Shown: positions 1 through 59,284 of the stretch, piece after piece
Numbering within the stretch: position 1 is the first letter of the stretch
Layout: each line of letters starts with the position of its first letter
Assembly (NCBI GenBank): GCA_041483195.1
Contig: JBGPFC010000027.1
Span: 1-59,284, forward strand
From: Candidatus Eiseniibacteriota bacterium
Lineage (GTDB): Bacteria; Eisenbacteria; RBG-16-71-46
Length of the DNA stretch: 59,284 nt
Direction: 5' to 3'
Notes under the pieces: model-generated
Database searches by the model: none
What the model was told of the DNA's origin: nothing
Seen by the model: the letters and a program-made list of their open reading frames with translations, nothing else
Position numbers and translations under genes: made by a program

Positions 1-71
1 GGAAGCCACTCCTCGATGGAGGGCGGCAACAGCAACTGCTGATCGGGCTGGTACGGGCGGAAGGTCTTCAT
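1..71 (-). CDS. IS1182-family transposase, 5' end (runs off the window)
   Basis: The reverse complement from ATG at 71 reads MKTFRPYQPDQQLLLPPSIEEWL, which resembles the N-terminus of IS1182-family transposases. Not in the ORF track. Confidence 0.8.
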   Translation of the reverse strand, partial: MKTFRPYQPDQQLLLPPSIEEWL

Positions 72-138
72 GTCCGCATCTTCCACACCGTCACCAGTCC
101 ACGCCAGAACTTTGACGAATACTCGGACAGGCTCCTAG
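1..138 (-). mobile_element. Left end of an IS1182-like insertion sequence
   Basis: The minus strand reads CTAG (138-135) then GAGCCTGTCCGAGTATTCG, about 63 nt upstream of the transposase ATG. This looks like a terminal inverted repeat next to a CTAG target. The other end is outside the window. Confidence 0.65.
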
Positions 139-155
139 CGGGCGTGCGCCGCGAC

Positions 156-1661
156 CTAGCCCAGGGGCGAGAGGAATCCCTCGTCGACGAGCTGACGCAC
201 GATCTCCGTGGTCTCGGTCGGGACGTCGCTCGCGCTCCATCCGAGAGCGGCCGCGGTGCTCGCGATCGCGTCGCGCAGTGGGCGCGCTCCGTCGCACGCC
301 GCGATGAGTTCGGCGACGTAGGTGTCGACCTCTTCCGTGTAGGCGAGTCCCCGGATCATGCGGATGGTGGCGGATGCCTGGGCCCAGCCCTCGGGCGTGG
401 CCCGGCACTCCTGCGTGAGTCGCAGATCGGGAGAGGGCGTGAAGACGGTCGCGAGAATCGCGGCCTCGTCGCGGCCCTGCATCAAGCTCAGCGCACGGAG
501 ACGCTCGGACACCTGGTCGCCGCATGGCCCGACGGCTCGATCCGGGCCATCGAACGCGCGAAACCAGGGAGTGCCGTCGGTGCGCCGCATGGTGACGGCG
601 CCGGCGCCGATCGAAGCGATCTTCTCCTGGGCGTAGTACCGGAGCCACGCATCGAGGCGCTCGGCGCTCCGCTTCGAGGCCCCGACCGAACCGACCCCCA
701 TCCACCCCAACGCGTAGCTGAGCGGATCGGTCGTTGACGATCGCAGCACCCACGCTTCGCAACCGGTCCGCTCGAACCACCCGCGCAACCGGTCGGTCCA
801 CTCGACACCCTCGAGCTCCACCCAGTTGCAGATCATCTGCAGGCAGCCGCCCGCGCAGAGCACGCGCGGAGCGTCTTCGACGATGCCGCGCGCGAACGCG
901 TCCGCCTTCATCCCGCCGCTGAGGTAGGCGATGCGGTCTTCTGGCGAGATCATGAAGGGCGGGTTGGAGACCACGAGATCGAAGCTCCGGCCCTCGACCG
1001 GCCCGAAGCGATCGCCGGCCAGCGCCTCGACGTTCGAGATCCGGTTCAGCTTCGCGTTGAACTCGGTGAATGCCACGGCCCGCGGGTTGATGTCGGTCGC
1101 CACCACCCGTTCGCTGTGCCGCGCGAGGAGGAAGGCCAGATAACCGCAGCCGGTGCCCAGGTCGAGGCTGGATTCGACCGCGTCGCGCATGGTGAGCGTC
1201 GCGAGCGTGCGCGCGCTGTCGCTCGGACCCATGACGTGGTCGGAGTCCTCGCGCAACTGCCCTGGCCAGTCCCGATCGAACGCCAGCAGCAGGCCATCGC
1301 ATGGCGTCACCTTCACCGCGGCCGCGATCAGGTCGCCGCGCGCCACCAGCAGTCCCCCCGCCATCCAGGACTCGAGCGCGGCCGGCGCGATCGCGTGCCG
1401 GATTTCCGCGGCGGGACTGGGCAGGCCGATCACGAACAACCGGATCAGCACGTGCAGCGCGGAGTCGCTGGAGGCGCGCAGCGCTGCGGTCTCGGCGGGC
1501 ACTTCCGCGAGGGAGGGGATCCCCCTCGCGCCGCACGCCTCCGCGACGGCTCGCTCCTCGAACCCGGCGGCATCGAACGCCTCGCGCGCACCCGCGAACT
1601 CGGCGTCCGCGAACGCGAAAGGACGATGCCGCGGGCGGGGCGTCCGGGAGGAAGCGTTCAT
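156..1661 (-). CDS. Class I SAM-dependent methyltransferase (MTS/HemK-like) with C-terminal winged-helix-like extension
   Basis: LDLGTGCG SAM-binding motif, ATDIN and LVVSNPPF motif IV. Start taken at ATG 1661; the ORF is open to 1700. Confidence 0.85.
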   Translation of the reverse strand: MNASSRTPRPRHRPFAFADAEFAGAREAFDAAGFEERAVAEACGARGIPSLAEVPAETAALRASSDSALHVLIRLFVIGLPSPAAEIRHAIAPAALESWMAGGLLVARGDLIAAAVKVTPCDGLLLAFDRDWPGQLREDSDHVMGPSDSARTLATLTMRDAVESSLDLGTGCGYLAFLLARHSERVVATDINPRAVAFTEFNAKLNRISNVEALAGDRFGPVEGRSFDLVVSNPPFMISPEDRIAYLSGGMKADAFARGIVEDAPRVLCAGGCLQMICNWVELEGVEWTDRLRGWFERTGCEAWVLRSSTTDPLSYALGWMGVGSVGASKRSAERLDAWLRYYAQEKIASIGAGAVTMRRTDGTPWFRAFDGPDRAVGPCGDQVSERLRALSLMQGRDEAAILATVFTPSPDLRLTQECRATPEGWAQASATIRMIRGLAYTEEVDTYVAELIAACDGARPLRDAIASTAAALGWSASDVPTETTEIVRQLVDEGFLSPLG

Positions 1662-1737
1662 GGGTCCGCGCACGGTATTGCGATCGAGGTCGCCGGGCAA
1701 TGCGTTCCCCGCCCGGAACCGCCTTCGAGTTCCACCT

Positions 1738-3423
1738 TCAATGGGACCCGGGTGGGCGAGCGGGGTTCACGCGATACACGAACCAAGGGGTGAAACCCGT
1801 GGTGAAGCCGGGCACTTGTTCGATCAGCGTGACGTCCTCAGCCGTTCCGCTTCGTGACTCGCGCCGCACCACATCGATGTCGTCCTGCCAGATGAGGTAG
1901 CGGATTCCGGCGCCCCGGATGTACTCGATGTAGCGGCGATCTCGAAGCGCCAGGTAGCAGTCTCGATTGACCACGCCGTCGAGATTGATCACGGTCAGGC
2001 TGTCGGCGAAATACCCGATCGCGCCCGATTGATAGCCGCCGACCACCGTGTGGGGGGGGAAGCGGCGCTCCACCCACTCACCGATTCGCATGTAGCCCCA
2101 CGTTCCGTGGAAACTGCGTCCGAACGTGCGAGCGAAAGAAGGATGCGCCAGGTTGCCGGCCGCGAGCGCGATCACGACCGCGAGCACGAATGCGCGGCGC
2201 GCGCCGCTCGCCAGGGCGCGCGTGGTCGCGCCCACCAGCGCCGCGAATACCAGCAACAGTGACACCGCGGCCGGGAAGAAATACCGCGGGAAGTGCCAGT
2301 AGCCGAAGATCACGAAGACGTGGGCGAGAACCAGCGCCGCCGCGAAGGCGATCGACGGGACCACGGGCCGCAGCTTCCCCGCGAGCTCGCGATATCCGCC
2401 GCGGGCGCGCAGCAGCGGGCTCCCGACGAGCAGGGCGGCGATCAGGGCGAGCAGCACGACGTTCTTTCGGAACAGCACCCCGCCCGCCTTCACGAGCAGG
2501 GGGCCGTACAGCGTCGCGAACCCGGGGTGGTGACGGGCCGACAGAATCCCCATGTAGTGCACGGCGCGACCGCTGATCGGAAACAGGTCGCCCGTGTAGT
2601 GGAACGCATACCCGAGCCATGGCGCGTACGCGAGCAGCGTGCCCGCTCCGATCAGCAGCCATCCGCGCGCGACCACGCCCGGGCCGCGGCCGGCGCGCCG
2701 GGCGGCCAGCAGCCACTCGAGCGCGGCGAACGGCGCGAGCAGCAGCAAGTCGATCCGCGCCAGCGCTCCGGCCCCGAGCAACAGCCCGAATCCGAGCGAG
2801 CGTCGTGCGTCCGCGGCCCCCGCCGGCGCCTCGCGCAGCGCGGCGAGCCGGTCGAGCGCCGCGAGCAGGAAGAACGCGGCGATCACGGTCTCGAGGCCAT
2901 TCATCGAGGTCTGAATCACGTAGGGACTGAGCATCCATCCGACCATCGCGACCACGGCCGCCGCGCGCGAGCGGCTGGTGCGCGCCACGAGCCGGTGCAA
3001 CATCCAGAGCGCGGCCACGTCCCACACGGCGAGCATCACCAGTGCCACGCGAATCGGCGTCTCGAGATCGCGGGGGATGAGCGCGTATACCGGCGCCATC
3101 AGGAACACGTAGAGCGGCTGGAAGCCGCTGGTAAAATCCAGGCCATAGAGCGGCCCGAGGCCGCGACGGATCGCGCGCGCGATCTGCAGGGAGTAGTAGG
3201 TGTCGTCCGGGAACACCAGGTCGTCGAGAAACCCGATCGGCTTGAACGCCACCACGAGCCGGATCACGAAATCGGCGATCAGCAGCGCCGCGAGCCAGCG
3301 TGCCGGCAGCCGCGCGCCCGGCTCGCGTCGCTCTCCGACCGGGGTCGGGACGACGCGCCGGCCGGGGAGCGGGGCTTGCGAGGTCGCGCGCGACTTGCCG
3401 TCGTTCGATCGGGCGGTGGTCAT
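1738..3423 (-). CDS. Polytopic membrane glycosyltransferase-like protein (GT-C fold, ArnT/PMT-like)
   Basis: First TM helix followed by PDDTYYSLQIAR (acidic pair), then MNGLET, ARIDLLL, many TM segments and a C-terminal GAIGYF..VINLDGVVN domain. Confidence 0.7.
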   Translation of the reverse strand: MTTARSNDGKSRATSQAPLPGRRVVPTPVGERREPGARLPARWLAALLIADFVIRLVVAFKPIGFLDDLVFPDDTYYSLQIARAIRRGLGPLYGLDFTSGFQPLYVFLMAPVYALIPRDLETPIRVALVMLAVWDVAALWMLHRLVARTSRSRAAAVVAMVGWMLSPYVIQTSMNGLETVIAAFFLLAALDRLAALREAPAGAADARRSLGFGLLLGAGALARIDLLLLAPFAALEWLLAARRAGRGPGVVARGWLLIGAGTLLAYAPWLGYAFHYTGDLFPISGRAVHYMGILSARHHPGFATLYGPLLVKAGGVLFRKNVVLLALIAALLVGSPLLRARGGYRELAGKLRPVVPSIAFAAALVLAHVFVIFGYWHFPRYFFPAAVSLLLVFAALVGATTRALASGARRAFVLAVVIALAAGNLAHPSFARTFGRSFHGTWGYMRIGEWVERRFPPHTVVGGYQSGAIGYFADSLTVINLDGVVNRDCYLALRDRRYIEYIRGAGIRYLIWQDDIDVVRRESRSGTAEDVTLIEQVPGFTTGFTPWFVYRVNPARPPGSH

Positions 3424-3573
3424 GGGGTTCCCGCGGGGATCACGGCGCTGCGGCGCTCGATCGGGGAGGCCGCGACGGATCAGCAGTTTTCCGGGTGCGC
3501 GCCGACTCACGGCTTCGACGTGGTGGTGCATGTCGATCGCACCGAGGCGGCCACGTCTTCGCCCGGACGCGCG

Positions 3574-3777
3574 CTAGTGCCGGCCCCAGCCGCTGAACGC
3601 GTGCTGCAGCGCGTCCAGCCCCCGCCACAGCGCGAGAAATGCCAGGCACTCGAGGGTGAAGCTGTGAAACTTGAAGAATCGCTCGGCCACGATCAGCGAC
3701 ACGCCCAGCGACGGCAGCCGATCCAGGCTCAGCCCGAACACGGGCTCGAGGGACTTCAACTTCGCTCGCATGGGCAT
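3574..3777 (-). CDS. Small hydrophobic hypothetical protein (65-67 aa)
   Basis: AGGAG RBS before the ATG; fills the gap between co-oriented genes; contains FFKFHSFTLECLAFLALW. Confidence 0.7.
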   Translation of the reverse strand: MPMRAKLKSLEPVFGLSLDRLPSLGVSLIVAERFFKFHSFTLECLAFLALWRGLDALQHAFSGWGRH

Positions 3778-3788
3778 GGTGCTCCTGT

Positions 3789-5831
3789 TCAGGCCGGAGG
3801 TCCGGAGGGGAGAGGCTCCACTTTCACGTGGTAACGTAGCACGTAGTCGACCTTCTTCAGATCGTAGAACAATTCCGCGCTGTGCGAGTCTTCCTTCGTG
3901 AGAAAGCCCGTGAGCGACAACGGAACGTCGGCACCTTCGCCGAACAGCCCGATGAACTCCTTCACCGTGATCGGGTTCGGCGCATCGGCGGGCGCGGTCT
4001 TGACGGCCGGATCGATGATTCCGATCGGCTCGTTTCCCGAATTCATCGTGCGCGCCATCTTGAAGAGCATGTCCCGAGCGACCTGCTGGGAGCGCGCGAT
4101 GTCCGGGGAATCCGCCTCCGGCAGCCAGACGGTGTGCATCGTGTCGTCGCCCGAACCCGCACGCAGCCGGCGTTCCGCCGCGGAGCCCTCGAGAAACTGA
4201 CCGATCAGGTTGCGGTCAAAGCCGTGCATGGAAATCTGGATGCGGTCTTCGAGGGCCAGGTGAAAGACCAGCGTCTTGTTGAGCGGCCAGGTCGCTCCGT
4301 TGTGAAAAGCGTTTTCCGGCTGCTGGATGTGATGCCATCGCCCGTTGACCCCGACCCGGAGCGTCCACTCCTCGCCCAGCACGTCGTGATCGACCGAGCC
4401 CTTCAGGACCCCGTTCAGCGTCACCGTGACCTTGCGGATCTTCGCGGATTCGCGCCCGTCCGGGTCGTGCCATCCCATGGACACGAGCACCCCGTACGCG
4501 TCCGCCGATGCCGGCAGCGAGGCCATCGGGAACGTGACCTTGACCTGCTCCGGGACGCTGCCCTTGGCGGGCATGAGCGGCGTGACGACCGGCAGCGCCT
4601 CGTCCTTGCCCGCCACCGTGCCCTGCGCGTTCTTGAACTGCGCCGAGTCGAAATGCATGAGCAGCCGGGGACGCATCACGAGCGTGTTCTCGAGGAACGT
4701 CTCCGTGTGCCCGAGCGGATGCGGTTCCTCCGACTGGGGCTCCGGCTTGGGCAGGTCCACGATGAACTCGTAGTCCTTGGTGGCGTCCGGAGCCGCGGCC
4801 CGCCGCGCGAGGAAGCCTCCGGGCTTCACGGTCTGGAAATCCCAGTAGCCGCCGAGGCGGCTCGCGAACAGGAGGAACTGAACGGCGGGGACGAAGCGAT
4901 CCCCGTTCGCGTCGAAGCGGAACGCCTCCCAGCGCGCTGTGGCGAGCGCGAGGATCGGGTGGAGCTCGGTGCGCATCAGCCCCGGGTTGGGCCCGGTCTT
5001 GTCCCCGCTGTGATCCTCGTCGGCCGTGCTGGCCCGGCTGTTCGCGTGGCCGCAGTCGTAGATGTGCCGTCCGGAGACCCACAGGTACTGCCCGGTCATC
5101 GGCCACGCCCAGTCGCGTTCGGGCGGAAACGCGCCCCCCAGCGTCTCGTCGTACATGGGGCCGGGGCGCTTGCCGAATGCGCCGACATCCCACTCGCATT
5201 CCATGGCCTCCTCGCTGCCCACGGCGTCCAGATGATCCTTGTCCTTCAGCTCCGACTTGACCGGCACGTCGTTCCCGAGGCCGCGCAGGTGATCGTATCC
5301 ATGCGCCGGCATGATGTGAAAATTCCAGTCGTACCAGCGGTGCCATTCGAACACCGGCACGTCGGTCCAGGTCTGGAAGCTGTGCCAGAGAATGCCCTCC
5401 ACTTCTCGAACGCCCTCCGGGAACGCGGGGTCCGAGCCCCTCCGATCCACCGGCACCCAGGAAGGAGCGGTCCTCAGGATCTCTTTGAACGCCCCCTTCG
5501 CGCGGATGATGATGTGGACCAGCAGGTCGAAGGGAATCGTGATGAGGCTGAATGGAAACGGCAGGTCGAGCCCCATCGCCCTGGCGAAGGACCGGAGCTC
5601 GTCGAGGGAGAAGCTATAGTCGACGGCCGGCGAGCGGCAGCCGCAGTCGTAGCCTTTTCCGGAGACGCGGGGCGCGCCGGGCGCGAAGTCGGGGGAGTTG
5701 ATGCGATGGAAGGGGCGGTCGCGGTCGAACGGCTTGGAGGTGAGCGTCCAGCTCGGATCCGCGAGCAGCTTCGAGAGACCCCCCGTGTCCATCCGCGGGT
5801 TGGCTTTGAGGTTTGGATCGAAGATGCTCAT
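3789..5831 (-). CDS. Hypothetical protein, 680 aa
   Basis: Natural amino-acid composition and GC3-biased codons. Motifs HRWYDWNFHI, ECEWD, GRHIYDCGH, RTELHP. Function not recognised. Confidence 0.85.
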   Translation of the reverse strand: MSIFDPNLKANPRMDTGGLSKLLADPSWTLTSKPFDRDRPFHRINSPDFAPGAPRVSGKGYDCGCRSPAVDYSFSLDELRSFARAMGLDLPFPFSLITIPFDLLVHIIIRAKGAFKEILRTAPSWVPVDRRGSDPAFPEGVREVEGILWHSFQTWTDVPVFEWHRWYDWNFHIMPAHGYDHLRGLGNDVPVKSELKDKDHLDAVGSEEAMECEWDVGAFGKRPGPMYDETLGGAFPPERDWAWPMTGQYLWVSGRHIYDCGHANSRASTADEDHSGDKTGPNPGLMRTELHPILALATARWEAFRFDANGDRFVPAVQFLLFASRLGGYWDFQTVKPGGFLARRAAAPDATKDYEFIVDLPKPEPQSEEPHPLGHTETFLENTLVMRPRLLMHFDSAQFKNAQGTVAGKDEALPVVTPLMPAKGSVPEQVKVTFPMASLPASADAYGVLVSMGWHDPDGRESAKIRKVTVTLNGVLKGSVDHDVLGEEWTLRVGVNGRWHHIQQPENAFHNGATWPLNKTLVFHLALEDRIQISMHGFDRNLIGQFLEGSAAERRLRAGSGDDTMHTVWLPEADSPDIARSQQVARDMLFKMARTMNSGNEPIGIIDPAVKTAPADAPNPITVKEFIGLFGEGADVPLSLTGFLTKEDSHSAELFYDLKKVDYVLRYHVKVEPLPSGPPA

Positions 5832-5956
5832 GTTCGGTCTCCGAGGGATCTACCCGAAACCTCCAGCCCCCGCTCAGGGTCGCGGCATACTACAACAGTC
5901 GCGGGTGCGAGGGTTGGGAGCGATCCGGAGTCTGCGCCGCGCGTCGGCGGGAGGGC

Positions 5957-6415
5957 TTGCCGCTGCACATCTACGTCGATGCCGATGCCTGTCCAGTGAA
6001 GCCGGAGATCTTTCGGGTCGCGAAGCGTCACGCGCTGGGCGTGACGCTGGTCGCGGGTTCGTGGATGCGGATCCCGGATGCGAAGGGCAGCACACTGGTG
6101 GTGGTGGAAGAAGGCTTCGACGCGGCGGACGATTGGATCGTCGCGCACGCCACGCCGGAGGACATCGTCGTCACGTCGGACATCGCGCTCGCAGCGCGCT
6201 GCCTCGAACTCGGCGCGACCGTGCTCGGCAACACCGGCCGGCCGTTCACCGATTCCAACATCGGAGACGCGCTCGCGACGCACAATCTCCTGTCGGAGTT
6301 GCGGGGCGCGGGCCTCGAGTCGGGCGGGCCGGCGCCGTTCGGCCCGCGCGACCGCTCGCGTTTCCTCCAGGCCATCGACCGCGCGATCCACGCGATCCGG
6401 CGGGTCCGGCCGTGA
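5957..6415 (+). CDS. yaiI: YaiI/YqxD family protein (DUF188)
   Basis: IYVDADACPVK, DAADDWI and DIVVTSDIALA motifs; TTG start after GGAGGG. Confidence 0.9.
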   Translation: MPLHIYVDADACPVKPEIFRVAKRHALGVTLVAGSWMRIPDAKGSTLVVVEEGFDAADDWIVAHATPEDIVVTSDIALAARCLELGATVLGNTGRPFTDSNIGDALATHNLLSELRGAGLESGGPAPFGPRDRSRFLQAIDRAIHAIRRVRP

Positions 6416-6425
6416 GACCGGTCCG

Positions 6426-9400
6426 ATGACGGCGCGATCTCCGATCGATTCGCTCCCGGCGGAGATGATCGAGGCCATCCGCGGCGACGCCGAGCACTTC
6501 CCGTCGCAGATTCAGAGTCGCGGGCGCTCTTACCTGAGCGAGGGCCGCGTGGGGCCGCTCGACGTGGATTCGCAGCGGATCGCGGCGAGCATCCGCGGCA
6601 GTCGCACCTACCGCACGACCTGGCACTGGGACGGGCAGGCCGCGCACCCGCGCTGTACCTGCCCCGCGGGACCGCTGTGCAAGCACGCGTACGCGCTCGC
6701 GCGGGCGATCGATGCCGCGCGCCACGACGGCGTCGCGAGGTCCGCCGATGCCGCACGCGAGCAGGCGCGGATCACGCGCGCGAGCGAGCCGCGGCGTCAG
6801 GCCTTCCGAGGAGACAATTTCCGCACCGAGCGGCGCGCGGACGAGAGCGAGCGCGCCGAACTGGCGCGGGACATCGAACATTGGGCGCGCAGCCACTCCG
6901 AGATGCCGGCACGGACCCTGCGCGCTGTGTTCGGCCTCGACTGGGAAGCAGCCGACCGTCCCATGCTGTGGATGGAGGTGCGCGTCACGACCCAGCGCAT
7001 GGCCGATGTGCCGCGCAGCGCTCACCACCTAAGCCAGCTCGCGTCCGAGCTGCGAGTGGATCCGCGGCTCCTCGCCCCGCCCCACGCGCGGCTGCTGCGC
7101 GTTCTCGCCCGAACCGTCCCACACGCGGAGCCACGCGCGAGCGCCACGCAATTCGGCCTCAAGGCGAGCACGATCAACCGTCTGCTCGACAGCTTCTCCG
7201 ACTCGCCGCTCGCCACCTGGGCGGGGCGCAGCGAAACGCAGGCCGATTCGCGCGGCGGCGCGGTCCCTGGCGCGCGGCTGCGGCTCGGTGACGCCGGCGT
7301 CGACATCGTTCCGGTGTCGTCCGGCGACGACCTCGACATGCGCATCATGCTCGCGGCGCGCTGGCCGGACGGCAGGCTGAGGAGGCTCGACGAGATCGTC
7401 TACCTTCCCTCGGACGACGAACTGCATCCCAGCCTGGTGCTCGCCGACGGCGCGTTCTGGCGCGTGACCGAGGAGCCGCCCGCCCACCTGATGCGACGTC
7501 TCGCGTACACCGGCAGCCTGCCGGTGCCGGAGACCGGACGTACTGAATTTCTCGAGTTGCTGGCGTCGAGTTTCTCGAGCGTCGCCGATGCGCTTGCGCC
7601 GCACATGCGCGTTCACCGCGCCCGCCCGGCCATCACGCTCGACCTCGGCCCCGACGAGTGGCTGCGGGTCCGGCTCTACGCGCACACCGGCGACGAGGCG
7701 TGGCGCCCCGGCCGGAACGCGCCCGGCGTGGTCGCGTTCGAGCTGGATGCCGAAGGACGGTGGGTGCGGCTCGAGCCGGACGCCGGGGGGGACGCCTCGG
7801 ACGTGGAGCGCGCCCCGATCGTGGATGGAGAAAACTTCATCGCCGTCGAGCCGCCCGCGCCGATGCCGCCCGCCGCGAAGACCGGGCCGGAGCCGTCGCA
7901 GCCGATCTGGGTCGAGGTGCCCGATCCCGCACGGCTCGAGGCCGCCCGTCACTGGCTCGGCCGGCTTCCCCTGGTGCGGCGTCATCGCGGCGCCTCGGAA
8001 AGCGCGGCGCACGATCCGGACTCGGCCGAGCGCGGCGCCTGGATCCGCCCCGGCGCGCGCAATCTTCATGCTTTCGCCGAGGCGTGGGACCAGCGGCCGC
8101 GCGACGTCGTGTTTCTCGGAAACGCGCGTATGCGAGATCTGCTGGGAGAGCGGCGCGCGATCCGGCCGCGGGTGACGGTCGTCGCCAGCGGCGTGGATTG
8201 GTTCACGGTTTCCGCCGCGTGGCGTGCCGAGGGGCTCGCGCTCACCGACGCCGATCTCGCGAAGCTCCGGGCCGCGCGAACGCGCTTCGTGAAGCTGGCG
8301 TCCGGCTGGGTGCGGCGCGATACCGTCGAGGCGTACGACGAGGCCGCTGAGCTGCTCGCCGACCTCGGCATCGAGGCCGGCGCGGGCGAGCAGCGGCTCA
8401 CGCTCGCGCAGCTGGCGCAGGCGCGGCCCGAGAGCCTCGCCGCGCTCCAGGAACTCGGCGGCGATCCCCGGACGGTCCGAGAGATCGAGCGGCTGCGCGA
8501 GCGGGTGAGGAGCTTCGAGGGCGTGCCGCGCGTTCCGGTGCCGGCCGGTCTCGAGGCGATCCTGCGACCGTACCAGCGCGACGGCCTCGATTTTCTCGCG
8601 TTCGTGACCGGCCTCGGCCTGGGCGCGGTGCTGGCCGACGACATGGGGCTCGGCAAGACCGTTCAGGCGCTGGCGTGGATCGAATGGCTGAGGGAGCGCG
8701 ACCCGGGCGGCGGACCGGTGCTGGTGGTATGTCCCGCTTCGGTCGTTCACAACTGGCAGCGCGAGGCCGAGCGCTTCACCCCCGGATTGCGCGTGCTCGC
8801 GCTCACCAGCGGGGAGGGGCGGCACGCGCTGCGGCGCGAAGTTCCGCACCACGACATGGTCGTGACCAACTACGCGCTGCTCCGGCGCGATCTCGAACGC
8901 TGGCGATCCATCCCGCTGCGCGCCGCCATCCTCGACGAAGCGCAGAACATCAAGAACCCGAACGCGGCGGTGAGCCGTGCGGTTCTGGAGCTGGATGCGC
9001 GGCACCGTCTGGCGCTCACCGGAACGCCCATCGAGAACCGTGCGCTCGACCTGTGGAGCGTCATGCAGTTCGTGAATCCCGGCTACCTCGGGCGCCGGGC
9101 GGTGTTCGTCGCGCGCTACGACCGTCCCGATGGGCCGCCGCACGTGCGACGCCTGCTCGCGGCGCGGCTGCGCCCGGTGATGGTGCGGCGCCTCAAGGAA
9201 CAAGTGGCGACCGACCTGCCGGATCGCATCGAGGAGCATCGCGAATGCGAGCTGACGCCCGGCCAGCGCAAGCTCTACCTTGCCGAGCTGATGCGCGGCC
9301 GTGCGACGGTGGAGAGGCTGAAGGCGTCGGCCGACGGCGTGATGCGCAACAAGATCGAGGTGCTCGCGACGCTCACGCGCCTCCGGCAGGTGTGCTGCCA

Positions 9401-9938
9401 TCCGGCGCTGGTGGGCGGGCGCGAGGGCCTGGGGTCCGGGAAATTCGAGGCGCTCTTCGAAATCCTCGAGCCGCTGCTCGCCGAAGGGCGCAAGGTCCTG
9501 GTGTTCTCGCAGTTCGTGGAGTGTCTCAAGCTGCTCGCCCCCGAGATGAGTCGCCGCTCGATCCGCCACCACCTGCTGACCGGAGCGACGACCCGGCGGG
9601 AGGCGGTCGTCGCGGCATTCGAGTCCGACCCCGAGCCGTGCGTGTTCCTGATCTCGCTGAAGGCCGGCGGCACCGGGCTCAACCTGACCGCCGCGAGCTA
9701 CGTGGTGCTGTTCGACCCGTGGTGGAACCCGGCGGTCGAGGCCCAGGCCATCGACCGCGCGCACCGCATCGGGCAGACGCGCACCGTGATCGCCTATCGC
9801 ATGCTCGCGGCGGGAACGATCGAGGAGAAGATCTGGGAGCTTCAGCAGCGCAAGGCGGCGCTGGTCGACGAGGTTCTGGGCGAAGACGGCTTCGCCCGCA
9901 GACTGACGCCGGAGGACCTGGACTACCTGCTGGGGTGA
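6426..9938 (+). CDS. SWIM zinc finger plus SNF2-family helicase/ATPase
   Basis: CTCPAGPLCKH (SWIM), LADDMGLGKT (Walker A), ILDEAQNIKN, LTGTPIEN, SLKAGGTGLNLT, QAIDRAHRIGQ. Confidence 0.95.
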   Translation: MTARSPIDSLPAEMIEAIRGDAEHFPSQIQSRGRSYLSEGRVGPLDVDSQRIAASIRGSRTYRTTWHWDGQAAHPRCTCPAGPLCKHAYALARAIDAARHDGVARSADAAREQARITRASEPRRQAFRGDNFRTERRADESERAELARDIEHWARSHSEMPARTLRAVFGLDWEAADRPMLWMEVRVTTQRMADVPRSAHHLSQLASELRVDPRLLAPPHARLLRVLARTVPHAEPRASATQFGLKASTINRLLDSFSDSPLATWAGRSETQADSRGGAVPGARLRLGDAGVDIVPVSSGDDLDMRIMLAARWPDGRLRRLDEIVYLPSDDELHPSLVLADGAFWRVTEEPPAHLMRRLAYTGSLPVPETGRTEFLELLASSFSSVADALAPHMRVHRARPAITLDLGPDEWLRVRLYAHTGDEAWRPGRNAPGVVAFELDAEGRWVRLEPDAGGDASDVERAPIVDGENFIAVEPPAPMPPAAKTGPEPSQPIWVEVPDPARLEAARHWLGRLPLVRRHRGASESAAHDPDSAERGAWIRPGARNLHAFAEAWDQRPRDVVFLGNARMRDLLGERRAIRPRVTVVASGVDWFTVSAAWRAEGLALTDADLAKLRAARTRFVKLASGWVRRDTVEAYDEAAELLADLGIEAGAGEQRLTLAQLAQARPESLAALQELGGDPRTVREIERLRERVRSFEGVPRVPVPAGLEAILRPYQRDGLDFLAFVTGLGLGAVLADDMGLGKTVQALAWIEWLRERDPGGGPVLVVCPASVVHNWQREAERFTPGLRVLALTSGEGRHALRREVPHHDMVVTNYALLRRDLERWRSIPLRAAILDEAQNIKNPNAAVSRAVLELDARHRLALTGTPIENRALDLWSVMQFVNPGYLGRRAVFVARYDRPDGPPHVRRLLAARLRPVMVRRLKEQVATDLPDRIEEHRECELTPGQRKLYLAELMRGRATVERLKASADGVMRNKIEVLATLTRLRQVCCHPALVGGREGLGSGKFEALFEILEPLLAEGRKVLVFSQFVECLKLLAPEMSRRSIRHHLLTGATTRREAVVAAFESDPEPCVFLISLKAGGTGLNLTAASYVVLFDPWWNPAVEAQAIDRAHRIGQTRTVIAYRMLAAGTIEEKIWELQQRKAALVDEVLGEDGFARRLTPEDLDYLLG

Positions 9939-10020
9939 GCCCGGAAGCCGATGGGCTCGGTCCGCATCCCGCGCGGGGCGGAAGAGATGACCGGCGATTC
10001 CGTCAGCCGGGATCGACGCC

Positions 10021-12111
10021 TCAGCGCAGCACGACGATTCGGCGTGAGGCCACGGCATCGCCCTCGTGCGCCACGATGGCGTAGGCCCCGCTCGGTACTC
10101 CCGTGAGTTCGAGGCGTGAGCGCTGCCGGCCTGCCACGACGCGACCGCGCCACTCGCGTTTCACGCGCCGGCCTGCGAGGTCGACCAGATCGATCGCGGC
10201 GTCGCCGTCGCGCGCCCAGGTCACCTCGAGCGCGCACGGCCAGCTGAGTGGGCTGGGAACCGGCGCGATGATCGGACGCGGTGTTCCCGGCGCGGGCTGC
10301 TCGGTGACCCCAGTCTCCGCCGAGAACTGGATGGTGAGCACGCTGCCGCGCCTGAACACTCGGACCGCGGGGACGGTGAGGACGCCGAGGCCATCGGCGG
10401 ATAGCGTTCCCGATTGGACGACCCCCCCGGCATGCGGGCGTGCGACGGTGTAGGCGTACGAGGCCCACGGGGACACGGTGAATGACTGCATGCGCCGCGG
10501 CGTCACGTCCACCGTCAACGACTCCGGTGCGACCACCGGGCCCCAGGACGACGCGAGATCGTGCAGCATCAGTCCCACGACCCAGCGCGCAGGCTCGTCC
10601 GTGATCGCGGGGTTCCAGTCGAGGAAGCCGTTGATCGTCCCGATGCTGTCTCCGTCCGTCGCCGTACCATTCGCGGGATTTCCGTCATAGCTGCAGTTCG
10701 AAAACGCCGGGAAGCTCTGATTCGTCCTGAAGCGGTAGATGTATGGGACGCCGTAATTCATCATCGGCGACCAGGCCGACGCGATGGTGCCAAAGTGATC
10801 GCGGCGATCCCAGAAGAAGGTTCCGCCCCCCCGGTGATCGCGCATCGCACGATAAAAAGGAATCTTCTACGCCCAGCCCACCACGACGTCGTTTCGTCCA
10901 TTGAACATGAAGATGGGCGGCACGTAGCGGGCTTCGAGCGTGGCCGCGAGCGCGCCAGCGTTGAGCCGGTCGAACACCCGCGTGCCATCCTCCAGCCTCA
11001 GGCCGGTGCTCACCTCCCCCCACAACCGATCGCAGCTCAGCCGGTAGCCGTTTCCCTGATTGAACCAGGCCGCCGTGTCGGGATCGTGCTCGAACGAAAA
11101 GTCCACAAGCGGAATGTTCGCCCACGCGGCGGCGATCAGCTCGGGGTGCCACATCGCGAGAAACACGCCGCAGATGCCGCCCATCGAGCCGCCCGCGACA
11201 TAGACCCGCGTCGTATCCACCGGGAAGTTGCGCCGTGCCCACTCGAGCGTGAACAGCACCCTCCGGGCGGTGTAGTCATTCACGATGCCAGCGACGGGGG
11301 GCACATTGGTGAGCGACTCGATATCGTAGCTTTCGGCGTAGCCGAACCAGAAGTCGTTGGCGTCTTGCTGCGCGATGAGATCATCCATCTTGATCACCCA
11401 GTCGTCGGGCGCAAGGCAGGCGGGAGGCCAGAATCCCCCGCCGTACTGATGAGCGATGAACATCAGCCCGTGCACGGACCCCGGGGCGCCAAGATGCACG
11501 CTGCAGTCATAGGGTCTGCCCGGGCGGTTGCACATCGCGGGGAAGAAGGGCGTCGTCCGGTCGCTGGTCCACAGCGTGTAAATGGATGCCGGGCAGTCCG
11601 CGACCTGTATCGTGCGCTGGTAGACAGGGCGTGGGCGGGCCGGGAACTCGGTCACGGGCTGGCCGAGCGCATTGCCGCCCGGCGTGATCGTTCGGTCTTC
11701 CGCGAGTCCACCGTGCTGGGTGGTCGCCGCGTACCATCGCTCGGCGGGCTCGAGGGGGGTCTGCACAAAGAGGCCCTTCGTGGGATTGAGCGGTGCCGCC
11801 AGTGAGTCCACCACGAATCCCGCGGTGGTCCCGCACAAGATGGAGAGTCGATGGTCGCACCACGTGGAATCACCGAGGGTGGCGATGAGCGTGGCGGTCG
11901 CGAGGTCCGCCCCTGCGAGAATGGCGGAATTCGAGGCGTAGATTCGGTAGGTCCATCCGGTGTCGGGTGGACAATTCCAGGTGACGAAGGTCTGGCCGTC
12001 GTGAAAGCTGGCGCAGAGCCCGGTGATCTGGGTCGCACCGGCGAGGCAAGGGGCCAATGCAATCAGGATAGGAAGGAGAGCGGGACAGGAGCTTCGGCAC
12101 GATCGCATCAT
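10021..12111 (-). pseudogene. Secreted alpha/beta serine hydrolase with C-terminal FlgD/T9SS-CTD-like domain, interrupted by one in-frame TAG at 10867-10869
   Basis: Signal peptide (MMRSCRSSCPALLPILIALAPCLAGA), GGSMGG nucleophile elbow and NGRND. The frame reads WA*KIPFYRAMRDHRGG straight into ORF 10021..10845, which ends DLVDLAGRRV...GVPSGAYAIV. Confidence 0.8.
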
Positions 12112-12161
12112 GGCGGCCCCCCCGGGGCACGGCGGTTCAATCAGCAAGGGGGGTCTTCGCC

Positions 12162-12172
12162 GGGGGGGGGGG
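12162..12172. repeat. G11 homopolymer tract in divergent promoter region
   Basis: Eleven consecutive G about 50 nt upstream of the hydrolase start, flanked by other G runs. Confidence 0.85.
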
Positions 12173-12426
12173 AACGGGCGGACGGGGGTTCGCCCGATGC
12201 TCACCGACGCGACGCGCTCATTATAGTCTCTCCGGCATGAGCGAGCGCACTCAATTCGCGCCTGACGCGGCGCGGGTCGATGAGGCGCCGGGCGAGGACG
12301 CGCTCGACCTCGCCTGGTGCCGCGCTCGTCCGTGCGGCTGAGACATGCACGGGTGCTTTCACGTAGCCTTCCGGCTTCCACGTGTCGAGCGGTTTCGCAG
12401 CACCACCCGATCCCGGAGTCCACGCC

Positions 12427-14472
12427 GTGAAACGAGCGCTCATCCTGATGCTTCCCGTCGTCCTCCTGACCGCCGCCGCTCCATCCCCATCGCCCCCCGC
12501 GATCGCCGACGCGGATCGCTACCTCGCGCAGTTCGTGGATCCCTCGGTCTCGCCACGCGACGACTTCTTCCACTACGCCGTGGGCAAGTGGCTCCGCGAG
12601 CATCCCATTCCCGCCAACGAACGCTCGTGGGGAATCAGTCACGTCGTGCAGGAGGAGACCTACCAGCGGCTGGTTGCGATCAGCGGCGACGAAGCCGCAG
12701 ACGCGAACGCTCCCGCCGGGAGCAACGCGCAGAAGATCGGGGATTTCTGGTACGCGGCGATGGACTCGGCCACGAGCGCCCGGCAGGGCATCGAGCCGCT
12801 GGCCGAGGAATTCGGACGCATCCGGGCGGTGCGCGACCGCAAGGGCCTGCTCGATGAGATCGCCCATCTCCAGTACATCGGCGTCGGCGCCATGTGCGGC
12901 CTCTACATCTTCCAGGACGAGAGGAACAGCGACCGTTACGCGGTCCACCTCTACCAGGGCGGCCTCGGGCTGCCGAACCGGGACTACTACTTCGACACGG
13001 ACGACCGATCGAAGATGCTGCGCCGCGAGTACGTCACCCACGTCGCACGCATGTTCCAGCTGCTCGGCGACGACTCCACCAGCGCCCGCGCGAACGCCTC
13101 GACCGTGATGAGCCTCGAGACCGAGCTGGCAGGCGCCTCTCGTAAGCTCGCGGACATGCGCGATCCGATCGCGAACTACAACGCGATGTCGGTCGACGGG
13201 GTCGCGACGCTGGCGCCCTCCGTTCGCTGGCGGGAGTTCCTCGCGGAGGGGAATATACGCGGACTCGACAGCGTCGTCGTGGGGCAGCCCGAGTTCTTCA
13301 AGCAGCTCGAGAAGTCCCTCAGCACGCGGAGCCTCGACCAGTGGAAGACCTATCTCCGCTGGCAGCTGGTGGGCGCCTTCGCCGCGGAGGCGGGCGGCCG
13401 CTTCGACGAGCAGAACTTTCATTTCTTCGGCACCATCCTGAACGGCACCCCCGAGCAGCGCCCGCGCTGGAAGCGGATGCTCGACGAGGAGGAGGGCTAC
13501 CTCGGCGATGCGCTCGGTCAGCTCTACGTGCAGCGCTACTTCTCGCCGCGGACCAAGGCGCGCTACGAGAAGCTCACCGACGACATCTTCGCGGCGTTTC
13601 GCGAGCGCATCCGCGCGCTCGACTGGATGAGCGAGTCCACGCGTCAGCGCGCGCTGGCCAAGCTGAACGCGGTCACCAAGAAGGTCGGCTACCCCGAGCA
13701 CTGGCGGGACTACTCGAGCTACCGGGTGGACCGCGGCTCGTTCCTCGGAAACTGCCTGCGCGGCAACGTGTGGCGGACCGAGTACTACATCCAGAAACTT
13801 CACAAGCCGGTGGACCGCACCGAGTGGGAAATGACGCCGCAGACCTACAACGCATACTACAACCCGTCGAACAACGAGATCGTGCTGCCCGCCGCCATCT
13901 TCATCCTGCCCGGGATCGCGGACTCCCTCGTCGACGACGCGATCGTCTATTCGTACGCGGGCGGCACGACCATCGGGCACGAGATCACGCACGGCTTCGA
14001 CGATGAGGGGCGCCAGTTCGACGAGCACGGAAACCTGCAGAACTGGTGGACCGCGGAGGACGAGACGGAGTTCAAGCGCCGCACCGCGCTCATCGTCCGC
14101 CAGTTCGACGACTACGTCGCCGTCGGCGATCTGCACGTGAACGGCAACGCGACCCAGGGCGAGAACATCGCCGACCTCGGAGGAAGCCTGCTCGGCTGGG
14201 ACGCCTTCACCCGGACCGAGCAATACAAGCGGGGCGCGCCGGTCGGCGGGCTCACGCCCGCGCAGCGTTATTTCATCGGCTGGGCGCTCGGCTGGATGAA
14301 TCAGCTGCGCCCGGAGAATCTTGCGGTGCGCGTCAAGACCGACGTCCACGCGCCGAGCTTCCTGCGGGTCACCGGTCCGGTCTCGAACCTGCCTCAATTC
14401 TACGAGGCCTACGGGGTGCGCCCGGGCGACCGGATGTACCGCGCCGATTCGGTGCGGGTGAAGATCTGGTGA
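12427..14472 (+). CDS. M13 family zinc metallopeptidase (neprilysin/PepO-like), secreted
   Basis: Signal peptide, DDFFHY, NAYYNPSNNEIVLPAA, GHEITHGFDD (HExxH) and GENIAD. GTG start after GGAG. Confidence 0.95.
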   Translation: MKRALILMLPVVLLTAAAPSPSPPAIADADRYLAQFVDPSVSPRDDFFHYAVGKWLREHPIPANERSWGISHVVQEETYQRLVAISGDEAADANAPAGSNAQKIGDFWYAAMDSATSARQGIEPLAEEFGRIRAVRDRKGLLDEIAHLQYIGVGAMCGLYIFQDERNSDRYAVHLYQGGLGLPNRDYYFDTDDRSKMLRREYVTHVARMFQLLGDDSTSARANASTVMSLETELAGASRKLADMRDPIANYNAMSVDGVATLAPSVRWREFLAEGNIRGLDSVVVGQPEFFKQLEKSLSTRSLDQWKTYLRWQLVGAFAAEAGGRFDEQNFHFFGTILNGTPEQRPRWKRMLDEEEGYLGDALGQLYVQRYFSPRTKARYEKLTDDIFAAFRERIRALDWMSESTRQRALAKLNAVTKKVGYPEHWRDYSSYRVDRGSFLGNCLRGNVWRTEYYIQKLHKPVDRTEWEMTPQTYNAYYNPSNNEIVLPAAIFILPGIADSLVDDAIVYSYAGGTTIGHEITHGFDDEGRQFDEHGNLQNWWTAEDETEFKRRTALIVRQFDDYVAVGDLHVNGNATQGENIADLGGSLLGWDAFTRTEQYKRGAPVGGLTPAQRYFIGWALGWMNQLRPENLAVRVKTDVHAPSFLRVTGPVSNLPQFYEAYGVRPGDRMYRADSVRVKIW

Positions 14473-14515
14473 GGCGGAGGTCTCTCGAGTGGAATAGCTT
14501 TCGCACTCGGGACGC

Positions 14516-14872
14516 ATGAGGTTCGCGACGTTCGGACGCGGGGTATGGGACTGCATCACCGGTTCCACGGTGGGGATCCCCACGGCTCAGGTTCCGAGCG
14601 TGCTCACGCTTGGCGTTCATCTCGACCCGGTGAGCGGCGGGGGCGTGATCGGATTCGCGCTTCCCAGGGGGGGAGGTGTGCGCATCGAGCTGCTGGACGT
14701 GGCGGGGCGGCGCGTGCGAGGGGTGCTCGATGCCGATCGACCAGCTGGGCCGGGAGAGGTCGCGATCGACTCGCGGGATGATGGGGGCCGGGATCTCAAG
14801 AACGGGCTCTACCTCGTGAGGCTCGCCACGCCCACCGGGGTGCGAATCACGCGGTTCATGCTGCTCCACTGA
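14516..14872 (+). pseudogene. Orphan C-terminal fragment: last propeller strand plus FlgD/T9SS-CTD-like domain
   Basis: Begins RFATFGRGVWD (typical end of a BNR/VPS10 propeller), then IELLDVAGRRVR...KNGLYLVRL. No signal peptide. Confidence 0.65.
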
Positions 14873-14979
14873 GAGCAAGGCGGGCGCCGCCACCGGGCCT
14901 TGTCGCCCCGGCGCGCCTCCCCGGGGCGCCGCTCGCTCGAACGGCGCCCCGTCCCTCCATCCCGCACACCTTCCGTCAT

Positions 14980-15011
14980 TTTGGCGTCGCGAAATGCGAC
15001 TCGACGCTAAA
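14980..15011. promoter_or_regulatory. Imperfect inverted repeat or structured leader upstream of the DUF11 operon
   Basis: TTTGGCGTCG-N12-CGACGCTAAA (9/10 match, the mismatch is G-U compatible), overlapping an alternative GTCGC-GAAAT-GCGAC hairpin. Confidence 0.4.
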
Positions 15012-15219
15012 GCCGCGGCGCCTCCCGGCCCGATAACGCGGGTGAGGCATTCCGACCCGTGGCTCCCGGCCCCTCAGCCTGAGCGTCGGGTGACGCATCC
15101 CGCTATCACCTTCCACTGCGCAGCTCCGGAGCCTCGAAGCGGTTCGTCGCGCGCGGCGTCTTCGCGCCGGGCGATGGTCCACGTTCGTCCACCCCGGACC
15201 CAACAGGGAGGTTTCGGCG

Positions 15220-15729
15220 ATGTACGTATCTCTCAGGCGCACCCTCGCGATCGCGTTCGCGGCCGTGGCGATTCTCGCCCCGGCGCTCGCCTTCGCGGAT
15301 GGCGACGTCCACGTCGCGCTCACCGCGCAGCGGGTGACGGTCACCGATGGCCACGACGCGTACCTGCCGGCCGACAAGGCGCGGCCGGGCGACGTGATCG
15401 AGTACCGCGCCGTCTACCGTAACGACGGCCGCGGCACGGTGCGCGACATGTTCGCCACGCTGCCGGTGCCGAACGGGCTCGAGTACCTGCCGAAGACGGC
15501 GGCGCCCGCGGTGGTCCTCGCGAGCACCGACGGCCAGTCCTTCTCCGCGGTCCCGCTCGTGCGCAGGGAGCGCACGGCCGACGGACGCGAGGTCGTTCGG
15601 GAGGTCGCCCTCTCGGAATACCGCGCGCTGCGCTGGCCGATCGGGACGCTGGCGGCCAGGGAATCGCGCACGGTCCGCGCGCGCATGCGGGTCGCCCCGC
15701 TCGCGTCCGTGGCCGTCGTCGCGCACTGA
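15220..15729 (+). CDS. Small secreted DUF11-like protein (operon gene A)
   Basis: Signal peptide ending ALAFA; ARPGDVIEYRAVYRN...PVPNGLEY...GTLAARESRTVRARMRV; GGAGG RBS. Confidence 0.88.
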   Translation: MYVSLRRTLAIAFAAVAILAPALAFADGDVHVALTAQRVTVTDGHDAYLPADKARPGDVIEYRAVYRNDGRGTVRDMFATLPVPNGLEYLPKTAAPAVVLASTDGQSFSAVPLVRRERTADGREVVREVALSEYRALRWPIGTLAARESRTVRARMRVAPLASVAVVAH

Positions 15730-15775
15730 GCGCCGGTCACCATTTTCCAATTCCATGGCCGCGTGACCCCGCGCG

Positions 15776-15799
15776 CCGTTCGCGCTATCGCGCGAACGG
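15776..15799 (+). promoter_or_regulatory. Intergenic hairpin between genes A and B
   Basis: CCGTTCGCGC-TATC-GCGCGAACGG, a perfect 10-bp stem. Confidence 0.5.
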
Positions 15800-15868
15800 A
15801 CGCCTTCGGCGCGACGGCTTCGAAGCAGGAGCACGATTCGTGACCGCACCAACCCTCGGAGTGTGAAC

Positions 15869-18481
15869 ATGAACGCCCTGAAGAACGCTGGCTTCGGCCG
15901 GCGCCTCATCGTCAGCATCGCCGCTGTCGCGCCGATGCTGGGAACTCTCGCCCTGCTGGCGACCGCGGCTCACGCCGCCCCGCCGGCGGGCACGCCGATC
16001 GGCAACACGGCGACCGCGACGTACGTCGACGCGGCGTCGCAGACTCACACCGTCACCTCGAACCCTGTGACGACGACCGTCCAGCAGGTCGCGAGCTTCA
16101 CGCTCACGGCGAACGGCACGCGCACCGCGGCGCCCGGCGGGCAGGCGGTCTTCCCTCATGTGCTGACCAACACGGGCAACGGCACCGACACCTTCGCGCT
16201 GACGTCGTTGAACCTCGGCGGTGACAACTTCGACATGACGGGCCTCGCGATGTACGCGGACGCCGATGGCAACGGCGTCGCTGACAACTTCACGCCGCTG
16301 GCCACCACCGGGCCCCTCGCTCCGGGTGGGCAGTTCCAATTCGTCCTGATGGGCAACGTCCCGGGCGCCCAGGTGGCCGGCGACATCGCCCGCGCGCGCG
16401 TCTCGGCGATGAGCGGCTTCGACGCAGCGCAGACGGCGAGCAACGACGATCAGGTCACGGTCACGGGCAACGCCGTGATGTCGGTGACCAAGTCGATCAA
16501 TCAGAACAACGGCGCTTCGCCGAGCGGCCCGTACACCTACACCCTCTCGTACGCGAACTCGGGCAACGCGACCGCGACCGCGGTGCGCCTGACCGACGTG
16601 ATCCCGGCGGGCATGACGTACGTGGCGGGCAGCGCGCGCTGGAGCGTGACGGGCGCGACGGCGCTGACGGATGCGGACTCGACCGACGCGCAGGGCGCCG
16701 TTCCGAACACGGTGCGATTCGACTTCAATGTCGCGACCGGCGGAGCGGTCACCGCGCAGCTGGCGCAGGTGCCCCCCGGGCAGTCCGGAAGCGTGACCTT
16801 CCAGATCAACGTGAACGCGGGCCTCGCGCCGCAGGTCATCGACAACTCCACGCGCTACGCGTACAACGACGGGGCCGCGAACGTCGGTCCGTTCTTCACC
16901 AACCTCGCGTCCTTCACCGTGAACCAGGCGGTCAGCCTGACGTTCGCCGGCCAGACCGTGGCCAGCGCGCTGCAGGGCGCGGTCGTAACGTTCACGAACC
17001 AGCTCGTCAACACCGGCAACGGGTCCGACTCGTTCGACATCACGGCGAATCTCGGCTCGTTCCCGGCCGGCAGCTCGGCCACGCTCTACCAGAGCAACGG
17101 CGTCGCGCTGCTCACCGACACGAACGGCAACGGCATCCCGGACACCGGTCCCGTCGCGGCCGGCACGTCGTACGACGTGATCGTCAAGGTGCAGCTGCCG
17201 TCGGCCGCGACCGGCGGTCCGTTCTCGATGACGAAGACGGCGACGTCGTTCTCGAACCCGCTGGTCTCGGCCGTCGCGACCGATGTCCTCACGACGATCG
17301 TTGGCAACACGGTCGACGTGACGAACAATTCGGCGCTGCCGGGCGCTCCGGGCGCCGGCGCCGGCCCCGAGGTCGCGTACGTGATTCTCAACGCCACGAA
17401 CCCGGGCACGACCACGCGCCTCACGCTGTATGTGAACAACACCAGCGCCCAGAACGACAACTACGACCTCGCGGCCAGCACCGACAACACGTTCGGCTCG
17501 CTGACGCTGCCGGCCGGTTGGACCGTGACGTTCCGCAACGCGGCGAACAGCGTCATCACCAACACCGGCGTCATCGCCGGCGGCGGGGCGACGCTGGTTT
17601 ACGCCGACGTGGACGTGCCCGCGGGCGCGGCGGCGGCGGACGTGGACCTGTTCTTCCGCGGGCGCTCGCCCGTCAGCGGGGCGCTCGACCGCATCCACGA
17701 CCTCGTGCGCGTCAGCGTCGTCCGCAGCCTGACGCTGGTGCCGAACAACACCGCCCAGGTGATCCCGGGTGGGTTCGTGGTGTATGCGCACATGCTGACC
17801 AACACCGGCAACGTCCTCGAGGGCAACGCCACCGGGAGCTTCGTGTCGCTCGCGTCCGCGAACGACCAGGCCGGCTGGAGCTCGGCGTTGTACTGGGATA
17901 CGAACGGCTCGGGAATCTTCGACGGCGGCGATCAGCCGCTGACGGATCTCTCGGCGCTCGGCGGGCTCGCGCCCGGCACCAGCGTTCGGCTGTTCGTGCA
18001 GGTGTTCGCGCCGGCCGGCGCTCCGCTCGGGCAGTTGAACACGACCACGGTCTCGGCGACGACGTCGAATCTCGCATACACCGATCCGGTCCCGGCGGTC
18101 GCGAACGCGACGGATGGCACCACGGTAATCAACGGCCAGCTGACGATCGCCAAGACGCAGAGCATGGACCGCGACTGCAATGGCCTGGCGGACTCGACCT
18201 TCACGTCGACCAACCTCGCCTTCGGCGCGATTCCGGGCGCCTGCATTCGCTACGAGATCACCGTGACGAACATCGGCACCACGGCGGTCACCGGCGTCGT
18301 GGTGAACGACGCGACCCCGGCGAACACGTGGTCGTGGAACGCAGCTTCGGCGAGCACGACCGTCGGCTCGATCGTGGTTCCGGCGGACGGCGCCGCGGGA
18401 GCGGTGACGGCGGCCATCGGCACGCTGGGACCCGGGCAGTCGGCGGTGATCCAGTTCAGCGTGCGGATCGTCTTCCCGTAA
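15869..18481 (+). CDS. Secreted multi-Ig/DUF11 protein (operon gene B; putative fibre shaft subunit)
   Basis: Signal peptide ending ATAAHA; T/N/A/V-rich beta protein; repeated H/N-x-L-x-NTGN units; DxDGNG-type loops; one complete and one C-terminally incomplete DUF11 domain. Confidence 0.9.
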   Translation: MNALKNAGFGRRLIVSIAAVAPMLGTLALLATAAHAAPPAGTPIGNTATATYVDAASQTHTVTSNPVTTTVQQVASFTLTANGTRTAAPGGQAVFPHVLTNTGNGTDTFALTSLNLGGDNFDMTGLAMYADADGNGVADNFTPLATTGPLAPGGQFQFVLMGNVPGAQVAGDIARARVSAMSGFDAAQTASNDDQVTVTGNAVMSVTKSINQNNGASPSGPYTYTLSYANSGNATATAVRLTDVIPAGMTYVAGSARWSVTGATALTDADSTDAQGAVPNTVRFDFNVATGGAVTAQLAQVPPGQSGSVTFQINVNAGLAPQVIDNSTRYAYNDGAANVGPFFTNLASFTVNQAVSLTFAGQTVASALQGAVVTFTNQLVNTGNGSDSFDITANLGSFPAGSSATLYQSNGVALLTDTNGNGIPDTGPVAAGTSYDVIVKVQLPSAATGGPFSMTKTATSFSNPLVSAVATDVLTTIVGNTVDVTNNSALPGAPGAGAGPEVAYVILNATNPGTTTRLTLYVNNTSAQNDNYDLAASTDNTFGSLTLPAGWTVTFRNAANSVITNTGVIAGGGATLVYADVDVPAGAAAADVDLFFRGRSPVSGALDRIHDLVRVSVVRSLTLVPNNTAQVIPGGFVVYAHMLTNTGNVLEGNATGSFVSLASANDQAGWSSALYWDTNGSGIFDGGDQPLTDLSALGGLAPGTSVRLFVQVFAPAGAPLGQLNTTTVSATTSNLAYTDPVPAVANATDGTTVINGQLTIAKTQSMDRDCNGLADSTFTSTNLAFGAIPGACIRYEITVTNIGTTAVTGVVVNDATPANTWSWNAASASTTVGSIVVPADGAAGAVTAAIGTLGPGQSAVIQFSVRIVFP

Positions 18482-18489
18482 CGAAACAG

Positions 18490-18525
18490 CGAGAGGCGCG
18501 GGGGAATGGCACCCCGCGCCTCTCG
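18490..18525 (+). terminator. Strong intergenic stem-loop directly after gene B (attenuator or mRNA stabiliser)
   Basis: CGAGAGGCGCGGGG-N8-CCCCGCGCCTCTCG, a perfect 14-bp stem with no U tract. Confidence 0.6.
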
Positions 18526-18634
18526 TGGCGACCGGCGTGAGACGACGACGGCCCCCCAACCACCTCGTGGCATCGGGCGCGGACGGCACCCTCGGCCGTC
18601 CGGCCCGATGACCCCGGGGGAACGGAAACGGCAC

Positions 18635-21600
18635 ATGAACCGAGCAACGCCCCTCGACCGTCGGTGTCGCGCCCTGCGGGCGTGGCTTCACGCGTGGGCG
18701 CTCGGGTTCGCTCTGCTCTCCGCTTCCACCGTCCGCGCCGCGCCGCTCACCGGCACCCCCATCGACAACACGGCCTACGCGGCAGGGAGCGACTCGCTCA
18801 CGGGCGCGCCGCTTTCGGAGGCGAGCAACACCGTCACCGCCATCGTTCAGGCGCTCGAGGGCGTATCGCTGTGGCCCGACCGCCGCGCGTCGGCGGCCGC
18901 GGGCGCCAGCGTCACGTTCGCGCACCAGATCTTGAACCGCGGCAACGCGAGCGCCGACTTTCGCATCGACGCGATCGACCTCGGAGCTGACGCTTTCGAC
19001 TTCGGCGCGTTCTCGCTCGTGGATGACGCGAACCGCGACGGCGCCGTGGGACCGGGCGACATTCCGGTCGCCAACGGCGGCGCGCTGACGCTCGCCGCGG
19101 GCGACTCGGCCTACCTGCTCGTCACCGTGAGCGTTCCACTCACCGCGCCCGGCTCGGCGCTCGGCCGTTTCTCGCTTCGCGCCACGAGCCTCTTCCAGTT
19201 CGTGACAGCGTCGGTCACGGACTCCGTCGACACGAACGCTCTCTCGCAGCCCCCGGCGCTCGCTTTCTACTCCGGCCCGGGCTACGCCGCGACCATCCGC
19301 GCGACCGCGCTCGGCGCGCCGCTCTTCGTGCAGGCCTCGGCGCCGCAGTGCAACCTGAGCCCGGGCGAGCCCGACACCGTGCGCATCACCCTCACGTCGC
19401 AGCTGACCGGCGACTCGGACACCTTTGGTGCCATCGAGACCGGCCCCGCCACCGGGATCTTCCGCATCAACGGCGCGCCCGTCTCCGCGGTGCAGGGCTC
19501 CGCGCAGACCGGAGACGGCGTGGTCGAGCAGGCGCGCGGCGATCTCATCACCGCCACGCTGCCCGGTTGCGGCGCGACCGAGACGCGCGCGAACGTGTGG
19601 GTCGAGCCGAGCGGCACGGTGTTCGATTCGCGCAGCGACGCCGCGGTGGCCGGGGCGCGGGTTCAGCTCGTGGACCTGACGGGCGCCGGGAACGGCGGCG
19701 CGGCGGGCGGGCGCGCGACCGTCCTCGCGCTCGATGGCGTCACGCCGGCGCCCGCCGACGTGCTCACCGACGCCGCTGGCCGCTTCTCGTTCCCGGTCGT
19801 GAACGCGAGCACCTACCGGCTAGTGGTGACGCCGCCGCCGCCTTACCGATTCCCTTCGCTCGCCGCGATCGGGTCGCTCCCCGCGGGCCGCGTGCTGGAC
19901 GTCGCCGGTTCGTACGGCGGGCCATTCACGATCGCGACCAATGGCGAGCCGGTGCGCCTCGACGTGCCCGTCGACGGCAATGCATCCGTCGCGTTGTTCG
20001 TCGAGAAGACCGCGTCCCGGCCCGTGGTCGAGTGGGGCGACGAGTTCGACTTCCGCATCAGGGTCGCGAATCGCTCCGACAGCGCACTCGCGTCGGTGAC
20101 GCTCGCCGACGGCCTCCCTCCGGGGTTCGTGTTGGTGCGCGGAACCGCGCGCCTCGCCGGCGCGCCGGCCGCCGATCCGCAGGGGGGCGCGGGCCCCGCG
20201 CTCGGATTCGCGCTCGGCGCGCTCGCGGCGCACGACGAGCTCGAGCTGCTCTACCGCGTTCGCGTCGGCCCCAACGCGGCCCCCGGGGACGCGCGCAGCG
20301 AGGTCACGGCCCACGCGGGTGGGGTGGTGTCGAACACCGCGACCGCGACGGTCCGCGTGCAGGGCGACGCGTTTGCAGACGAAGGCCTCGTGACCGGCAC
20401 GGTGTACTACGACGCGAACGTCGACGGCATGCAATCGGGCGGCGAACCCGGCCTCGCCGGCGTCCGCCTTTACCTCGACGACGGCACCTTCGCCGTGACC
20501 GACGAGCACGGCCGCTACAGCTTCACCGGGGTCACGCCCCGCACCCACGCCCTCAAGGTGGACACGGCCACGCTTCCGCCGATGGCGAAGATCGCCGATC
20601 GCGACCACCGAGGCGCGGGTCTCCCGGGCGTCCGCTTCGTCGATCTGACGCGTGGCGACCTCGTGCGCTCGGATTTCGCCGCCGTCGGGGACACCACGCT
20701 GTTGCGCGACGCGACCGACCGGCGCGTGGCGCTCGCGAGCCGCGGCGCCGACGAGCGCGCGCGCTGGCTGGCCCTCGGGCCCGAGGCGCTCGCGGGTGCG
20801 CGCGGTCTCACCGACCCGCGCGCGTTGCCCGCCTCGAGAATCGTGACCGGCGAGAGCGAGCTTCCGGTCGTGATGACCTCGCCGGCCGCGGCCGTCGCCC
20901 CTTCGTCCGTATCGCCCGTGGCGCTCGAGGCCACGGCGATCGACCACATCCTGCCGACGCTCGAGCCCGAGTTGGGCTTCGTGGGGCTCAGCGACTACGA
21001 CACGGTTGCGACCAACCAGATCCCGGTCGCGGTCAAGGGCCGCCTCGGCACCCGGCTAGTGCTGCGAGTCAACGGCACGCCGCTGCCCGAGTCGCGCGTC
21101 GGCCGCCGGTTCCTGGCGCCGCGCCAGGATCTGGAAGTGTGGGAGTACATCGGCGTGCCGTTGCGGCCCGGACTCAACGTGCTCGAGCTCGCGCCGCCGC
21201 CGGGCGGCCGTGTCTCGCTGCGCATCGTGGCGCCCGGCCCGTTCGCGCGACTCGAGCTGAGCGCGCCGCGCGGCGTGCCCGCCGACGGCCACAGCGCGGC
21301 CTCGCTGCTGCTGCGTGCGGTGGACATCGCGGGCGTCCCGGTCGGCGAGCGGACCCTGGTCACACTCGAAGCGGGCGCCGGGCGGCTCTCGGCATCCGAC
21401 CTGGACCCCGCCTCGCCGGGCCTGCAGCTCGCGATCGAGGGCGGCACGCTGCGGGTGCCGCTGGTCGCGCCCGCGACGCCGTCCACGTACAAAGTCACGG
21501 CGTCCGCGGGGGATGTCCGCGTCGCCGAGAACGTGGAGTTCGTCCCCGACCTGCGCCCCCTGATCGCGGTCGGCGCGCTCGAGGGCGTGGTCTCGCTGCG

Positions 21601-23989
21601 CCATTTCCGTCACGGCACCGACGTGGGCGCGCAGCCGGGCGATGGCTTCGAGGCGCCCATCGAACAGTTCGCCAGCTCGAGCCAGAACGGCCGCGCGTCC
21701 GCCGCGGCCCACGGTGCCATGTTCGTGAAGGGCCGCGTGCGTGAACGCCTGCTGCTCACGGTGGGTTGGGACTCGGATCGCCCACGCGACCAGCGGCAAT
21801 TCCGAGACCAGCAGCCCGAGCGCGGCTTCCCCGTGTTCGGCGACGCCGCTGCCCGCGGCTGGGAGGCGCAGTCCACCGGGCAGCTCTACGCTCGGCTCGA
21901 ACAACGCGACGCGTCGGTGCTCTACGGCGATTTCGTCACCGGGGGCGCGGCCACTCGCTCGCTCGGCAACTACAGTCGCAGCCTCACCGGCGCGGCGGCA
22001 CGATGGGAGACACCCGCGGGACTCGTGAGCGCGTTCTCGAGCCGCGACCGCTCGACCCACGCGATCGACGAGCTCCGTGGTGAGGGCACCTCGGGTCCCT
22101 ACCAGCTCACGCGGCTGCCCATGCTCGAGAACTCCGAGCGCGTCGAGATCATCGTGCGCGACCGCGCGCAGCCCTCGATCGTGCGCTCCGCCACGGGACG
22201 CCAGCGCTTCACCGACTACGAGATCGAGCCCCTGACCGGGCGCCTCCTCATGCGCGCGCCGGTGCCGAGCGTGGACGCCGACCTGAATCCCATGTACGTG
22301 CGCGTCACCTACGAAGTCACGGGCGGCGCTGCGCCAGCTTGGGTGCATGGCATGGAGGGACGCGTGCGGGTGAGTCCGCGGCTCGATCTGGGCGGCACCT
22401 ACGTCGACGACCACGATCCGTCGGCGCCATTCGAGCTGCGCTCGATCACGGCCTCCACGCGCCTCGACCCGGGCACGGTGTTCGAAACCGAGTGGGCCGC
22501 GACTCGACATCTCGGCGGAGCGAACGGCGACGCGGGGCGCTTCGAGCTACGGCGCGAGGACCCGGGCCTGCGCGCGCGCGTGTGGGGCGCGGCGACCTCG
22601 ATCGGATTCGACAACCCCGGCGCCGGCATGGCCAGCGGCCGAAGCGAAGCCGGCGTGAACCTGAGTGCGCGTCTGGCGGGCCGGACACGGCTGAACACCG
22701 AGGCGCTGTTCTCATCCGACGCGCTGGGCCGCGAGCGGCGTGAGGGTCTCATGATGTCGCTCGACCGCGCGCTCGACGACGCGCTGCGCGGCGAGCTGGG
22801 CCTGCGCTGGGCGCGTGCGCGCCGGCGGGGCGCGACCTCCGACCCGGCGAGCGCCGCGGTGCGCGCCAAGCTTTCCGCGCAGTGGCCGAAGCACCCGGAA
22901 TGGAGCGGCTACGGCGAGCTCGAGCAGGACACGCGCGAATTCGACCGCCGCATGGCCGCCCTCGGCGGCGAATATCGCTTCAGCTCGAGGGGTCGCCTCT
23001 ACACGCGCCACGAGCTGCTCTCCAGCTTCTCGTCGGCGTGGGCGCTGGCGGGTGCTCAGAGCCAGGCGCAAAGCGTGGTCGGCATCGACGCCGACGTCGC
23101 GAAGGACGCCCACGTTTTCAGCGAGTACCGGCTCGGGGACGTGCTCGGCGGTCGTGAGGCGCAGGCGGCGGTCGGGCTTCGCAACGGCTGGGCGCTTCCG
23201 GGCGGCACCCGCGTCGGGACCGCGATCGAGCGCGTGGATCCGCTCCGCGGCAGCGACGCCGGCGCGAGCACGGCGATCACCGGCAGCGTGGAGTGGACCG
23301 GCGACGCGGTGTGGAAGGGCTCGTCGCGCGCGGAACTGCGCACGAGCCGGTCCTCCGACCAGTTCCTGCAGGGCATGGCGGGGGCCGTGAAGCTCGACTC
23401 CGCATGGACCGGACTCGGGCGCTATCTGCTCACGCTCGAACGCCGGCACCGTCAGGGCAGCGCCGCACGCGAGCGGATGCAGCTCGCGGCGGCGTATCGC
23501 CCGGGCGGCGCGTGGGACGCGCTCGCCCGGTGGGAGCTGCACTACGACCTCGAGACGATTCCGCCGGAGACGCCCGTGCGCCGCGTCGCGAACGTCGCGG
23601 GGTTCGCGGCCACCGGGCGATCGAAGGGGTACGAGGGGTCGCTCGCGTGGGCGGGCAAGCTCACGCGGGAGCAATCGGCGGGGATCACCAGCACGGGCGG
23701 CGCGGAGTGGCTGCACGGCCGCGTCACGCGCGACATCGGCCGCAGCTGGGACTGCGGTCTCACGGCCAGCGTGCTCGCGGGTCGCCGGCTCGCGCAACGA
23801 CGGTACGGCTTCGGCGCAGAGGCCGGGAGAATTCTCCCCGGCGGCACCTGGCTGTCGCTGGGCTTCAATCGGTTCGGCTACGTCGACGACGAGCTGACGG
23901 GGGAGGAGTGGACGCGCACCGGCGCCTACCTGCGCGTGCGGGTCAAGTTCGACGAGACCACATTCCAGCACTGGGAGGTGCGTCCGTGA
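18635..23989 (+). CDS. Large DUF11/SdrD-B-domain protein with probable C-terminal outer-membrane beta-barrel (operon gene C)
   Basis: Signal peptide ending STVRA; Ig domains; complete DUF11 (LFVEKTAS...ADGLPPG...SNTATATV); SdrD-B-like GTVYYDANVDG..GEPGLAGVRLYL; about 700 aa of amphipathic strands ending GAYLRVRVKFDE. Confidence 0.85.
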   Translation: MNRATPLDRRCRALRAWLHAWALGFALLSASTVRAAPLTGTPIDNTAYAAGSDSLTGAPLSEASNTVTAIVQALEGVSLWPDRRASAAAGASVTFAHQILNRGNASADFRIDAIDLGADAFDFGAFSLVDDANRDGAVGPGDIPVANGGALTLAAGDSAYLLVTVSVPLTAPGSALGRFSLRATSLFQFVTASVTDSVDTNALSQPPALAFYSGPGYAATIRATALGAPLFVQASAPQCNLSPGEPDTVRITLTSQLTGDSDTFGAIETGPATGIFRINGAPVSAVQGSAQTGDGVVEQARGDLITATLPGCGATETRANVWVEPSGTVFDSRSDAAVAGARVQLVDLTGAGNGGAAGGRATVLALDGVTPAPADVLTDAAGRFSFPVVNASTYRLVVTPPPPYRFPSLAAIGSLPAGRVLDVAGSYGGPFTIATNGEPVRLDVPVDGNASVALFVEKTASRPVVEWGDEFDFRIRVANRSDSALASVTLADGLPPGFVLVRGTARLAGAPAADPQGGAGPALGFALGALAAHDELELLYRVRVGPNAAPGDARSEVTAHAGGVVSNTATATVRVQGDAFADEGLVTGTVYYDANVDGMQSGGEPGLAGVRLYLDDGTFAVTDEHGRYSFTGVTPRTHALKVDTATLPPMAKIADRDHRGAGLPGVRFVDLTRGDLVRSDFAAVGDTTLLRDATDRRVALASRGADERARWLALGPEALAGARGLTDPRALPASRIVTGESELPVVMTSPAAAVAPSSVSPVALEATAIDHILPTLEPELGFVGLSDYDTVATNQIPVAVKGRLGTRLVLRVNGTPLPESRVGRRFLAPRQDLEVWEYIGVPLRPGLNVLELAPPPGGRVSLRIVAPGPFARLELSAPRGVPADGHSAASLLLRAVDIAGVPVGERTLVTLEAGAGRLSASDLDPASPGLQLAIEGGTLRVPLVAPATPSTYKVTASAGDVRVAENVEFVPDLRPLIAVGALEGVVSLRHFRHGTDVGAQPGDGFEAPIEQFASSSQNGRASAAAHGAMFVKGRVRERLLLTVGWDSDRPRDQRQFRDQQPERGFPVFGDAAARGWEAQSTGQLYARLEQRDASVLYGDFVTGGAATRSLGNYSRSLTGAAARWETPAGLVSAFSSRDRSTHAIDELRGEGTSGPYQLTRLPMLENSERVEIIVRDRAQPSIVRSATGRQRFTDYEIEPLTGRLLMRAPVPSVDADLNPMYVRVTYEVTGGAAPAWVHGMEGRVRVSPRLDLGGTYVDDHDPSAPFELRSITASTRLDPGTVFETEWAATRHLGGANGDAGRFELRREDPGLRARVWGAATSIGFDNPGAGMASGRSEAGVNLSARLAGRTRLNTEALFSSDALGRERREGLMMSLDRALDDALRGELGLRWARARRRGATSDPASAAVRAKLSAQWPKHPEWSGYGELEQDTREFDRRMAALGGEYRFSSRGRLYTRHELLSSFSSAWALAGAQSQAQSVVGIDADVAKDAHVFSEYRLGDVLGGREAQAAVGLRNGWALPGGTRVGTAIERVDPLRGSDAGASTAITGSVEWTGDAVWKGSSRAELRTSRSSDQFLQGMAGAVKLDSAWTGLGRYLLTLERRHRQGSAARERMQLAAAYRPGGAWDALARWELHYDLETIPPETPVRRVANVAGFAATGRSKGYEGSLAWAGKLTREQSAGITSTGGAEWLHGRVTRDIGRSWDCGLTASVLAGRRLAQRRYGFGAEAGRILPGGTWLSLGFNRFGYVDDELTGEEWTRTGAYLRVRVKFDETTFQHWEVRP

Positions 23990-26900
23990 TGCGCCGCGCG
24001 TTGATCGGCGCGCTCGCGGCGCTGGCCGTCGTGCTGATCGCCTCGCCGGCCGCTTCGCAGGTCGTGCGCGCGTTCGGCACGCGCTTCAGCACCAACCAGC
24101 CGGGCGACATCACGCTGATCGGCAACACGATCATGACCTGCAATGGCGGCGGCGCCTGCACCAACGGGCGCAACGGTGCCGGCGGCAGCGTGAACGACAA
24201 CGACTTCACGATGGTGTACACCGACGTCGACGCCGACGGCACGACCTTCTCATCGAGCAGCGCCACGCTCGCGCTGCCGCCCGGCGCGACGGTGCTGTGG
24301 GCGGGATTGTATTGGGGCGGCTACACGAACAACGCAGCGCGCAACACCTGCCGGCTGCAGACACCGGCCGCGGGCTACGCCGCCCTCACCGCGGCGCAAA
24401 TTGATGCCAGTGGCCAGGCATACCAGTGCTTCGCGAACGTCACCGCGAACGTGCAGGCGGGCGGCAGCGGCGCGTACACCGTTGCGAACGTGCGCTCGAC
24501 GCCCAACTCGACGAACGTGCACGGCGGCTGGTCGATCGTGATCGTCTACAGCCTCGCCTCCCAGCCGCCGCGCAACCTGGTCGTGTTCGACGGCTACGCG
24601 CTGGTCTCGGGCACCACGACGGTCAACATCAACGTGACGGGCTTCGTGACGCCGCCCGCCGGCATCGTGAACACCAAGCTGGGCGTGGTCGCGTACGAAG
24701 GCGACCTCGGATTCCCCGGGGATGCGTTCCGGCTGAACGGCACGTCGCTCGCCGACGCGAACAACCCGGCGAACAACTTCTTCAACAGTTCGATCAGCCT
24801 GCTCGGCACCACGTTCGCCGCGAAGAACCCGAATTACCTGAACCAGCTCGGCTTCGACTCCGACCTGATCTCCGCGAATGGCATCCTGCCGAACGGCGCG
24901 ACCAGCGCGACCATCACGCTGACCACGAACGGCGACACGTACTACCCGGGCGTGGTGGCGTTCGCGACCGACCTGTACGCGCCGGTGTTCGACGCCGCCA
25001 ACTTCACCAAGACCGTGTCCGACGTGAACGGCGGCAGCGTACAGCCGGGCGACGTGCTCGAGTACACGGTCACGATGCGCAACAACGGCCAGGACCACGC
25101 GATCGCCTGCGTCATGCGCGACACGATCCCGGCCAACGTCGCATACGTCGCGGGCTCGCTGCAGGTGGTGAGCGGGCCGAACGCCGGCGCCAAATCCGAC
25201 GCGGCGGGCGACGACCAGATGGAGTACGCCGCCGCCTCGCGCTCGGTGGTCGCGCGGTTGGGGGCCGGAGCGACCTCGGCGGCCGGCGGGCAGATGGACA
25301 TTGGCGTCACGAGCAGCGTTCGCTTCCGGGTGTCGGTCACGCCGCCGGCGCCCAACGGCAGCTCGGTCTCGAACCAGGGCTGGCTGGCGTTCACGGGCGC
25401 GCAGTCGGGGGTGAACTTCGTCGCGCAAAGCGACGGGAACGTGGTCGTCGGCGGGCTGCAGCCCACGGTCGTCACGGTGGCGGCCTCGCGCATGCTCGGC
25501 ACGGTCTTCGAGGACGTGGGCTACGGCGGCGGCGCGGGCCGCTCGCTCGCAGCATCGGGCGGCAGCGGCCGGCCCGGCGCGCGCGTCGAGCTCTACGACG
25601 GAGCCGGCGCTTTCATACAATTCGCCCGCACCGACGCGACGGGCCTGTACACGTTCGACGGATGGCCGGCGGGGAGCTACACGGTGCGCATCGTGAACTC
25701 GTCGGTGCGCTCGTCGCGCCCGGGCGCCGCCGCTGGCCTGCTGCCGGTGCAGACCTGGCGAACTACCGAATCGACCGGGTCCGCGGTCGCGGTCACCGAT
25801 CATGTGGGCGGCGAGAATCCGTCGATCGTCGACGCCGACTCGAACACAACGTCCGCCACGCTCGCCTCACTCACGACCGGCGCGGCCACCCCGCAGTCGG
25901 TGACTACGGTGACGCTGGGTGCCGGCGACATCGCCGGCCTGGACTTCGGGCTCAACTTCGACACCATCGTGAGCACGCGCGACGCGGGACAGGGCTCGCT
26001 CCGGCAGTTCCTGCTCAATGCCAACGCGCTCGGCAACGCCGGGCTCGCGCAGGCCGGGCAGACCGCGGGCGTCGAGACGTCGGTGTTCATGATCGGTGAC
26101 GGTCTCGCGCACCCGGGGCTGCGCGCGGGGACCCCGAACCTGCTCAGCGCGGGGGTCGCGCGTATCTCGCCGATCGCAACGCTCCCCGCGATCACCGACC
26201 CCGGCACGCGCATCGACGGCGAAACGCAGACGACGGACGTCGGCAACACCAACGCCACCACGATGGGCGGAGGGCTCGTGGCCGGCGTCGACGCCACGCC
26301 CGTGCCGCCGGTCGCCGGCCCCGAAGTCGAGATCCGCGACGGCGCGGGGCTCGCGATCGGCCTCGACCTGCAGGACGCCGGCGAAACGGTGGCGCGGGTC
26401 GCCATCTCCGGGTTCGGTAATGCGGCGGGCAGCGCGAACGACGCATGCGTGCGCGTGGGCGCCGCCGCGAACAACGCCACGCTGACGAATTGCGTGATCG
26501 GCGCGACCGCGCTCGCCTGGGCCGATCCCGGTGCAGCGCTGCGCGCCGGCGGAGACCTGGTGCGTGTGTCGGGGGCCGATGCCGGCACCCTCACGAGCTG
26601 CCTGCTCGGCTGGTCGGCCGGCAGCGCGCTGACGCTGGCTTCCGGCTCCGACGGCTGGATCATGAGCGGCTGCGAGCTGCGCGGCAACTCGATCGGCAAC
26701 CCCGCGCGCGGCGCGCTCTCGATCGAGGCGAGCCTGGGTTCGTCGGTGAGCGCGTGCTGGATCGGCGAAACGGAAGGCAACGGCATCGACGCGCGCACAA
26801 GCACGGGCTCGAACACGTTCACCGACGTCACCGTGCGCCGCAGCGGCCTCGGCGCCGGCGCGACCGCGGCCAGCGCGGGCGTGAGGCTGGGTGGGACCGG

Positions 26901-28917
26901 GAATCGCGTGGACCGCTGCGTGCTGACGCAGAACTTCGGCGCCGGCCTGCAGGTGCCGAGCGGCGTCACCAACAACACGCTGACGCGCAACGCAATCTCG
27001 CTCAACGGGACGATCCTGAACAACGGCGGCGCCGGCCCGTCTGGCGAGGTCGGCATCGATCTGCAGTCGCCGGGCGACGACGTCACGCAGGGCACCGCGC
27101 CGTATCGCACCCTCAATGACAACGGCGACGGCGATGCCGGCGGCAACGCGCTGCTCAACTACCCGGTACTCGCGAGCGCCGTGCTCGCGAACGGCAGCTT
27201 CACGCTCACCGGCTGGGCGCGGCCCGGCTCCACCATCGAGCTGTTCGTGAGCGACGGCGAAGCGAGCGGATTCGGCGAGGGCGCGGCCTGGTCCGCGACG
27301 TTCGTCGAGGGCTCGGGCGCCGACCTCGATGCGGGGGTCAGCGCGTACCCGGCCACGGTGAACGGGCTGGCGCAGGGCACCGACGTGACGAACCGATTCC
27401 GTTTCACCGTGGCGGCGCCTCCCGGAGTCGCCTCGGGCGTGGCGTTGACCGCGACCGCGACGATCGCGGGGACGGGCACTTCGGAGTTCTCGGGCGTGGT
27501 CCTGGTTTCGACGGGCGTGAGCATGAGCGGCTGGGCGTACGAGGACCTCAGCCACGACTCCTCGCGCGGCGCGTCCGAGGCGGGAACGGGCGCCGCGCTG
27601 TACGCGAAGCTCTACGTCAGCGGCAACCCGATCGCTTCGCAGGTCGTGCCGGTGGACGTCGCGACCGGCGCGTACGCATTCACGTTCGTCAGCTCCGGCG
27701 CGTGGGACGTGCACGTCGACACCGACTCGAATCCCGCAACGTTCGCCCCCACGTATCCCGCGGGCTGGATCGGAACGGAGAATCCGGCCGGTGTCCGCGC
27801 CTCGCTCACGGTCAACGCCACCGACGTCGCCAACGTGAACTTCGGCATGTGGCACGGCAGCCGCGTCGACGGCGTCGTGTTTCGAGACGACGGCACCGGC
27901 GGCATCGCGAACGACGGCGTGATGCAGGCGGGTGAGGCCGGGCAGTCGCCGGTCCGCGTGCGACTCGTCGCCGCAGCGTGCGCGGGCGGCGAGTGCGACT
28001 CGACGCTGACGGACGGCGCCGGCGCGTTCACGCTGTGGCTGGCCGCGGCGGCATCCGGGCCGAACGTGATGGTGCAGGCGGTCGTCGCCTCGGGCTGGCT
28101 CTCCACCGGCGGCGGGGAGGGGACGACCGGCGGCGCATACGATCGCCCCTCGGACGCCGTCAGCTTCTCCGCCGTCGCGGGCCTCCCGTACTCGGGGCTC
28201 GCGTTCGGCGGCGTGCCGCGCAATTCCTGGATCGCGCCCCAGGCGGGAACGATCGCGGCGGGCGGCGTCGCCTTCTACGCACACCGCCTCACCGCGGGCA
28301 GCGCGGGAAGCGCCTCGTTCTCGGCCGCCGAAGCGCCGTCGCCCGCGCTGCCCGGATGGAGCGTTGAGCTCTACCGCGATCTCAACTGCAACGGCGCGAT
28401 CGACGCCGGTGAGCCGATGCTGGTGCCGGCGACGGCGATCGCGCTCGCGGCGGGCTCCAGCGTATGCGTGGTGGCGAAGCACTCGGCGCCGGCGGGTGCC
28501 CCCACGGGCGCGCTCGAGACCGCGACGCTCACCGCGAGCTTCCAATACGCGAATGCGAGCCCCGCCCTCGCGGGGAGCGACGCGCTCGACGACGTGACCA
28601 CGATCGCGCTTGCAAGCGGCCTCGTCATCACGAAGAGCGTGGATCTCACGACCGCGAGGCCGGGCGATTACCTCGTCTACACGATCACCTACCTCAATCC
28701 CGGCGGTCAGGCGCTCTCGAACATCGTCCTCCGCGATGCCACCCCGGCATGGACGGTGTTCGACTCCGCCACCTGGGCCGGCCCGGGCTTCGGGATCACC
28801 GGTTGTTCGCTCGCCCAGCCGGCCGCCGGCGCCTCGGGACCGGTCTCATGGACGCTCGCGGGGACGCTCGCCCCGGGTGGAACCGGCAGCGTGACCTACC
28901 GCGTTCGGGTGCAGTAG
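23989..28917 (+). CDS. Large secreted adhesin-like protein: N-terminal beta domain, DUF11, SdrD-B-like domains, right-handed beta-helix, C-terminal incomplete DUF11 (operon gene D)
   Basis: ATG overlaps the gene C stop (TGATG); signal peptide; RDAGQGSLRQF motif preceding G/N/I-rich helix repeats; ends GTLAPGGTGSVTYRVRVQ. Confidence 0.88.
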   Translation: MRRALIGALAALAVVLIASPAASQVVRAFGTRFSTNQPGDITLIGNTIMTCNGGGACTNGRNGAGGSVNDNDFTMVYTDVDADGTTFSSSSATLALPPGATVLWAGLYWGGYTNNAARNTCRLQTPAAGYAALTAAQIDASGQAYQCFANVTANVQAGGSGAYTVANVRSTPNSTNVHGGWSIVIVYSLASQPPRNLVVFDGYALVSGTTTVNINVTGFVTPPAGIVNTKLGVVAYEGDLGFPGDAFRLNGTSLADANNPANNFFNSSISLLGTTFAAKNPNYLNQLGFDSDLISANGILPNGATSATITLTTNGDTYYPGVVAFATDLYAPVFDAANFTKTVSDVNGGSVQPGDVLEYTVTMRNNGQDHAIACVMRDTIPANVAYVAGSLQVVSGPNAGAKSDAAGDDQMEYAAASRSVVARLGAGATSAAGGQMDIGVTSSVRFRVSVTPPAPNGSSVSNQGWLAFTGAQSGVNFVAQSDGNVVVGGLQPTVVTVAASRMLGTVFEDVGYGGGAGRSLAASGGSGRPGARVELYDGAGAFIQFARTDATGLYTFDGWPAGSYTVRIVNSSVRSSRPGAAAGLLPVQTWRTTESTGSAVAVTDHVGGENPSIVDADSNTTSATLASLTTGAATPQSVTTVTLGAGDIAGLDFGLNFDTIVSTRDAGQGSLRQFLLNANALGNAGLAQAGQTAGVETSVFMIGDGLAHPGLRAGTPNLLSAGVARISPIATLPAITDPGTRIDGETQTTDVGNTNATTMGGGLVAGVDATPVPPVAGPEVEIRDGAGLAIGLDLQDAGETVARVAISGFGNAAGSANDACVRVGAAANNATLTNCVIGATALAWADPGAALRAGGDLVRVSGADAGTLTSCLLGWSAGSALTLASGSDGWIMSGCELRGNSIGNPARGALSIEASLGSSVSACWIGETEGNGIDARTSTGSNTFTDVTVRRSGLGAGATAASAGVRLGGTGNRVDRCVLTQNFGAGLQVPSGVTNNTLTRNAISLNGTILNNGGAGPSGEVGIDLQSPGDDVTQGTAPYRTLNDNGDGDAGGNALLNYPVLASAVLANGSFTLTGWARPGSTIELFVSDGEASGFGEGAAWSATFVEGSGADLDAGVSAYPATVNGLAQGTDVTNRFRFTVAAPPGVASGVALTATATIAGTGTSEFSGVVLVSTGVSMSGWAYEDLSHDSSRGASEAGTGAALYAKLYVSGNPIASQVVPVDVATGAYAFTFVSSGAWDVHVDTDSNPATFAPTYPAGWIGTENPAGVRASLTVNATDVANVNFGMWHGSRVDGVVFRDDGTGGIANDGVMQAGEAGQSPVRVRLVAAACAGGECDSTLTDGAGAFTLWLAAAASGPNVMVQAVVASGWLSTGGGEGTTGGAYDRPSDAVSFSAVAGLPYSGLAFGGVPRNSWIAPQAGTIAAGGVAFYAHRLTAGSAGSASFSAAEAPSPALPGWSVELYRDLNCNGAIDAGEPMLVPATAIALAAGSSVCVVAKHSAPAGAPTGALETATLTASFQYANASPALAGSDALDDVTTIALASGLVITKSVDLTTARPGDYLVYTITYLNPGGQALSNIVLRDATPAWTVFDSATWAGPGFGITGCSLAQPAAGASGPVSWTLAGTLAPGGTGSVTYRVRVQ

Positions 28918-29173
28918 TGCGCGCACCGAAACGGGTTCGGGTGTCACGACGAGGGTCGTCACGTGACGGCTTGAAGACCCGCATCGGCGCGAAGGCAGAC
29001 GGGCGAGAAGATACCGGAGGCGCCAAGTATTCATCCGCCCCGGATGGCGACAGCGGTCCATGCAGATTGCAGTTTGCACGCGCTCGTTGCGCGATCGGGT
29101 CAATGCGCCTCAGTCCCGGTGCTCGCGCCGGCCTAACCGGTTGCAATGGCGCCGATCACCCGCGGCAGCTTGG

Positions 29174-29190
29174 CTGGCACTCCCCTTGCG
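29174..29190 (+). promoter_or_regulatory. Sigma54 (-24/-12) promoter
   Basis: CTGGCAC-TCCCC-TTGCG matches TGGCAC-N5-TTGC with exact spacing, about 90 nt upstream of the first pilin gene. Confidence 0.8.
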
Positions 29191-29281
29191 GGAATCCCAT
29201 TGACCGCGCCCTGTCTGGCCATGAGGCCAGCAGGCTATCCAAGTTTTGGTTTCGCCCGCCGATAACTCGGGAGCCACTCAA

Positions 29282-29704
29282 ATGAGAATCCATTCGGGAG
29301 AGAGGAATGGTTTCTCGCTGCTGGAGTTGATGGTCGTGTTGACATTGACGGGTCTGCTGATCGCAATCGCCATCCCCACCATCACGACCTACATGAGGAC
29401 CGCACGTCTCTCGGGGGCTTCCAACACGCTGGAAGCCGACCTCCACTTCGCCCACGCCCACGCCAACGCGGAGCGCAAGACGTTCCAGATCCTCTTCAGT
29501 GCCGGTTCCTACGTTGTGAAGCGAGTGTCGCCGGCCGCCACGATCCTCACGCGGGAGATGCCCAAGGGCGTCGCGTGCGCGGCCAGCGACACCGCGACGT
29601 TCTACGCGTGGGGTCTCAGCGACCCCGTGATGATCAGGATGGCGGACGCCAGCCACGCCGACACGTTGCGGGTCGCGGCCAACGGAAGCATCAGCCATGA
29701 CTAG
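29282..29704 (+). CDS. Type IV minor pilin, FimT/FimU/GspH-like
   Basis: Class III signal RNG|FSLLELMVVL with E5. Confidence 0.88.
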   Translation: MRIHSGERNGFSLLELMVVLTLTGLLIAIAIPTITTYMRTARLSGASNTLEADLHFAHAHANAERKTFQILFSAGSYVVKRVSPAATILTREMPKGVACAASDTATFYAWGLSDPVMIRMADASHADTLRVAANGSISHD

Positions 29705-30071
29705 CCCGCGCGGTCCGGTTCGGAAGTCCGATTCGGCCGGCGTGACGCTGGTCGAGCTCATGATCGTGCTGGTCATCGTCGCGATCGGCATCATGACCCT
29801 CTCGGGGGTGCAGACGCGGTCTTCATCGGACGTCTACTCCACCGGGCGGCGCACCCGCGCGCTCGCGGTCGCGCAGACCCAGATCGAGGTCGCGCGCAGT
29901 CTCGGCTACCTGGGAGCCGTGCCGGATTCGGGGCTGACGGACGGTTTCAACTGGCGGACCGAAGTGGACTCGGTCGATTTCGGTCTGCTGCGGGCGAGGG
30001 TCACGGTCACCTGGGCGGAGTCCGGAACGCCGTCCTCCGTGCAGCTCGTCAACCTGATGTCCGCGCGATGA
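29697..30071 (+). CDS. Type IV minor pilin, PilV-like
   Basis: SAG|VTLVELMIVL; position in the cluster; ends RVTVTW. Confidence 0.8.
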   Translation: MTSPRGPVRKSDSAGVTLVELMIVLVIVAIGIMTLSGVQTRSSSDVYSTGRRTRALAVAQTQIEVARSLGYLGAVPDSGLTDGFNWRTEVDSVDFGLLRARVTVTWAESGTPSSVQLVNLMSAR

Positions 30072-30670
30072 AGCCTTCCGTGCGACCTCTCCGTACGTCC
30101 GCTCGCCCCGACTCCGGCATGACGCTGGTCGAGATCATGATCGTGCTGGGGATCCTGGCGACGGTGATCACGATCGTGACCTCGATGCTCATGACCTCGA
30201 GCCGTGTCGAATCCAGGACCGTTCGCCGGGCCAGGGTCCAGGGCGACTGCCGGCAGACGGTGTCGCTCATGAGCATCGAGCTGCGCCAGACCGGGGCGGA
30301 TCCGCATAATCCTCCCATCGGCCTCGTGGGGCTGGTCGCGGCGGACGACAAGTCGATCCACGTGCGTGCGGACCTCAACGCGGACGGCCTGATCGCGACG
30401 GCCGAGCCCTCCGAGGACGTCACGTACGCGTACGACAGCGCCGCAGCGGTCGTCAGACGGGACCCCGGAACCGGCGCAGCCGTCGTTCTCACCAACGTCA
30501 CCGGCATGGTGCTCTCGTACTTCGACTCCGACAACCAGCCGGTCGTGCCGGTCCCGTTGAGCACGGCCGACGCAGCGCGCGTCCACTCCATCGGGCTGGC
30601 GATCACCGCCGAGGACCGCGACTCGCAGCCCATCACGCTCACGACCCGGATCACCCTGAGGAATCAGTGA
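30068..30670 (+). CDS. Type IV minor pilin, PilW-like
   Basis: DSG|MTLVEIMIVL, ELRQTG, ends TRITLRN; ATGA overlap with the previous gene. Confidence 0.82.
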   Translation: MKPSVRPLRTSARPDSGMTLVEIMIVLGILATVITIVTSMLMTSSRVESRTVRRARVQGDCRQTVSLMSIELRQTGADPHNPPIGLVGLVAADDKSIHVRADLNADGLIATAEPSEDVTYAYDSAAAVVRRDPGTGAAVVLTNVTGMVLSYFDSDNQPVVPVPLSTADAARVHSIGLAITAEDRDSQPITLTTRITLRNQ

Positions 30671-30708
30671 GGCGGAACGATTTCCGCCGGCGACTGGAGG
30701 AGCTTGGT

Positions 30709-31155
30709 ATGACCCCTCGATTTGTCAATGAACGCGGAGCCGCGATGGTCCTGGCGCTCGGCGTGCTCGCGGTGCTCGCGGTGCTCGCGATGGTCGTCGT
30801 GGCCATCGTGGTATCCGAGAAGCAGACGGCGCTGTCCGACTACTCCGCCGACCGCTCCTTCTACTCGGCCGACGCCGCGACCGAAGCGGGGGTCAACTGG
30901 ATCCGCTCGCAGCCGATTCCACCGCCGATCATGGACGCGAGCAGCAATGTGTACCTCGCGAACGGGTTCACCGCGCTGAGCAACGATCACAACTACAAGT
31001 TCGACGTTCAGTTCGTCCGCAAGCAGCTCCGGCCGGGCTGGAGCGTCGAGTACAAGGACTACGTCTTCGACGTTGCGGCCACGGGCACCAGCGTGCAGGG
31101 GTCGGAGTCCAAACTCGACGTCAACGCCACTCGGCTCTACCGGGAGGGTTACTGA
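30709..31155 (+). CDS. Type IV minor pilin, PilX-like
   Basis: NERG|AAMVLAL lacking E5 (typical of PilX), FYSADAATEAG; GGAGGAG RBS. Alternative GTG start at 30667. Confidence 0.82.
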   Translation: MTPRFVNERGAAMVLALGVLAVLAVLAMVVVAIVVSEKQTALSDYSADRSFYSADAATEAGVNWIRSQPIPPPIMDASSNVYLANGFTALSNDHNYKFDVQFVRKQLRPGWSVEYKDYVFDVAATGTSVQGSESKLDVNATRLYREGY

Positions 31156-31157
31156 TC

Positions 31158-33803
31158 ATGCATCATCCAGTTCGTAAGCTCGCAGTCGCGTTGGCGGCCA
31201 TGGTGGCGATCGGCTACGCCGGCTCCGCCCACGCCACCTGCCAGATTCCGCTGGCCATCGGCCAGACCACCGGCGAGGCCAACGTCCTGATCCTGCAGGA
31301 CAACTCGGGAAGCATGAACGAGGCGCTGGTCTCCAGTTCGTACAACCCCAAGACCACGTACGCCGGCAAGTTCACGAGCGGCACGACGTATAACATCAGC
31401 ACCTCGGGGAACTACACGCCGCGGTCGTTCAACAGCAAGTGGGTCAACACGCCATCGGCTTACCTGGTCGCGAGCGACCAGGGTGAGGACGGCCGGTACG
31501 ACGGCAACTATCTGAACTGGATCTACTTCACGGCCACCAGCGCGCAGCGCGCCGCGATCCCGGTGATCACGCGCATCCAGGCGGCCAAGCCGGTCGTTTC
31601 CCAGGTGCTGGGCAGCGTCTCGGGCTGCCGGTTTGCCGTCGAGGTCTTCAACAACGACAACGGTGGCAAGATCATCTCTCCCTTCGGCAGCACCATTGCC
31701 GCGATGCAAAGCCAGATCATGGCGATCGACGCCGACTCCTGGACGCCGCTCGCGGAGAGCATGATCACGGCGATGAACTACTTCAAGAAGACCGATTCCA
31801 CAGCTCCGATCCAAGCGAGCTGTCAGAAGAGCTTCGTCATCATCGTGACCGACGGACTCCCGACGCAGGACACGAGCGTACCCGCGTACATCAAGGACGT
31901 CGACAAGGACGGCTACTACCTCGACGACGTCGCGTCCTACCTGTACAAGAACGACATGCGCCCCGACATGGACGGGATGCAAAACGTGGCGACGTTCACG
32001 ATCGGCTTCAACGTCGACGCGAACCTGCTGCAGAAGACCTCGGACAAGGGCGGAGGCGCCTATTTCAGCATCAACGACGGTGCGGGCCTGGTCAACGCGC
32101 TGACGGCATCGTTCAACGTGATCGCGGCGCGCATCGCGTCCGGCACGGCCGTCTCGGTGGTCTCCTCCGAAGACCGCACCAACAACCGGCTCTACCGCGC
32201 CCGTTACGAATCGCAGACCTGGCGCGGCTTCGTGGAGTCGTTCAACCTGCCATACCATGGCGGCGACAGCCCGCTGTGGGAGGCCGGTGCCCTGCTCCAG
32301 GCGCAAAGCTCCAGCAGCCGCACCCTCCTCACCTCGACGACGGGGACGAATACGTACCCACTGACGGCGGCCAATGCCGCGAGCCTGCGGACGCTGCTCG
32401 GGGCGGCCGACAATGCGACCGCGACGAACATCATCAACTTCACTCGCGGAGACTCCACGCCCGGGTCGCGCAGCCGGCTGGGCTGGAAGCTCGGTGACAT
32501 CGTCGACGCCGCACCGGTCACCGTCGGAAAGCCGAACGGCTTCAACAATTTCCTCAACTACTGGTCGTTCAGGTCGACCCGGGCCGGGCGGTCCGAGGTC
32601 GTATACGTCGGGGCCAACGACGGCATGCTGCACTGCATCGATGCCACCAATGGGTCCGAGAAGTGGGCGTACGTTCCGAAGAACCACCTGCCGAACCTGA
32701 GCGGGTTGATGGACCCGTCGTACTGCCATCACTACTACCTCAACATGACCCCCGCCGTTTACGACATCTACATGAACGGCGCATGGAAGACGGTGTTGAT
32801 CGGCGGCGAGGGGCAGGGCGGCAACAGCCTGTTCGCGCTCAATGTCACGAGTCCCGCCCCCGACACGGTGAGCGTGTTGTGGGACGTCGACATGCCATCG
32901 CTGAAGGGCTCATGGAATGGGCCGTCGCTGGTGCGTGACAAGCGGCTGGATGCCTACGTGCTCTGCGTCGGCACCGGATACGACCCCGCGTCCGCGCAGA
33001 CGAACCTGTTCGTCCTCAACCCGACCGACGGCTCGGTCATGAGCACGATCGCACTCGGAACGGCCGTCTCGGCCAACAAGACCACGAAGGCGACGGCGCT
33101 CGACCGCGATTTCGACGGCTACGACGACCTGCTCTACCTCGGGGATCTCGCCGGCAACATCTGGCGCGTGGACCTGACCACCAACCCGTACAGCGTGAGC
33201 AAGCTCTACAACTGCGGGAAGCCGATCCAGGCGGCCCCGGTCGTGACCATGGATCAGGCGGGCCACGCGATGATCTTCTTCGGAACCGGCGAATACCTCA
33301 CGGACAGCGATCCGTCGACCACGAACCAGCAGGCGATCTACGGCCTCATCGACAACAACTCCGGTGGGACGATCGCGACCTCGGAGCTGGTCGACCAGAC
33401 GAGCACCTTCACCGGGCTCAGCAGCGGCAAGCGTGGCTGGTTCATGAACCTGGTCCAGAGCTCGGGCGAACGCGTGACCCACACGGCCGTGCTGATCGCC
33501 GGGACCCTGTACGTGCCCTCGTTCCTTCCGAACAACAGCGCGTGCACGGGCGGCGGGCAGTCCTGGCTCTACAGCCTGGACTACAAGGACGGGTCGTACC
33601 CGGACAACCCCAATGGAACCGCGAACAACACGACCGATGATCGCGTCCAGTCGATGGGCGACGGCATCCTCGCCGACCCGTCGGTCGACCTCCTGAGCGA
33701 GCAGGTGATTCTGCAGTCATCCAACGCGGTGCTGCTCACCGAGAACATCGGTGGCGGACTGAAGAAGCTCATGGTGCGCTCGTGGCGCCAGAAGTGGAAC
33801 TAA
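31158..33803 (+). CDS. pilY1: PilY1/PilC-type pilus tip adhesin with N-terminal vWA domain
   Basis: Signal peptide; MIDAS-like QDNSGS, TPLAES and VTDG; PilC propeller motifs KLGDIV, YVGANDGMLH, EKWAYVP; Ca loop DRDFDGYDD; ends RSWRQ. Confidence 0.92.
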   Translation: MHHPVRKLAVALAAMVAIGYAGSAHATCQIPLAIGQTTGEANVLILQDNSGSMNEALVSSSYNPKTTYAGKFTSGTTYNISTSGNYTPRSFNSKWVNTPSAYLVASDQGEDGRYDGNYLNWIYFTATSAQRAAIPVITRIQAAKPVVSQVLGSVSGCRFAVEVFNNDNGGKIISPFGSTIAAMQSQIMAIDADSWTPLAESMITAMNYFKKTDSTAPIQASCQKSFVIIVTDGLPTQDTSVPAYIKDVDKDGYYLDDVASYLYKNDMRPDMDGMQNVATFTIGFNVDANLLQKTSDKGGGAYFSINDGAGLVNALTASFNVIAARIASGTAVSVVSSEDRTNNRLYRARYESQTWRGFVESFNLPYHGGDSPLWEAGALLQAQSSSSRTLLTSTTGTNTYPLTAANAASLRTLLGAADNATATNIINFTRGDSTPGSRSRLGWKLGDIVDAAPVTVGKPNGFNNFLNYWSFRSTRAGRSEVVYVGANDGMLHCIDATNGSEKWAYVPKNHLPNLSGLMDPSYCHHYYLNMTPAVYDIYMNGAWKTVLIGGEGQGGNSLFALNVTSPAPDTVSVLWDVDMPSLKGSWNGPSLVRDKRLDAYVLCVGTGYDPASAQTNLFVLNPTDGSVMSTIALGTAVSANKTTKATALDRDFDGYDDLLYLGDLAGNIWRVDLTTNPYSVSKLYNCGKPIQAAPVVTMDQAGHAMIFFGTGEYLTDSDPSTTNQQAIYGLIDNNSGGTIATSELVDQTSTFTGLSSGKRGWFMNLVQSSGERVTHTAVLIAGTLYVPSFLPNNSACTGGGQSWLYSLDYKDGSYPDNPNGTANNTTDDRVQSMGDGILADPSVDLLSEQVILQSSNAVLLTENIGGGLKKLMVRSWRQKWN

Positions 33804-33814
33804 GGGAGGAAATC

Positions 33815-34222
33815 ATGCGCAATCGAACCAGCACCTCAGTCGGCGCCGCTCTTCTCCTCACGCTGATGGCGGTCGCCACCGCGAACACCGGGGCGGACCC
33901 CCGTGTCACGCGGGGCAGAATGTTCGAGGCGCCCGCGCCCGAAACATTCAACATGTCGGGCCCGTACACCGGCGTCCTCACCGGCGAGATCATGCTCGGC
34001 GAGGTCACGTATCGGCTGGCGCCCAACGTCCAGGTCTACGAGATCGGCCGCGGGCCGATGCCGATGGGCACGGTGGTGAATGATCGCCATGTCTTCCTCA
34101 TGGGGACGCGATCGGGTGATTCGGAACTGATCACCAACGTCATCATCCGCCCGGCCGAGGACGCATCGGCCGCGCATGGCGAGCTCCAGGGCCATGTTCA
34201 GCCGGCCGGCGCACCCGAGTGA
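33815..34222 (+). CDS. Secreted hypothetical protein
   Basis: GGAGG RBS, signal peptide, small beta-rich domain; directly follows pilY1. Confidence 0.75.
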   Translation: MRNRTSTSVGAALLLTLMAVATANTGADPRVTRGRMFEAPAPETFNMSGPYTGVLTGEIMLGEVTYRLAPNVQVYEIGRGPMPMGTVVNDRHVFLMGTRSGDSELITNVIIRPAEDASAAHGELQGHVQPAGAPE

Positions 34223-34256
34223 TGACGGCTCCGCAGAAGCATCCGGTGCCCGGGAG

Positions 34257-35192
34257 ATGATCCCGGCCCGGCCGTGGTACGGGCTGCTGGCGTTGGCGGG
34301 TGTGCTCGCGATCGGCGGGTGCTCCGCCCGCACCGGCGGCGGCGCCGCGACCGCGGCGCACCATGATTTCGGCGTGCGCCTGACTCCCGAGCCCGCGAAC
34401 GCGATGGCACGGATCGCCGTCGTGTTCGAGGATCCCCGGCTGGAGCCCGCGAAGTGCCGGTTCCAGTGGCGGCGCAACGGCAGCCTGATCGCCGACGCTC
34501 AGACCGACGGTCTCGACCCCTCGCACTTCTCCAAGAACGACCAGATCGCGGTGGCGGTGAGCGCGCCGGATCCCTCGAGTGGGGCGGTGCGAACGCTGCA
34601 CGCTGCGGTGCGAGTCGAAAATACGCCGCCCAAGCTCACGCGCGTGACGCTGGCGGTTTCGACGGCGTCCGGCACTCCCGAGCTGCAGGCCAACGTGGAG
34701 TGCGTGGATCCGGACGGCGACGTTCCGACCTACACCTACCGCTGGCTCAGGAACGACGCCGCGATGGATGGCGCGGCGGGCCCGAGCCTGCCGCTCAGCC
34801 GCATCGCGCCGGGCGATCGCGTGGCGCTCGAGGTCGTGGCGCGTGACGACGCGAGCTCGTCGTCCCCGGTGCGGAGCGACGCTTTCAACATCGAGAATCG
34901 CCCGCCACAGTTTTCCTCGCAGCCGGTCGCCCCGAGAGCCGCCGACGTTTCGTTCCGGTACCACGCGGTCGCGACCGATCCCGACGGCGATCCGCTCCGC
35001 TACAGCCTGGTGAGCGGACCCATCGGCATGACGGTGGACGCGTCGGGAAACATCTACTGGCCGCTGCCGCTGGGGGACTCCCACCGCGGCGCGTTCCCGG
35101 TCCGCATCCGCGCGATCGATGCCAAGGGCGGCGAGGCGACGCAGGACTTCACGATCAGCCTCGATCCGCCGCCCGCCAAGTCCAAGGCGTGA
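34257..35192 (+). CDS. Putative lipoprotein with tandem Ig/cadherin-like domains
   Basis: Lipobox-like AIGG|C; ENTPP and ENRPP domain starts; DPDGD motifs; GPIGMTVD (putative Ig). Confidence 0.8.
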   Translation: MIPARPWYGLLALAGVLAIGGCSARTGGGAATAAHHDFGVRLTPEPANAMARIAVVFEDPRLEPAKCRFQWRRNGSLIADAQTDGLDPSHFSKNDQIAVAVSAPDPSSGAVRTLHAAVRVENTPPKLTRVTLAVSTASGTPELQANVECVDPDGDVPTYTYRWLRNDAAMDGAAGPSLPLSRIAPGDRVALEVVARDDASSSSPVRSDAFNIENRPPQFSSQPVAPRAADVSFRYHAVATDPDGDPLRYSLVSGPIGMTVDASGNIYWPLPLGDSHRGAFPVRIRAIDAKGGEATQDFTISLDPPPAKSKA

Positions 35193-35237
35193 GGTTCTTG
35201 CCCGCGTCTCACGCGGGCGCCCGAGTCTGGAGATGGT

Positions 35238-35271
35238 CGAACGCCCGCGCGAAACCCCGCGCGGGCGTTCG
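35238..35271 (+). terminator. Stem-loop closing the pilus cluster
   Basis: CGAACGCCCGCGCG-AAACCC-CGCGCGGGCGTTCG, a perfect 14-bp stem with a weak TCTT tail. Confidence 0.6.
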
Positions 35272-35393
35272 TCTTCGTGACGGCTTGTGAACCGCACGCG
35301 GTCGCGATACGCTGGCGGCCGCGAAGTTCGATGGGAAGCGCCGTCGCCCGATCGCGCACGCCGCTTCCGGTGCGCTCACCACATTCCTCCGCC

Positions 35394-35681
35394 ATGGACC
35401 GACCCCCGAACGTCACCATCCATGTCCCAGGCCCGCTGCGCGTCTACTGCGACGGCGCCTCTCAGCTCTCGCTCTCGGCCCCCACCGTGCGGGCCGTCCT
35501 CGAGCATCTCGAACTGCGCCATGCACCGCTCCACCGCAACGTGTGTGACGAGACGGGGAAGGTGCGCCGCCACCTGAACGTCTTCGTGAACTCGGACAAC
35601 GTGCGAGACCTCGACGGGCTCGACACGTCACTGGCCCCAGGGGACGTCGTCACGATCCTGCCTGCGGTCTCAGGAGGTTGA
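35394..35681 (+). CDS. MoaD/ThiS-family ubiquitin-like protein
   Basis: VTIHVPGPLR, HLNVFVN and C-terminal ILPAVSGG. Confidence 0.92.
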   Translation: MDRPPNVTIHVPGPLRVYCDGASQLSLSAPTVRAVLEHLELRHAPLHRNVCDETGKVRRHLNVFVNSDNVRDLDGLDTSLAPGDVVTILPAVSGG

Positions 35682-35683
35682 AC

Positions 35684-36796
35684 ATGCCGGACCGTGTGAT
35701 CCTCAGCATCGGAACCAAGAAGGGCGTCTTCGTCGCAGAGGCCTCGAAGAGCCGCGGCAGCTTCGCGCTGCGCGGACCGTTCGGACCCGGTGTCCCCGTC
35801 TACACGACGCTGATCGACACGCGAGGCACGCCTCGTCTCTACGCCTCGAGCTGCAATCCCTTCTTCGGCATGAAGGTGCTGCGCTCGAACGATCTCGGGA
35901 AGTCGTTCAAGGAGACGAAGTCGGCGCCTGCATTTCCCAAGGAGGACGGGCGGGCGCTCATCAACATCTGGTCGCTCGAGACCGGCGATGGCAAGAAGGA
36001 ACTCTGGTGCGGCGTCGAGCCGGCCTCGTTGTTCAGGAGCCGCGACGGCGGCGACTCATGGGAAATGGTTCAGGGCATCAGCAATCACGAACATGCTCGC
36101 AAGTGGAGCCCCGGCAACGGCGGGCTCTGCATGCACACCATCATTCGCGACGGGGATCGCGTCCACCTCGGCATCTCGACCGGCGGCCACTATCTGAGCG
36201 AAGACGGAGGGGAGAGTTTCAGAGCGTCCAACAAGGGCGTCGGCGCCGGCTTCGCACCGGATCCCTACCCCGAGTTCGGCCAGTGCGTGCACAAGATCGC
36301 GCGCCACGACGACGCCCCGGGCAGGCTCTACATGCAGAACCACGGCGGGTGGGCCAACTGGACCGGGCCCGGTGGCCCGCGACCGGACATCGGCGTGCTG
36401 CGCAGCGACGACCACGGCCGCACCTGGCGCTCGATCGCCAAGGGACTGCCATCCGACTTCGGCTTCCCGATCGTCGTGCACCCGCACGACGCCGACACGG
36501 TCTACGTGCTGCCGCTCGAGCCGATGACGCGCACCTGTCCCGGCGGCGCCCCCGCGGTGTGGCGCAGCGAAAACGGCGGCGACTCCTGGGGCCGGCTCGC
36601 GAGGGGGTTCCCGAAGAAGTCGAGCTACTTCACGGTCCAGCGCGACGCGATGGACATCGACCGCCTCAAGTCGCCGGCACTCTACTTCGGGACCACGACC
36701 GGCCAGCTCTGGATCGGACGAGAAGGCGGGGAGCAGTGGGAGTGTCTCTTCGACTCGCTGCCGCCGATCCACTGCGTGAAGGTCTCGGTGGTCTGA
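35684..36796 (+). CDS. Cytoplasmic BNR/Asp-box beta-propeller protein (sialidase-like fold)
   Basis: IGTKKGVF start; repeated SxDxGxxW/F Asp boxes; no signal peptide. Confidence 0.88.
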   Translation: MPDRVILSIGTKKGVFVAEASKSRGSFALRGPFGPGVPVYTTLIDTRGTPRLYASSCNPFFGMKVLRSNDLGKSFKETKSAPAFPKEDGRALINIWSLETGDGKKELWCGVEPASLFRSRDGGDSWEMVQGISNHEHARKWSPGNGGLCMHTIIRDGDRVHLGISTGGHYLSEDGGESFRASNKGVGAGFAPDPYPEFGQCVHKIARHDDAPGRLYMQNHGGWANWTGPGGPRPDIGVLRSDDHGRTWRSIAKGLPSDFGFPIVVHPHDADTVYVLPLEPMTRTCPGGAPAVWRSENGGDSWGRLARGFPKKSSYFTVQRDAMDIDRLKSPALYFGTTTGQLWIGREGGEQWECLFDSLPPIHCVKVSVV

Positions 36797-36957
36797 GCCT
36801 GACCACCGATTGAGCTATTGACCGCGGGCCGGGCGGGCCGCAGACTTCTTCCCAGTCATCCGGTGCGCCGCGGCGGCCCTCGGGTCGCCCGGCGCGTGCG
36901 TTTAGGACCGGGCGCCGCACGCCTCGCGGCGCCAACACCCTCGCATCGGAGCCGCCC

Positions 36958-39900
36958 ATGCGCCGACCACCCAGTGCTTCCCGCGCCCTGCTCGCCCTCG
37001 GCACGCTGCTCGCCGCACTCGCCGGGATCCCGTCCTCGGCGTTCGCCATTTCCTACCGCACGTTGTTCACCCCCACCGGACTCGGCGCGGAAGCGCTCTC
37101 GAGTTCGGTCGCTTCTGCGGGGGACATGAATGGCGACGGCTATGCCGACGTCATCGTGGGCGCCCCGTTGAACGACACCGGTGCGTCCGACGGAGGACGC
37201 GCGCTGGTGTTCTTCGGCGGGCCCGGGGCGGACGACGTCCCCGATCTCACCCTGATCGGCACCTCGGCCACCGAACTGCTCGGGTACTCGGTCGCGAGCG
37301 CGGGGGACTTCAACGGCGACGGGTTCGACGATGTCATCGTCGGCGCGCCGTTCAACGACACCGGCGGCGCGAACATCGGGCGGGCGTACATCTTCTTCGG
37401 CGGACCGAATCCCGACGCCATCGCCGACATCACGTTCACCGGCGTCGCGCCGGGGGACGAGTTCGGCTATTCGGTCGCCAGCGCGGGGGACGTGAACGGA
37501 GACGGATACGGCGACCTGATCGTCGGGGCGCCGCTGAACGACGCTGCCGGCTTGGACGCGGGGCGCGCGTATGTCTTCTACGGCGGCCCGGCGACGGACA
37601 ACCTCATCGACATCACGGTCACGGGAGCGACAGCCGGCGACGGGTTTGGCACAGCGGCGGCGAGCGCCGGAGATTTCAATGGGGACGGCTACGGCGATTT
37701 TGCGGCAGGTGCGCCCTATAACGACGTGATCGGCGTGGATGCGGGTGCGGCCTACCTGTACTTCGGCGGTCCCGGGGAAGACGCTTCCGTCGATCTCACC
37801 TTCAATGGCGCCGTGGCGGGAGACCAGTTCGGCTTCTCGCTCGACAACGCCGGAGACGTCAACGGAGACGGCTTCGGCGATCTCCTGGTCGGCGCGCCAC
37901 TCAACGACACCGCGGGAGCGAATGCGGGACGCGCCTACGTGTTCTACGGCGGCCCGCTGGCCGACAACGTCGCCGACCTGACGCTGTCGGGCGCTGTGGC
38001 GGGAGATCAGTTCGGCAATGCGGTGGCGCGGGCGGGCGACGCGAACGCCGATGGATTCGCGGATCTGATCGTCGGTGCGCCGTTCAACGACGCCGGCGGC
38101 ACGAACGCCGGCCGCGCCTACGTCTTCTTCGGCGCAGCCGCGCCCAACACCGTCGCCGACATCACGATCACCGGCGTCGTCGGAAGCGACGAGCTCGGCC
38201 TTGCGGTCGCCGGCGCGGGGGACGTCAATGGCGACGGGTTTGCGGAAGTGGTGACGGGGGCGCCCGGCAACGACATCGGCGGTGCCAATGCGGGCCGCGC
38301 GTACGTGACGGCGGTTTACGCATACCAGGTTCTATCTCCGAACGGCGGCGAGACGTGGGTGTCCGGTGCGCCCTCCCGCGTTCACTGGCTCGGTCACGAC
38401 CCGGCGGATCTCGCGATCTCGCTCGACGGCGGGGTCACATGGAGCACGCTGGTCGCCGGCGCGGGCGGACTCGAGGAGAACGAGGTCACCGTGACCGCGC
38501 CCGGTCCCGCGACGGCGCTGGCGAAGGTGCGCCTGAGCATCAACGCGCAGACCGTCAAGCGATCGACGTCCGACATGAGCGACGCGGTATTCCGAATCGT
38601 CGAGCCGACGCGCGCTCCCGCCGCCGCGAGCCGTGTTCAGCGCTCCTTCATCGGGGCGGCCGGCGACAACCTCGGTTGGGCGGTCGCGGGAGCCGGCGAC
38701 GTGAACGGCGACGGCTTCGACGATGTGATCGTCGGGGCGCCGCTCAACGACACTCCCGGAGCAAACGCCGGCCGGGCCTTCGTGTTCTTCGGCGGTCCCG
38801 GCGCGGACGCGGTCGCCGACCTGACCCTCTCCGGGGCGGCGGCGAACGACGAGTTCGGCTACTCGGTCTCGGGCGTCGGGGACGTGAACCACGATGGCTT
38901 CTCCGACGTGATCGTCGGAGCGCCCTTCAACGATTTCGCCGCCTCAAATGCCGGACGGGCCTACGTCTTCTTCGGCGGCAATTCGCCGGACGCGGTCGCC
39001 GATCTCACCCTCACCGGGGCGGCGGCCAACGACCAGCTCGGCTACTCGGTGGCGGGCGCCGGAGACGTCAATCGGGATGGATTCGACGATGTCTTCGTCG
39101 GAGCGCCGTTCAACGATACGGGGGCGACGAACGCCGGCCGGGCCTATCTGTTCTTCGGTGGCCTGGCGCCCGACGCCATTTCGGATCTGGCGGTGGGCGG
39201 AGAGGCGATCGCTGACCAGTTTGGAGCCTCGGTCGCGGGTGCGGGGGACGTGAACGGCGATGGCTTCGCCGACCTGATCGCCGGGTCGAGCACCAACGAC
39301 ATTCACGGCTCCGCCAGCGGGCGGGCATACGTCTACTTCGGCGGAACGGTCCCGAATACGACCGTCGACCTCTTCCTCGATGGCCAGGCGTCGGGGGACG
39401 GGTTCGGGGTCGCGGTGGCGGGCGCGGGTGACGTGAACGGCGACGGCTTCGACGATGTGATCGTCGGCGCGAACTTCAACGAGACGAGCGGCGTGGACGC
39501 CGGCCGGGCCTATCTCTACTTCGGTGGCCCGGCGCCTGACGCGATTGCCGATTTCGAGGTGGGTGGTGTGACGCTCGACGAGCTGGGCCTCGATGTGGCG
39601 GGCGCGGGTGACGTGAACGGGGACGGCTACGCGGACCTGATCGTCGGAGCCCGCGCCAACAGCGCGGGCGGCAGCTTCGCGGGCAGGGCCTACCTGTTGT
39701 ATGGCGGCCCGACTCCCGACGCCATGGCCGATCTCGCGATCGCCGGACTCGGGGCGAACGACAATCTCGGCCGGGCGCTCGCCGGCGCCGGCGACGTGAA
39801 CGGCGACGGCTTCGACGACGTGATCGTCGGCTCCCACCTCAACGACGCGGGCGGCGCCGACGCGGGGGCGGCGTATCTCTACGACTTGAATCGCTACTTC

Positions 39901-40740
39901 GTGCTCTCGCCCAACGGCGGCGAGACCTGGAACGTCGGCGCCACGAACTCGGTCTCGTGGCTCGGGGCGGAGCCCGCCGACCTGTGGCTGAGCGTGGATG
40001 GCGGCGCCAGCTACCAGCGCATCGAGAGCGGCGTGGGAGGAGCGGCCTCGAACGCGGTGGCGATCCGAGTCCCGCATCTGCCGGGCCGATTCGCGCGGGT
40101 GAAGCTGACGCCGAGCGACGCGGCGGTGGCGGGCGGCGACGCGTCGGACTCGCTCTTCACGATCCAGACCAGCGTCTCGTTGCTGAGCTTCGCGGTCGCG
40201 GCCGTGCCCGGCGGAGGAGCGTTGCTGCAGTGGAGCACCGACCCCGGCGTGGGGCCGCAGGGACTCGCCGGCTACCGAGTGTATCGCTTGCTACGCGGCG
40301 GTTCCGGCGCGGGCGTGCGGATCGGCCCCGACCCGGTCACCGAGAATCGTTACGAGGACCGCGGCGGCGCGGCCGGAGATGGCTACCGGCTCGCCGCGGT
40401 GAACCGGCTCGGCGAAGAGTTGGAGCTGGGGCGCGCGATGCTCCCGCCCTCCTCGCCGCTCGCCGCGTGGCCGCTGCCGTATCGAGGTGGAGCGCTCACG
40501 ATCTCGTTCGCGACCGCGAGCGGGTTGGGAGGCGGTTCGGGCGAAGCGGAGGTCGTGATCTACGACGTCGCCGGGCGCATGGTCGCGACCATCGCACGAG
40601 GCGGCTTCGCAGCTGGCGTGCAGCAGGTGACGTGGGATGGCCGCGATCAACACGGGCAGCCGGTGCGAAACGGACTCTACGTCCTGCGCGTGACGAGCGG
40701 CGGCGTGCGACACCAGTTGAAGGCGCTCGTGCTTCGATAG
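36958..40740 (+). CDS. Secreted FG-GAP (integrin alpha-like) repeat protein with C-terminal FlgD/T9SS-CTD-like domain
   Basis: Signal peptide; 14 AGDVNGDGFxDxIVGAP-type repeats in two sets of 7, each followed by VLSPNGGETW; ends IYDVAGRMV...WDGRD...NGLYVLRV. Confidence 0.93.
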   Translation: MRRPPSASRALLALGTLLAALAGIPSSAFAISYRTLFTPTGLGAEALSSSVASAGDMNGDGYADVIVGAPLNDTGASDGGRALVFFGGPGADDVPDLTLIGTSATELLGYSVASAGDFNGDGFDDVIVGAPFNDTGGANIGRAYIFFGGPNPDAIADITFTGVAPGDEFGYSVASAGDVNGDGYGDLIVGAPLNDAAGLDAGRAYVFYGGPATDNLIDITVTGATAGDGFGTAAASAGDFNGDGYGDFAAGAPYNDVIGVDAGAAYLYFGGPGEDASVDLTFNGAVAGDQFGFSLDNAGDVNGDGFGDLLVGAPLNDTAGANAGRAYVFYGGPLADNVADLTLSGAVAGDQFGNAVARAGDANADGFADLIVGAPFNDAGGTNAGRAYVFFGAAAPNTVADITITGVVGSDELGLAVAGAGDVNGDGFAEVVTGAPGNDIGGANAGRAYVTAVYAYQVLSPNGGETWVSGAPSRVHWLGHDPADLAISLDGGVTWSTLVAGAGGLEENEVTVTAPGPATALAKVRLSINAQTVKRSTSDMSDAVFRIVEPTRAPAAASRVQRSFIGAAGDNLGWAVAGAGDVNGDGFDDVIVGAPLNDTPGANAGRAFVFFGGPGADAVADLTLSGAAANDEFGYSVSGVGDVNHDGFSDVIVGAPFNDFAASNAGRAYVFFGGNSPDAVADLTLTGAAANDQLGYSVAGAGDVNRDGFDDVFVGAPFNDTGATNAGRAYLFFGGLAPDAISDLAVGGEAIADQFGASVAGAGDVNGDGFADLIAGSSTNDIHGSASGRAYVYFGGTVPNTTVDLFLDGQASGDGFGVAVAGAGDVNGDGFDDVIVGANFNETSGVDAGRAYLYFGGPAPDAIADFEVGGVTLDELGLDVAGAGDVNGDGYADLIVGARANSAGGSFAGRAYLLYGGPTPDAMADLAIAGLGANDNLGRALAGAGDVNGDGFDDVIVGSHLNDAGGADAGAAYLYDLNRYFVLSPNGGETWNVGATNSVSWLGAEPADLWLSVDGGASYQRIESGVGGAASNAVAIRVPHLPGRFARVKLTPSDAAVAGGDASDSLFTIQTSVSLLSFAVAAVPGGGALLQWSTDPGVGPQGLAGYRVYRLLRGGSGAGVRIGPDPVTENRYEDRGGAAGDGYRLAAVNRLGEELELGRAMLPPSSPLAAWPLPYRGGALTISFATASGLGGGSGEAEVVIYDVAGRMVATIARGGFAAGVQQVTWDGRDQHGQPVRNGLYVLRVTSGGVRHQLKALVLR

Positions 40741-40784
40741 TCGCCGCGCCGGAGGACATGCATGCTCCGCGGTGAGGACAACGC

Positions 40785-40921
40785 TCTCGCGTGAGGCACG
40801 CCCTCGCGACGGAAGACCACGGGCCATGCGAGACGCGCACGAGATAGACCCCGGCGGGCAGTGCGCTCGCAAGCGCGGGCGGGGCGGAGGCGGCCACAGA
40901 ACGGAGCAGGTGGGGGCTCAT
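40785..40921 (-). pseudogene. Remnant of a C-terminal sorting-like domain
   Basis: Reads ALPAGVYLVRVSHGPWSSVARACLTR, like the tails of the CTD proteins here; no upstream gene body. Confidence 0.45.
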
Positions 40922-41047
40922 GCGGCGGCTCTCCTCACTCGATCGCGAGTCATGCGACGCGACAGATGATTGATTCTGGCTTCAGGCTTCGTCGCCGGAG
41001 AGCTTCAAACTTGTGGTGCGGCTCGATCCCGTGTACCAATCCCCCGG

Positions 41048-41806
41048 ATGAGCGAACCGCCCCCACTGCCGCAGACTCGGGGAAGGCCATCCCGCACCGG
41101 AGGCAGGGTCCGGGCGATCTCGCTCGCCGCCCTGATCGGGGCCGCCGTCGGCGCCTGGTTCGCGCGCTCCGGCAAGGCACCGCCGCGGTGGGCCGGCCAT
41201 CCGCTCTCGCCGGCCTTCCTGCTCACCCCGATGGCGTTCTCGCTCTACCTGTGGATCATCATGTCCGTCTATTGGGAGGTGGCGGCGAGAAACGCGTCGG
41301 CGACGAGGTCGGCCGAGTCGCGCGGCTCACGCGCCCTGCACCTCCTGATCGTGAACGTCGCCATGGTTCTTTCCTTCTGGCCGTTCGCGGGGTGGCCGAG
41401 GCCCGCGGCGCCGGCGTTCGAATTTCCCCGCGTGCTGCCCGACGCGCCGTACCTCGCGCCCCTCGGGCTGACGCTTGCGACGGGCTGCCTGCTGCTCGCC
41501 CTGTGGGCGCGCAGGATACTCGGCCGCAACTGGAGCGGAGCGGTCACGGTGAAGGTGGATCACGCGCTGGTCCGTGGCGGGCCGTACCGGCGCATCCGGC
41601 ATCCGATCTACACCGGCGCGATCGGCATGTACGTCGGCACCGCGCTGATCTCCGGGCGGCTGCAGGGGCCGATCGCGATCGCGCTGGTCGGGATCGCATA
41701 CGCACGGAAGATCGGGCAGGAGGAGCGTGCGCTCCGCGAAGTGTTCGGCGCGGCTTACGACGAATACCGAGGCGAATCGTGGGCGCTCATTCCCTGGATC
41801 CTGTGA
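41048..41806 (+). CDS. Isoprenylcysteine carboxyl methyltransferase (ICMT/PEMT) family membrane protein
   Basis: LGRNWS, HALVRGGPYRRIRHPIYTG, EERALREVFGAAYDEY. Confidence 0.9.
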   Translation: MSEPPPLPQTRGRPSRTGGRVRAISLAALIGAAVGAWFARSGKAPPRWAGHPLSPAFLLTPMAFSLYLWIIMSVYWEVAARNASATRSAESRGSRALHLLIVNVAMVLSFWPFAGWPRPAAPAFEFPRVLPDAPYLAPLGLTLATGCLLLALWARRILGRNWSGAVTVKVDHALVRGGPYRRIRHPIYTGAIGMYVGTALISGRLQGPIAIALVGIAYARKIGQEERALREVFGAAYDEYRGESWALIPWIL

Positions 41807-42069
41807 TCCACCTCGTCTCGCATGGGAGGGTGACTCAAATCCCGCACCCGCCTGTAGACGGCACGCCCGCTCGGAGCTAGACTTACCGGCGAATCGGTGG
41901 CGCCCGTCCGACCCCCCTGGCATGTTCTCCTCCGCACCCTCGACGGTACCTCTCGGGTACCTGCCGGGGGTGTCTCGGTGAATCCGGGGGCGGGCGACTC
42001 GGCACTGTGACCCTGTACCACGCGCGAATGCCGCCGACCCCCATCGCTCGATCGACAGCGGAGGAATGA

Positions 42070-44925
42070 GTGTCCGAGCAGCCGGATCGTCCGAACCCCA
42101 GCGCCCCACCGCCTCCGAAGACCCCCGCCTCCGATTCCAGTTTCGAAGAAGACGCGACGATCGACGCCGCGGACCTGCGCCCCGATTCGGCCGGCGTGGC
42201 CGGCCCGATTCCCTCGGCGTCCACCGGCGATCTTCCGAAGTCGATCGGCCGCTACCGCATCCTCGGCAAGCTGGGGCAGGGCGGCATGGGCATCGTGTAC
42301 GAGGCCGAGCAGCAGGACCCGCGCCGCCGAGTGGCACTCAAGGTGGTTCGAGGCGGGCGCTACGTCGACGAAGCCACGATCCGCCTGTTCCGGCGCGAAG
42401 CCGAGACGCTGGCCCGCCTGCGTCACCCCAACATCGGCGGCATCTACGAGTCGGGCCGCACCGAAGAGGGCCAGCACTTCTTCGCCATGGAGCTGGTGCA
42501 GGGCGACAACCTGGACGTCTTTCTCGCCAAGCGCCCGAAGGCGATCACCTCCGATGAAGTGCGTTTCCGCCTCTCGCTGTTCCGGCGCATCGCGGACGCC
42601 GTCCACTACGCGCACCAGCGCGGAGTCATCCACCGCGATCTGAAGCCTTCGAACATCATCATCTCGCGCGAGACCGGCAGCGAGACCAGCGCGACGTCGC
42701 TGACCGGCGCGCGCCTGCCCGAGGTGAAGATCCTCGACTTCGGTCTCGCGCGCATCACCGAGGGCGACGTGCAGGCGACCCAGGTCACCGAGGTGGGGGT
42801 CATCAAGGGAACGCTGCCGTACATGTCGCCGGAGCAGGCTCGCGGGAAGACGGATGCGATCGACGTGCGCACCGACGTGTACGCGCTCGGCGTGATCCTT
42901 TACGAGATGCTTTCGAACTCGAAGCCGTACGACGTGAGCCGGGCATCGCTGATGGAGGCCGTGCGAGTCATCTGCGAGGAGCCGCCCCGGTCGCTGCGCT
43001 CGACCTTGAGCGGCTCGCGCCGGCTCGACCCGGATATCGAGACCCTGGTGGGCAAGGCGCTGGAGAAGGACGCCGACCGGCGCTACGCGAGCGCCGCGGC
43101 CATGGCGGAGGACGTGGAGCGCTACCTCGCGTCCCAGCCCATCCTGGCCCGTCCGCCGAGCACGGTGTACCAGCTCCGCAAGTTCGCGGGACGCAATCGC
43201 GCGCTGGTGGCCGGCATCGTCGCCACGCTCGTGGTGCTGGTGGCGGGCATCGTCGTCAGCTCCTGGCAGGCCGTGCGCGCCAGCCGGGCCGAGGCACTCG
43301 CGGTCGAGCGAATGGCTCGTGCGGTGTCGGCCGAGCGCCTCGCGAGAGCACGCAGCCTCGAGGCCGATCAGGCCCGCGGGCTGGCCGAGCAGCGCCGCGC
43401 CGAAGCCGAGGAACAGAAGGCCGCGGCGGTGATCGAGCGCTCCGGGGCCGTGCGCGCGCGCACCGCGGCGGAGATCAGCCGCGAGAGCGCGCGCCTCGAA
43501 GCGTCGAAGGCCGGCGCGATCGCCCGGTTCCTCCAGGAAATGCTGGCCACCGCCGATCCGTGGGCCGGGGGCGGCGGGAAGGTGACACTCGACGCGGCGC
43601 TGGAGCGGGCGCAGTCGCGCATCGGAACGTGGGCCGGGAGCGACCCCGACGTCGACTATGCAATCCGCAGCACGGTGGCTTCGGCCTTCGCCGGCGTCGG
43701 CAAGTACGCGGAAGCCGAGTCGCTCCTGCGCGGGGGGATCGATCAGCTGAGGGGCCAGCCGAAGCGGCGCCCGGAGCTGGTGGCCGGGCTGCAACGTGAG
43801 CTCGGCGGGATCCTGAGTCAGACCGCCCACTACGGCGAGGCCGAGGGCGAGTACCGTCAGGCGCTCGAGAGCCTGGCGCTCGCGGGCAGCGCGATCAGCG
43901 ACACCTCGGCGCTGATCATGAGCGAGGTGGCGGCGGCGCTCGCGCATCAGGGCCGCTACGCGCAGGCCGATACGATGTCACGCGGCGCCATGGAACTGGT
44001 GCGCGGCAAGGGCTCCGCCACCTTAGTGGCCGCCCCCGCGATCCTCAGGACACGGGCGTACATCGAGGCCAACTGGAAGGAGAACTACGCCGGCGCCGAT
44101 TCCATGCTGCGCGAGAGCGTGGATCAGCTCGCGGCGCACATCACGGATCGCGGCGTCGAGACCTCCGAGGCGCTCGAGGAGCTGGCCGGCAACCGCGTCC
44201 GCATGGGCGATCTCGCGGGCGCCGATTCGATCTATCGCGAGGCGGTGGCCATGCGCCGCCAGTTCCTCGGCGAGAATCATCCGCTGGTGGCGCGCGCGCT
44301 CGAGAATCAGGGCGAGCTGCTATTCCGGTCGGGCCGGCTCGATCAGACCATCGAGGTGCTCAGGCGCGTTCTCGCCATCCGTCAGCAGGGACTCGGCCCC
44401 GAGAGCGAACTGGTCGGACGGACCTGGATCGGGCTCGGTCCGGTGTACGCGCGCGCCGACCGGCTGCGCGAATCCCAGGCCGCGTTCGATACCGGCATCG
44501 GCATCCTCAGGAAGAAGCTCGGCGACCGTCATCCGGATCTCGCCGCGGCGTTCAAGGATTACGCGGAGCTGCGCGTCCGGCAACGCCGGATGAACGACGC
44601 CGAGAAGCTGGCGCGCGAGGGCCTCTCGATACGCTTGGAGTATCTCGGCCCCGGCAGCCCCGGCACGGTCGACTCGCAGGTGGGCCTCGCGGACATCATT
44701 CGCGCGCGACATTCGGCGTGGAGGTACCCCGAGGCCGAGACGCTGCTGATCGCGGCGCGAACCGCGGCCCTCACGACGCGCGGCGCGAAGGATCCCGGCG
44801 CGCTCAAGGCGACTCACGGGCTGATCCAGCTCTACGACGCCTGGCACAAGCCGGGGGAGGCCGCAAAGTGGCGCTCGACGCTGCCGGCGGGGCAGACCTC
44901 GGCGGCGATCTCACCCGCGGAGTGA
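42070..44925 (+). CDS. Ser/Thr protein kinase with TM helix, coiled coil and TPR repeats
   Basis: LGQGGMGIVY, VALK, HRDLKPSN, DFG, YMSPEQ; TM LVAGIVATLVVLVAGIVVSSW; LGENHP and LGDRHP TPR motifs. Confidence 0.95.
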   Translation: MSEQPDRPNPSAPPPPKTPASDSSFEEDATIDAADLRPDSAGVAGPIPSASTGDLPKSIGRYRILGKLGQGGMGIVYEAEQQDPRRRVALKVVRGGRYVDEATIRLFRREAETLARLRHPNIGGIYESGRTEEGQHFFAMELVQGDNLDVFLAKRPKAITSDEVRFRLSLFRRIADAVHYAHQRGVIHRDLKPSNIIISRETGSETSATSLTGARLPEVKILDFGLARITEGDVQATQVTEVGVIKGTLPYMSPEQARGKTDAIDVRTDVYALGVILYEMLSNSKPYDVSRASLMEAVRVICEEPPRSLRSTLSGSRRLDPDIETLVGKALEKDADRRYASAAAMAEDVERYLASQPILARPPSTVYQLRKFAGRNRALVAGIVATLVVLVAGIVVSSWQAVRASRAEALAVERMARAVSAERLARARSLEADQARGLAEQRRAEAEEQKAAAVIERSGAVRARTAAEISRESARLEASKAGAIARFLQEMLATADPWAGGGGKVTLDAALERAQSRIGTWAGSDPDVDYAIRSTVASAFAGVGKYAEAESLLRGGIDQLRGQPKRRPELVAGLQRELGGILSQTAHYGEAEGEYRQALESLALAGSAISDTSALIMSEVAAALAHQGRYAQADTMSRGAMELVRGKGSATLVAAPAILRTRAYIEANWKENYAGADSMLRESVDQLAAHITDRGVETSEALEELAGNRVRMGDLAGADSIYREAVAMRRQFLGENHPLVARALENQGELLFRSGRLDQTIEVLRRVLAIRQQGLGPESELVGRTWIGLGPVYARADRLRESQAAFDTGIGILRKKLGDRHPDLAAAFKDYAELRVRQRRMNDAEKLAREGLSIRLEYLGPGSPGTVDSQVGLADIIRARHSAWRYPEAETLLIAARTAALTTRGAKDPGALKATHGLIQLYDAWHKPGEAAKWRSTLPAGQTSAAISPAE

Positions 44926-44949
44926 GATCACGGGGCCTCGGCTCGAACG

Positions 44950-45365
44950 CTAGACGCCCACCCGCCTGACGATCCCGTCGAAGCGAGGATCTCCGCGCAG
45001 CGAATCGAGCGATGGGTCGAGGCGAATGGCCGCCAGCCAGTGCACCCGTTCTTCGAGGGCCCGCTCGAGCGCCGAGAACGCGGCTTCAAGATCGCCCAGC
45101 GCCGCGAGCACCTGCGCGACATAGTAGGACGCGACGTAGTGGTGCTCCGATTGGGCCTCGAGCTCGGCCAGCAGCGCTCGAGCGCCTCGCGCCGGAACCG
45201 CGCCCGGGCCTCCGGGGCCTGGAAGGCCGGCGCCGACAGCACCTTGATCGCGACCTCGCGATCGAGTCGCGTGTCGCGCGCGCGATAGACCTCGCCCATG
45301 CCGCCGCTTCCGAGCGGAGCGGCGATCTCGTACGGGCCGAGGCGGGTGCCGGTCTCGAGCGTCAT
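44950..45365 (-). pseudogene. Internally deleted Ser/Thr kinase-TPR gene
   Basis: The first 61 codons ([18 protein letters not shown]...RFRREA) are joined out of frame to a C-terminal piece ARALLAELE...[24 protein letters not shown], which matches the C-termini of the neighbouring kinases. Confidence 0.85.
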
Positions 45366-45498
45366 GAGGCGCGGGCTATAGGCGAAACGAAACCCGGCAA
45401 CCCGGGGGAACGCTCCCGTCACCGCGATGGGACATCGCCGGCCCGGTCCTCGCGGTCGCTCGGACGTATGACCGGGCGGTTCGTGTAGACTCCCGCGA

Positions 45499-47760
45499 AT
45501 GATCCTCAGCGCTGGAACGAAGCTCGGCCCCTACGAGATCCTCGCCCCGCTTGGCGCGGGCGGCATGGGCGAAGTGTACCGTGCGCGCGACACGCGGCTG
45601 GCGCGCGACGTGGCGATCAAGATGCTGCCCCACGCATTCGCGGCCGATCCCGAGCGGCTGGCGCGTTTCCGGCGCGAGGCTCAGACCCTCGCCGCGTTGA
45701 ATCACCCGAACATCGCTTCGATCTACGGGCTCGAAGAAGTGGATGGGACGCCGTGCCTGGTGCTCGAGCTGGTGGGAGGGGAGACGCTCGCGGCGCGGCT
45801 GACGCGCGGCGCGCTGCCGCCGCGCGAGGCGCTCGCGCTCGGGGTTCAGATCGCCGCCGCGATCGAGGTGGCTCACGAGCGAGGGATCGTTCACCGCGAC
45901 CTCAAACCGGGCAACGTCATGATCACCGCCTCGGAAGTCGCGAAGGTCCTCGACTTCGGACTCGCCAAGAACGATCCGGCGCTGACGCCCGGAGCCGATC
46001 CGACGGAATCGCCCACCGTGACCGCGCGCGCAGGGGCCACCATCGCCGGCACGATACTCGGCACCGTCGCGTACATGAGCCCGGAGCAGGCGCGCGGCAA
46101 GGCGGTGGACCGGCGCAGCGACGTGTGGTCATTCGGGTGCGTGCTGTTCGAGTGCTTCACCGGAAAGCCGGCGTTCATGGGCGAGACCGTGTCGGACGTG
46201 CTCGCGCGCATCCTCAAGCGCGAGCCCGACTGGACGGCGTTGCCGTCCGGCACCCCGGCGCGAGTGCGCGAGATCCTGCGCCGCTGCCTGCGCAAGGAGG
46301 CCGACGCCCGGCCCCGAGACATCCGCGACGTGCGCCTCGAGCTGACCGAGGCCGCGGCCGGCGTCGTGAAGGGCGACTCCGGTCGCGAGCAATCGGTCGC
46401 GGTGCTCCCGTTCGACAATCTCAGCGGGCCCGACGACGAGTACTTCGCAGACGGCGTCACCGACGAGATCCTGAACGCGCTCTCACACCTCGCGGGACTC
46501 CGGGTCGCGGCTCGCACCTCGTGCTTCGCGTTCAAGGGACGCCGCGAGGACCTGCGCGCGATCGGCGAGAAGCTCGACGTCACCACCGTGCTCGAGGGCA
46601 GCGTGCGCCGCGCCGGCACTCGACTGCGCATCACCGCGCAACTGGTGAACGCGGCCGACGGCTACCAGTTGTGGTCGGAGCGCTACGACCGCGAGATGAC
46701 CGACGTGTTCGTGGTGCAGGACGAGATCGCGAACGCGATCGCGAACCGCCTGCGCGGGACGCTCCGCGACGAGGCCGAACGTGGCCGCGCGCGCCAGGGC
46801 ACCAGGAATCTCGAGGCCTACGAGCTGTTGCTCAAGGGTCGCGCGCTCCAGGCCAAGCGGGGCCGGTTCCTGCCCCAGGCGATGGCGTGCTTCGAGCAGG
46901 CAATCGCGCTCGATCCCCAGTACGCCGAGGCCATGGCGTGGCTTTCGGATTCGTACCGGCTGATGGGCACGTTCGGGGTCGCGCCTTTCTCCGAGGTCAT
47001 GCCGAAGGCCAGGCGCCTCGCGGAGAGCGCCCTCGCGATCGATGCAGACCAGGTCGAGGCATGGACGACACTCGCCAGCGTCGCGGAACAATACGACCGA
47101 GATTTCAGCGGCGCGGAGTCGCATTGGGAGCGGGCCTTCGCGGTCGACCCACGTCACGCGCGCGGCCGCGCGCAGCGGGCCCTGTGGGGCTTCTGCTACG
47201 GTGCGCTCTCGGCCGACGAGGCGGTCGACGAGACGAAGCATGCCGTCCAGGACGATCCCCTGAATGCGTGGGTGGGCGCCATGCACTCCCACGTGCTCGG
47301 CTTCGCGGAAAGGCACAGGGAGTCCCTCGTCGAGGCCGAACGCTCATTCGCCGTCGACGCGGACTCCTACTTCGCCCACTGGAATCTGATGCGGGCGCAC
47401 GCGATGGCCGGTCATTACGAGCGCGCGATCGAGATGGCCCCCGCCGTACTCACCGCATCGGGACGTCACCACTGGGCGCTCGGAGTGCTGGCGTGGACTT
47501 ACGGCAGGGCGGGGCGCATCGATGGCGCGTGCGCGGTCCACGATGAAATGGAGGCGCGCTCGCGCCTCGAGTTCATGTCGCCATTCTGGCTGGCCGTGGC
47601 CGCCGCGTCTTCGGGGTTGCTCGAAGAGTCGATCGTCCGGGTGGAGCGCGCCGTCATCGAGCGCGACCCGCTCGTCATCTGGGGGCGGGTGACCGTGTTC
47701 TGGGACGAGGTGCGGGCTCATCCCCGATTCGACGAGGTGGTGCGTGGGGTGTGGGGATGA
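45499..47760 (+). CDS. Ser/Thr protein kinase with TolB-N-like (SVAVLPF) domain and TPR repeats
   Basis: [46 protein letters not shown]. Confidence 0.95.
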
Positions 47761-47823
47761 CCACGGCCGCCCCGCGGGCGGCCGGTGCTCGGCAAGATCC
47801 CGCGACTGAGGTAGATTGCCACG

Positions 47824-50091
47824 ATGCTGATGATCCGCGGCACCCGTCTCGGCGCCTACGAGATCGTCGCGTCGCTCGGCGCGGGCGGGATGGGCGAGGT
47901 GTATCGCGCGAAGGACATGCGGCTCGGGCGTGAGGTGGCGCTCAAGGTGCTGCCCGAGGCGTTCGCGCGCGATGCCGATCGCCTCGCCCGATTCGAGCGC
48001 GAGGCGCGGACGGTCGCGGGGCTCAACCATCCGAACATCGTCGTGCTCCACTCGGTGGAGGAGGAAGCCGGCGTTCGCTTCCTGACGATGGAGCTGGTCG
48101 AAGGCCAGAGCCTCGACCGGTACGTCACCCCAGGCGGGCTTCCGATTTCTCGCGTGCTGGAACTCGGGATCGCGCTCTCCGATGCGCTGGTCGCTGCGCA
48201 CGAGCGCGGCGTGGTGCACCGGGACCTCAAGCCGGCGAACGTGATCGTGACGCGCGAGGGACGGGTCAAGGTGCTGGACTTCGGGCTCGCGAAGCTCGAG
48301 TCGTCGGCGTCCGGACTCGACGCGACGCAGGCGACTACCATGGCGGCGCCGCTCTCGACGCCGGGGCAGGTGGTGGGCACGGTGCCGTACATGGCGCCGG
48401 AGCAGATCCGTGGCGAAGCGGTCGATGCCCGGACGGACCTGTTCGCGCTGGGAATCCTGCTCTACGAGATCGCCGCCGGGCGCAGACCCTTCACCGGGGC
48501 GACCTCGGCGGACGTGAGCTCGTCGATCCTTCGCGACACCCCGAAGCCGCTCGCGAGCGTCCGGGCGGAGCTCCCGGCCGACCTCGAGCGCATCGTCGGC
48601 CGCTGCCTCGAGAAGGAGCCGCGCGCCCGGTTCCAGACGGCCCTCGACGTGTGCAACGAGCTTCGCCGGCTGCAGCAGGCGAGCGCGAGCGGCACGCTGA
48701 CGCCGGACGCCATCCGTTCGCTGGCGGTGCTTCCGTTCGAAAATGTGTCGCGCGATCCCACGCAGGAGTACTTCGCCGACGGGATGACTGAGGCGCTGAT
48801 CTCGGAGCTCGCGCGCCTGAAGGCGCTGCGTGTCATCTCGCGCACCTCGGCCATGAAGTACAAGGGGGTCCAGAAGGCGCTGCCCGAGATCGCGCGCGAA
48901 TTGAGCGTGGACGCGATCCTCGAAGGATCGGCGCTGCTCGTCGGCAAGCGTGTGCGCGTGACGGTGCAGCTCGTCTCGGCGAAGACCGACGAGATGCTGT
49001 GGGCCGATCGCTACGACGGCGAGATCGAGGACGTGCTGGATCTCCAGAGCCGGATCGCGGAGACCGTGGCGAAGGAGATCGCGGTGCAGGTGACCCCACG
49101 CGAGGTGAGCCACCTCGCGAAACGCCGCCCCGTGAACCCCGAGGCGCACGTCGAATATCTCAAGGGCCGGCACAACGCCGCCGCCCACTCTCCACAGGCC
49201 ATCGAGCTGAGCATTCGGCACTTCAAGCGCGCGCTGGAGCTCGACCCGAACTACGCGCCGGCGTGGGCGGGGATCGCGCACTCTCAGATCGTTCGGGCTG
49301 GCCGAGGCATGGCTCCGGCGGCCGAAGCCGGCGCACTGGCCCGATCGGCAGCCGTGAAGGCGATCGAGCTGGACGACTCCCTCGCCGAGGCCCACGCCGC
49401 CCTGGGCGAGGTCGCTGCGAAGGACATGGAGCTGCGCGCAGCGATCCGGTGCCTGCAACGCGCAATCGAATTGAACCCCGGGCTGGCCGGAGTTCACACC
49501 GTCCTCGGGCGCCTCTATTACTGCTCGGAGCGTCACCGCGAAGCGCAGGAGGCGATGCTGAAGGCGCTCAGCCTGGACCCGTTGTCGATGGTGATCCACA
49601 CGTGCGTCGGCGACGCGTACTACTACTCCCGGGAATACGAGCGCTCGCTGGTCTACTACCGAAAGGCGATCGAGCTCGATGCGCGCTTCGACGGCGCGCA
49701 TACGGACCTGGCCCGCTCGCTCGAAGCGCTCGGACAGTTCGACGAGTCGCGCCGCGAGTACGAGGAGGGCCGAAGGTTGAGCGGCGGCGTCGCCGGGCCG
49801 TCGTTCGGGCTCGCGCATCTCGAGGCCAGCAGTGGAAACGAGGCCGCGGCTCGCGCCATCCTCCATGAATTGATCGCGGCCCGCTCGCACCGCGTGGTCT
49901 CGGCGTGGGGCATCGCGGCGCTCCACGCGTGCCTCGGCGACACGGACGAAGCGTTCCGATGGCTCGACCTCGCGGTGGAGGAAGGCGCGACCGGGCTCGT
50001 CCTGCTGCGCGTCCACCCGCGCCTCGATCCGATTCGCCGAGATTCCCGCTACCAGCCCCTTCTGAAGAGAGTGGGGCTCGACGCCGTCTGA
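47824..50091 (+). CDS. Ser/Thr protein kinase with TolB-N-like domain and TPR repeats
   Basis: [38 protein letters not shown], TPRs. Confidence 0.95.
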
Positions 50092-50123
50092 GGCGAGCGA
50101 CGGACCCAAACCTCGGGACGACC

Positions 50124-51083
50124 ATGCCAAGACCATTCAAAGAGCTGACCGAGCAGGAGATCCTGGCGTTGGCCATCTCCTCGGAGGAGGATGACGCGCG
50201 AATCTATGGCGACGTCTCGGAGGGACTGCGAACCGACTACCCCGCGAGCGCCGCGGTCTTCGACGACATGCGCGCGGAGGAGGTCGAGCACCGGCGCCGC
50301 CTGTTCGACGTCTACCGTTCGCGCTTCGGCGAACACATTCCGCTCATCCGCCGGCAGGACGTGAAGGGATTCATCCAGCGCCGCCCGGTGTGGCTGGTGC
50401 GTCCACTCGGCATCGAGGCGGTGCGCGGCCTCGCAGAGACCATGGAACTCGAGACCCGCCGCTTCTACGTGCAGGCGGCGGCGACGGTCACGCATGCATC
50501 GACGCGCGAGCTGCTCCTGGACCTGGCCGAGGAGGAGCAGAAGCACTCGGCGCTCGCGGGCGCACTGGCCGAGAAGCACCTCACTCCCGACGCGCGGGCG
50601 ACCGAAGCGGCGGCTCAACGCCGGCTGTTCGTGCTCCAGATCGTGCAGCCGGGGCTCGCGGGCCTGATGGACGGCTCGGTGTCGACGCTGGCGCCGCTGT
50701 TCGCCGCCGCGTTCGCCACCCATAGCTCCGGCGACGCGTTCCGCGTCGGGCTCGCGGCCAGCGTTGGCGCCGGGATCTCGATGGGCTTCGCCGAGGCGCT
50801 GAGCGACGACGGCAGCATGACCGGCCGCGGCAAGCCGCTGCTGCGCGGCGTGGTGTGCGGGCTCATGACCACGGCGGGCGGGATCGGGCACACGCTGCCC
50901 TTCCTGCTCCCGGGATTCGGGATGGCGACCGCCGTCGCCTCGGTGGTGGTCGCGGTCGAGCTGCTGGCGATCAGCTACATCCGCCGGCGCTACATGGACA
51001 CGCCGTTCCTCGCCGCAGCATTCCAGGTGATCGTGGGTGGCGTGCTGGTGTTCCTTGCAGGAATCCTCATCGGCAGCTCGTGA
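50124..51083 (+). CDS. mbfA: Rubrerythrin-like ferritin domain fused to VIT1/CCC1 transporter (iron exporter MbfA)
   Basis: [15 protein letters not shown], two EExxH motifs, [32 protein letters not shown]. Confidence 0.92.
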
Positions 51084-51134
51084 GGGCGAGGCCCAGCACC
51101 GCTCGCGATCGTCTCGAACCTGGGGCGCGCCATA

Positions 51135-52412
51135 TCACCGGAGGCGCACGAACCGTGCGACCGCGGTCCTGCCGCCCGCGGTGAGCCGCGCGGCGTAGAC
51201 GCCGGGGACGAGGCCGCGCGCGTCCAACGAAACCTCGTGCGCGCCGGACGACCACCACGCCTCGGTACGATCGCCCGCTCTTCGGCCGAGGACGTCGAAC
51301 ACCTCGATCGAGGCAACTCCGGGCTCCGGCAGTTCGAACCGCAGGCGCGCCTGGTCCCCGAGAGGCTGTGGCCCGGCGATGGCGAATCGCAGGTTCCCGG
51401 GCCTGACGCCAGGGGCCACCGAGGTGATCTCCGTCGAACGACGCCAGAGTCCATTCTCTCGCGCCGCGTAGAGATGGGTTCCGCTCACGACCATCTGCTC
51501 GACGAATGCCGCGGGCAGGACGTCCAGGATCTGGAAGGTCGCGCCGTCGTCATCACTTTGCTCGATCACGCAAAAGTTCGGGATGTCGAAGGCCGCGAAC
51601 AGGCGGGGCCCCTGCGTCGCGAGTGCTGTCCAAATCACCGGGCCGAGCTGCGGGTTCGTCAGCGTCCACGGCTCCTCGCCCGAGACGCTGCGAAAAACGC
51701 CCGCCACCGTCCCGACCGCCCAGCCGGTGCCGGTCCACGCCACGGTTTGGGACTGAAGGCCCGGGTGAATCCCGACGTTGTCGAGATTGGATACGTTCCA
51801 GTCGGCGTCGCCCGGATCCCGAAAGAACACCATGCCATTGGAGCCCGCGGCAGCGAGCAGCCGAGTGCCTCCCAGCGCCAGATCGTTCACGTTCGCAGCC
51901 TGATTGGGCTCGAACGCGTCGCCGAACGGATGCCACGTGCTCGGCCCGGCGAGGCTGCGGACGTACACGCCCGCGCCCAGGGTTGCCGCGTACAGGCTGT
52001 CGCCGCGCACCTCGAAGTCGGAGAGATCGAGCTGCGAATCCAAAATTCCGCCCACCAGCCCCTGGTTGTAGGCCTGCCAGGTCGCGCCCAGGTCGTTGCT
52101 GAGGAAGACGCCCTGATCGAACGTGCCGGCATAGAGAAGGCCGTTTCGTATCAAGACGGCTTCGATCGCCCTCGCGTCGGCCACCGGAGTCGCCGAATGC
52201 AGCCAGGTGACGCCCGCGTTCGTGCTGACGTAGGTCGTGCTATCGACCCCCGCGGCGATGGTGTCACCGTCCGCCCAAAGCGAGTACACCCGCGTCGGCG
52301 GGACATCGGTCACCCGCGTCCACTGTGCCGATGCAGGCGCGGCGAGTACGAATGGGCCCAGCGCCATTGCACCAAACCCGAGGACACGACCACAGATTGA
52401 CGCAAATCTCAT
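51135..52412 (-). CDS. Secreted BNR-type beta-propeller protein with C-terminal FlgD/T9SS-CTD-like domain
   Basis: Signal peptide ending PASA|QW; STNAGVTW and SNDLGATW Asp boxes; ends EVFDVLGRR...LVPGVYAARL. Confidence 0.88.
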   Translation of the reverse strand: MRFASICGRVLGFGAMALGPFVLAAPASAQWTRVTDVPPTRVYSLWADGDTIAAGVDSTTYVSTNAGVTWLHSATPVADARAIEAVLIRNGLLYAGTFDQGVFLSNDLGATWQAYNQGLVGGILDSQLDLSDFEVRGDSLYAATLGAGVYVRSLAGPSTWHPFGDAFEPNQAANVNDLALGGTRLLAAAGSNGMVFFRDPGDADWNVSNLDNVGIHPGLQSQTVAWTGTGWAVGTVAGVFRSVSGEEPWTLTNPQLGPVIWTALATQGPRLFAAFDIPNFCVIEQSDDDGATFQILDVLPAAFVEQMVVSGTHLYAARENGLWRRSTEITSVAPGVRPGNLRFAIAGPQPLGDQARLRFELPEPGVASIEVFDVLGRRAGDRTEAWWSSGAHEVSLDARGLVPGVYAARLTAGGRTAVARFVRLR

Positions 52413-52485
52413 CCAGTGCTCCTTGCGTTGAGGATTGGTCTCGGAAACTCCGGACGCGAGAGACTCGCTCCGGCGCCCCGCGGAG

Positions 52486-52887
52486 TCAGTTGCTCGTGAC
52501 CGTGTGCGTCCCGCCCGTCACGTTCCAGTGCACGTAGCCGCCGGGCTTGATGCTCACGCTCGGGGGCGCGAACGACGTGCCGCTTGCCGTGACCACCGCC
52601 GAGTCCCCCGCACCGGCCACGACCGTGACGGTGCCGGTCATGCCCATGCTCACGTGGAAAATACAGTGGTACCCGACGGCGCCCGCGGTGGGGAAGACGT
52701 GCACGAAGGTGGCGGGCGCGCTCATGGTGCCGGAGTCGAACAGCGTGCCGCCCGGGCTCGGGACGCCCGTGGACCCGCTGCCGTAGGGATTCGTTGGGCT
52801 ACTGCTCTTCGAGCAACCGAGAACCGACGCACCTGCTAGGACGACGGACACCGCTACGATCGCAACGACTGGCCTGCTGAGTATCAT
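52486..52887 (-). CDS. Plastocyanin/amicyanin-like type-1 copper lipoprotein, apparently circularly permuted
   Basis: Lipobox VLG|C; YHCIFHVSMGMTGTV precedes FAPPSVSIKPGGYVHW...HTVTSN. Confidence 0.85.
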   Translation of the reverse strand: MILSRPVVAIVAVSVVLAGASVLGCSKSSSPTNPYGSGSTGVPSPGGTLFDSGTMSAPATFVHVFPTAGAVGYHCIFHVSMGMTGTVTVVAGAGDSAVVTASGTSFAPPSVSIKPGGYVHWNVTGGTHTVTSN

Positions 52888-53206
52888 GGAAGCCCCCGGG
52901 TGACCAAACACCCGACGGCCCGGCCGCGAGTGAAGGCCATTGGACGCCGGTCCGAGGAATGAGAACCAGATTAATATTCAATACGCCCTCTGTTTGGTGT
53001 GACGTAACTGGCGAGTGCGACGAACCTCGTAAACGTTTCCCACTGAATCGAAGGCAGGGCAAGGGCATCCAACGCGGCGCTGACACGCGACATGACGGCT
53101 GTGCCGTCACTTCGTTGAACGGGCCCACCGCTCGCGCCAATCCATTGACCCACTGCGTCACGAACCTGGACCGCGTCGTTGCGGTCCGTCGAGGAGTTTT
53201 CGCACC

Positions 53207-54967
53207 ATGCGTGCTGGATCCTTCTATTTTCTACTCGCGACCACGTTGGTCCTCGCGCCCGCCGCCCAACGACCCGCCTTCGCTTCCTGGCCCCCGTTGG
53301 GCCGCGCCCTGTGCACGGCCTCCGGCCTGCAGGGGGCCCAGGCAATCGCAACGGACGGCGCGGGTGGAGCCATCGTCACCTGGCAGGATCGCCGCAGCCT
53401 TCCTTTCAACATCTACACCCAGCACGTGCAGGCCTCCGGCCAGGTGGATGCCGCCTGGCCCACCGACGGCCGGGCCCTGATGACCGACCCACTCATGATA
53501 CCGAGCGTACCCGAGGGCGAGGAGTCGCCCGAGATCGTCTCGGACGGCGCGGGGGGAGCGATCGTGACGTGGGCGGACGGCCGGATCGACCTCAACGGAT
53601 CCGACATTTTCGCCCAACACGTTCTGGCTTCCGGGACGGTGGACGGCGCCTGGCCTTCCAACGGCTCGGTGGTGTGCGCGGCTGCCGGCGATCAAAACGA
53701 TCCGGTCATTGTCTCCGATGGCGCGGGAGGGGCGATCGTCATCTGGGTTGACGGCCGCCCCGGCGCTACCGTGAATGATCGCGACGTCTACGCCCAACAC
53801 CTGCTGGCCTCAGGACTCGTTGACCCGAGCTGGCCCGCGAACGGCACCCCGGTTTGCACCGAGCCCAAAGCCCAGGGGTCACTCGCCATCATTGGGGACG
53901 GCGGGGGCGGAGCCATCGTGACGTGGTCCGACTCGCGCAGCGGCAACCCCGGGGTGGACATCTACGCGCAGCACGTATTGAGTTCAGGCGTTGTGGATCC
54001 CCTGTGGCCCGCGAACGGCCGCGCGCTGTGCACCGCCCCGGGCACCCAGGCCGTCCCTAGGATCATCTCGGACGGAGGGGACGGTACGCACGGGGCCATC
54101 GTCACGTGGCACGATCTGCGCGACGGCATCAACCAGATTTACGCGCAGCGCATACTGGCCTCGAGCGCGATCGCTTCCGGATGGCCCGACAACGGGCGGG
54201 CCCTCGCCCCCAGCGGCTTCGATGAGGTGGATGCGGCCCCCGTTTCGGATGGCGCAGGCGGCGCGATCGTGGCGTGGTCAGATGCGCGCAACGGCTTCCT
54301 CAACGTGCGCGCGCAGCACGTGCTGCCCTCGGGCGTCGTGGACGCCGCATGGCCGGACACCGGCACCATGCTGAGCATCGCCGCCACGGGAGAGAACTTT
54401 CCCGCCATCGCTTCGGATGGCGTGGGCGGGGCGATCGTCACCTGGCAGGCTAGCTTCGACATCTTCGCCCAGCATGTCCTGGGGTCGGGCGCGCTGGACT
54501 CCGCGTATCCCGCCAACGGCCGCCCATTGTGCGATCTTCCCAGTCTGCAGCATAGCCCAGCCATCGTCGCGGCCGGGGCGGGCGGAGCGATCGTTACCTG
54601 GATGGACCGCCGCGACGGCGTCGACGACATTTACGCACTTCAGGTCTTGGCGGCGGGCACAACGGATGTCGATCCCGGGACCCGGCCGAGTGAGATCTCA
54701 TTCTCTCCCGCGAGTCCGAACCCTGCGCGCGTGCCGATCACGCTGCGGTTCGCGCTGCCGCGCGAGGAGCGCGTGAGGCTGGCCATCTACGACGTGAGCG
54801 GACGTCGGGTGCGTGAGCTCGCTTCCGGTGCTCGGCCCGCGGGCGAGCAGGCGATCGCGTGGGACCTCCGGGATGGGGCCGGGAACTCTGTTGGCGCCGG
54901 GCTCTACTTCGCGCGGCTCGAGGTGGAGGGGCGCACGCTCACGCAGAAGCTCGCGACGGTGAAGTAA
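53207..54967 (+). CDS. Secreted protein with eight DGAGGAIVxW repeats and C-terminal FlgD/T9SS-CTD-like domain
   Basis: GAGGAG RBS, signal peptide, eight repeats of about 60 aa (SDGAGGAIVTWxDxR...DIYAQHV..SG), then PNP...IYDVSGRRVR...WD...GLYFARL. Confidence 0.9.
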   Translation: MRAGSFYFLLATTLVLAPAAQRPAFASWPPLGRALCTASGLQGAQAIATDGAGGAIVTWQDRRSLPFNIYTQHVQASGQVDAAWPTDGRALMTDPLMIPSVPEGEESPEIVSDGAGGAIVTWADGRIDLNGSDIFAQHVLASGTVDGAWPSNGSVVCAAAGDQNDPVIVSDGAGGAIVIWVDGRPGATVNDRDVYAQHLLASGLVDPSWPANGTPVCTEPKAQGSLAIIGDGGGGAIVTWSDSRSGNPGVDIYAQHVLSSGVVDPLWPANGRALCTAPGTQAVPRIISDGGDGTHGAIVTWHDLRDGINQIYAQRILASSAIASGWPDNGRALAPSGFDEVDAAPVSDGAGGAIVAWSDARNGFLNVRAQHVLPSGVVDAAWPDTGTMLSIAATGENFPAIASDGVGGAIVTWQASFDIFAQHVLGSGALDSAYPANGRPLCDLPSLQHSPAIVAAGAGGAIVTWMDRRDGVDDIYALQVLAAGTTDVDPGTRPSEISFSPASPNPARVPITLRFALPREERVRLAIYDVSGRRVRELASGARPAGEQAIAWDLRDGAGNSVGAGLYFARLEVEGRTLTQKLATVK

Positions 54968-55032
54968 CGGCACTGACGGCGAACTAATGTGGTGGCGACC
55001 TGGAGTTCAGCCCGTCCGGAGAGCTGTTTGTT

Positions 55033-55310
55033 CTACTTGCCCAAATTGGGTGGCAGCACGCCCGCCTTGACCAGCTCGGGCAGGATGATCTTGTCCGTTT
55101 GGAACTTGATCACCTTCGTGTCGATGCCGTCGGTCGTGTTCGACATGCCCGACCACACGAGCCGACCCCCGTCGGGGGCGGTCCAGACGTCGGTCCGGAA
55201 GTTCGCGACCACAGTCCTCTCGACGCGATCTGGCACCTGCACTGCCTTCCAGACCGTATAGTACGCGCCCGTGAAGGGGCTCCGTCTGGTTTCCGCTTCG
55301 CGGCGGGAAG
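55033..55310 (-). pseudogene. C-terminal fragment of a hypothetical protein (DUF4136-like, tentative)
   Basis: Protein-like reading SPFTGAYYTVWKAVQVPDRVERTVVANFRTDVW..GRLVWSGMSNT, cut by an upstream in-frame TGA with no convincing start. Confidence 0.5.
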
Positions 55311-55343
55311 GTCAGCCGCGTGACCCCACCCGCCGCGGGCGAT

Positions 55344-56317
55344 CTAGTTCTGCAGGATGGTCCGCCCGATGAGCCGGTCCGAGCCCTTCGTCAGGACGTA
55401 CGACGCCGTCCACACCGCACCGTCGTCTCCCTTGAATCGCCAGGTCGAGCGCAGTGTGTCGCCCGAAGTCGATGCAGCCTTCTGCCATTGGGCGGCGAGG
55501 AGCGCCTGCTCGATGGCATTCATGACCTCCTGCGGCGCGGACTTCACGGTCGCAACCTGCCACTCCTCGTCCCAGTGATCGGCGTCGCCGACGCCACTAA
55601 TGCTCGTACCCCGCGCGTCGTCCGGGTAGTGAATCGGACCCACTCGCATCAGGTACTTGTCTGCGAGAGCGCCCCGGACGTACGGATGCTCGGGTCGCCA
55701 GTCGTACTCCATAGGTCGTCGCACATTCCGTGCATCGTGGTCGCGGGCTTGCCGTCCAGCAGCCCGGCCTGCGCGAGCCAGTAGGCGCCGTTGCAGACCG
55801 ACAGGGTGACGCGAGTTTCGGCGGACTTCTTGCGGATCCATTGCATGACGGAATCCGAGCGCGCCAGTGAAGGAACATTTCCTCCAGGCAGTAGAAGGAC
55901 GTCCACCCTCGGACAGTTCGCGAACGTGTAGTCGGGGGTGACCGTCTCGCCATAGGTCGTGTGCACGGGGTCGCGCTTCGCAGCCACGGTGACCACGTCG
56001 TAGTGCGCCAACCCGAAGACCCCCCACGGACCCGAGCAGTCGATGATCTCCACGCCCGGAAACAGCACGATCGCGACGGTCCCCATCACCTCGAACGCGG
56101 GGGCCTTCGAACCGCCCGCGGGACGTCGGATGAATGTCATGCCGCACGTCGGACAGACGCCGGGATGATCGTAGACCCGGTTGTCACACACCTGCCCGCA
56201 AGGAGGGCAGATGTATTCCGACGCCGCCGAGGACGCCGGATGCGCCGCGAAGAGCAGAAGGCTCGTCAGAAGCGCGCAGCCGAATGCGATGTGCTTCGAG
56301 GAGGCCGGTGGACGCAT
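55344..56317 (-). pseudogene. Secreted DJ-1/PfpI protein with N-terminal Cys-rich metal-binding module, broken by frameshift and probable deletion near 55713
   Basis: YICPPCG..CD...PGVCPTCGM, VAIVLFPGVEIID, LLPGG, SVCNGA, ATT; then jumps frame to MEYDWRP. The usual DG-x-x-ITxAG segment is missing. Confidence 0.8.
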
Positions 56318-56685
56318 CGTGGAATCTCCTCGCACGCTCCAGCTCGAGTCTTCGAAGACGCTGGAAGGCCCGGGCCGACCGTGGCAACAGCATGAACGAG
56401 CGCGGCCGGCGCAGCGGACGCTCCCCAAGGAAGAAACCGAGGCGGGCGTCCGAGTTCGCAGTGATGCTGCGGTCCGGGGGCCCGTGCTGTAAAGGACAAC
56501 GAGACCATGATTCCTGCCATTTGCGACTTCGAAGATGGCAAGGTAGTCACTCACCGGCTGTGCGATCTGTCGGAAGGGAGCAATCGGGCCTCGTTCGCCG
56601 GCGACTCGATCCCCGCCAGCGTCCAGGCAATTGAACCTTTCCGGCCCTGGGAGACTCCTCTCAAGCAGGACGGAGGGAGGCCGCG

Positions 56686-57240
56686 ATGTCGGATCGAGTC
56701 GATGTGCTGCGAAGCCGCTGGCTCCTGCTCCGCAATCGCCAGGGCGATCGGGCGGCGCTGGGCGGGCTCGTGAGCCTGTGGGAGCGCCCGCTGCTCTACT
56801 ACCTGCGGCGACTGCTCGATTCCGAGGAAGACGCCTGGGATGCGGTGCAGGAAACCTGGCTGATCGTGGTGCGCGAGCTGCCGCGGCTGCGGGACGACGC
56901 GGCGTTCCCGGCCTGGGTCTACACCATCGCCCGGCGCGTCGCGTTCCGGGCGCGGCAACGCTCGCGCCCGACCCTGGAGCTTCCGAACGACGATCATCCG
57001 GATGCGCCGGTGGTCGGGGAGGAGGAGCCGTCGCTCGCGGGGTTCGATCCGCTCGACATCCATCGAGGGCTCGCCCGGCTCGGGCTCGTCCATCGCGACG
57101 TGCTCACGCTCCGCGTGCTCGAAGGATTCTCGATCGCCGAGATCGCGGCGATCACCGGAGTGGTCGAAGGCACGGTCAAGTCGCGGCTCTTCCACGCGAA
57201 GCGCGCGATGCGAACGATGCTGGAAGGAGGTTCGTCGTGA
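56686..57240 (+). CDS. ECF RNA polymerase sigma factor
   Basis: DAWDAVQETW, FPAWVYTIARR (region 2); FSIAEIAAITGVVEGTVKSRLFHAK (region 4); GGAGG RBS. Confidence 0.95.
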   Translation: MSDRVDVLRSRWLLLRNRQGDRAALGGLVSLWERPLLYYLRRLLDSEEDAWDAVQETWLIVVRELPRLRDDAAFPAWVYTIARRVAFRARQRSRPTLELPNDDHPDAPVVGEEEPSLAGFDPLDIHRGLARLGLVHRDVLTLRVLEGFSIAEIAAITGVVEGTVKSRLFHAKRAMRTMLEGGSS

Positions 57241-57797
57241 AATCGTCGATGAAGGAAGCGCTGCTCCGCGTCGAGGCGCGCGATCCGGCGCTCGAGGAAC
57301 GGTATCGCGCGCGGCTGCGCGGGCTCACCGAGCGCCGGCTCGGCCCTGCCGCCCGGATTGTGCATGCCGGGGGACTCGTCATCGGGCTCGCACTCTCGAT
57401 CCGCTTCGTCCAACTCATGGTCTCGCTCCACGCCGCCGGAAGGGCGGAGCAGTGGATCGGCCTCGGGGTCGGGCTCGCGTTCAGCGTGTGCTGGGCGCTG
57501 GCGGAGGCGGCGGTGCTGCGAGCCGGGGTCGAGCGGTTGTTCTCGCACGGCGCGATTCGCACCGCACTGGTCGTGACGTTCACGTTCGTGCTCGCGGGGC
57601 TGATGCTGTGGGCCGGGATCCAGTCGGCCAATCCCACCCGCGGAATGCATCTCATCCTGTTCGGACTCGTCTTCTGGTGCGCGCTCGGGCTGCCGTTCCT
57701 GATGGCGCATCTCGTGAAATCGAGCGAAGTGCGCGTGCGGGCGTCGCTGCTCGAACTCGAGCTGGCACGCGCCGAAGCGCAGGAGGAACGATCATGA
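57237..57797 (+). CDS. Four-TM membrane protein, putative anti-sigma factor
   Basis: GTGA overlap with the sigma stop; short cytoplasmic N-terminus followed by four hydrophobic helices. Confidence 0.75.
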   Translation: MKSSMKEALLRVEARDPALEERYRARLRGLTERRLGPAARIVHAGGLVIGLALSIRFVQLMVSLHAAGRAEQWIGLGVGLAFSVCWALAEAAVLRAGVERLFSHGAIRTALVVTFTFVLAGLMLWAGIQSANPTRGMHLILFGLVFWCALGLPFLMAHLVKSSEVRVRASLLELELARAEAQEERS

Positions 57798-58822
57798 TCC
57801 GATTCCGGAGCCTGGTTCCGTGGCTGGTGGTCTTGGGTATGAGCGCCGGCGCGGCCGCGCGCGCCGAGGCCGGCTTCGACGCCGATTCCGCCCGCGCCAG
57901 GGCGCACCAGTTGATGCCCGCGGTGGTCGAGAACCATCCGGAGCGGCTGTGGCGGGAGTTCGACGCGAACATGAGGGCAGCCCTGCGGGATTCGGCGAGC
58001 TTCGCCACGACGCTGAGCGCGATCCACGCTCAGACCGGTGCCCTGGATTCCGTGCTGTCGGAACAGGTCACGACGCCGCAGCCTGGGCTCTACGTCTATC
58101 GAGCGAAGTGCCGCTTCGCCACATCGCCGCTGCCGCTCGAGCTGGTCCTGGCGTTCGATGCGGACGGGCGCGTGAGCGGGCTCCTGGTGCGGCCTCCCAA
58201 GGACGAACCACGCAAGGAGTATCCGAGTTCCCATCTCGACTACCAGACCAGGACCACGCTGCGGCTCCCGTTCCGCGGGGAATGGACCGTGTTCTGGGGC
58301 GGCCGCACCCTCGACAAGAACTATCACGCGTTCACGCGGGACCAGCGGTTCGCGCTCGATCTCCTGATCATGCAGGACGGCGTGACGCACCGTGGCGACG
58401 GCACCCACCTGACCGACTACTTCTGCTACGGCCAGCCGGTGCTCGCGCCCGCGGCCGGCATCGTGGTGTGGACGCGGGACAGCCTTCCCGACCAGGTGCC
58501 GGGGCAGATGGATCCCGCGCACGCCACCGGCAACTCGCTGATCCTGGACCACGGGGACGGCGAGTTCTCGCTGCTCGCGCACCTCCAGCCGGGCTCGATG
58601 CGCTTCAAGGTCGGTGACAGGGTGTCGCGGGAGACGGTGGTCGGATTGTGCGGCAACTCGGGCAACACTACCGAACCTCACCTTCATTACCATCTCCAGA
58701 ACGGGCCGCAGCCGTTCCTGGCCGACGGGCTGCCGGTTCAGTTCACCGACGTGGTCGTGGACGGCAAGCGCGTCGCGCGCGCCGAGATCGAGAAGGGGTC
58801 GCGGGTGCGTCCGCCGCGCTGA
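57794..58822 (+). CDS. Secreted M23-family peptidase with N-terminal DUF3887-like domain
   Basis: AGGAGG RBS, ATGA overlap, signal peptide, NYH...RFALD, LLAHL, GNSGNTTEPHLHYHLQ. Confidence 0.9.
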   Translation: MIRFRSLVPWLVVLGMSAGAAARAEAGFDADSARARAHQLMPAVVENHPERLWREFDANMRAALRDSASFATTLSAIHAQTGALDSVLSEQVTTPQPGLYVYRAKCRFATSPLPLELVLAFDADGRVSGLLVRPPKDEPRKEYPSSHLDYQTRTTLRLPFRGEWTVFWGGRTLDKNYHAFTRDQRFALDLLIMQDGVTHRGDGTHLTDYFCYGQPVLAPAAGIVVWTRDSLPDQVPGQMDPAHATGNSLILDHGDGEFSLLAHLQPGSMRFKVGDRVSRETVVGLCGNSGNTTEPHLHYHLQNGPQPFLADGLPVQFTDVVVDGKRVARAEIEKGSRVRPPR

Positions 58823-58974
58823 GCGCGGCGGTGGAAGTCGGTCCTCGAAGGAGAAGAACCTCAGTTGTGTTACCGTCGCAGCCGTCATCGCCGAGACCGG
58901 GGCCATGTCCAAACGCTACCCCAGCGCGGCGGAATGTGACGCAACCCTTCTTCCGGAACTACCAGGATGAGAAC

Positions 58975-59284
58975 ATGAAAAGGTCGGGCGCGAGCCAGGG
59001 CCAGTCGGCATCGGAGCTGATCTCGAAAAGAATCGCCGAGCTCGGGGACTGGCGCGGGGAAACCCTCGGCAGGATGCGCAAGCTCATCAAGGAAGCAGAC
59101 CCGGACGTCGTCGAGGAGTGGAAGTGGATGGGCACCCCGATCTGGTCGCACGACGGCATCATCTGCACCGGCGAATCCTACAAGAAGGTCGTGAAGCTCA
59201 CCTTCTTGAAGGGCGCGTCCCTCAAAGATCCGGCCCGTCTCTTCAACTCGAGTCTCGACGGAAACGCACGCCGCGCGATCGACA
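58975..59284 (+). CDS. DUF1801 (YdhG-like) protein, runs off the window
   Basis: [55 protein letters not shown]. Confidence 0.9.

Follow-up and report, generated by a model that had tools for sequence, protein, structure and literature searches.

A four-gene locus of Candidatus Eisenbacteria encodes a candidate surface fibre with DUF11 domains split between polypeptides

Four adjacent, co-directional genes, A-B-C-D, occupy positions 15220-28917 of the + strand in a genome of Candidatus Eisenbacteria, an uncultured soil or water bacterium (Table 1); the whole stretch analysed, referred to below as the window, is 59,284 nucleotides long. The open reading frame calls agreed with a preliminary description of this DNA, which had proposed a four-gene operon, in that all four genes are genuine reading frames pointing the same way. 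Each begins with a Sec-type signal peptide, as read from its sequence. An alternative start for B at GTG 15863 would give a protein of 872 amino acids. The frame of C is open from 18506 and its start is most likely ATG 18635; the stop codon of C and the start codon of D share one base. A strong hairpin 3' of the B stop codon was present in 43 of 67 related loci, as compared with 6 of 67 control stretches inside B, which suggests that B is produced in larger amounts than C and D and gives a hint as to stoichiometry. The downstream neighbours, at 30068-33803, are type IV minor-pilin/PilY1 genes. A link to type IV pili was rejected because neither these genes nor the upstream open reading frames recur beside the operon in 80 loci.

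Table 1. Coordinates of the genes and sequence features of the A-B-C-D locus
Feature	Positions	Strand	Remarks
Gene A	15220..15729	+	169 aa; signal peptide and one DUF11-like domain without conserved Lys or Asp
Gene B	15869..18481	+	870 aa; candidate shaft subunit; seven Ig-like domains
B signal peptide	15869..15976	+	cleavage between AHA and APPAGTP, read from sequence
B donor	15977..16090	+	mature residues 1-38; four short strands; Asn10 (16004-16006), predicted isopeptide Asn
B internal complete DUF11/CLIPPER domain	16457..16936	+	intact Lys172-Asp207-Asn290 triad
B acceptor	18134..18478	+	C-terminal DUF11 domain without last ~30 profile positions; Lys726 (18152-18154), Asp778 (18308-18310)
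Stem-loop between B and C	18490..18525	.	GC-rich, 14-bp stem
Gene C	18635..23989	+	~1784 aa from ATG 18635; signal peptide, donor, Ig-like stalk, large beta-barrel
C donor	18740..18850	+	APLTGTPIDN...SNTVTAIVQ; Asn at 18767-18769
C outer-membrane beta-barrel region	21563..23953	+	~40 long strands in model
Gene D	23989..28917	+	1642 aa; candidate tip adhesin; start ATG 23989
D N-terminal domain, no assigned family	24061..24990	+	similar regions in some distant operons
D internal complete DUF11 domain	24994..25479	+	Pfam; TIGR04226 20.1 bits, below cut-off 30
D right-handed beta-helix region	26470..26997	+	PF13229, 40 bits, cut-off 25.9
D acceptor	28621..28914	+	truncated C-terminal DUF11; Lys 28633-28635, Asp 28735-28737

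Pfam DUF11 (PF01345) was recognised above its gathering cut-off of 24.6 bits in B (38.6), C (40.3) and D (49.8). The last DUF11 domains of B and D had been described as halting right after one particular strand of the fold. Indeed, the match in the last domain of B covers positions 16-84 of the 114 in the profile and ends 3 residues before the stop, and that in D covers positions 2-84 and ends at the final residue. At related loci, all complete B genes (67/67) stop 0-3 residues past the end of the C-terminal domain profile, and all D genes (33/33) stop 0-4 residues past it. Both C-terminal domains are thereby deprived of the four short strands with which the DUF11 fold ends. The intact internal domain of B does run on past its TFQINV strand, as previously claimed, but by four short strands rather than two in the AlphaFold2 model of B (pLDDT 94.3, pTM 0.59), and the N-terminus of the protein shows the same four-strand pattern. 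Foldseek matched this model only to generic Ig-domain arrays (ciliary central-apparatus chains, PrgB Ig-like domains and alpha-2-macroglobulins).

The piece of ~36 residues that is absent from the C-terminal domains of B and D corresponds to the first stretch after the signal peptide in both B and C, and in B homologues the motif occupies the same position behind hydrophobic leaders. We built a donor profile from the first 38 mature residues of B and ran it on the window and on 80 related loci, which had been collected with a 26-row B alignment as query. It matched B in 86 whole and 5 cut genes and C in 39 whole and 8 cut genes, the window's own C scoring 12.3 bits. Every listed match sits immediately behind a signal peptide, and no A or D gene in the 80 loci or the window was matched. 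The missing piece had been placed at the mature N-termini of B and C, and that is where the profile finds it; likewise, profiles across the loci upheld the assignment of B as donor plus acceptor, C as donor plus membrane barrel and D as acceptor only.

Complex prediction with B residues 585-834 and B residues 1-165 gave ipSAE values of 0.81, 0.81 and 0.82, the best of three controls reaching 0.07; 116 of 157 solved complexes attain the mark applied, as do 2 of 215 mismatched pairs, but this calibration is only rough for a run on our own alignment, and both split-domain halves, through likeness to solved whole domains, and close cousins of the true partner may pass it. At least 90% of contacts agreed between runs, with a partner pLDDT of 90-91. 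The predicted interface lies between donor residues 1-38 (plus residue 68) and residues 720-784 and 814-834, donor strand 12-17 running antiparallel to strand 771-778. In this prediction it is the C-terminal domain that receives the donor, rather than the domain adjacent to the donor, in line with the original proposal.

DUF11/CLIPPER is a solved Lys-Asp-Asn isopeptide domain from a Gram-negative adhesin, with Lys715, Asp748 and Asn806 as the triad in structure 9IFR (PMC12617251). Among 130 B homologues, the intact internal domain keeps its triad in nearly all cases (Lys172, 124/130; Asp207, 128/130; Asn290, 125/130), and so does the divided one, with Lys726 (128/130) and Asp778 (129/130) on the acceptor and Asn10 (129/130) on the donor. 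Acceptors of D keep the Lys and the Asp each in at least 90% of 34 sequences, and the donor Asn was retained in 42 of 48 C and 86 of 87 B sequences. Lys726 and Asp778 both contact donor residue 12 in the predicted complex, and the best contacts listed for Lys726 involve donor residues 12 and 28 but not Asn10; Asn10 was chosen over Asn29 on the basis of the spacing in published triads and of the end of one Pfam alignment. The internal domain of B matched PDB entry 9ifr_A weakly (E 0.14, Asp region only), while the kind and spacing of the triad residues are nearly invariant; searched against the PDB, a 44-row profile of this domain returned only chance-level azurin and titin matches. With Lys and Asp contributed by the acceptor and Asn by the donor, each joint is predicted to lock itself through a covalent, intermolecular Lys-Asn bond formed independently of sortase. 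DUF11 as a Lys-Asp-Asn isopeptide domain is already published; judged from sequence, what would be new is the division of the triad between acceptor and donor. The isopeptide-forming nature of the split domain did not feature in the preliminary description.

Gene A is related to these acceptors (hhalign against the B acceptor domain, 95% probability, E 3.9e-8), scoring 18.6 bits with Pfam DUF11, below the cut-off of 24.6, and 24.4 bits with TIGR01451 (cut-off 24). It had been described as stopping right after the same strand and had been classed with D as acceptor only. The former is only roughly correct, the end of A lying ~7-15 residues beyond the equivalent strand; the latter stands for D but not for A, which is not an equivalent acceptor, as sequence comparison showed that it has neither the Lys nor the Asp conserved in B and D. 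Because these residues are missing, A may be a non-covalent, reversible cap or chaperone. Speculatively, such a 'dead' acceptor could bind donors reversibly in the periplasm or else serve as a cap at the ends of fibres.

The barrel region of C spans ~800 residues and was modelled with middling confidence (pLDDT 76.9, pTM 0.68). Its profile had no match among PDB sequences at E <= 1. Pfam gave no usher match for C and no autotransporter match, and ~40 strands compare with 12 in the beta-domain of type Va. When the middling-confidence model was compared by VIA-align, the PapC pore (Z 13.7, rmsd 15.6, 348 residues aligned) and FimD (Z 11.9, rmsd 8.0, 351 residues) scored no better than maltoporin (Z 14.6, rmsd 15.6, 285 residues), and Foldseek found generic barrels only, with TM-scores of 0.17-0.24. 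The barrel is very large and, by Pfam, not a classical usher; that it might act as an export pore for B and D is speculation on our part. The N-terminal domain of D had no Pfam family at E <= 1 and gave a weak DUF3344 lead in the Atlas (score 0.90), that family being on 16% of the cluster's members.

Among testable loci, which come from several phyla, the order A-B-C-(D) held in 50-77 of 51-78, counts that are conditional on the presence of B. An A gene preceded B in 77 of 78 loci; downstream of B came the C stalk (55/56) and the C barrel (50/51), and 42 of 50 loci had a D-like gene. The loci derive from records of Eisenbacteria, Beta- and Gammaproteobacteria, Verrucomicrobia, Nitrospira, Acidobacteria-like bacteria and Desulfuromonadales. 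In a species-level genome collection, B relatives were confirmed in 571 of 607 candidate stretches among the matches listed, so that the total is at least 571. Some matched records are from cultured carriers (Thiobacillus denitrificans RG, Uliginosibacterium sp. H1 and Granulosicoccus sp.), which makes the model testable at the bench. Of three further genomes searched in this genus, none (0 of 3) had the C barrel, and the system is therefore dispensable. The operon had been noted to contain no sortase or classical usher, and this extends to the whole 96.8%-complete genome, in which sortase (PF04203), usher (PF00577; positive control matches in E. coli) and PapD-like chaperone (PF00345, PapD_N; control matches in 2 of 14 genomes) each had 0 matches.

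We consider it likely, on balance, that the four genes specify a surface fibre or modular stalk, anchored in the outer membrane, in which one DUF11/CLIPPER domain is shared between two polypeptides. C would be held in the outer membrane by its C-terminal barrel, and its N-terminal donor would plug into the acceptor of a B subunit, the donor of which would in turn enter the next B or D. Having an acceptor but no donor, D would end the chain, bearing the distal beta-helix and the N-terminal domain without assigned family. In this donor-into-acceptor order all subunit N-termini would therefore face away from the cell, and each joint would lock itself by an intermolecular Lys-Asn bond without a sortase.

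Natural fusions join both halves, as expected of complementary parts of one domain, and also bear on the length of the chain. In four long proteins, with two to five head-to-tail B-like units each, all 12 B-to-B junctions consist of a full C-terminal-type acceptor and, 0-3 residues later, the donor motif; no signal peptide intervenes. Nine proteins of ~3120-3190 amino acids are B fused to C, including the barrel, with exactly one B unit before the barrel protein; a donor-like motif follows the acceptor in 9/9 by eye and in 2/9 by the donor profile at E < 0.01. At one fused junction, in P0125, the Pfam DUF11 match extends to profile position 98 and ends at the donor Asn, and the junction domain had no PDB sequence match. 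The fused proteins P0125, P0126, P0284 and P0285 carry a C-terminal Asp-rich repeat reminiscent of a dockerin, but P0125 gave no such Pfam match at E <= 0.001, and we do not claim that it is one. The survey of homologous operons sustained the donor/acceptor logic, and the split-domain pattern, recurring in many phyla and in natural fusions, is far above chance.

From sequence and modelling we infer a polymer of more than one B, which is not required, however, because the nine B-C fusions make a single B between anchor and tip workable. These fusions would suit a fixed three-part adhesin, in which single copies of C, B and D (or A) form a stalk of defined length through split-domain joints, with no B-to-B addition in the cell; the B-on-B score may then only mirror the fit of B to D or C, as close cousins pass the complex tool. 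We think this unlikely, since the four head-to-tail proteins show that chains of B are tolerated, the conserved hairpin suggests an excess of B, and the full triad is kept across B's own donor and acceptor.

Another reading is that the N-terminal piece of B completes the C-terminal domain of the same molecule, giving a ring-shaped monomer, in which case a fibre would be wrong for B. The fragments used in the complex job make docking between molecules indistinguishable from closure within one B, and the donor pLDDT of 90-92 in the single-chain AlphaFold2 model is likewise what docking in cis would give. However, the donor and the first domain of B lie just two or three residues apart in that model, so a chain of seven domains would have to bend fully back, and in the fused proteins the completed domain is followed at once by the first domain of the next unit, the units being arrayed linearly. 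Moreover, dozens of operons encode a C with a donor but no acceptor and a D with an acceptor but no donor, halves that can therefore be satisfied only in trans. Self-closure of B is thus very improbable. It is scarcely credible that A-D are independent Ig-repeat surface proteins with stable short C-terminal domains and an N-terminal motif that simply starts the first domain: Pfam recognised no family in the isolated N-terminal 40-mers of B and C (0 at E <= 10) and seven to nine strands have been reported for some DUF11 domains (PMC12617251), but the N-terminal piece is predicted on the C-terminal domain and not on its own neighbour (controls at most 0.07), natural fusions exist, and the triad is split yet nearly invariant.

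Returning to the shared-domain fibre, we tentatively extend it, as a possibility that falls short of an even chance, to a natural 'Tag/Catcher' pilus of several diderm phyla. Docking would trigger an autocatalytic Lys-Asn bond in the split isopeptide domain, with no sortase, chaperone or usher; the chain would be covalently tied to the ~40-strand barrel, itself the export pore, and the dead acceptor A would be an inverse chaperone holding donors until assembly. We found no description of the A-B-C-D assembly scheme in the literature. If correct, the fibre would be a further class of bacterial surface fibre, widespread in Eisenbacteria, Proteobacteria, Verrucomicrobia, Nitrospira and others, and would represent an independent origin of donor-strand complementation in a CnaA-like isopeptide domain. 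Nature would then employ the split-and-lock principle engineered as SpyTag/SpyCatcher, and the operons would supply a large collection of natural tag/catcher pairs, related to one another, for use in protein ligation. The fibre also raises the question of how folded multi-domain subunits could be exported and anchored by a single giant barrel protein.

In chaperone-usher pili, such as type 1 and P pili, an N-terminal donor completes the incomplete Ig-like fold of the neighbouring subunit. The system proposed here shares this principle, which is established knowledge for those pili (PMC11821415), as well as a tip adhesin with a functional N-terminal part and a C-terminal acceptor but no donor, an outer-membrane barrel gene in the operon, and the same subunit polarity. 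In contrast, neither a PapD-type chaperone nor a Pfam usher was found in the host genome of A-D, the donor comprises four strands and ~36 residues rather than one strand, and the B subunit has seven domains and 87 kDa with a DUF11/CnaA-like fold; furthermore, the barrel is fused to a donor-bearing stalk and the joints are predicted to be covalent. Type V pili (FimA/Mfa1 of Bacteroidota) are made from lipoprotein precursors with a Cys after the signal peptide and have C-terminal donor strands, whereas here the mature N-termini begin AP, without a Cys, and the donor is N-terminal. Sortase-dependent pili and DUF11/CLIPPER fibrillar adhesins also have stalks of CnaA/CnaB-type Ig domains with Lys-Asn bonds (PMC12617251), but there the isopeptide lies within one chain and sortase joins the subunits. 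B and D terminate immediately beyond the last strand, in RIVFP and RVRVQ respectively, with no LPXTG-type motif.

Donor-strand complementation without a chaperone-usher machine is known from archaeal threads (Saci_0406 of Sulfolobus) and other archaeal donor-strand filaments (tafi), and in threads an inter-subunit isopeptide links the N-terminal amine to an Asn two subunits away (PMC9715654; PMC11821415). These filaments differ from A-D in their folds and in being archaeal, with no outer membrane, and the bond of threads starts from the N-terminal amine. BsaA of Clostridium perfringens, of the TasA family, inserts an N-terminal strand into the next monomer and then forms an Asn-Lys isopeptide with a catalytic acid, a 'donor-strand exchange and lock', and its alanine mutants lose oligomerisation (bioRxiv 10.1101/2024.11.04.621531). 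BsaA, however, belongs to an unrelated fold family, is from a Gram-positive bacterium and has single-domain subunits, with neither a barrel anchor nor an acceptor-bearing tip adhesin. In SpyTag/SpyCatcher and SnoopTag/SnoopCatcher, an isopeptide Ig-like domain is cut so that the tag carries an Asn or Asp and the larger part the Lys and catalytic acid, and the bond forms spontaneously on reconstitution; such pairs are laboratory constructs from Gram-positive adhesin domains. The same split logic would apply to A-D, except that nature would have divided the domain, a CnaA-like DUF11, and would use it to build a fibre.

The candidate fibre operon lies in DNA of about 70% G+C, where four open reading frames running in the same direction, here called A to D, fill positions 15220-28917. 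Read from their sequences, all four products have Sec-type signal peptides, none with a lipobox Cys; behind the start favoured for C runs a hydrophobic leader that ends in STVRA|APLTGTP. All four match NCBIfam TIGR01451, and the closest relatives of B carry the source name 'Candidatus Eisenbacteria bacterium'. Hairpins like the stem-loop that follows the B stop codon occur after B in 43 of 67 loci, compared with 6 of 67 control stretches within B, which would be compatible with an excess production of B.

Features of the candidate fibre operon and its surroundings in the window
Feature	Position	Strand	Product	Pfam families and remarks
SNF2-family helicase gene	6078-9938		1286 aa	PF00176, PF00271
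Long ORF upstream of A	10867-14583	-
Long ORF upstream of A	12382-14472	+
Gene A	15220-15729	+	169 aa	DUF11 below threshold (18.6 bits vs cut-off 24.6)
Gene B	ATG 15869 or GTG 15863, to 18481	+	870 aa from ATG	DUF11
Cys-flanked insertion in B acceptor	18176-18244	+		separates the Lys strand from the remainder of the domain
Stem-loop after B	18490-18525			strong, 14 bp
Gene C	ATG 18635 (most likely), to 23989	+		DUF11, SdrD_B, CarboxypepD_reg; frame open from 18506
Gene D	ATG 23989 to 28917	+		DUF11, DUF7927, SdrD_B, right-handed beta-helix; one base shared with C stop
Prepilin N-methylation motif and PilY1-like genes	30068-33803			PF07963, PF05567
Sortilin/BNR-repeat protein gene	35678-36796			immediately upstream of the FG-GAP protein gene
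FG-GAP protein gene	36958-40740		1260 aa	14 FG-GAP repeats, C-terminal FlgD Ig-like domain

Upstream of A, the two long frames overlap on opposite strands; the minus-strand frame matched no Pfam family, and neither has relatives adjoining the operon in other loci. Downstream of D, the PF07963 and PF05567 genes probably belong to a separate type IV pilus cluster, since neither has a counterpart beside the operon in 80 related loci. The region around 35678-40740 seems rich in surface proteins.

The preliminary description held that the DUF11 domains ending B and D are incomplete, and that the missing piece, the donor, sits at the mature N-termini of B and C. Indeed, the last DUF11 of B covers Pfam profile positions 16-84 of 114 and that of D positions 2-84, each match stopping at the protein end. 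An AlphaFold2 model of mature B (834 residues, 130-row alignment; mean pLDDT 94.3, pTM 0.59) contains seven beta-sandwich domains, for which Foldseek returned generic Ig arrays only. In this model a complete internal domain continues past its TFQINV strand into four further short strands, and the donor has the same four-strand pattern (mature residues 7-10, 12-17, 23-27 and 31-34). Two profiles were built from the B alignment, for the acceptor (last 125 residues) and the donor (mature residues 1-38), and searched in all open reading frames of the 80 related loci and the window. The acceptor profile ended 0-3 residues before the stop in 67/67 complete B genes and 0-4 residues before it in 33/33 D genes. 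The claim that B, D and A all stop after the same strand is therefore upheld for B and D but only roughly for A, which has a slightly longer tail. The donor profile (domain E ≤ 0.1) matched 86 B genes and 5 cut ones, 39 C genes and 8 cut ones, the window's own B and C, and one unclassified cut frame; each of the listed matches sits immediately after a signal peptide. No A or D gene of this set was matched, in agreement with their proposed lack of a donor.

Three independent lines, namely natural fusions, complex prediction and a conserved gene set, indicate that the donor and acceptor halves are one domain. Exhaustive searching, together with a search among longer proteins, yielded four proteins with two to five B-like units per chain (P0125, P0126, P0284 and P0285). 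At their 12 junctions a full C-terminal-type acceptor is followed after 0-3 residues by the donor motif, with no signal peptide in between, and in P0125 one junction has a Pfam DUF11 match that extends past position 84 to 98, ending at the donor Asn. Nine further proteins of 3120-3192 aa (P0286-P0294) join a complete B to a C-like protein, barrel included. After the acceptor, a donor-like motif (G-T/S-x-hydrophobic-x-N/D-x-A ... S-N) was recognised by eye in all nine and by the donor profile in two. These B-C fusions show that one B unit is enough in some lineages.

The tandem-B fusions have no barrel. Their C-terminal 60 or so residues form two Asp-rich repeats (GDLNCDGIV..DD) behind DUF7933 domains, and these proteins may be anchored another way. 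The repeat may resemble a dockerin, though Pfam gave no dockerin match for P0125 at E ≤ 0.001.

For complex prediction, the C-terminal part of B (585-834) was combined with B 1-165, that is, with the donor together with its own first domain. The two docked with ipSAE values of 0.81, 0.81 and 0.82, against 0.07 at most in three controls; runs shared at least 90% of contacts, with partner pLDDT of 90-91. In calibration the mark was reached by 116/157 solved complexes and 2/215 mismatched pairs, a guide that is only rough here, our own alignment having been used. The predicted interface places donor residues 1-38 (and residue 68) on 720-784 and 814-834 of the C-terminal domain, with donor strand 12-17 antiparallel to strand 771-778. 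The prediction shows a fit of donor and acceptor, not binding in a cell, and such a tool may accept two parts of a split domain because they resemble whole domains already solved. A B subunit closing in cis, its donor on its own chain, is compatible with the confident placing of the donor in the B monomer model (pLDDT 90-92). However, the orphan donor of C and the orphan acceptor of D can be satisfied in trans only. Folding of the N-terminal piece onto its adjacent domain is disfavoured, the donor having been placed on the C-terminal domain with its own first domain supplied. Thus, as shown by computation, the halves fit each other, and they form one domain in fused relatives.

The gene set is likewise conserved, the following counts being conditional on B, with which the loci were found. 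Where the locus leaves room for it, A directly precedes B (77 of 78 loci); the C stalk lies downstream of B in 55/56 and the C barrel in 50/51. The single exception to this order is L074, in which the genes are arranged otherwise. Of 50 loci, 42 have a D-like gene; the other eight have a longer C, and there the 10-kb flank may be too short. Represented among the loci are Eisenbacteria, Beta- and Gammaproteobacteria, Verrucomicrobia, Nitrospira, 'Angelobacter', Desulfuromonadales and further groups; cultured carriers include Thiobacillus denitrificans RG and Uliginosibacterium sp. H1. Across this range the A-B-C-(D) set is kept, with a donor in B and C and an acceptor at the ends of B and D. 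D varies greatly in length among related loci while its last ~140 residues are conserved, as expected of an attachment module.

An addition to the preliminary description is a split isopeptide triad. In a 2025 survey DUF11 was renamed 'CLIPPER', and one domain from a Gram-negative adhesin was solved (PDB 9IFR), with an intramolecular Lys715-Asn806 bond and Asp748; in related families the Asn lies 17-29 residues ahead of the domain end (PMC12617251). The text of that survey does not contain the word 'split' and mentions intermolecular bonds in general terms only. A sequence match of 9IFR to the internal domain of B was weak (E 0.14, Asp region only), and further attempts at mapping were unsuccessful. 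Among 130 B homologues, an intact internal domain retains Lys172 (124), Asp207 (128) and Asn290 (125). In the split domain, the acceptor carries Lys726 (128/130) and Asp778 (129/130), and the donor carries Asn10 (129/130), about 25 residues ahead of its end; Asn29 of the donor is as conserved as Asn10. Lys and Asp are found in at least 90% of 34 D acceptors, and the donor Asn in 42/48 C and 86/87 B donors. In the predicted complex both Lys726 and Asp778 contact donor residue 12, which lies two positions from Asn10 and shares its face of the strand. We infer that an autocatalytic Lys-Asn bond between the molecules would close each joint. The B acceptor also contains the only cysteines of B, Cys734 and Cys756, which flank an insertion; Cys756 is nearly invariant and Cys734 the majority residue among 35 sequences, and a disulfide between them is likely.

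Protein A aligns with the B acceptor domain in profile-profile comparison (95% probability, E 3.9e-8, 84 columns), and Atlas clusters of small A-like proteins are labelled DUF11/TIGR01451. Neither 78 A sequences nor a second set of 40 show a conserved Lys in the first strand, and the Asp column holds Leu, inside a conserved A-T-L-P motif; A therefore looks like an acceptor unable to lock. One speculation, which we consider rather doubtful, is that A might serve as a reversible periplasmic holder of donors, or as a cap.

The assignment of C as a donor joined to a membrane barrel was borne out by the donor match at its N-terminus and by a model of its last 834 residues (48-row alignment from the loci; pLDDT 76.9, pTM 0.68). 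About 40 long strands follow one another in hairpin succession over residues 27-823, with a small four-strand insert. The C end is a barrel, and the predicted structure is possibly among the largest single-chain barrels. A PDB sequence search gave no match, and fold searches returned generic outer-membrane barrels only: in VIA-align, maltoporin (Z 14.6, rmsd 15.6, 285 aligned) and the PapC pore (Z 13.7, rmsd 15.6, 348 aligned); in Foldseek, SlpA, LptD and FimD (TM-scores 0.17-0.24). By its Pfam matches, the C barrel is outside the usher family. The organism's own genome (96.8% complete) encodes one C, has acceptor-type domains in B and D only, and yielded no Pfam match for usher, PapD_N or sortase; for usher and sortase this extends genome-wide what had been noted for the operon. 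In the phylum, 84 of the 201 searched genomes have the barrel (including G014, flagged unpublished); it was seen in 50/121 high-quality ones, in 58/86 of the family and in 0/3 other genomes of the genus. There are often two to four copies per genome with longer stalks; the longest open frame reaches 4862 aa. In some Eisenbacteria loci a second, longer C-like protein is encoded upstream of A (L009:2-3898, L023:2-7660, L024:2-5101), with 33-34% identity in the barrel. Other stalks seem to make use of the barrel anchor as well.

These results suggest a model whereby C would reside in the outer membrane as an anchor and present the donor at its N-terminus to a B; the B subunits would be joined head to tail, and D, with its adhesin-like part, would cap the distal end. 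The N-terminus of every subunit would point outward, and the joints would be locked covalently.

Donor-strand complementation is known from chaperone-usher pili, type V pili and TasA. It is also described for archaeal threads, which have isopeptide bonds too (PMC9715654), haloarchaeal tafi (PMC11821415) and Pam pili of CPR bacteria (PMC13278184), and an 'exchange and lock' mechanism is given for BsaA (bioRxiv 10.1101/2024.11.04.621531). Single-chain DUF11 stalks are known, such as GhlA of Litorilinea (bioRxiv 10.1101/2025.08.19.671072), and in an F-ENA preprint DUF11 domains are spacers only (PMC11844507). Full-text searches, whose coverage leaves most subscription journals outside, found no paper on an A-B-C-D operon, a split DUF11 domain or a barrel-anchored donor-strand fibre. 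The assembly principle is thus a known one, here in an unrelated fold. As proposed for B, C and D, subunits of chaperone-usher pili have their N-termini pointing outward; new here are the multi-strand donor, the seven-domain subunits, an anchor fused to a barrel and, as a prediction, a natural lock of the Tag/Catcher type.

Follow-up and report, generated by a model that had tools for sequence, protein, structure and literature searches.

We consider it likely that four genes, A to D, in the window analysed here (a 59,284-nucleotide stretch of contig JBGPFC010000027.1 from a Candidatus Eiseniibacteriota bacterium) form an operon that encodes a surface fibre, with a split CLIPPER (DUF11) isopeptide domain joining the subunits. 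In this fibre, the tip protein D, the shaft subunit B and the anchor C would be held together by strand complementation, and the joints are probably locked by Lys-Asn isopeptide bonds that we infer to form autocatalytically.

Results

All features described below lie on the forward (+) strand. Gene A (positions 15220 to 15729) encodes a small secreted protein with an acceptor-like DUF11 domain, recognized by a weak Pfam match and by our own acceptor HMM. The shaft subunit B (870 aa; 15869 to 18481) was found, through domain and signal-peptide predictions, to consist of a signal peptide, a donor hairpin, Ig-like domains (one of them a complete CLIPPER) and a C-terminal acceptor half-domain. The codon directly past the predicted signal peptide of B (cleavage between AAHA and APPAG) starts at position 15977, and the stop codon of B ends at position 18481. 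In the anchor C (1784 aa; 18635 to 23989), Pfam, AF2 and Foldseek analyses delineated a signal peptide, a donor hairpin, passengers (CarboxypepD_reg, a complete CLIPPER and SdrD_B) and a modelled giant C-terminal beta-barrel. The tip protein D (1642 aa; 23989 to 28917), also delineated by domain and signal-peptide predictions, has a signal peptide but no donor hairpin and ends in an acceptor half-domain; its other domains are of the DUF11, SdrD_B and beta-helix types. Its start is the ATG at 23989, which overlaps the TGA of C by one base (TGATG) and corrects the first reading of this gene.

The acceptor half-domains are located at 18104 to 18478 in B (seven strands; Pfam DUF11 and AF2 model) and at 28600 to 28914 in D (Pfam DUF11 profile 2-84 of 114, and BLASTP). 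In both proteins the terminal DUF11 alignment goes no further than position 84 of the 114-position Pfam profile; when A is included, the terminal domains are cut at 84-85 of 114, whereas the internal CLIPPER domain of C (19997 to 20380; FVEK ... ADGLP ... VVSNTATATV; profile 3-96 of 114) reaches 96 and was taken as the reference for the unsplit domain. Scores against Pfam DUF11 were 38.6, 40.3 and 50.9 bits for B, C and D, respectively (cut-off, 24.6 bits), and those against TIGR01451 were 52.5, 34.5 and 65.4 bits (cut-off, 24 bits); A scored 18.6 bits against Pfam DUF11, below the cut-off (E 0.0025, profile 11-85 of 114). The terminal domains of B and D are incomplete beta-sandwiches that miss the last two strands, whereas the copies inside B, C and D are complete. 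After the last strand, only 1-3 residues remain before the protein ends (...FSVRIVFP in B, with 3 residues, and ...YRVRVQ in D).

The missing strands were found at the N-termini of other subunits. The donor hairpin of B (APPAGTPIGNTATATY...TVQQVA; 15977 to 16093), identified by BLASTP, the donor HMM and the docking model, corresponds to the last two CLIPPER strands, and that of C (APLTGTPIDNTAYAAG...AIVQA; 18740 to 18853) matched the donor HMM at 16.4 bits. When the complete domain of C was compared by BLASTP, its positions 5-93 aligned with the end of D (E 5e-7) and positions 17-93 with the end of B, while positions 110-121 (AGGVVSNTATAT) aligned with the N-terminus of B (AGTPIGNTATAT). The initial annotation had proposed that the donors carry the Asn, and the match of the B and C N-termini to the absent strands agrees with it.

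The six codons that had been named for the reactive residues were all in frame, and each encodes the residue assigned to it. For the acceptors, these are the Lys (AAG, 18152-18154, context QLTIAKTQ) and Asp (GAC, 18308-18310, VVNDATP) of B and the Lys (AAG, 28633-28635, LVITKSV) and Asp (GAT, 28735-28737, VLRDATP) of D; for the donors, they are the Asn of B (AAC, 16004-16006, TPIGNTATA) and the Asn of C (AAC, 18767-18769, TPIDNTAYA). The triad is thus split across subunits as had been proposed, with Lys and the DxTP Asp in the acceptors B and D and Asn in the donors B and C. In A, both Lys and Asp are missing (ALTAQRV; FATLPVP).

The suggested kinship of DUF11 to isopeptide families was also borne out, in that DUF11 is, according to the available text of the CLIPPER report, a proven intramolecular Lys/Asp/Asn domain (PDB 9IFR; PMC12617251). 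The AF2 model of the B acceptor (7 strands, pLDDT 88.5) was superposed on 9IFR by VIA-align with Z 8.4 and an rmsd of 2.2 A over 89 aligned residues, a score within 1 Z of adaptin mu, macroglobulin and pilin domains. Foldseek ranked 9IFR 11th for this model (E 0.013) among weak, generic beta-sandwich matches, of which two, both a chitinase, reached E<=0.001. PDB sequence searches with B and with a 28-orthologue profile gave no match even at E<=1. The complete domain of C was matched by 9IFR_A with E 2.6e-4, and VEK was aligned with VVK and LADGLP with LNDTLG, so that Lys and Asp are aligned. The HMMER alignment sets the Asn strand of 9IFR against a loop of this domain; on motif grounds, the later VVSNTATA strand of C is considered to be the true equivalent.

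The C-terminal 830 aa of C (21497 to 23986; AF2 and Foldseek) form an all-beta region. In the AF2 model, the stretch that starts at residue 265 holds about 34 long strands; the mean pLDDT is 72.7, with values of 80-92 over most of residues 280-780. At E<=0.001, Foldseek gave 95 matches; of those listed, four were to ApoB100 and the others to outer-membrane barrels or complexes that contain one (SlpA, LptD, MtrB, BtuB, PapC/FimD and SprA), with low TM-scores of 0.1-0.27 (0.15-0.27 for PapC and FimD). This region of C models as a giant outer-membrane-type beta-barrel.

Complex prediction was carried out with the B acceptor (residues 746-870) and the B hairpin (residues 37-78). The pair reached an ipSAE of 0.73, compared with 0.00 for the best control; of 157 solved complexes, 116 attain the mark applied to it, as do 2 of 215 mismatched pairs. 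Runs agreed in at least 95% of contacts, and partner pLDDT was at least 80. The predicted interface comprises acceptor residues 756-764 (including K762) and 805-815 (including D814) and, on the donor, residues 44-55 (including N46) and 62-75. All three residues of the triad therefore fall within the interface, with the K762-N46 pair absent among the 25 best-defined contacts listed for this model. Since the two parts of a split domain are apt to pass such predictions because they resemble solved intact domains, the docking pass shows, at the level of the model, complementarity of the halves rather than binding in the cell.

HMMs for the two half-domains were built from relatives and run on all 33,692 stop-to-stop ORFs of at least 60 aa in the 4.17-Mb genome. 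The donor HMM matched the N-termini of B (62.4 bits) and C (16.4 bits), and the terminal acceptor HMM matched B (132.8 bits), D (56.5 bits) and A (17.1 bits); internal domains of B, C and D were matched as well. Neither HMM found a donor or acceptor copy outside the A-D locus among these ORFs. Because the matches are confined to this locus genome-wide, the residues found there are more than chance.

Natural fusions place both halves in one chain, as a single uninterrupted domain. In the relatives P0124 and P0125, a donor hairpin follows 3-5 residues past a full-length B-type acceptor at 5 of 5 junctions. Lys and Asn are kept at all of them, together with an acid that is Asp at four junctions and Glu at one. 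Conservation was measured in an alignment of 128 sequences (B plus 127 cluster representatives), all of which stop 1-8 residues past the last strand. Asn was present in 125 of these sequences and Lys and Asp in 126 each; the same two of the 127 shaft representatives were without both Lys and Asp. Moreover, in a survey of 80 loci from several phyla together with the window, the complete triad was kept in 55 of 55 donor-plus-acceptor (shaft) subunits. Anchors of related loci had Asn in 42 of 47 cases and Ser or Ala in the other 5. All 50 tips kept Asp and 49 kept the Lys motif, which was scored by a motif-and-distance rule that also catches an unrelated Lys in 12 A-like proteins; the acceptor HMM could not align the Lys strand of tips, because the loop that follows this strand is longer in B-type domains. 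The A-like proteins had Leu or Val at the Asp position in 22 of 22 cases; A of the window itself did not reach the HMM threshold when the loci were scored, and had 17.1 bits in the genome run. The fold thus tolerates loss of the Asp, which suggests a chemical role for this residue where it is strictly kept.

The gene order A-shaft-anchor-tip was conserved across phyla. The type IV pilin and PilY1 genes adjacent to the locus were considered as further members of the system and set aside, as they are absent from this order in other loci.

Discussion

Taken together, the arrangement suggests how such a fibre could be assembled. The ends of B and D would provide the first seven CLIPPER strands with the strand-A Lys and the putatively catalytic DxTP Asp, and the starts of B and C, straight after signal-peptide cleavage, would provide the missing two-strand Asn hairpin. 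Insertion of this hairpin into the open domain of another subunit would complete the beta-sandwich, as the modelling supports, and would bring Lys, Asp and Asn together, whereupon a Lys-Asn isopeptide could form autocatalytically with loss of ammonia. The polarity would run from the D tip (acceptor only) through n copies of B in the shaft (donor and acceptor) to the C anchor (donor only), whose giant C-terminal beta-barrel would sit in the outer membrane. Assembly would proceed without sortase, as a covalent version of chaperone-usher subunit logic. A is a candidate chaperone or cap; being acceptor-like and without Lys and Asp, it might, speculatively, hold donor hairpins reversibly.

Strand complementation might, however, act by itself, in which case the split domain would plug the subunits together with no isopeptide, and K, D and N would be ancestral or would serve packing. 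Ser or Ala stands at the Asn position in 5 of 47 anchors and two shaft representatives miss both Lys and Asp, which indicates that docking can exist without the bond, and conservation could in part be inheritance from an intramolecular ancestor; in addition, oligomers of BsaA N35A are still SDS-stable until heated, according to the available part of that report (10.1101/2024.11.04.621531). Nevertheless, the triad is complete in all 55 shaft subunits across phyla, and the fold does not need the Asp, to judge from the 22 of 22 A-like acceptors that do without it. Only two losses were seen, with Lys and Asp gone together in both, and the homologous intact domain is bonded in its crystal structure, as given in the available text of PMC12617251. 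We therefore regard complementation without a bond as rather unlikely, though deserving of weight.

It is also conceivable that the hairpin of B folds into the C-terminal domain of the same chain, giving a closed and possibly cyclised monomer, since one B chain bears both halves and the docking model is blind to cis versus trans. Against this, C is a donor without an acceptor and D an acceptor without a donor, as are the 47 anchors and 50 tips, respectively; because each lacks the counterpart half, theirs can be satisfied only in trans. Furthermore, the ends of B are about 700 residues of Ig-like domains apart, and the fused relatives join consecutive modules rather than both ends of one module, so that self-complementation seems very improbable. 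DUF11 repeat proteins are common as single-chain adhesins, and B, C and D could in principle be ordinary, independent adhesins, with an N-terminal motif that serves as a signal for sorting or processing and C-termini that just happen to be short. Such a reading is hard to credit when the domain is cut at one and the same profile position in B, D and A, when 128 of 128 representatives end 1-8 residues past the last strand before this cut, when the N-terminal motif matches the missing strand and natural fusions exist, and when the complex passes its controls and the gene order is conserved across phyla; we give it almost no weight. A fibre joined in trans, with probable isopeptide locks, is thus the reading that we favour.

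The tip, shaft and anchor grammar of the window matches that of chaperone-usher pili (Fim, Pap), in which the tip has only a groove, each shaft subunit has an N-terminal donor as well as a groove, growth stops with the last subunit, and a barrel sits in the outer membrane. Those pili, however, are non-covalent and use a single donor strand, whereas in the window the last subunit itself carries the barrel. The Pfam matches (E<=0.01) of A, whole C and the C-terminal 927 aa of C included no PapD-like chaperone or usher family. Sortase-assembled Gram-positive pili have tip, shaft and basal pilins in covalent, Lys-linked order and Ig-like domains with isopeptides, but sortase makes its links at LPXTG, whereas the link proposed here would be enzyme-free; no LPXTG-type C-terminal sorting signal was present at the ends of B or D. 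In SpyTag/SpyCatcher and SnoopTag/SnoopCatcher, both engineered from CnaB-type Gram-positive domains, an isopeptide domain is split such that one reactive residue lies on a strand and the other two on the remainder. Compared with these pairs, the window would present a CnaA-like domain that was split in nature and has a tag of two strands.

In CLIPPER 9IFR, as described in the available text, Lys, Asp and Asn all belong to one chain and stabilise a stalk (PMC12617251). The window's domains share its Pfam family (PF01345), the strand-A Lys, the Asp and the late-strand Asn; unlike 9IFR, the terminal domains are cut after strand 7 and the Asn hairpin lies at the N-terminus of another subunit. The words 'split' and 'truncated' are absent from the main text of PMC12617251, and our literature search found no published description of such a split-CLIPPER fibre. 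A 'donor-strand exchange and lock' is described, in the available part of the report, for Clostridium perfringens BsaA (TasA family), whose N-terminal Asn strand enters the sheet of its neighbour, where the recipient Lys and an acidic catalyst yield an autocatalytic intermolecular isopeptide (10.1101/2024.11.04.621531). By sequence, the window proteins likewise have a donor Asn and a recipient Lys and acid, all within the predicted interface; BsaA differs, as far as that text describes it, in its unrelated fold, Gram-positive host, single subunit type, Glu catalyst, single donor strand and lack of an outer-membrane anchor. No TasA family appeared in the Pfam tables of A-D, which held only DUF11-related, SdrD_B, CarboxypepD_reg, beta-helix and similar families. 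The thread filaments of Sulfolobus acidocaldarius combine, by the title of the report, donor-strand complementation with inter-subunit isopeptides (PMC9715654), but they are archaeal and built from a different subunit family.

If the bond forms, Gram-negative-type bacteria would build covalent surface fibres without an enzyme, a counterpart to sortase pili, and a tag/catcher pair would have arisen in nature through the splitting of an isopeptide domain, with a large and diverse family of candidate orthogonal ligation pairs with two-strand tags. To our minds the chances are even that split DUF11 pili represent a widespread, undescribed class of covalent fibres in diderms, self-ligating and assembled tip-first, with a terminal barrel of at least 30 strands that is perhaps an export pore and with an A-like chaperone. 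Under this proposal, hundreds of 'DUF11 domain-containing' operons, some of them in cultured strains, acquire a role that can be tested. Relatives of the anchor number at least 503 among species-representative genomes and occur in Eisenbacteria, Burkholderiales, Nitrospira, Verrucomicrobia, Acidobacteria and other groups; cultured carriers include Polaromonas sp. JS666, Rivibacter subsaxonicus DSM 19570 and Alkanindiges illinoisensis DSM 15370.

The gene run A-B-C-D and its divided CLIPPER domains

The four neighbouring genes A (15220-15729), B (15869-18481), C (18635-23989) and D (23989-28917) are co-oriented on the + strand of the window, whose G+C content is ~69%, and the N-termini of all four products (4/4) are signal-peptide-like. 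By the sources recorded for close homologues, the organism belongs to Candidatus Eisenbacteria. The ATG of D overlaps the TGA of C, and this TGATG (23987-23991) suggests translational coupling. In the mature part of B, the region of the present finding, the initial annotation had predicted an intermolecular Lys-Asn isopeptide bond with its triad split across subunits; the six codons that it named were all found in frame (6/6), each encoding the stated residue.

B, C and D belong to DUF11/TIGR01451 above the curated cut-offs of Pfam and NCBIfam. DUF11 was renamed 'CLIPPER' in a 2025 paper, where, in the crystal structure of an intact domain (9IFR), a Lys of the first strand is described as linked to an Asn of a late strand by an intramolecular isopeptide, an Asp completing the triad, and the bond as giving thermostability and protease resistance (PMC12617251); the words 'split' and 'truncated' are absent from the main text of that paper. 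Pfam alignments stopped at profile position 84 of 114 in the final domain of both B and D and at position 85 of 114 in A, and reached position 96 of 114 in the internal domain of C. When this complete internal domain of C was used as a ruler in BLASTP, the last domain of D was matched over its whole length to C-domain positions 5-93 (E 5e-7; YRVRV ends both), the last domain of B to positions 17-93, and the mature N-terminus of B (AGTPIGNTATAT) to positions 110-121 (AGGVVSNTATAT). The complete C domain also matched 9IFR_A (E 2.6e-4), with Lys (VEK/VVK) and Asp (LADGLP/LNDTLG) aligned. As judged from these alignments, the terminal domains (acceptors) are cut, and the missing piece (the donor hairpin) is found at the N-termini.

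An AF2 model of the last 125 residues of B (41 sequences; pLDDT 88.5) had seven strands and matched 9IFR with Z 8.4 and an rmsd of 2.2 Å over 89 aligned residues, a match with which unrelated beta-sandwiches tied and which none bettered. The long loop joining the Lys strand to the next strand holds Cys770 and Cys792 of the 870-aa B (window 18170-18244; DRDCNG ... PGACIRY), both invariant in 28/28 orthologues; the two probably form a disulfide clasp peculiar to acceptors of the B type. Tip acceptors are without the Cys loop, and their Lys-Asp spacing is 34, versus about 50-54 in B-type acceptors.

Modelled docking of the two halves

The complex of B 746-870 (acceptor) and B 37-78 (donor) was modelled with a separate alignment for each. 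The pair gave an ipSAE of 0.73 versus 0.00 for the best control, at a mark reached by 116/157 solved complexes versus 2/215 mismatched pairs, a score to be read with the tendency of split-domain halves to pass complex prediction via likeness to intact solved domains. Three runs agreed in at least 95% of contacts, with partner pLDDT of at least 80. In the model, strand 808-814 pairs with the first donor strand (48-53), and residue 760 in the Lys strand contacts donor residues 48, 50, 62 and 64. The listed interface includes K762, D814 and N46; the K-N pair is missing from the 25 listed contacts. The model is consistent with adjacency of the three residues.

These analyses establish the split architecture, its conservation and the complementarity of its halves in a model, and the earlier interpretation is supported in silico. 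Docking would bring Lys, Asp and Asn together, after which the isopeptide would form; subunits would be ordered tip (D), shaft (B), anchor (C), and A may hold donor hairpins reversibly. Assembly by strand complementation is very likely, and the predicted covalent Lys-Asn bond is reasonably likely.

Conservation of the triad and naturally fused relatives

N46, K762 and D814 were invariant in an alignment of 28 orthologues. An exhaustive search with B at E<=0.001 gave 3,840 cluster representatives. B was aligned with 127 of 150 listed representatives, those of 780-1050 aa; the other 23 were left out as fragments or long fusions. Asn was present in 125/128 of these proteins, the remainder being two N-terminal fragments and P0141, where it lies one residue earlier; Lys and Asp were each present in 126/128, and the C-terminus fell 1-8 residues past the last strand in 128/128. 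The same two proteins, P0154 and P0271, lack both Lys and Asp; these shaft-type sequences have Lys replaced by Leu and Asp by Thr or Leu, and retain the donor Asn.

Two cluster representatives, P0124 (3,865 aa) and P0125 (2,023 aa), carry tandem B-like modules in a single chain. In 5/5 cases the donor hairpin follows a full-length B-type acceptor domain by 3-5 residues (for example, ...TFGVQI-AAGTPAGSASVDNQTSATY...), and all five junctions keep Lys, Asn and an acidic residue, which is Asp in four and Glu in one. The join corresponds almost exactly to the C-terminus of B set against the mature N-terminus of B. At the C-terminus of both chains the acceptor half-domain is replaced by further Ig-like repeats and by dockerin-like GDLNCDG...DD repeats, and a donor hairpin still opens P0125 after its leader.

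Related loci across phyla

Species-representative genomes were scanned with a profile of C, giving at least 600 matched stretches and at least 503 confirmed relatives. The best 80 loci, which were kept, came from Eisenbacteria, Burkholderiales, Usitatibacter, Steroidobacter, Nitrospira, Verrucomicrobia, Acidobacteria, Entotheonella and Alkanindiges. Purpose-built HMMs of both halves were run on the 8,045 ORFs of these loci and the window, and gave 127 terminal acceptor matches and 139 donor matches. In class counts that take in the window's own three proteins, the shaft class (donor plus terminal acceptor, n=55) kept N, K and D in 55/55; the tip class (acceptor only, n=50) kept Asp in 50/50 and the Lys motif in 49/50, the exception being a 99-aa fragment; and the anchor class (donor only, mostly >1,600 aa, n=47) had Asn in 42, Ser in 4 and Ala in 1. 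In A-like small proteins (n=22), the Asp position is Leu (14) or Val (8). Since A-like proteins lack the Asp and some anchors lack the Asn, these residues appear dispensable in acceptor-like folds and in donors, respectively. All three are nevertheless kept in every polymerising subunit, an informative pattern.

The conserved gene order is [A]-shaft-anchor-tip on a single strand. Shaft, anchor and tip occurred together in 27/70 sources with any classified ORF, 11 of these 27 also having an A-like gene, with many of the loci cut by contig ends. In this genome the system is self-contained: the two HMMs gave no half-domain match outside the locus among 33,692 ORFs of the 4.17-Mb, 96.8% complete assembly.

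A minority of anchors (loci L018, L029, L063, L066 and L070; also P0324, P0326, P0336 and P0338) have the donor Asn replaced by Ser or Ala, and the same-locus shaft keeps N, K and D; in such lineages the fibre-anchor joint may be non-covalent. A-like ORFs (window 15690-15729; L003-L082) have a 10-15-residue hydrophobic tail past the last strand, without Asn (APLASVAVVAH in the window, APVVASA in Polaromonas loci), a possible donor strand of the self-capping or chaperone kind.

Proposed anchor C, known fibres and flanking genes

No Pfam family was found in the last 830 residues of C. Their model was all-beta, the part from residue 265 on forming ~34 long strands (mean pLDDT of the model 72.7, core higher). 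Foldseek gave 95 matches at E<=0.001, with low TM-scores; those listed were outer-membrane barrels or barrel-containing complexes (SlpA, LptD, MtrB, BtuB, PapC/FimD, SprA), save four ApoB100 entries.

The nearest published mechanism is that of BsaA from C. perfringens, in which, as reported and confirmed there by mutants, an N-terminal strand enters the neighbouring subunit and its N35 becomes bonded to K74, catalysed by E56 (10.1101/2024.11.04.621531); BsaA differs in having an unrelated fold and a Gram-positive host. Archaeal threads are described as combining donor-strand complementation and isopeptides (PMC9715654). Chaperone-usher pili have a subunit grammar similar to A-B-C-D, whereas chaperone-usher families were absent from Pfam results for the locus proteins. 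The DUF11 fibre of Litorilinea is one 6,596-aa chain. Full-text searches turned up no account of a fibre built on a split DUF11/CLIPPER domain.

Upstream, 12382-14472 (+) encodes a leader-bearing metallopeptidase of the M13 (neprilysin-like) family, for which no connection with the fibre genes was seen. Directly downstream of D, 29246-33803 (+) encodes four proteins of prepilin type (N_methyl motif; a weak PilX_N match in one) together with a PilY1-like protein that has VWA and beta-propeller domains. These genes lie outside the conserved gene order of the other loci and resemble the minor-pilin set of a type IV pilus.
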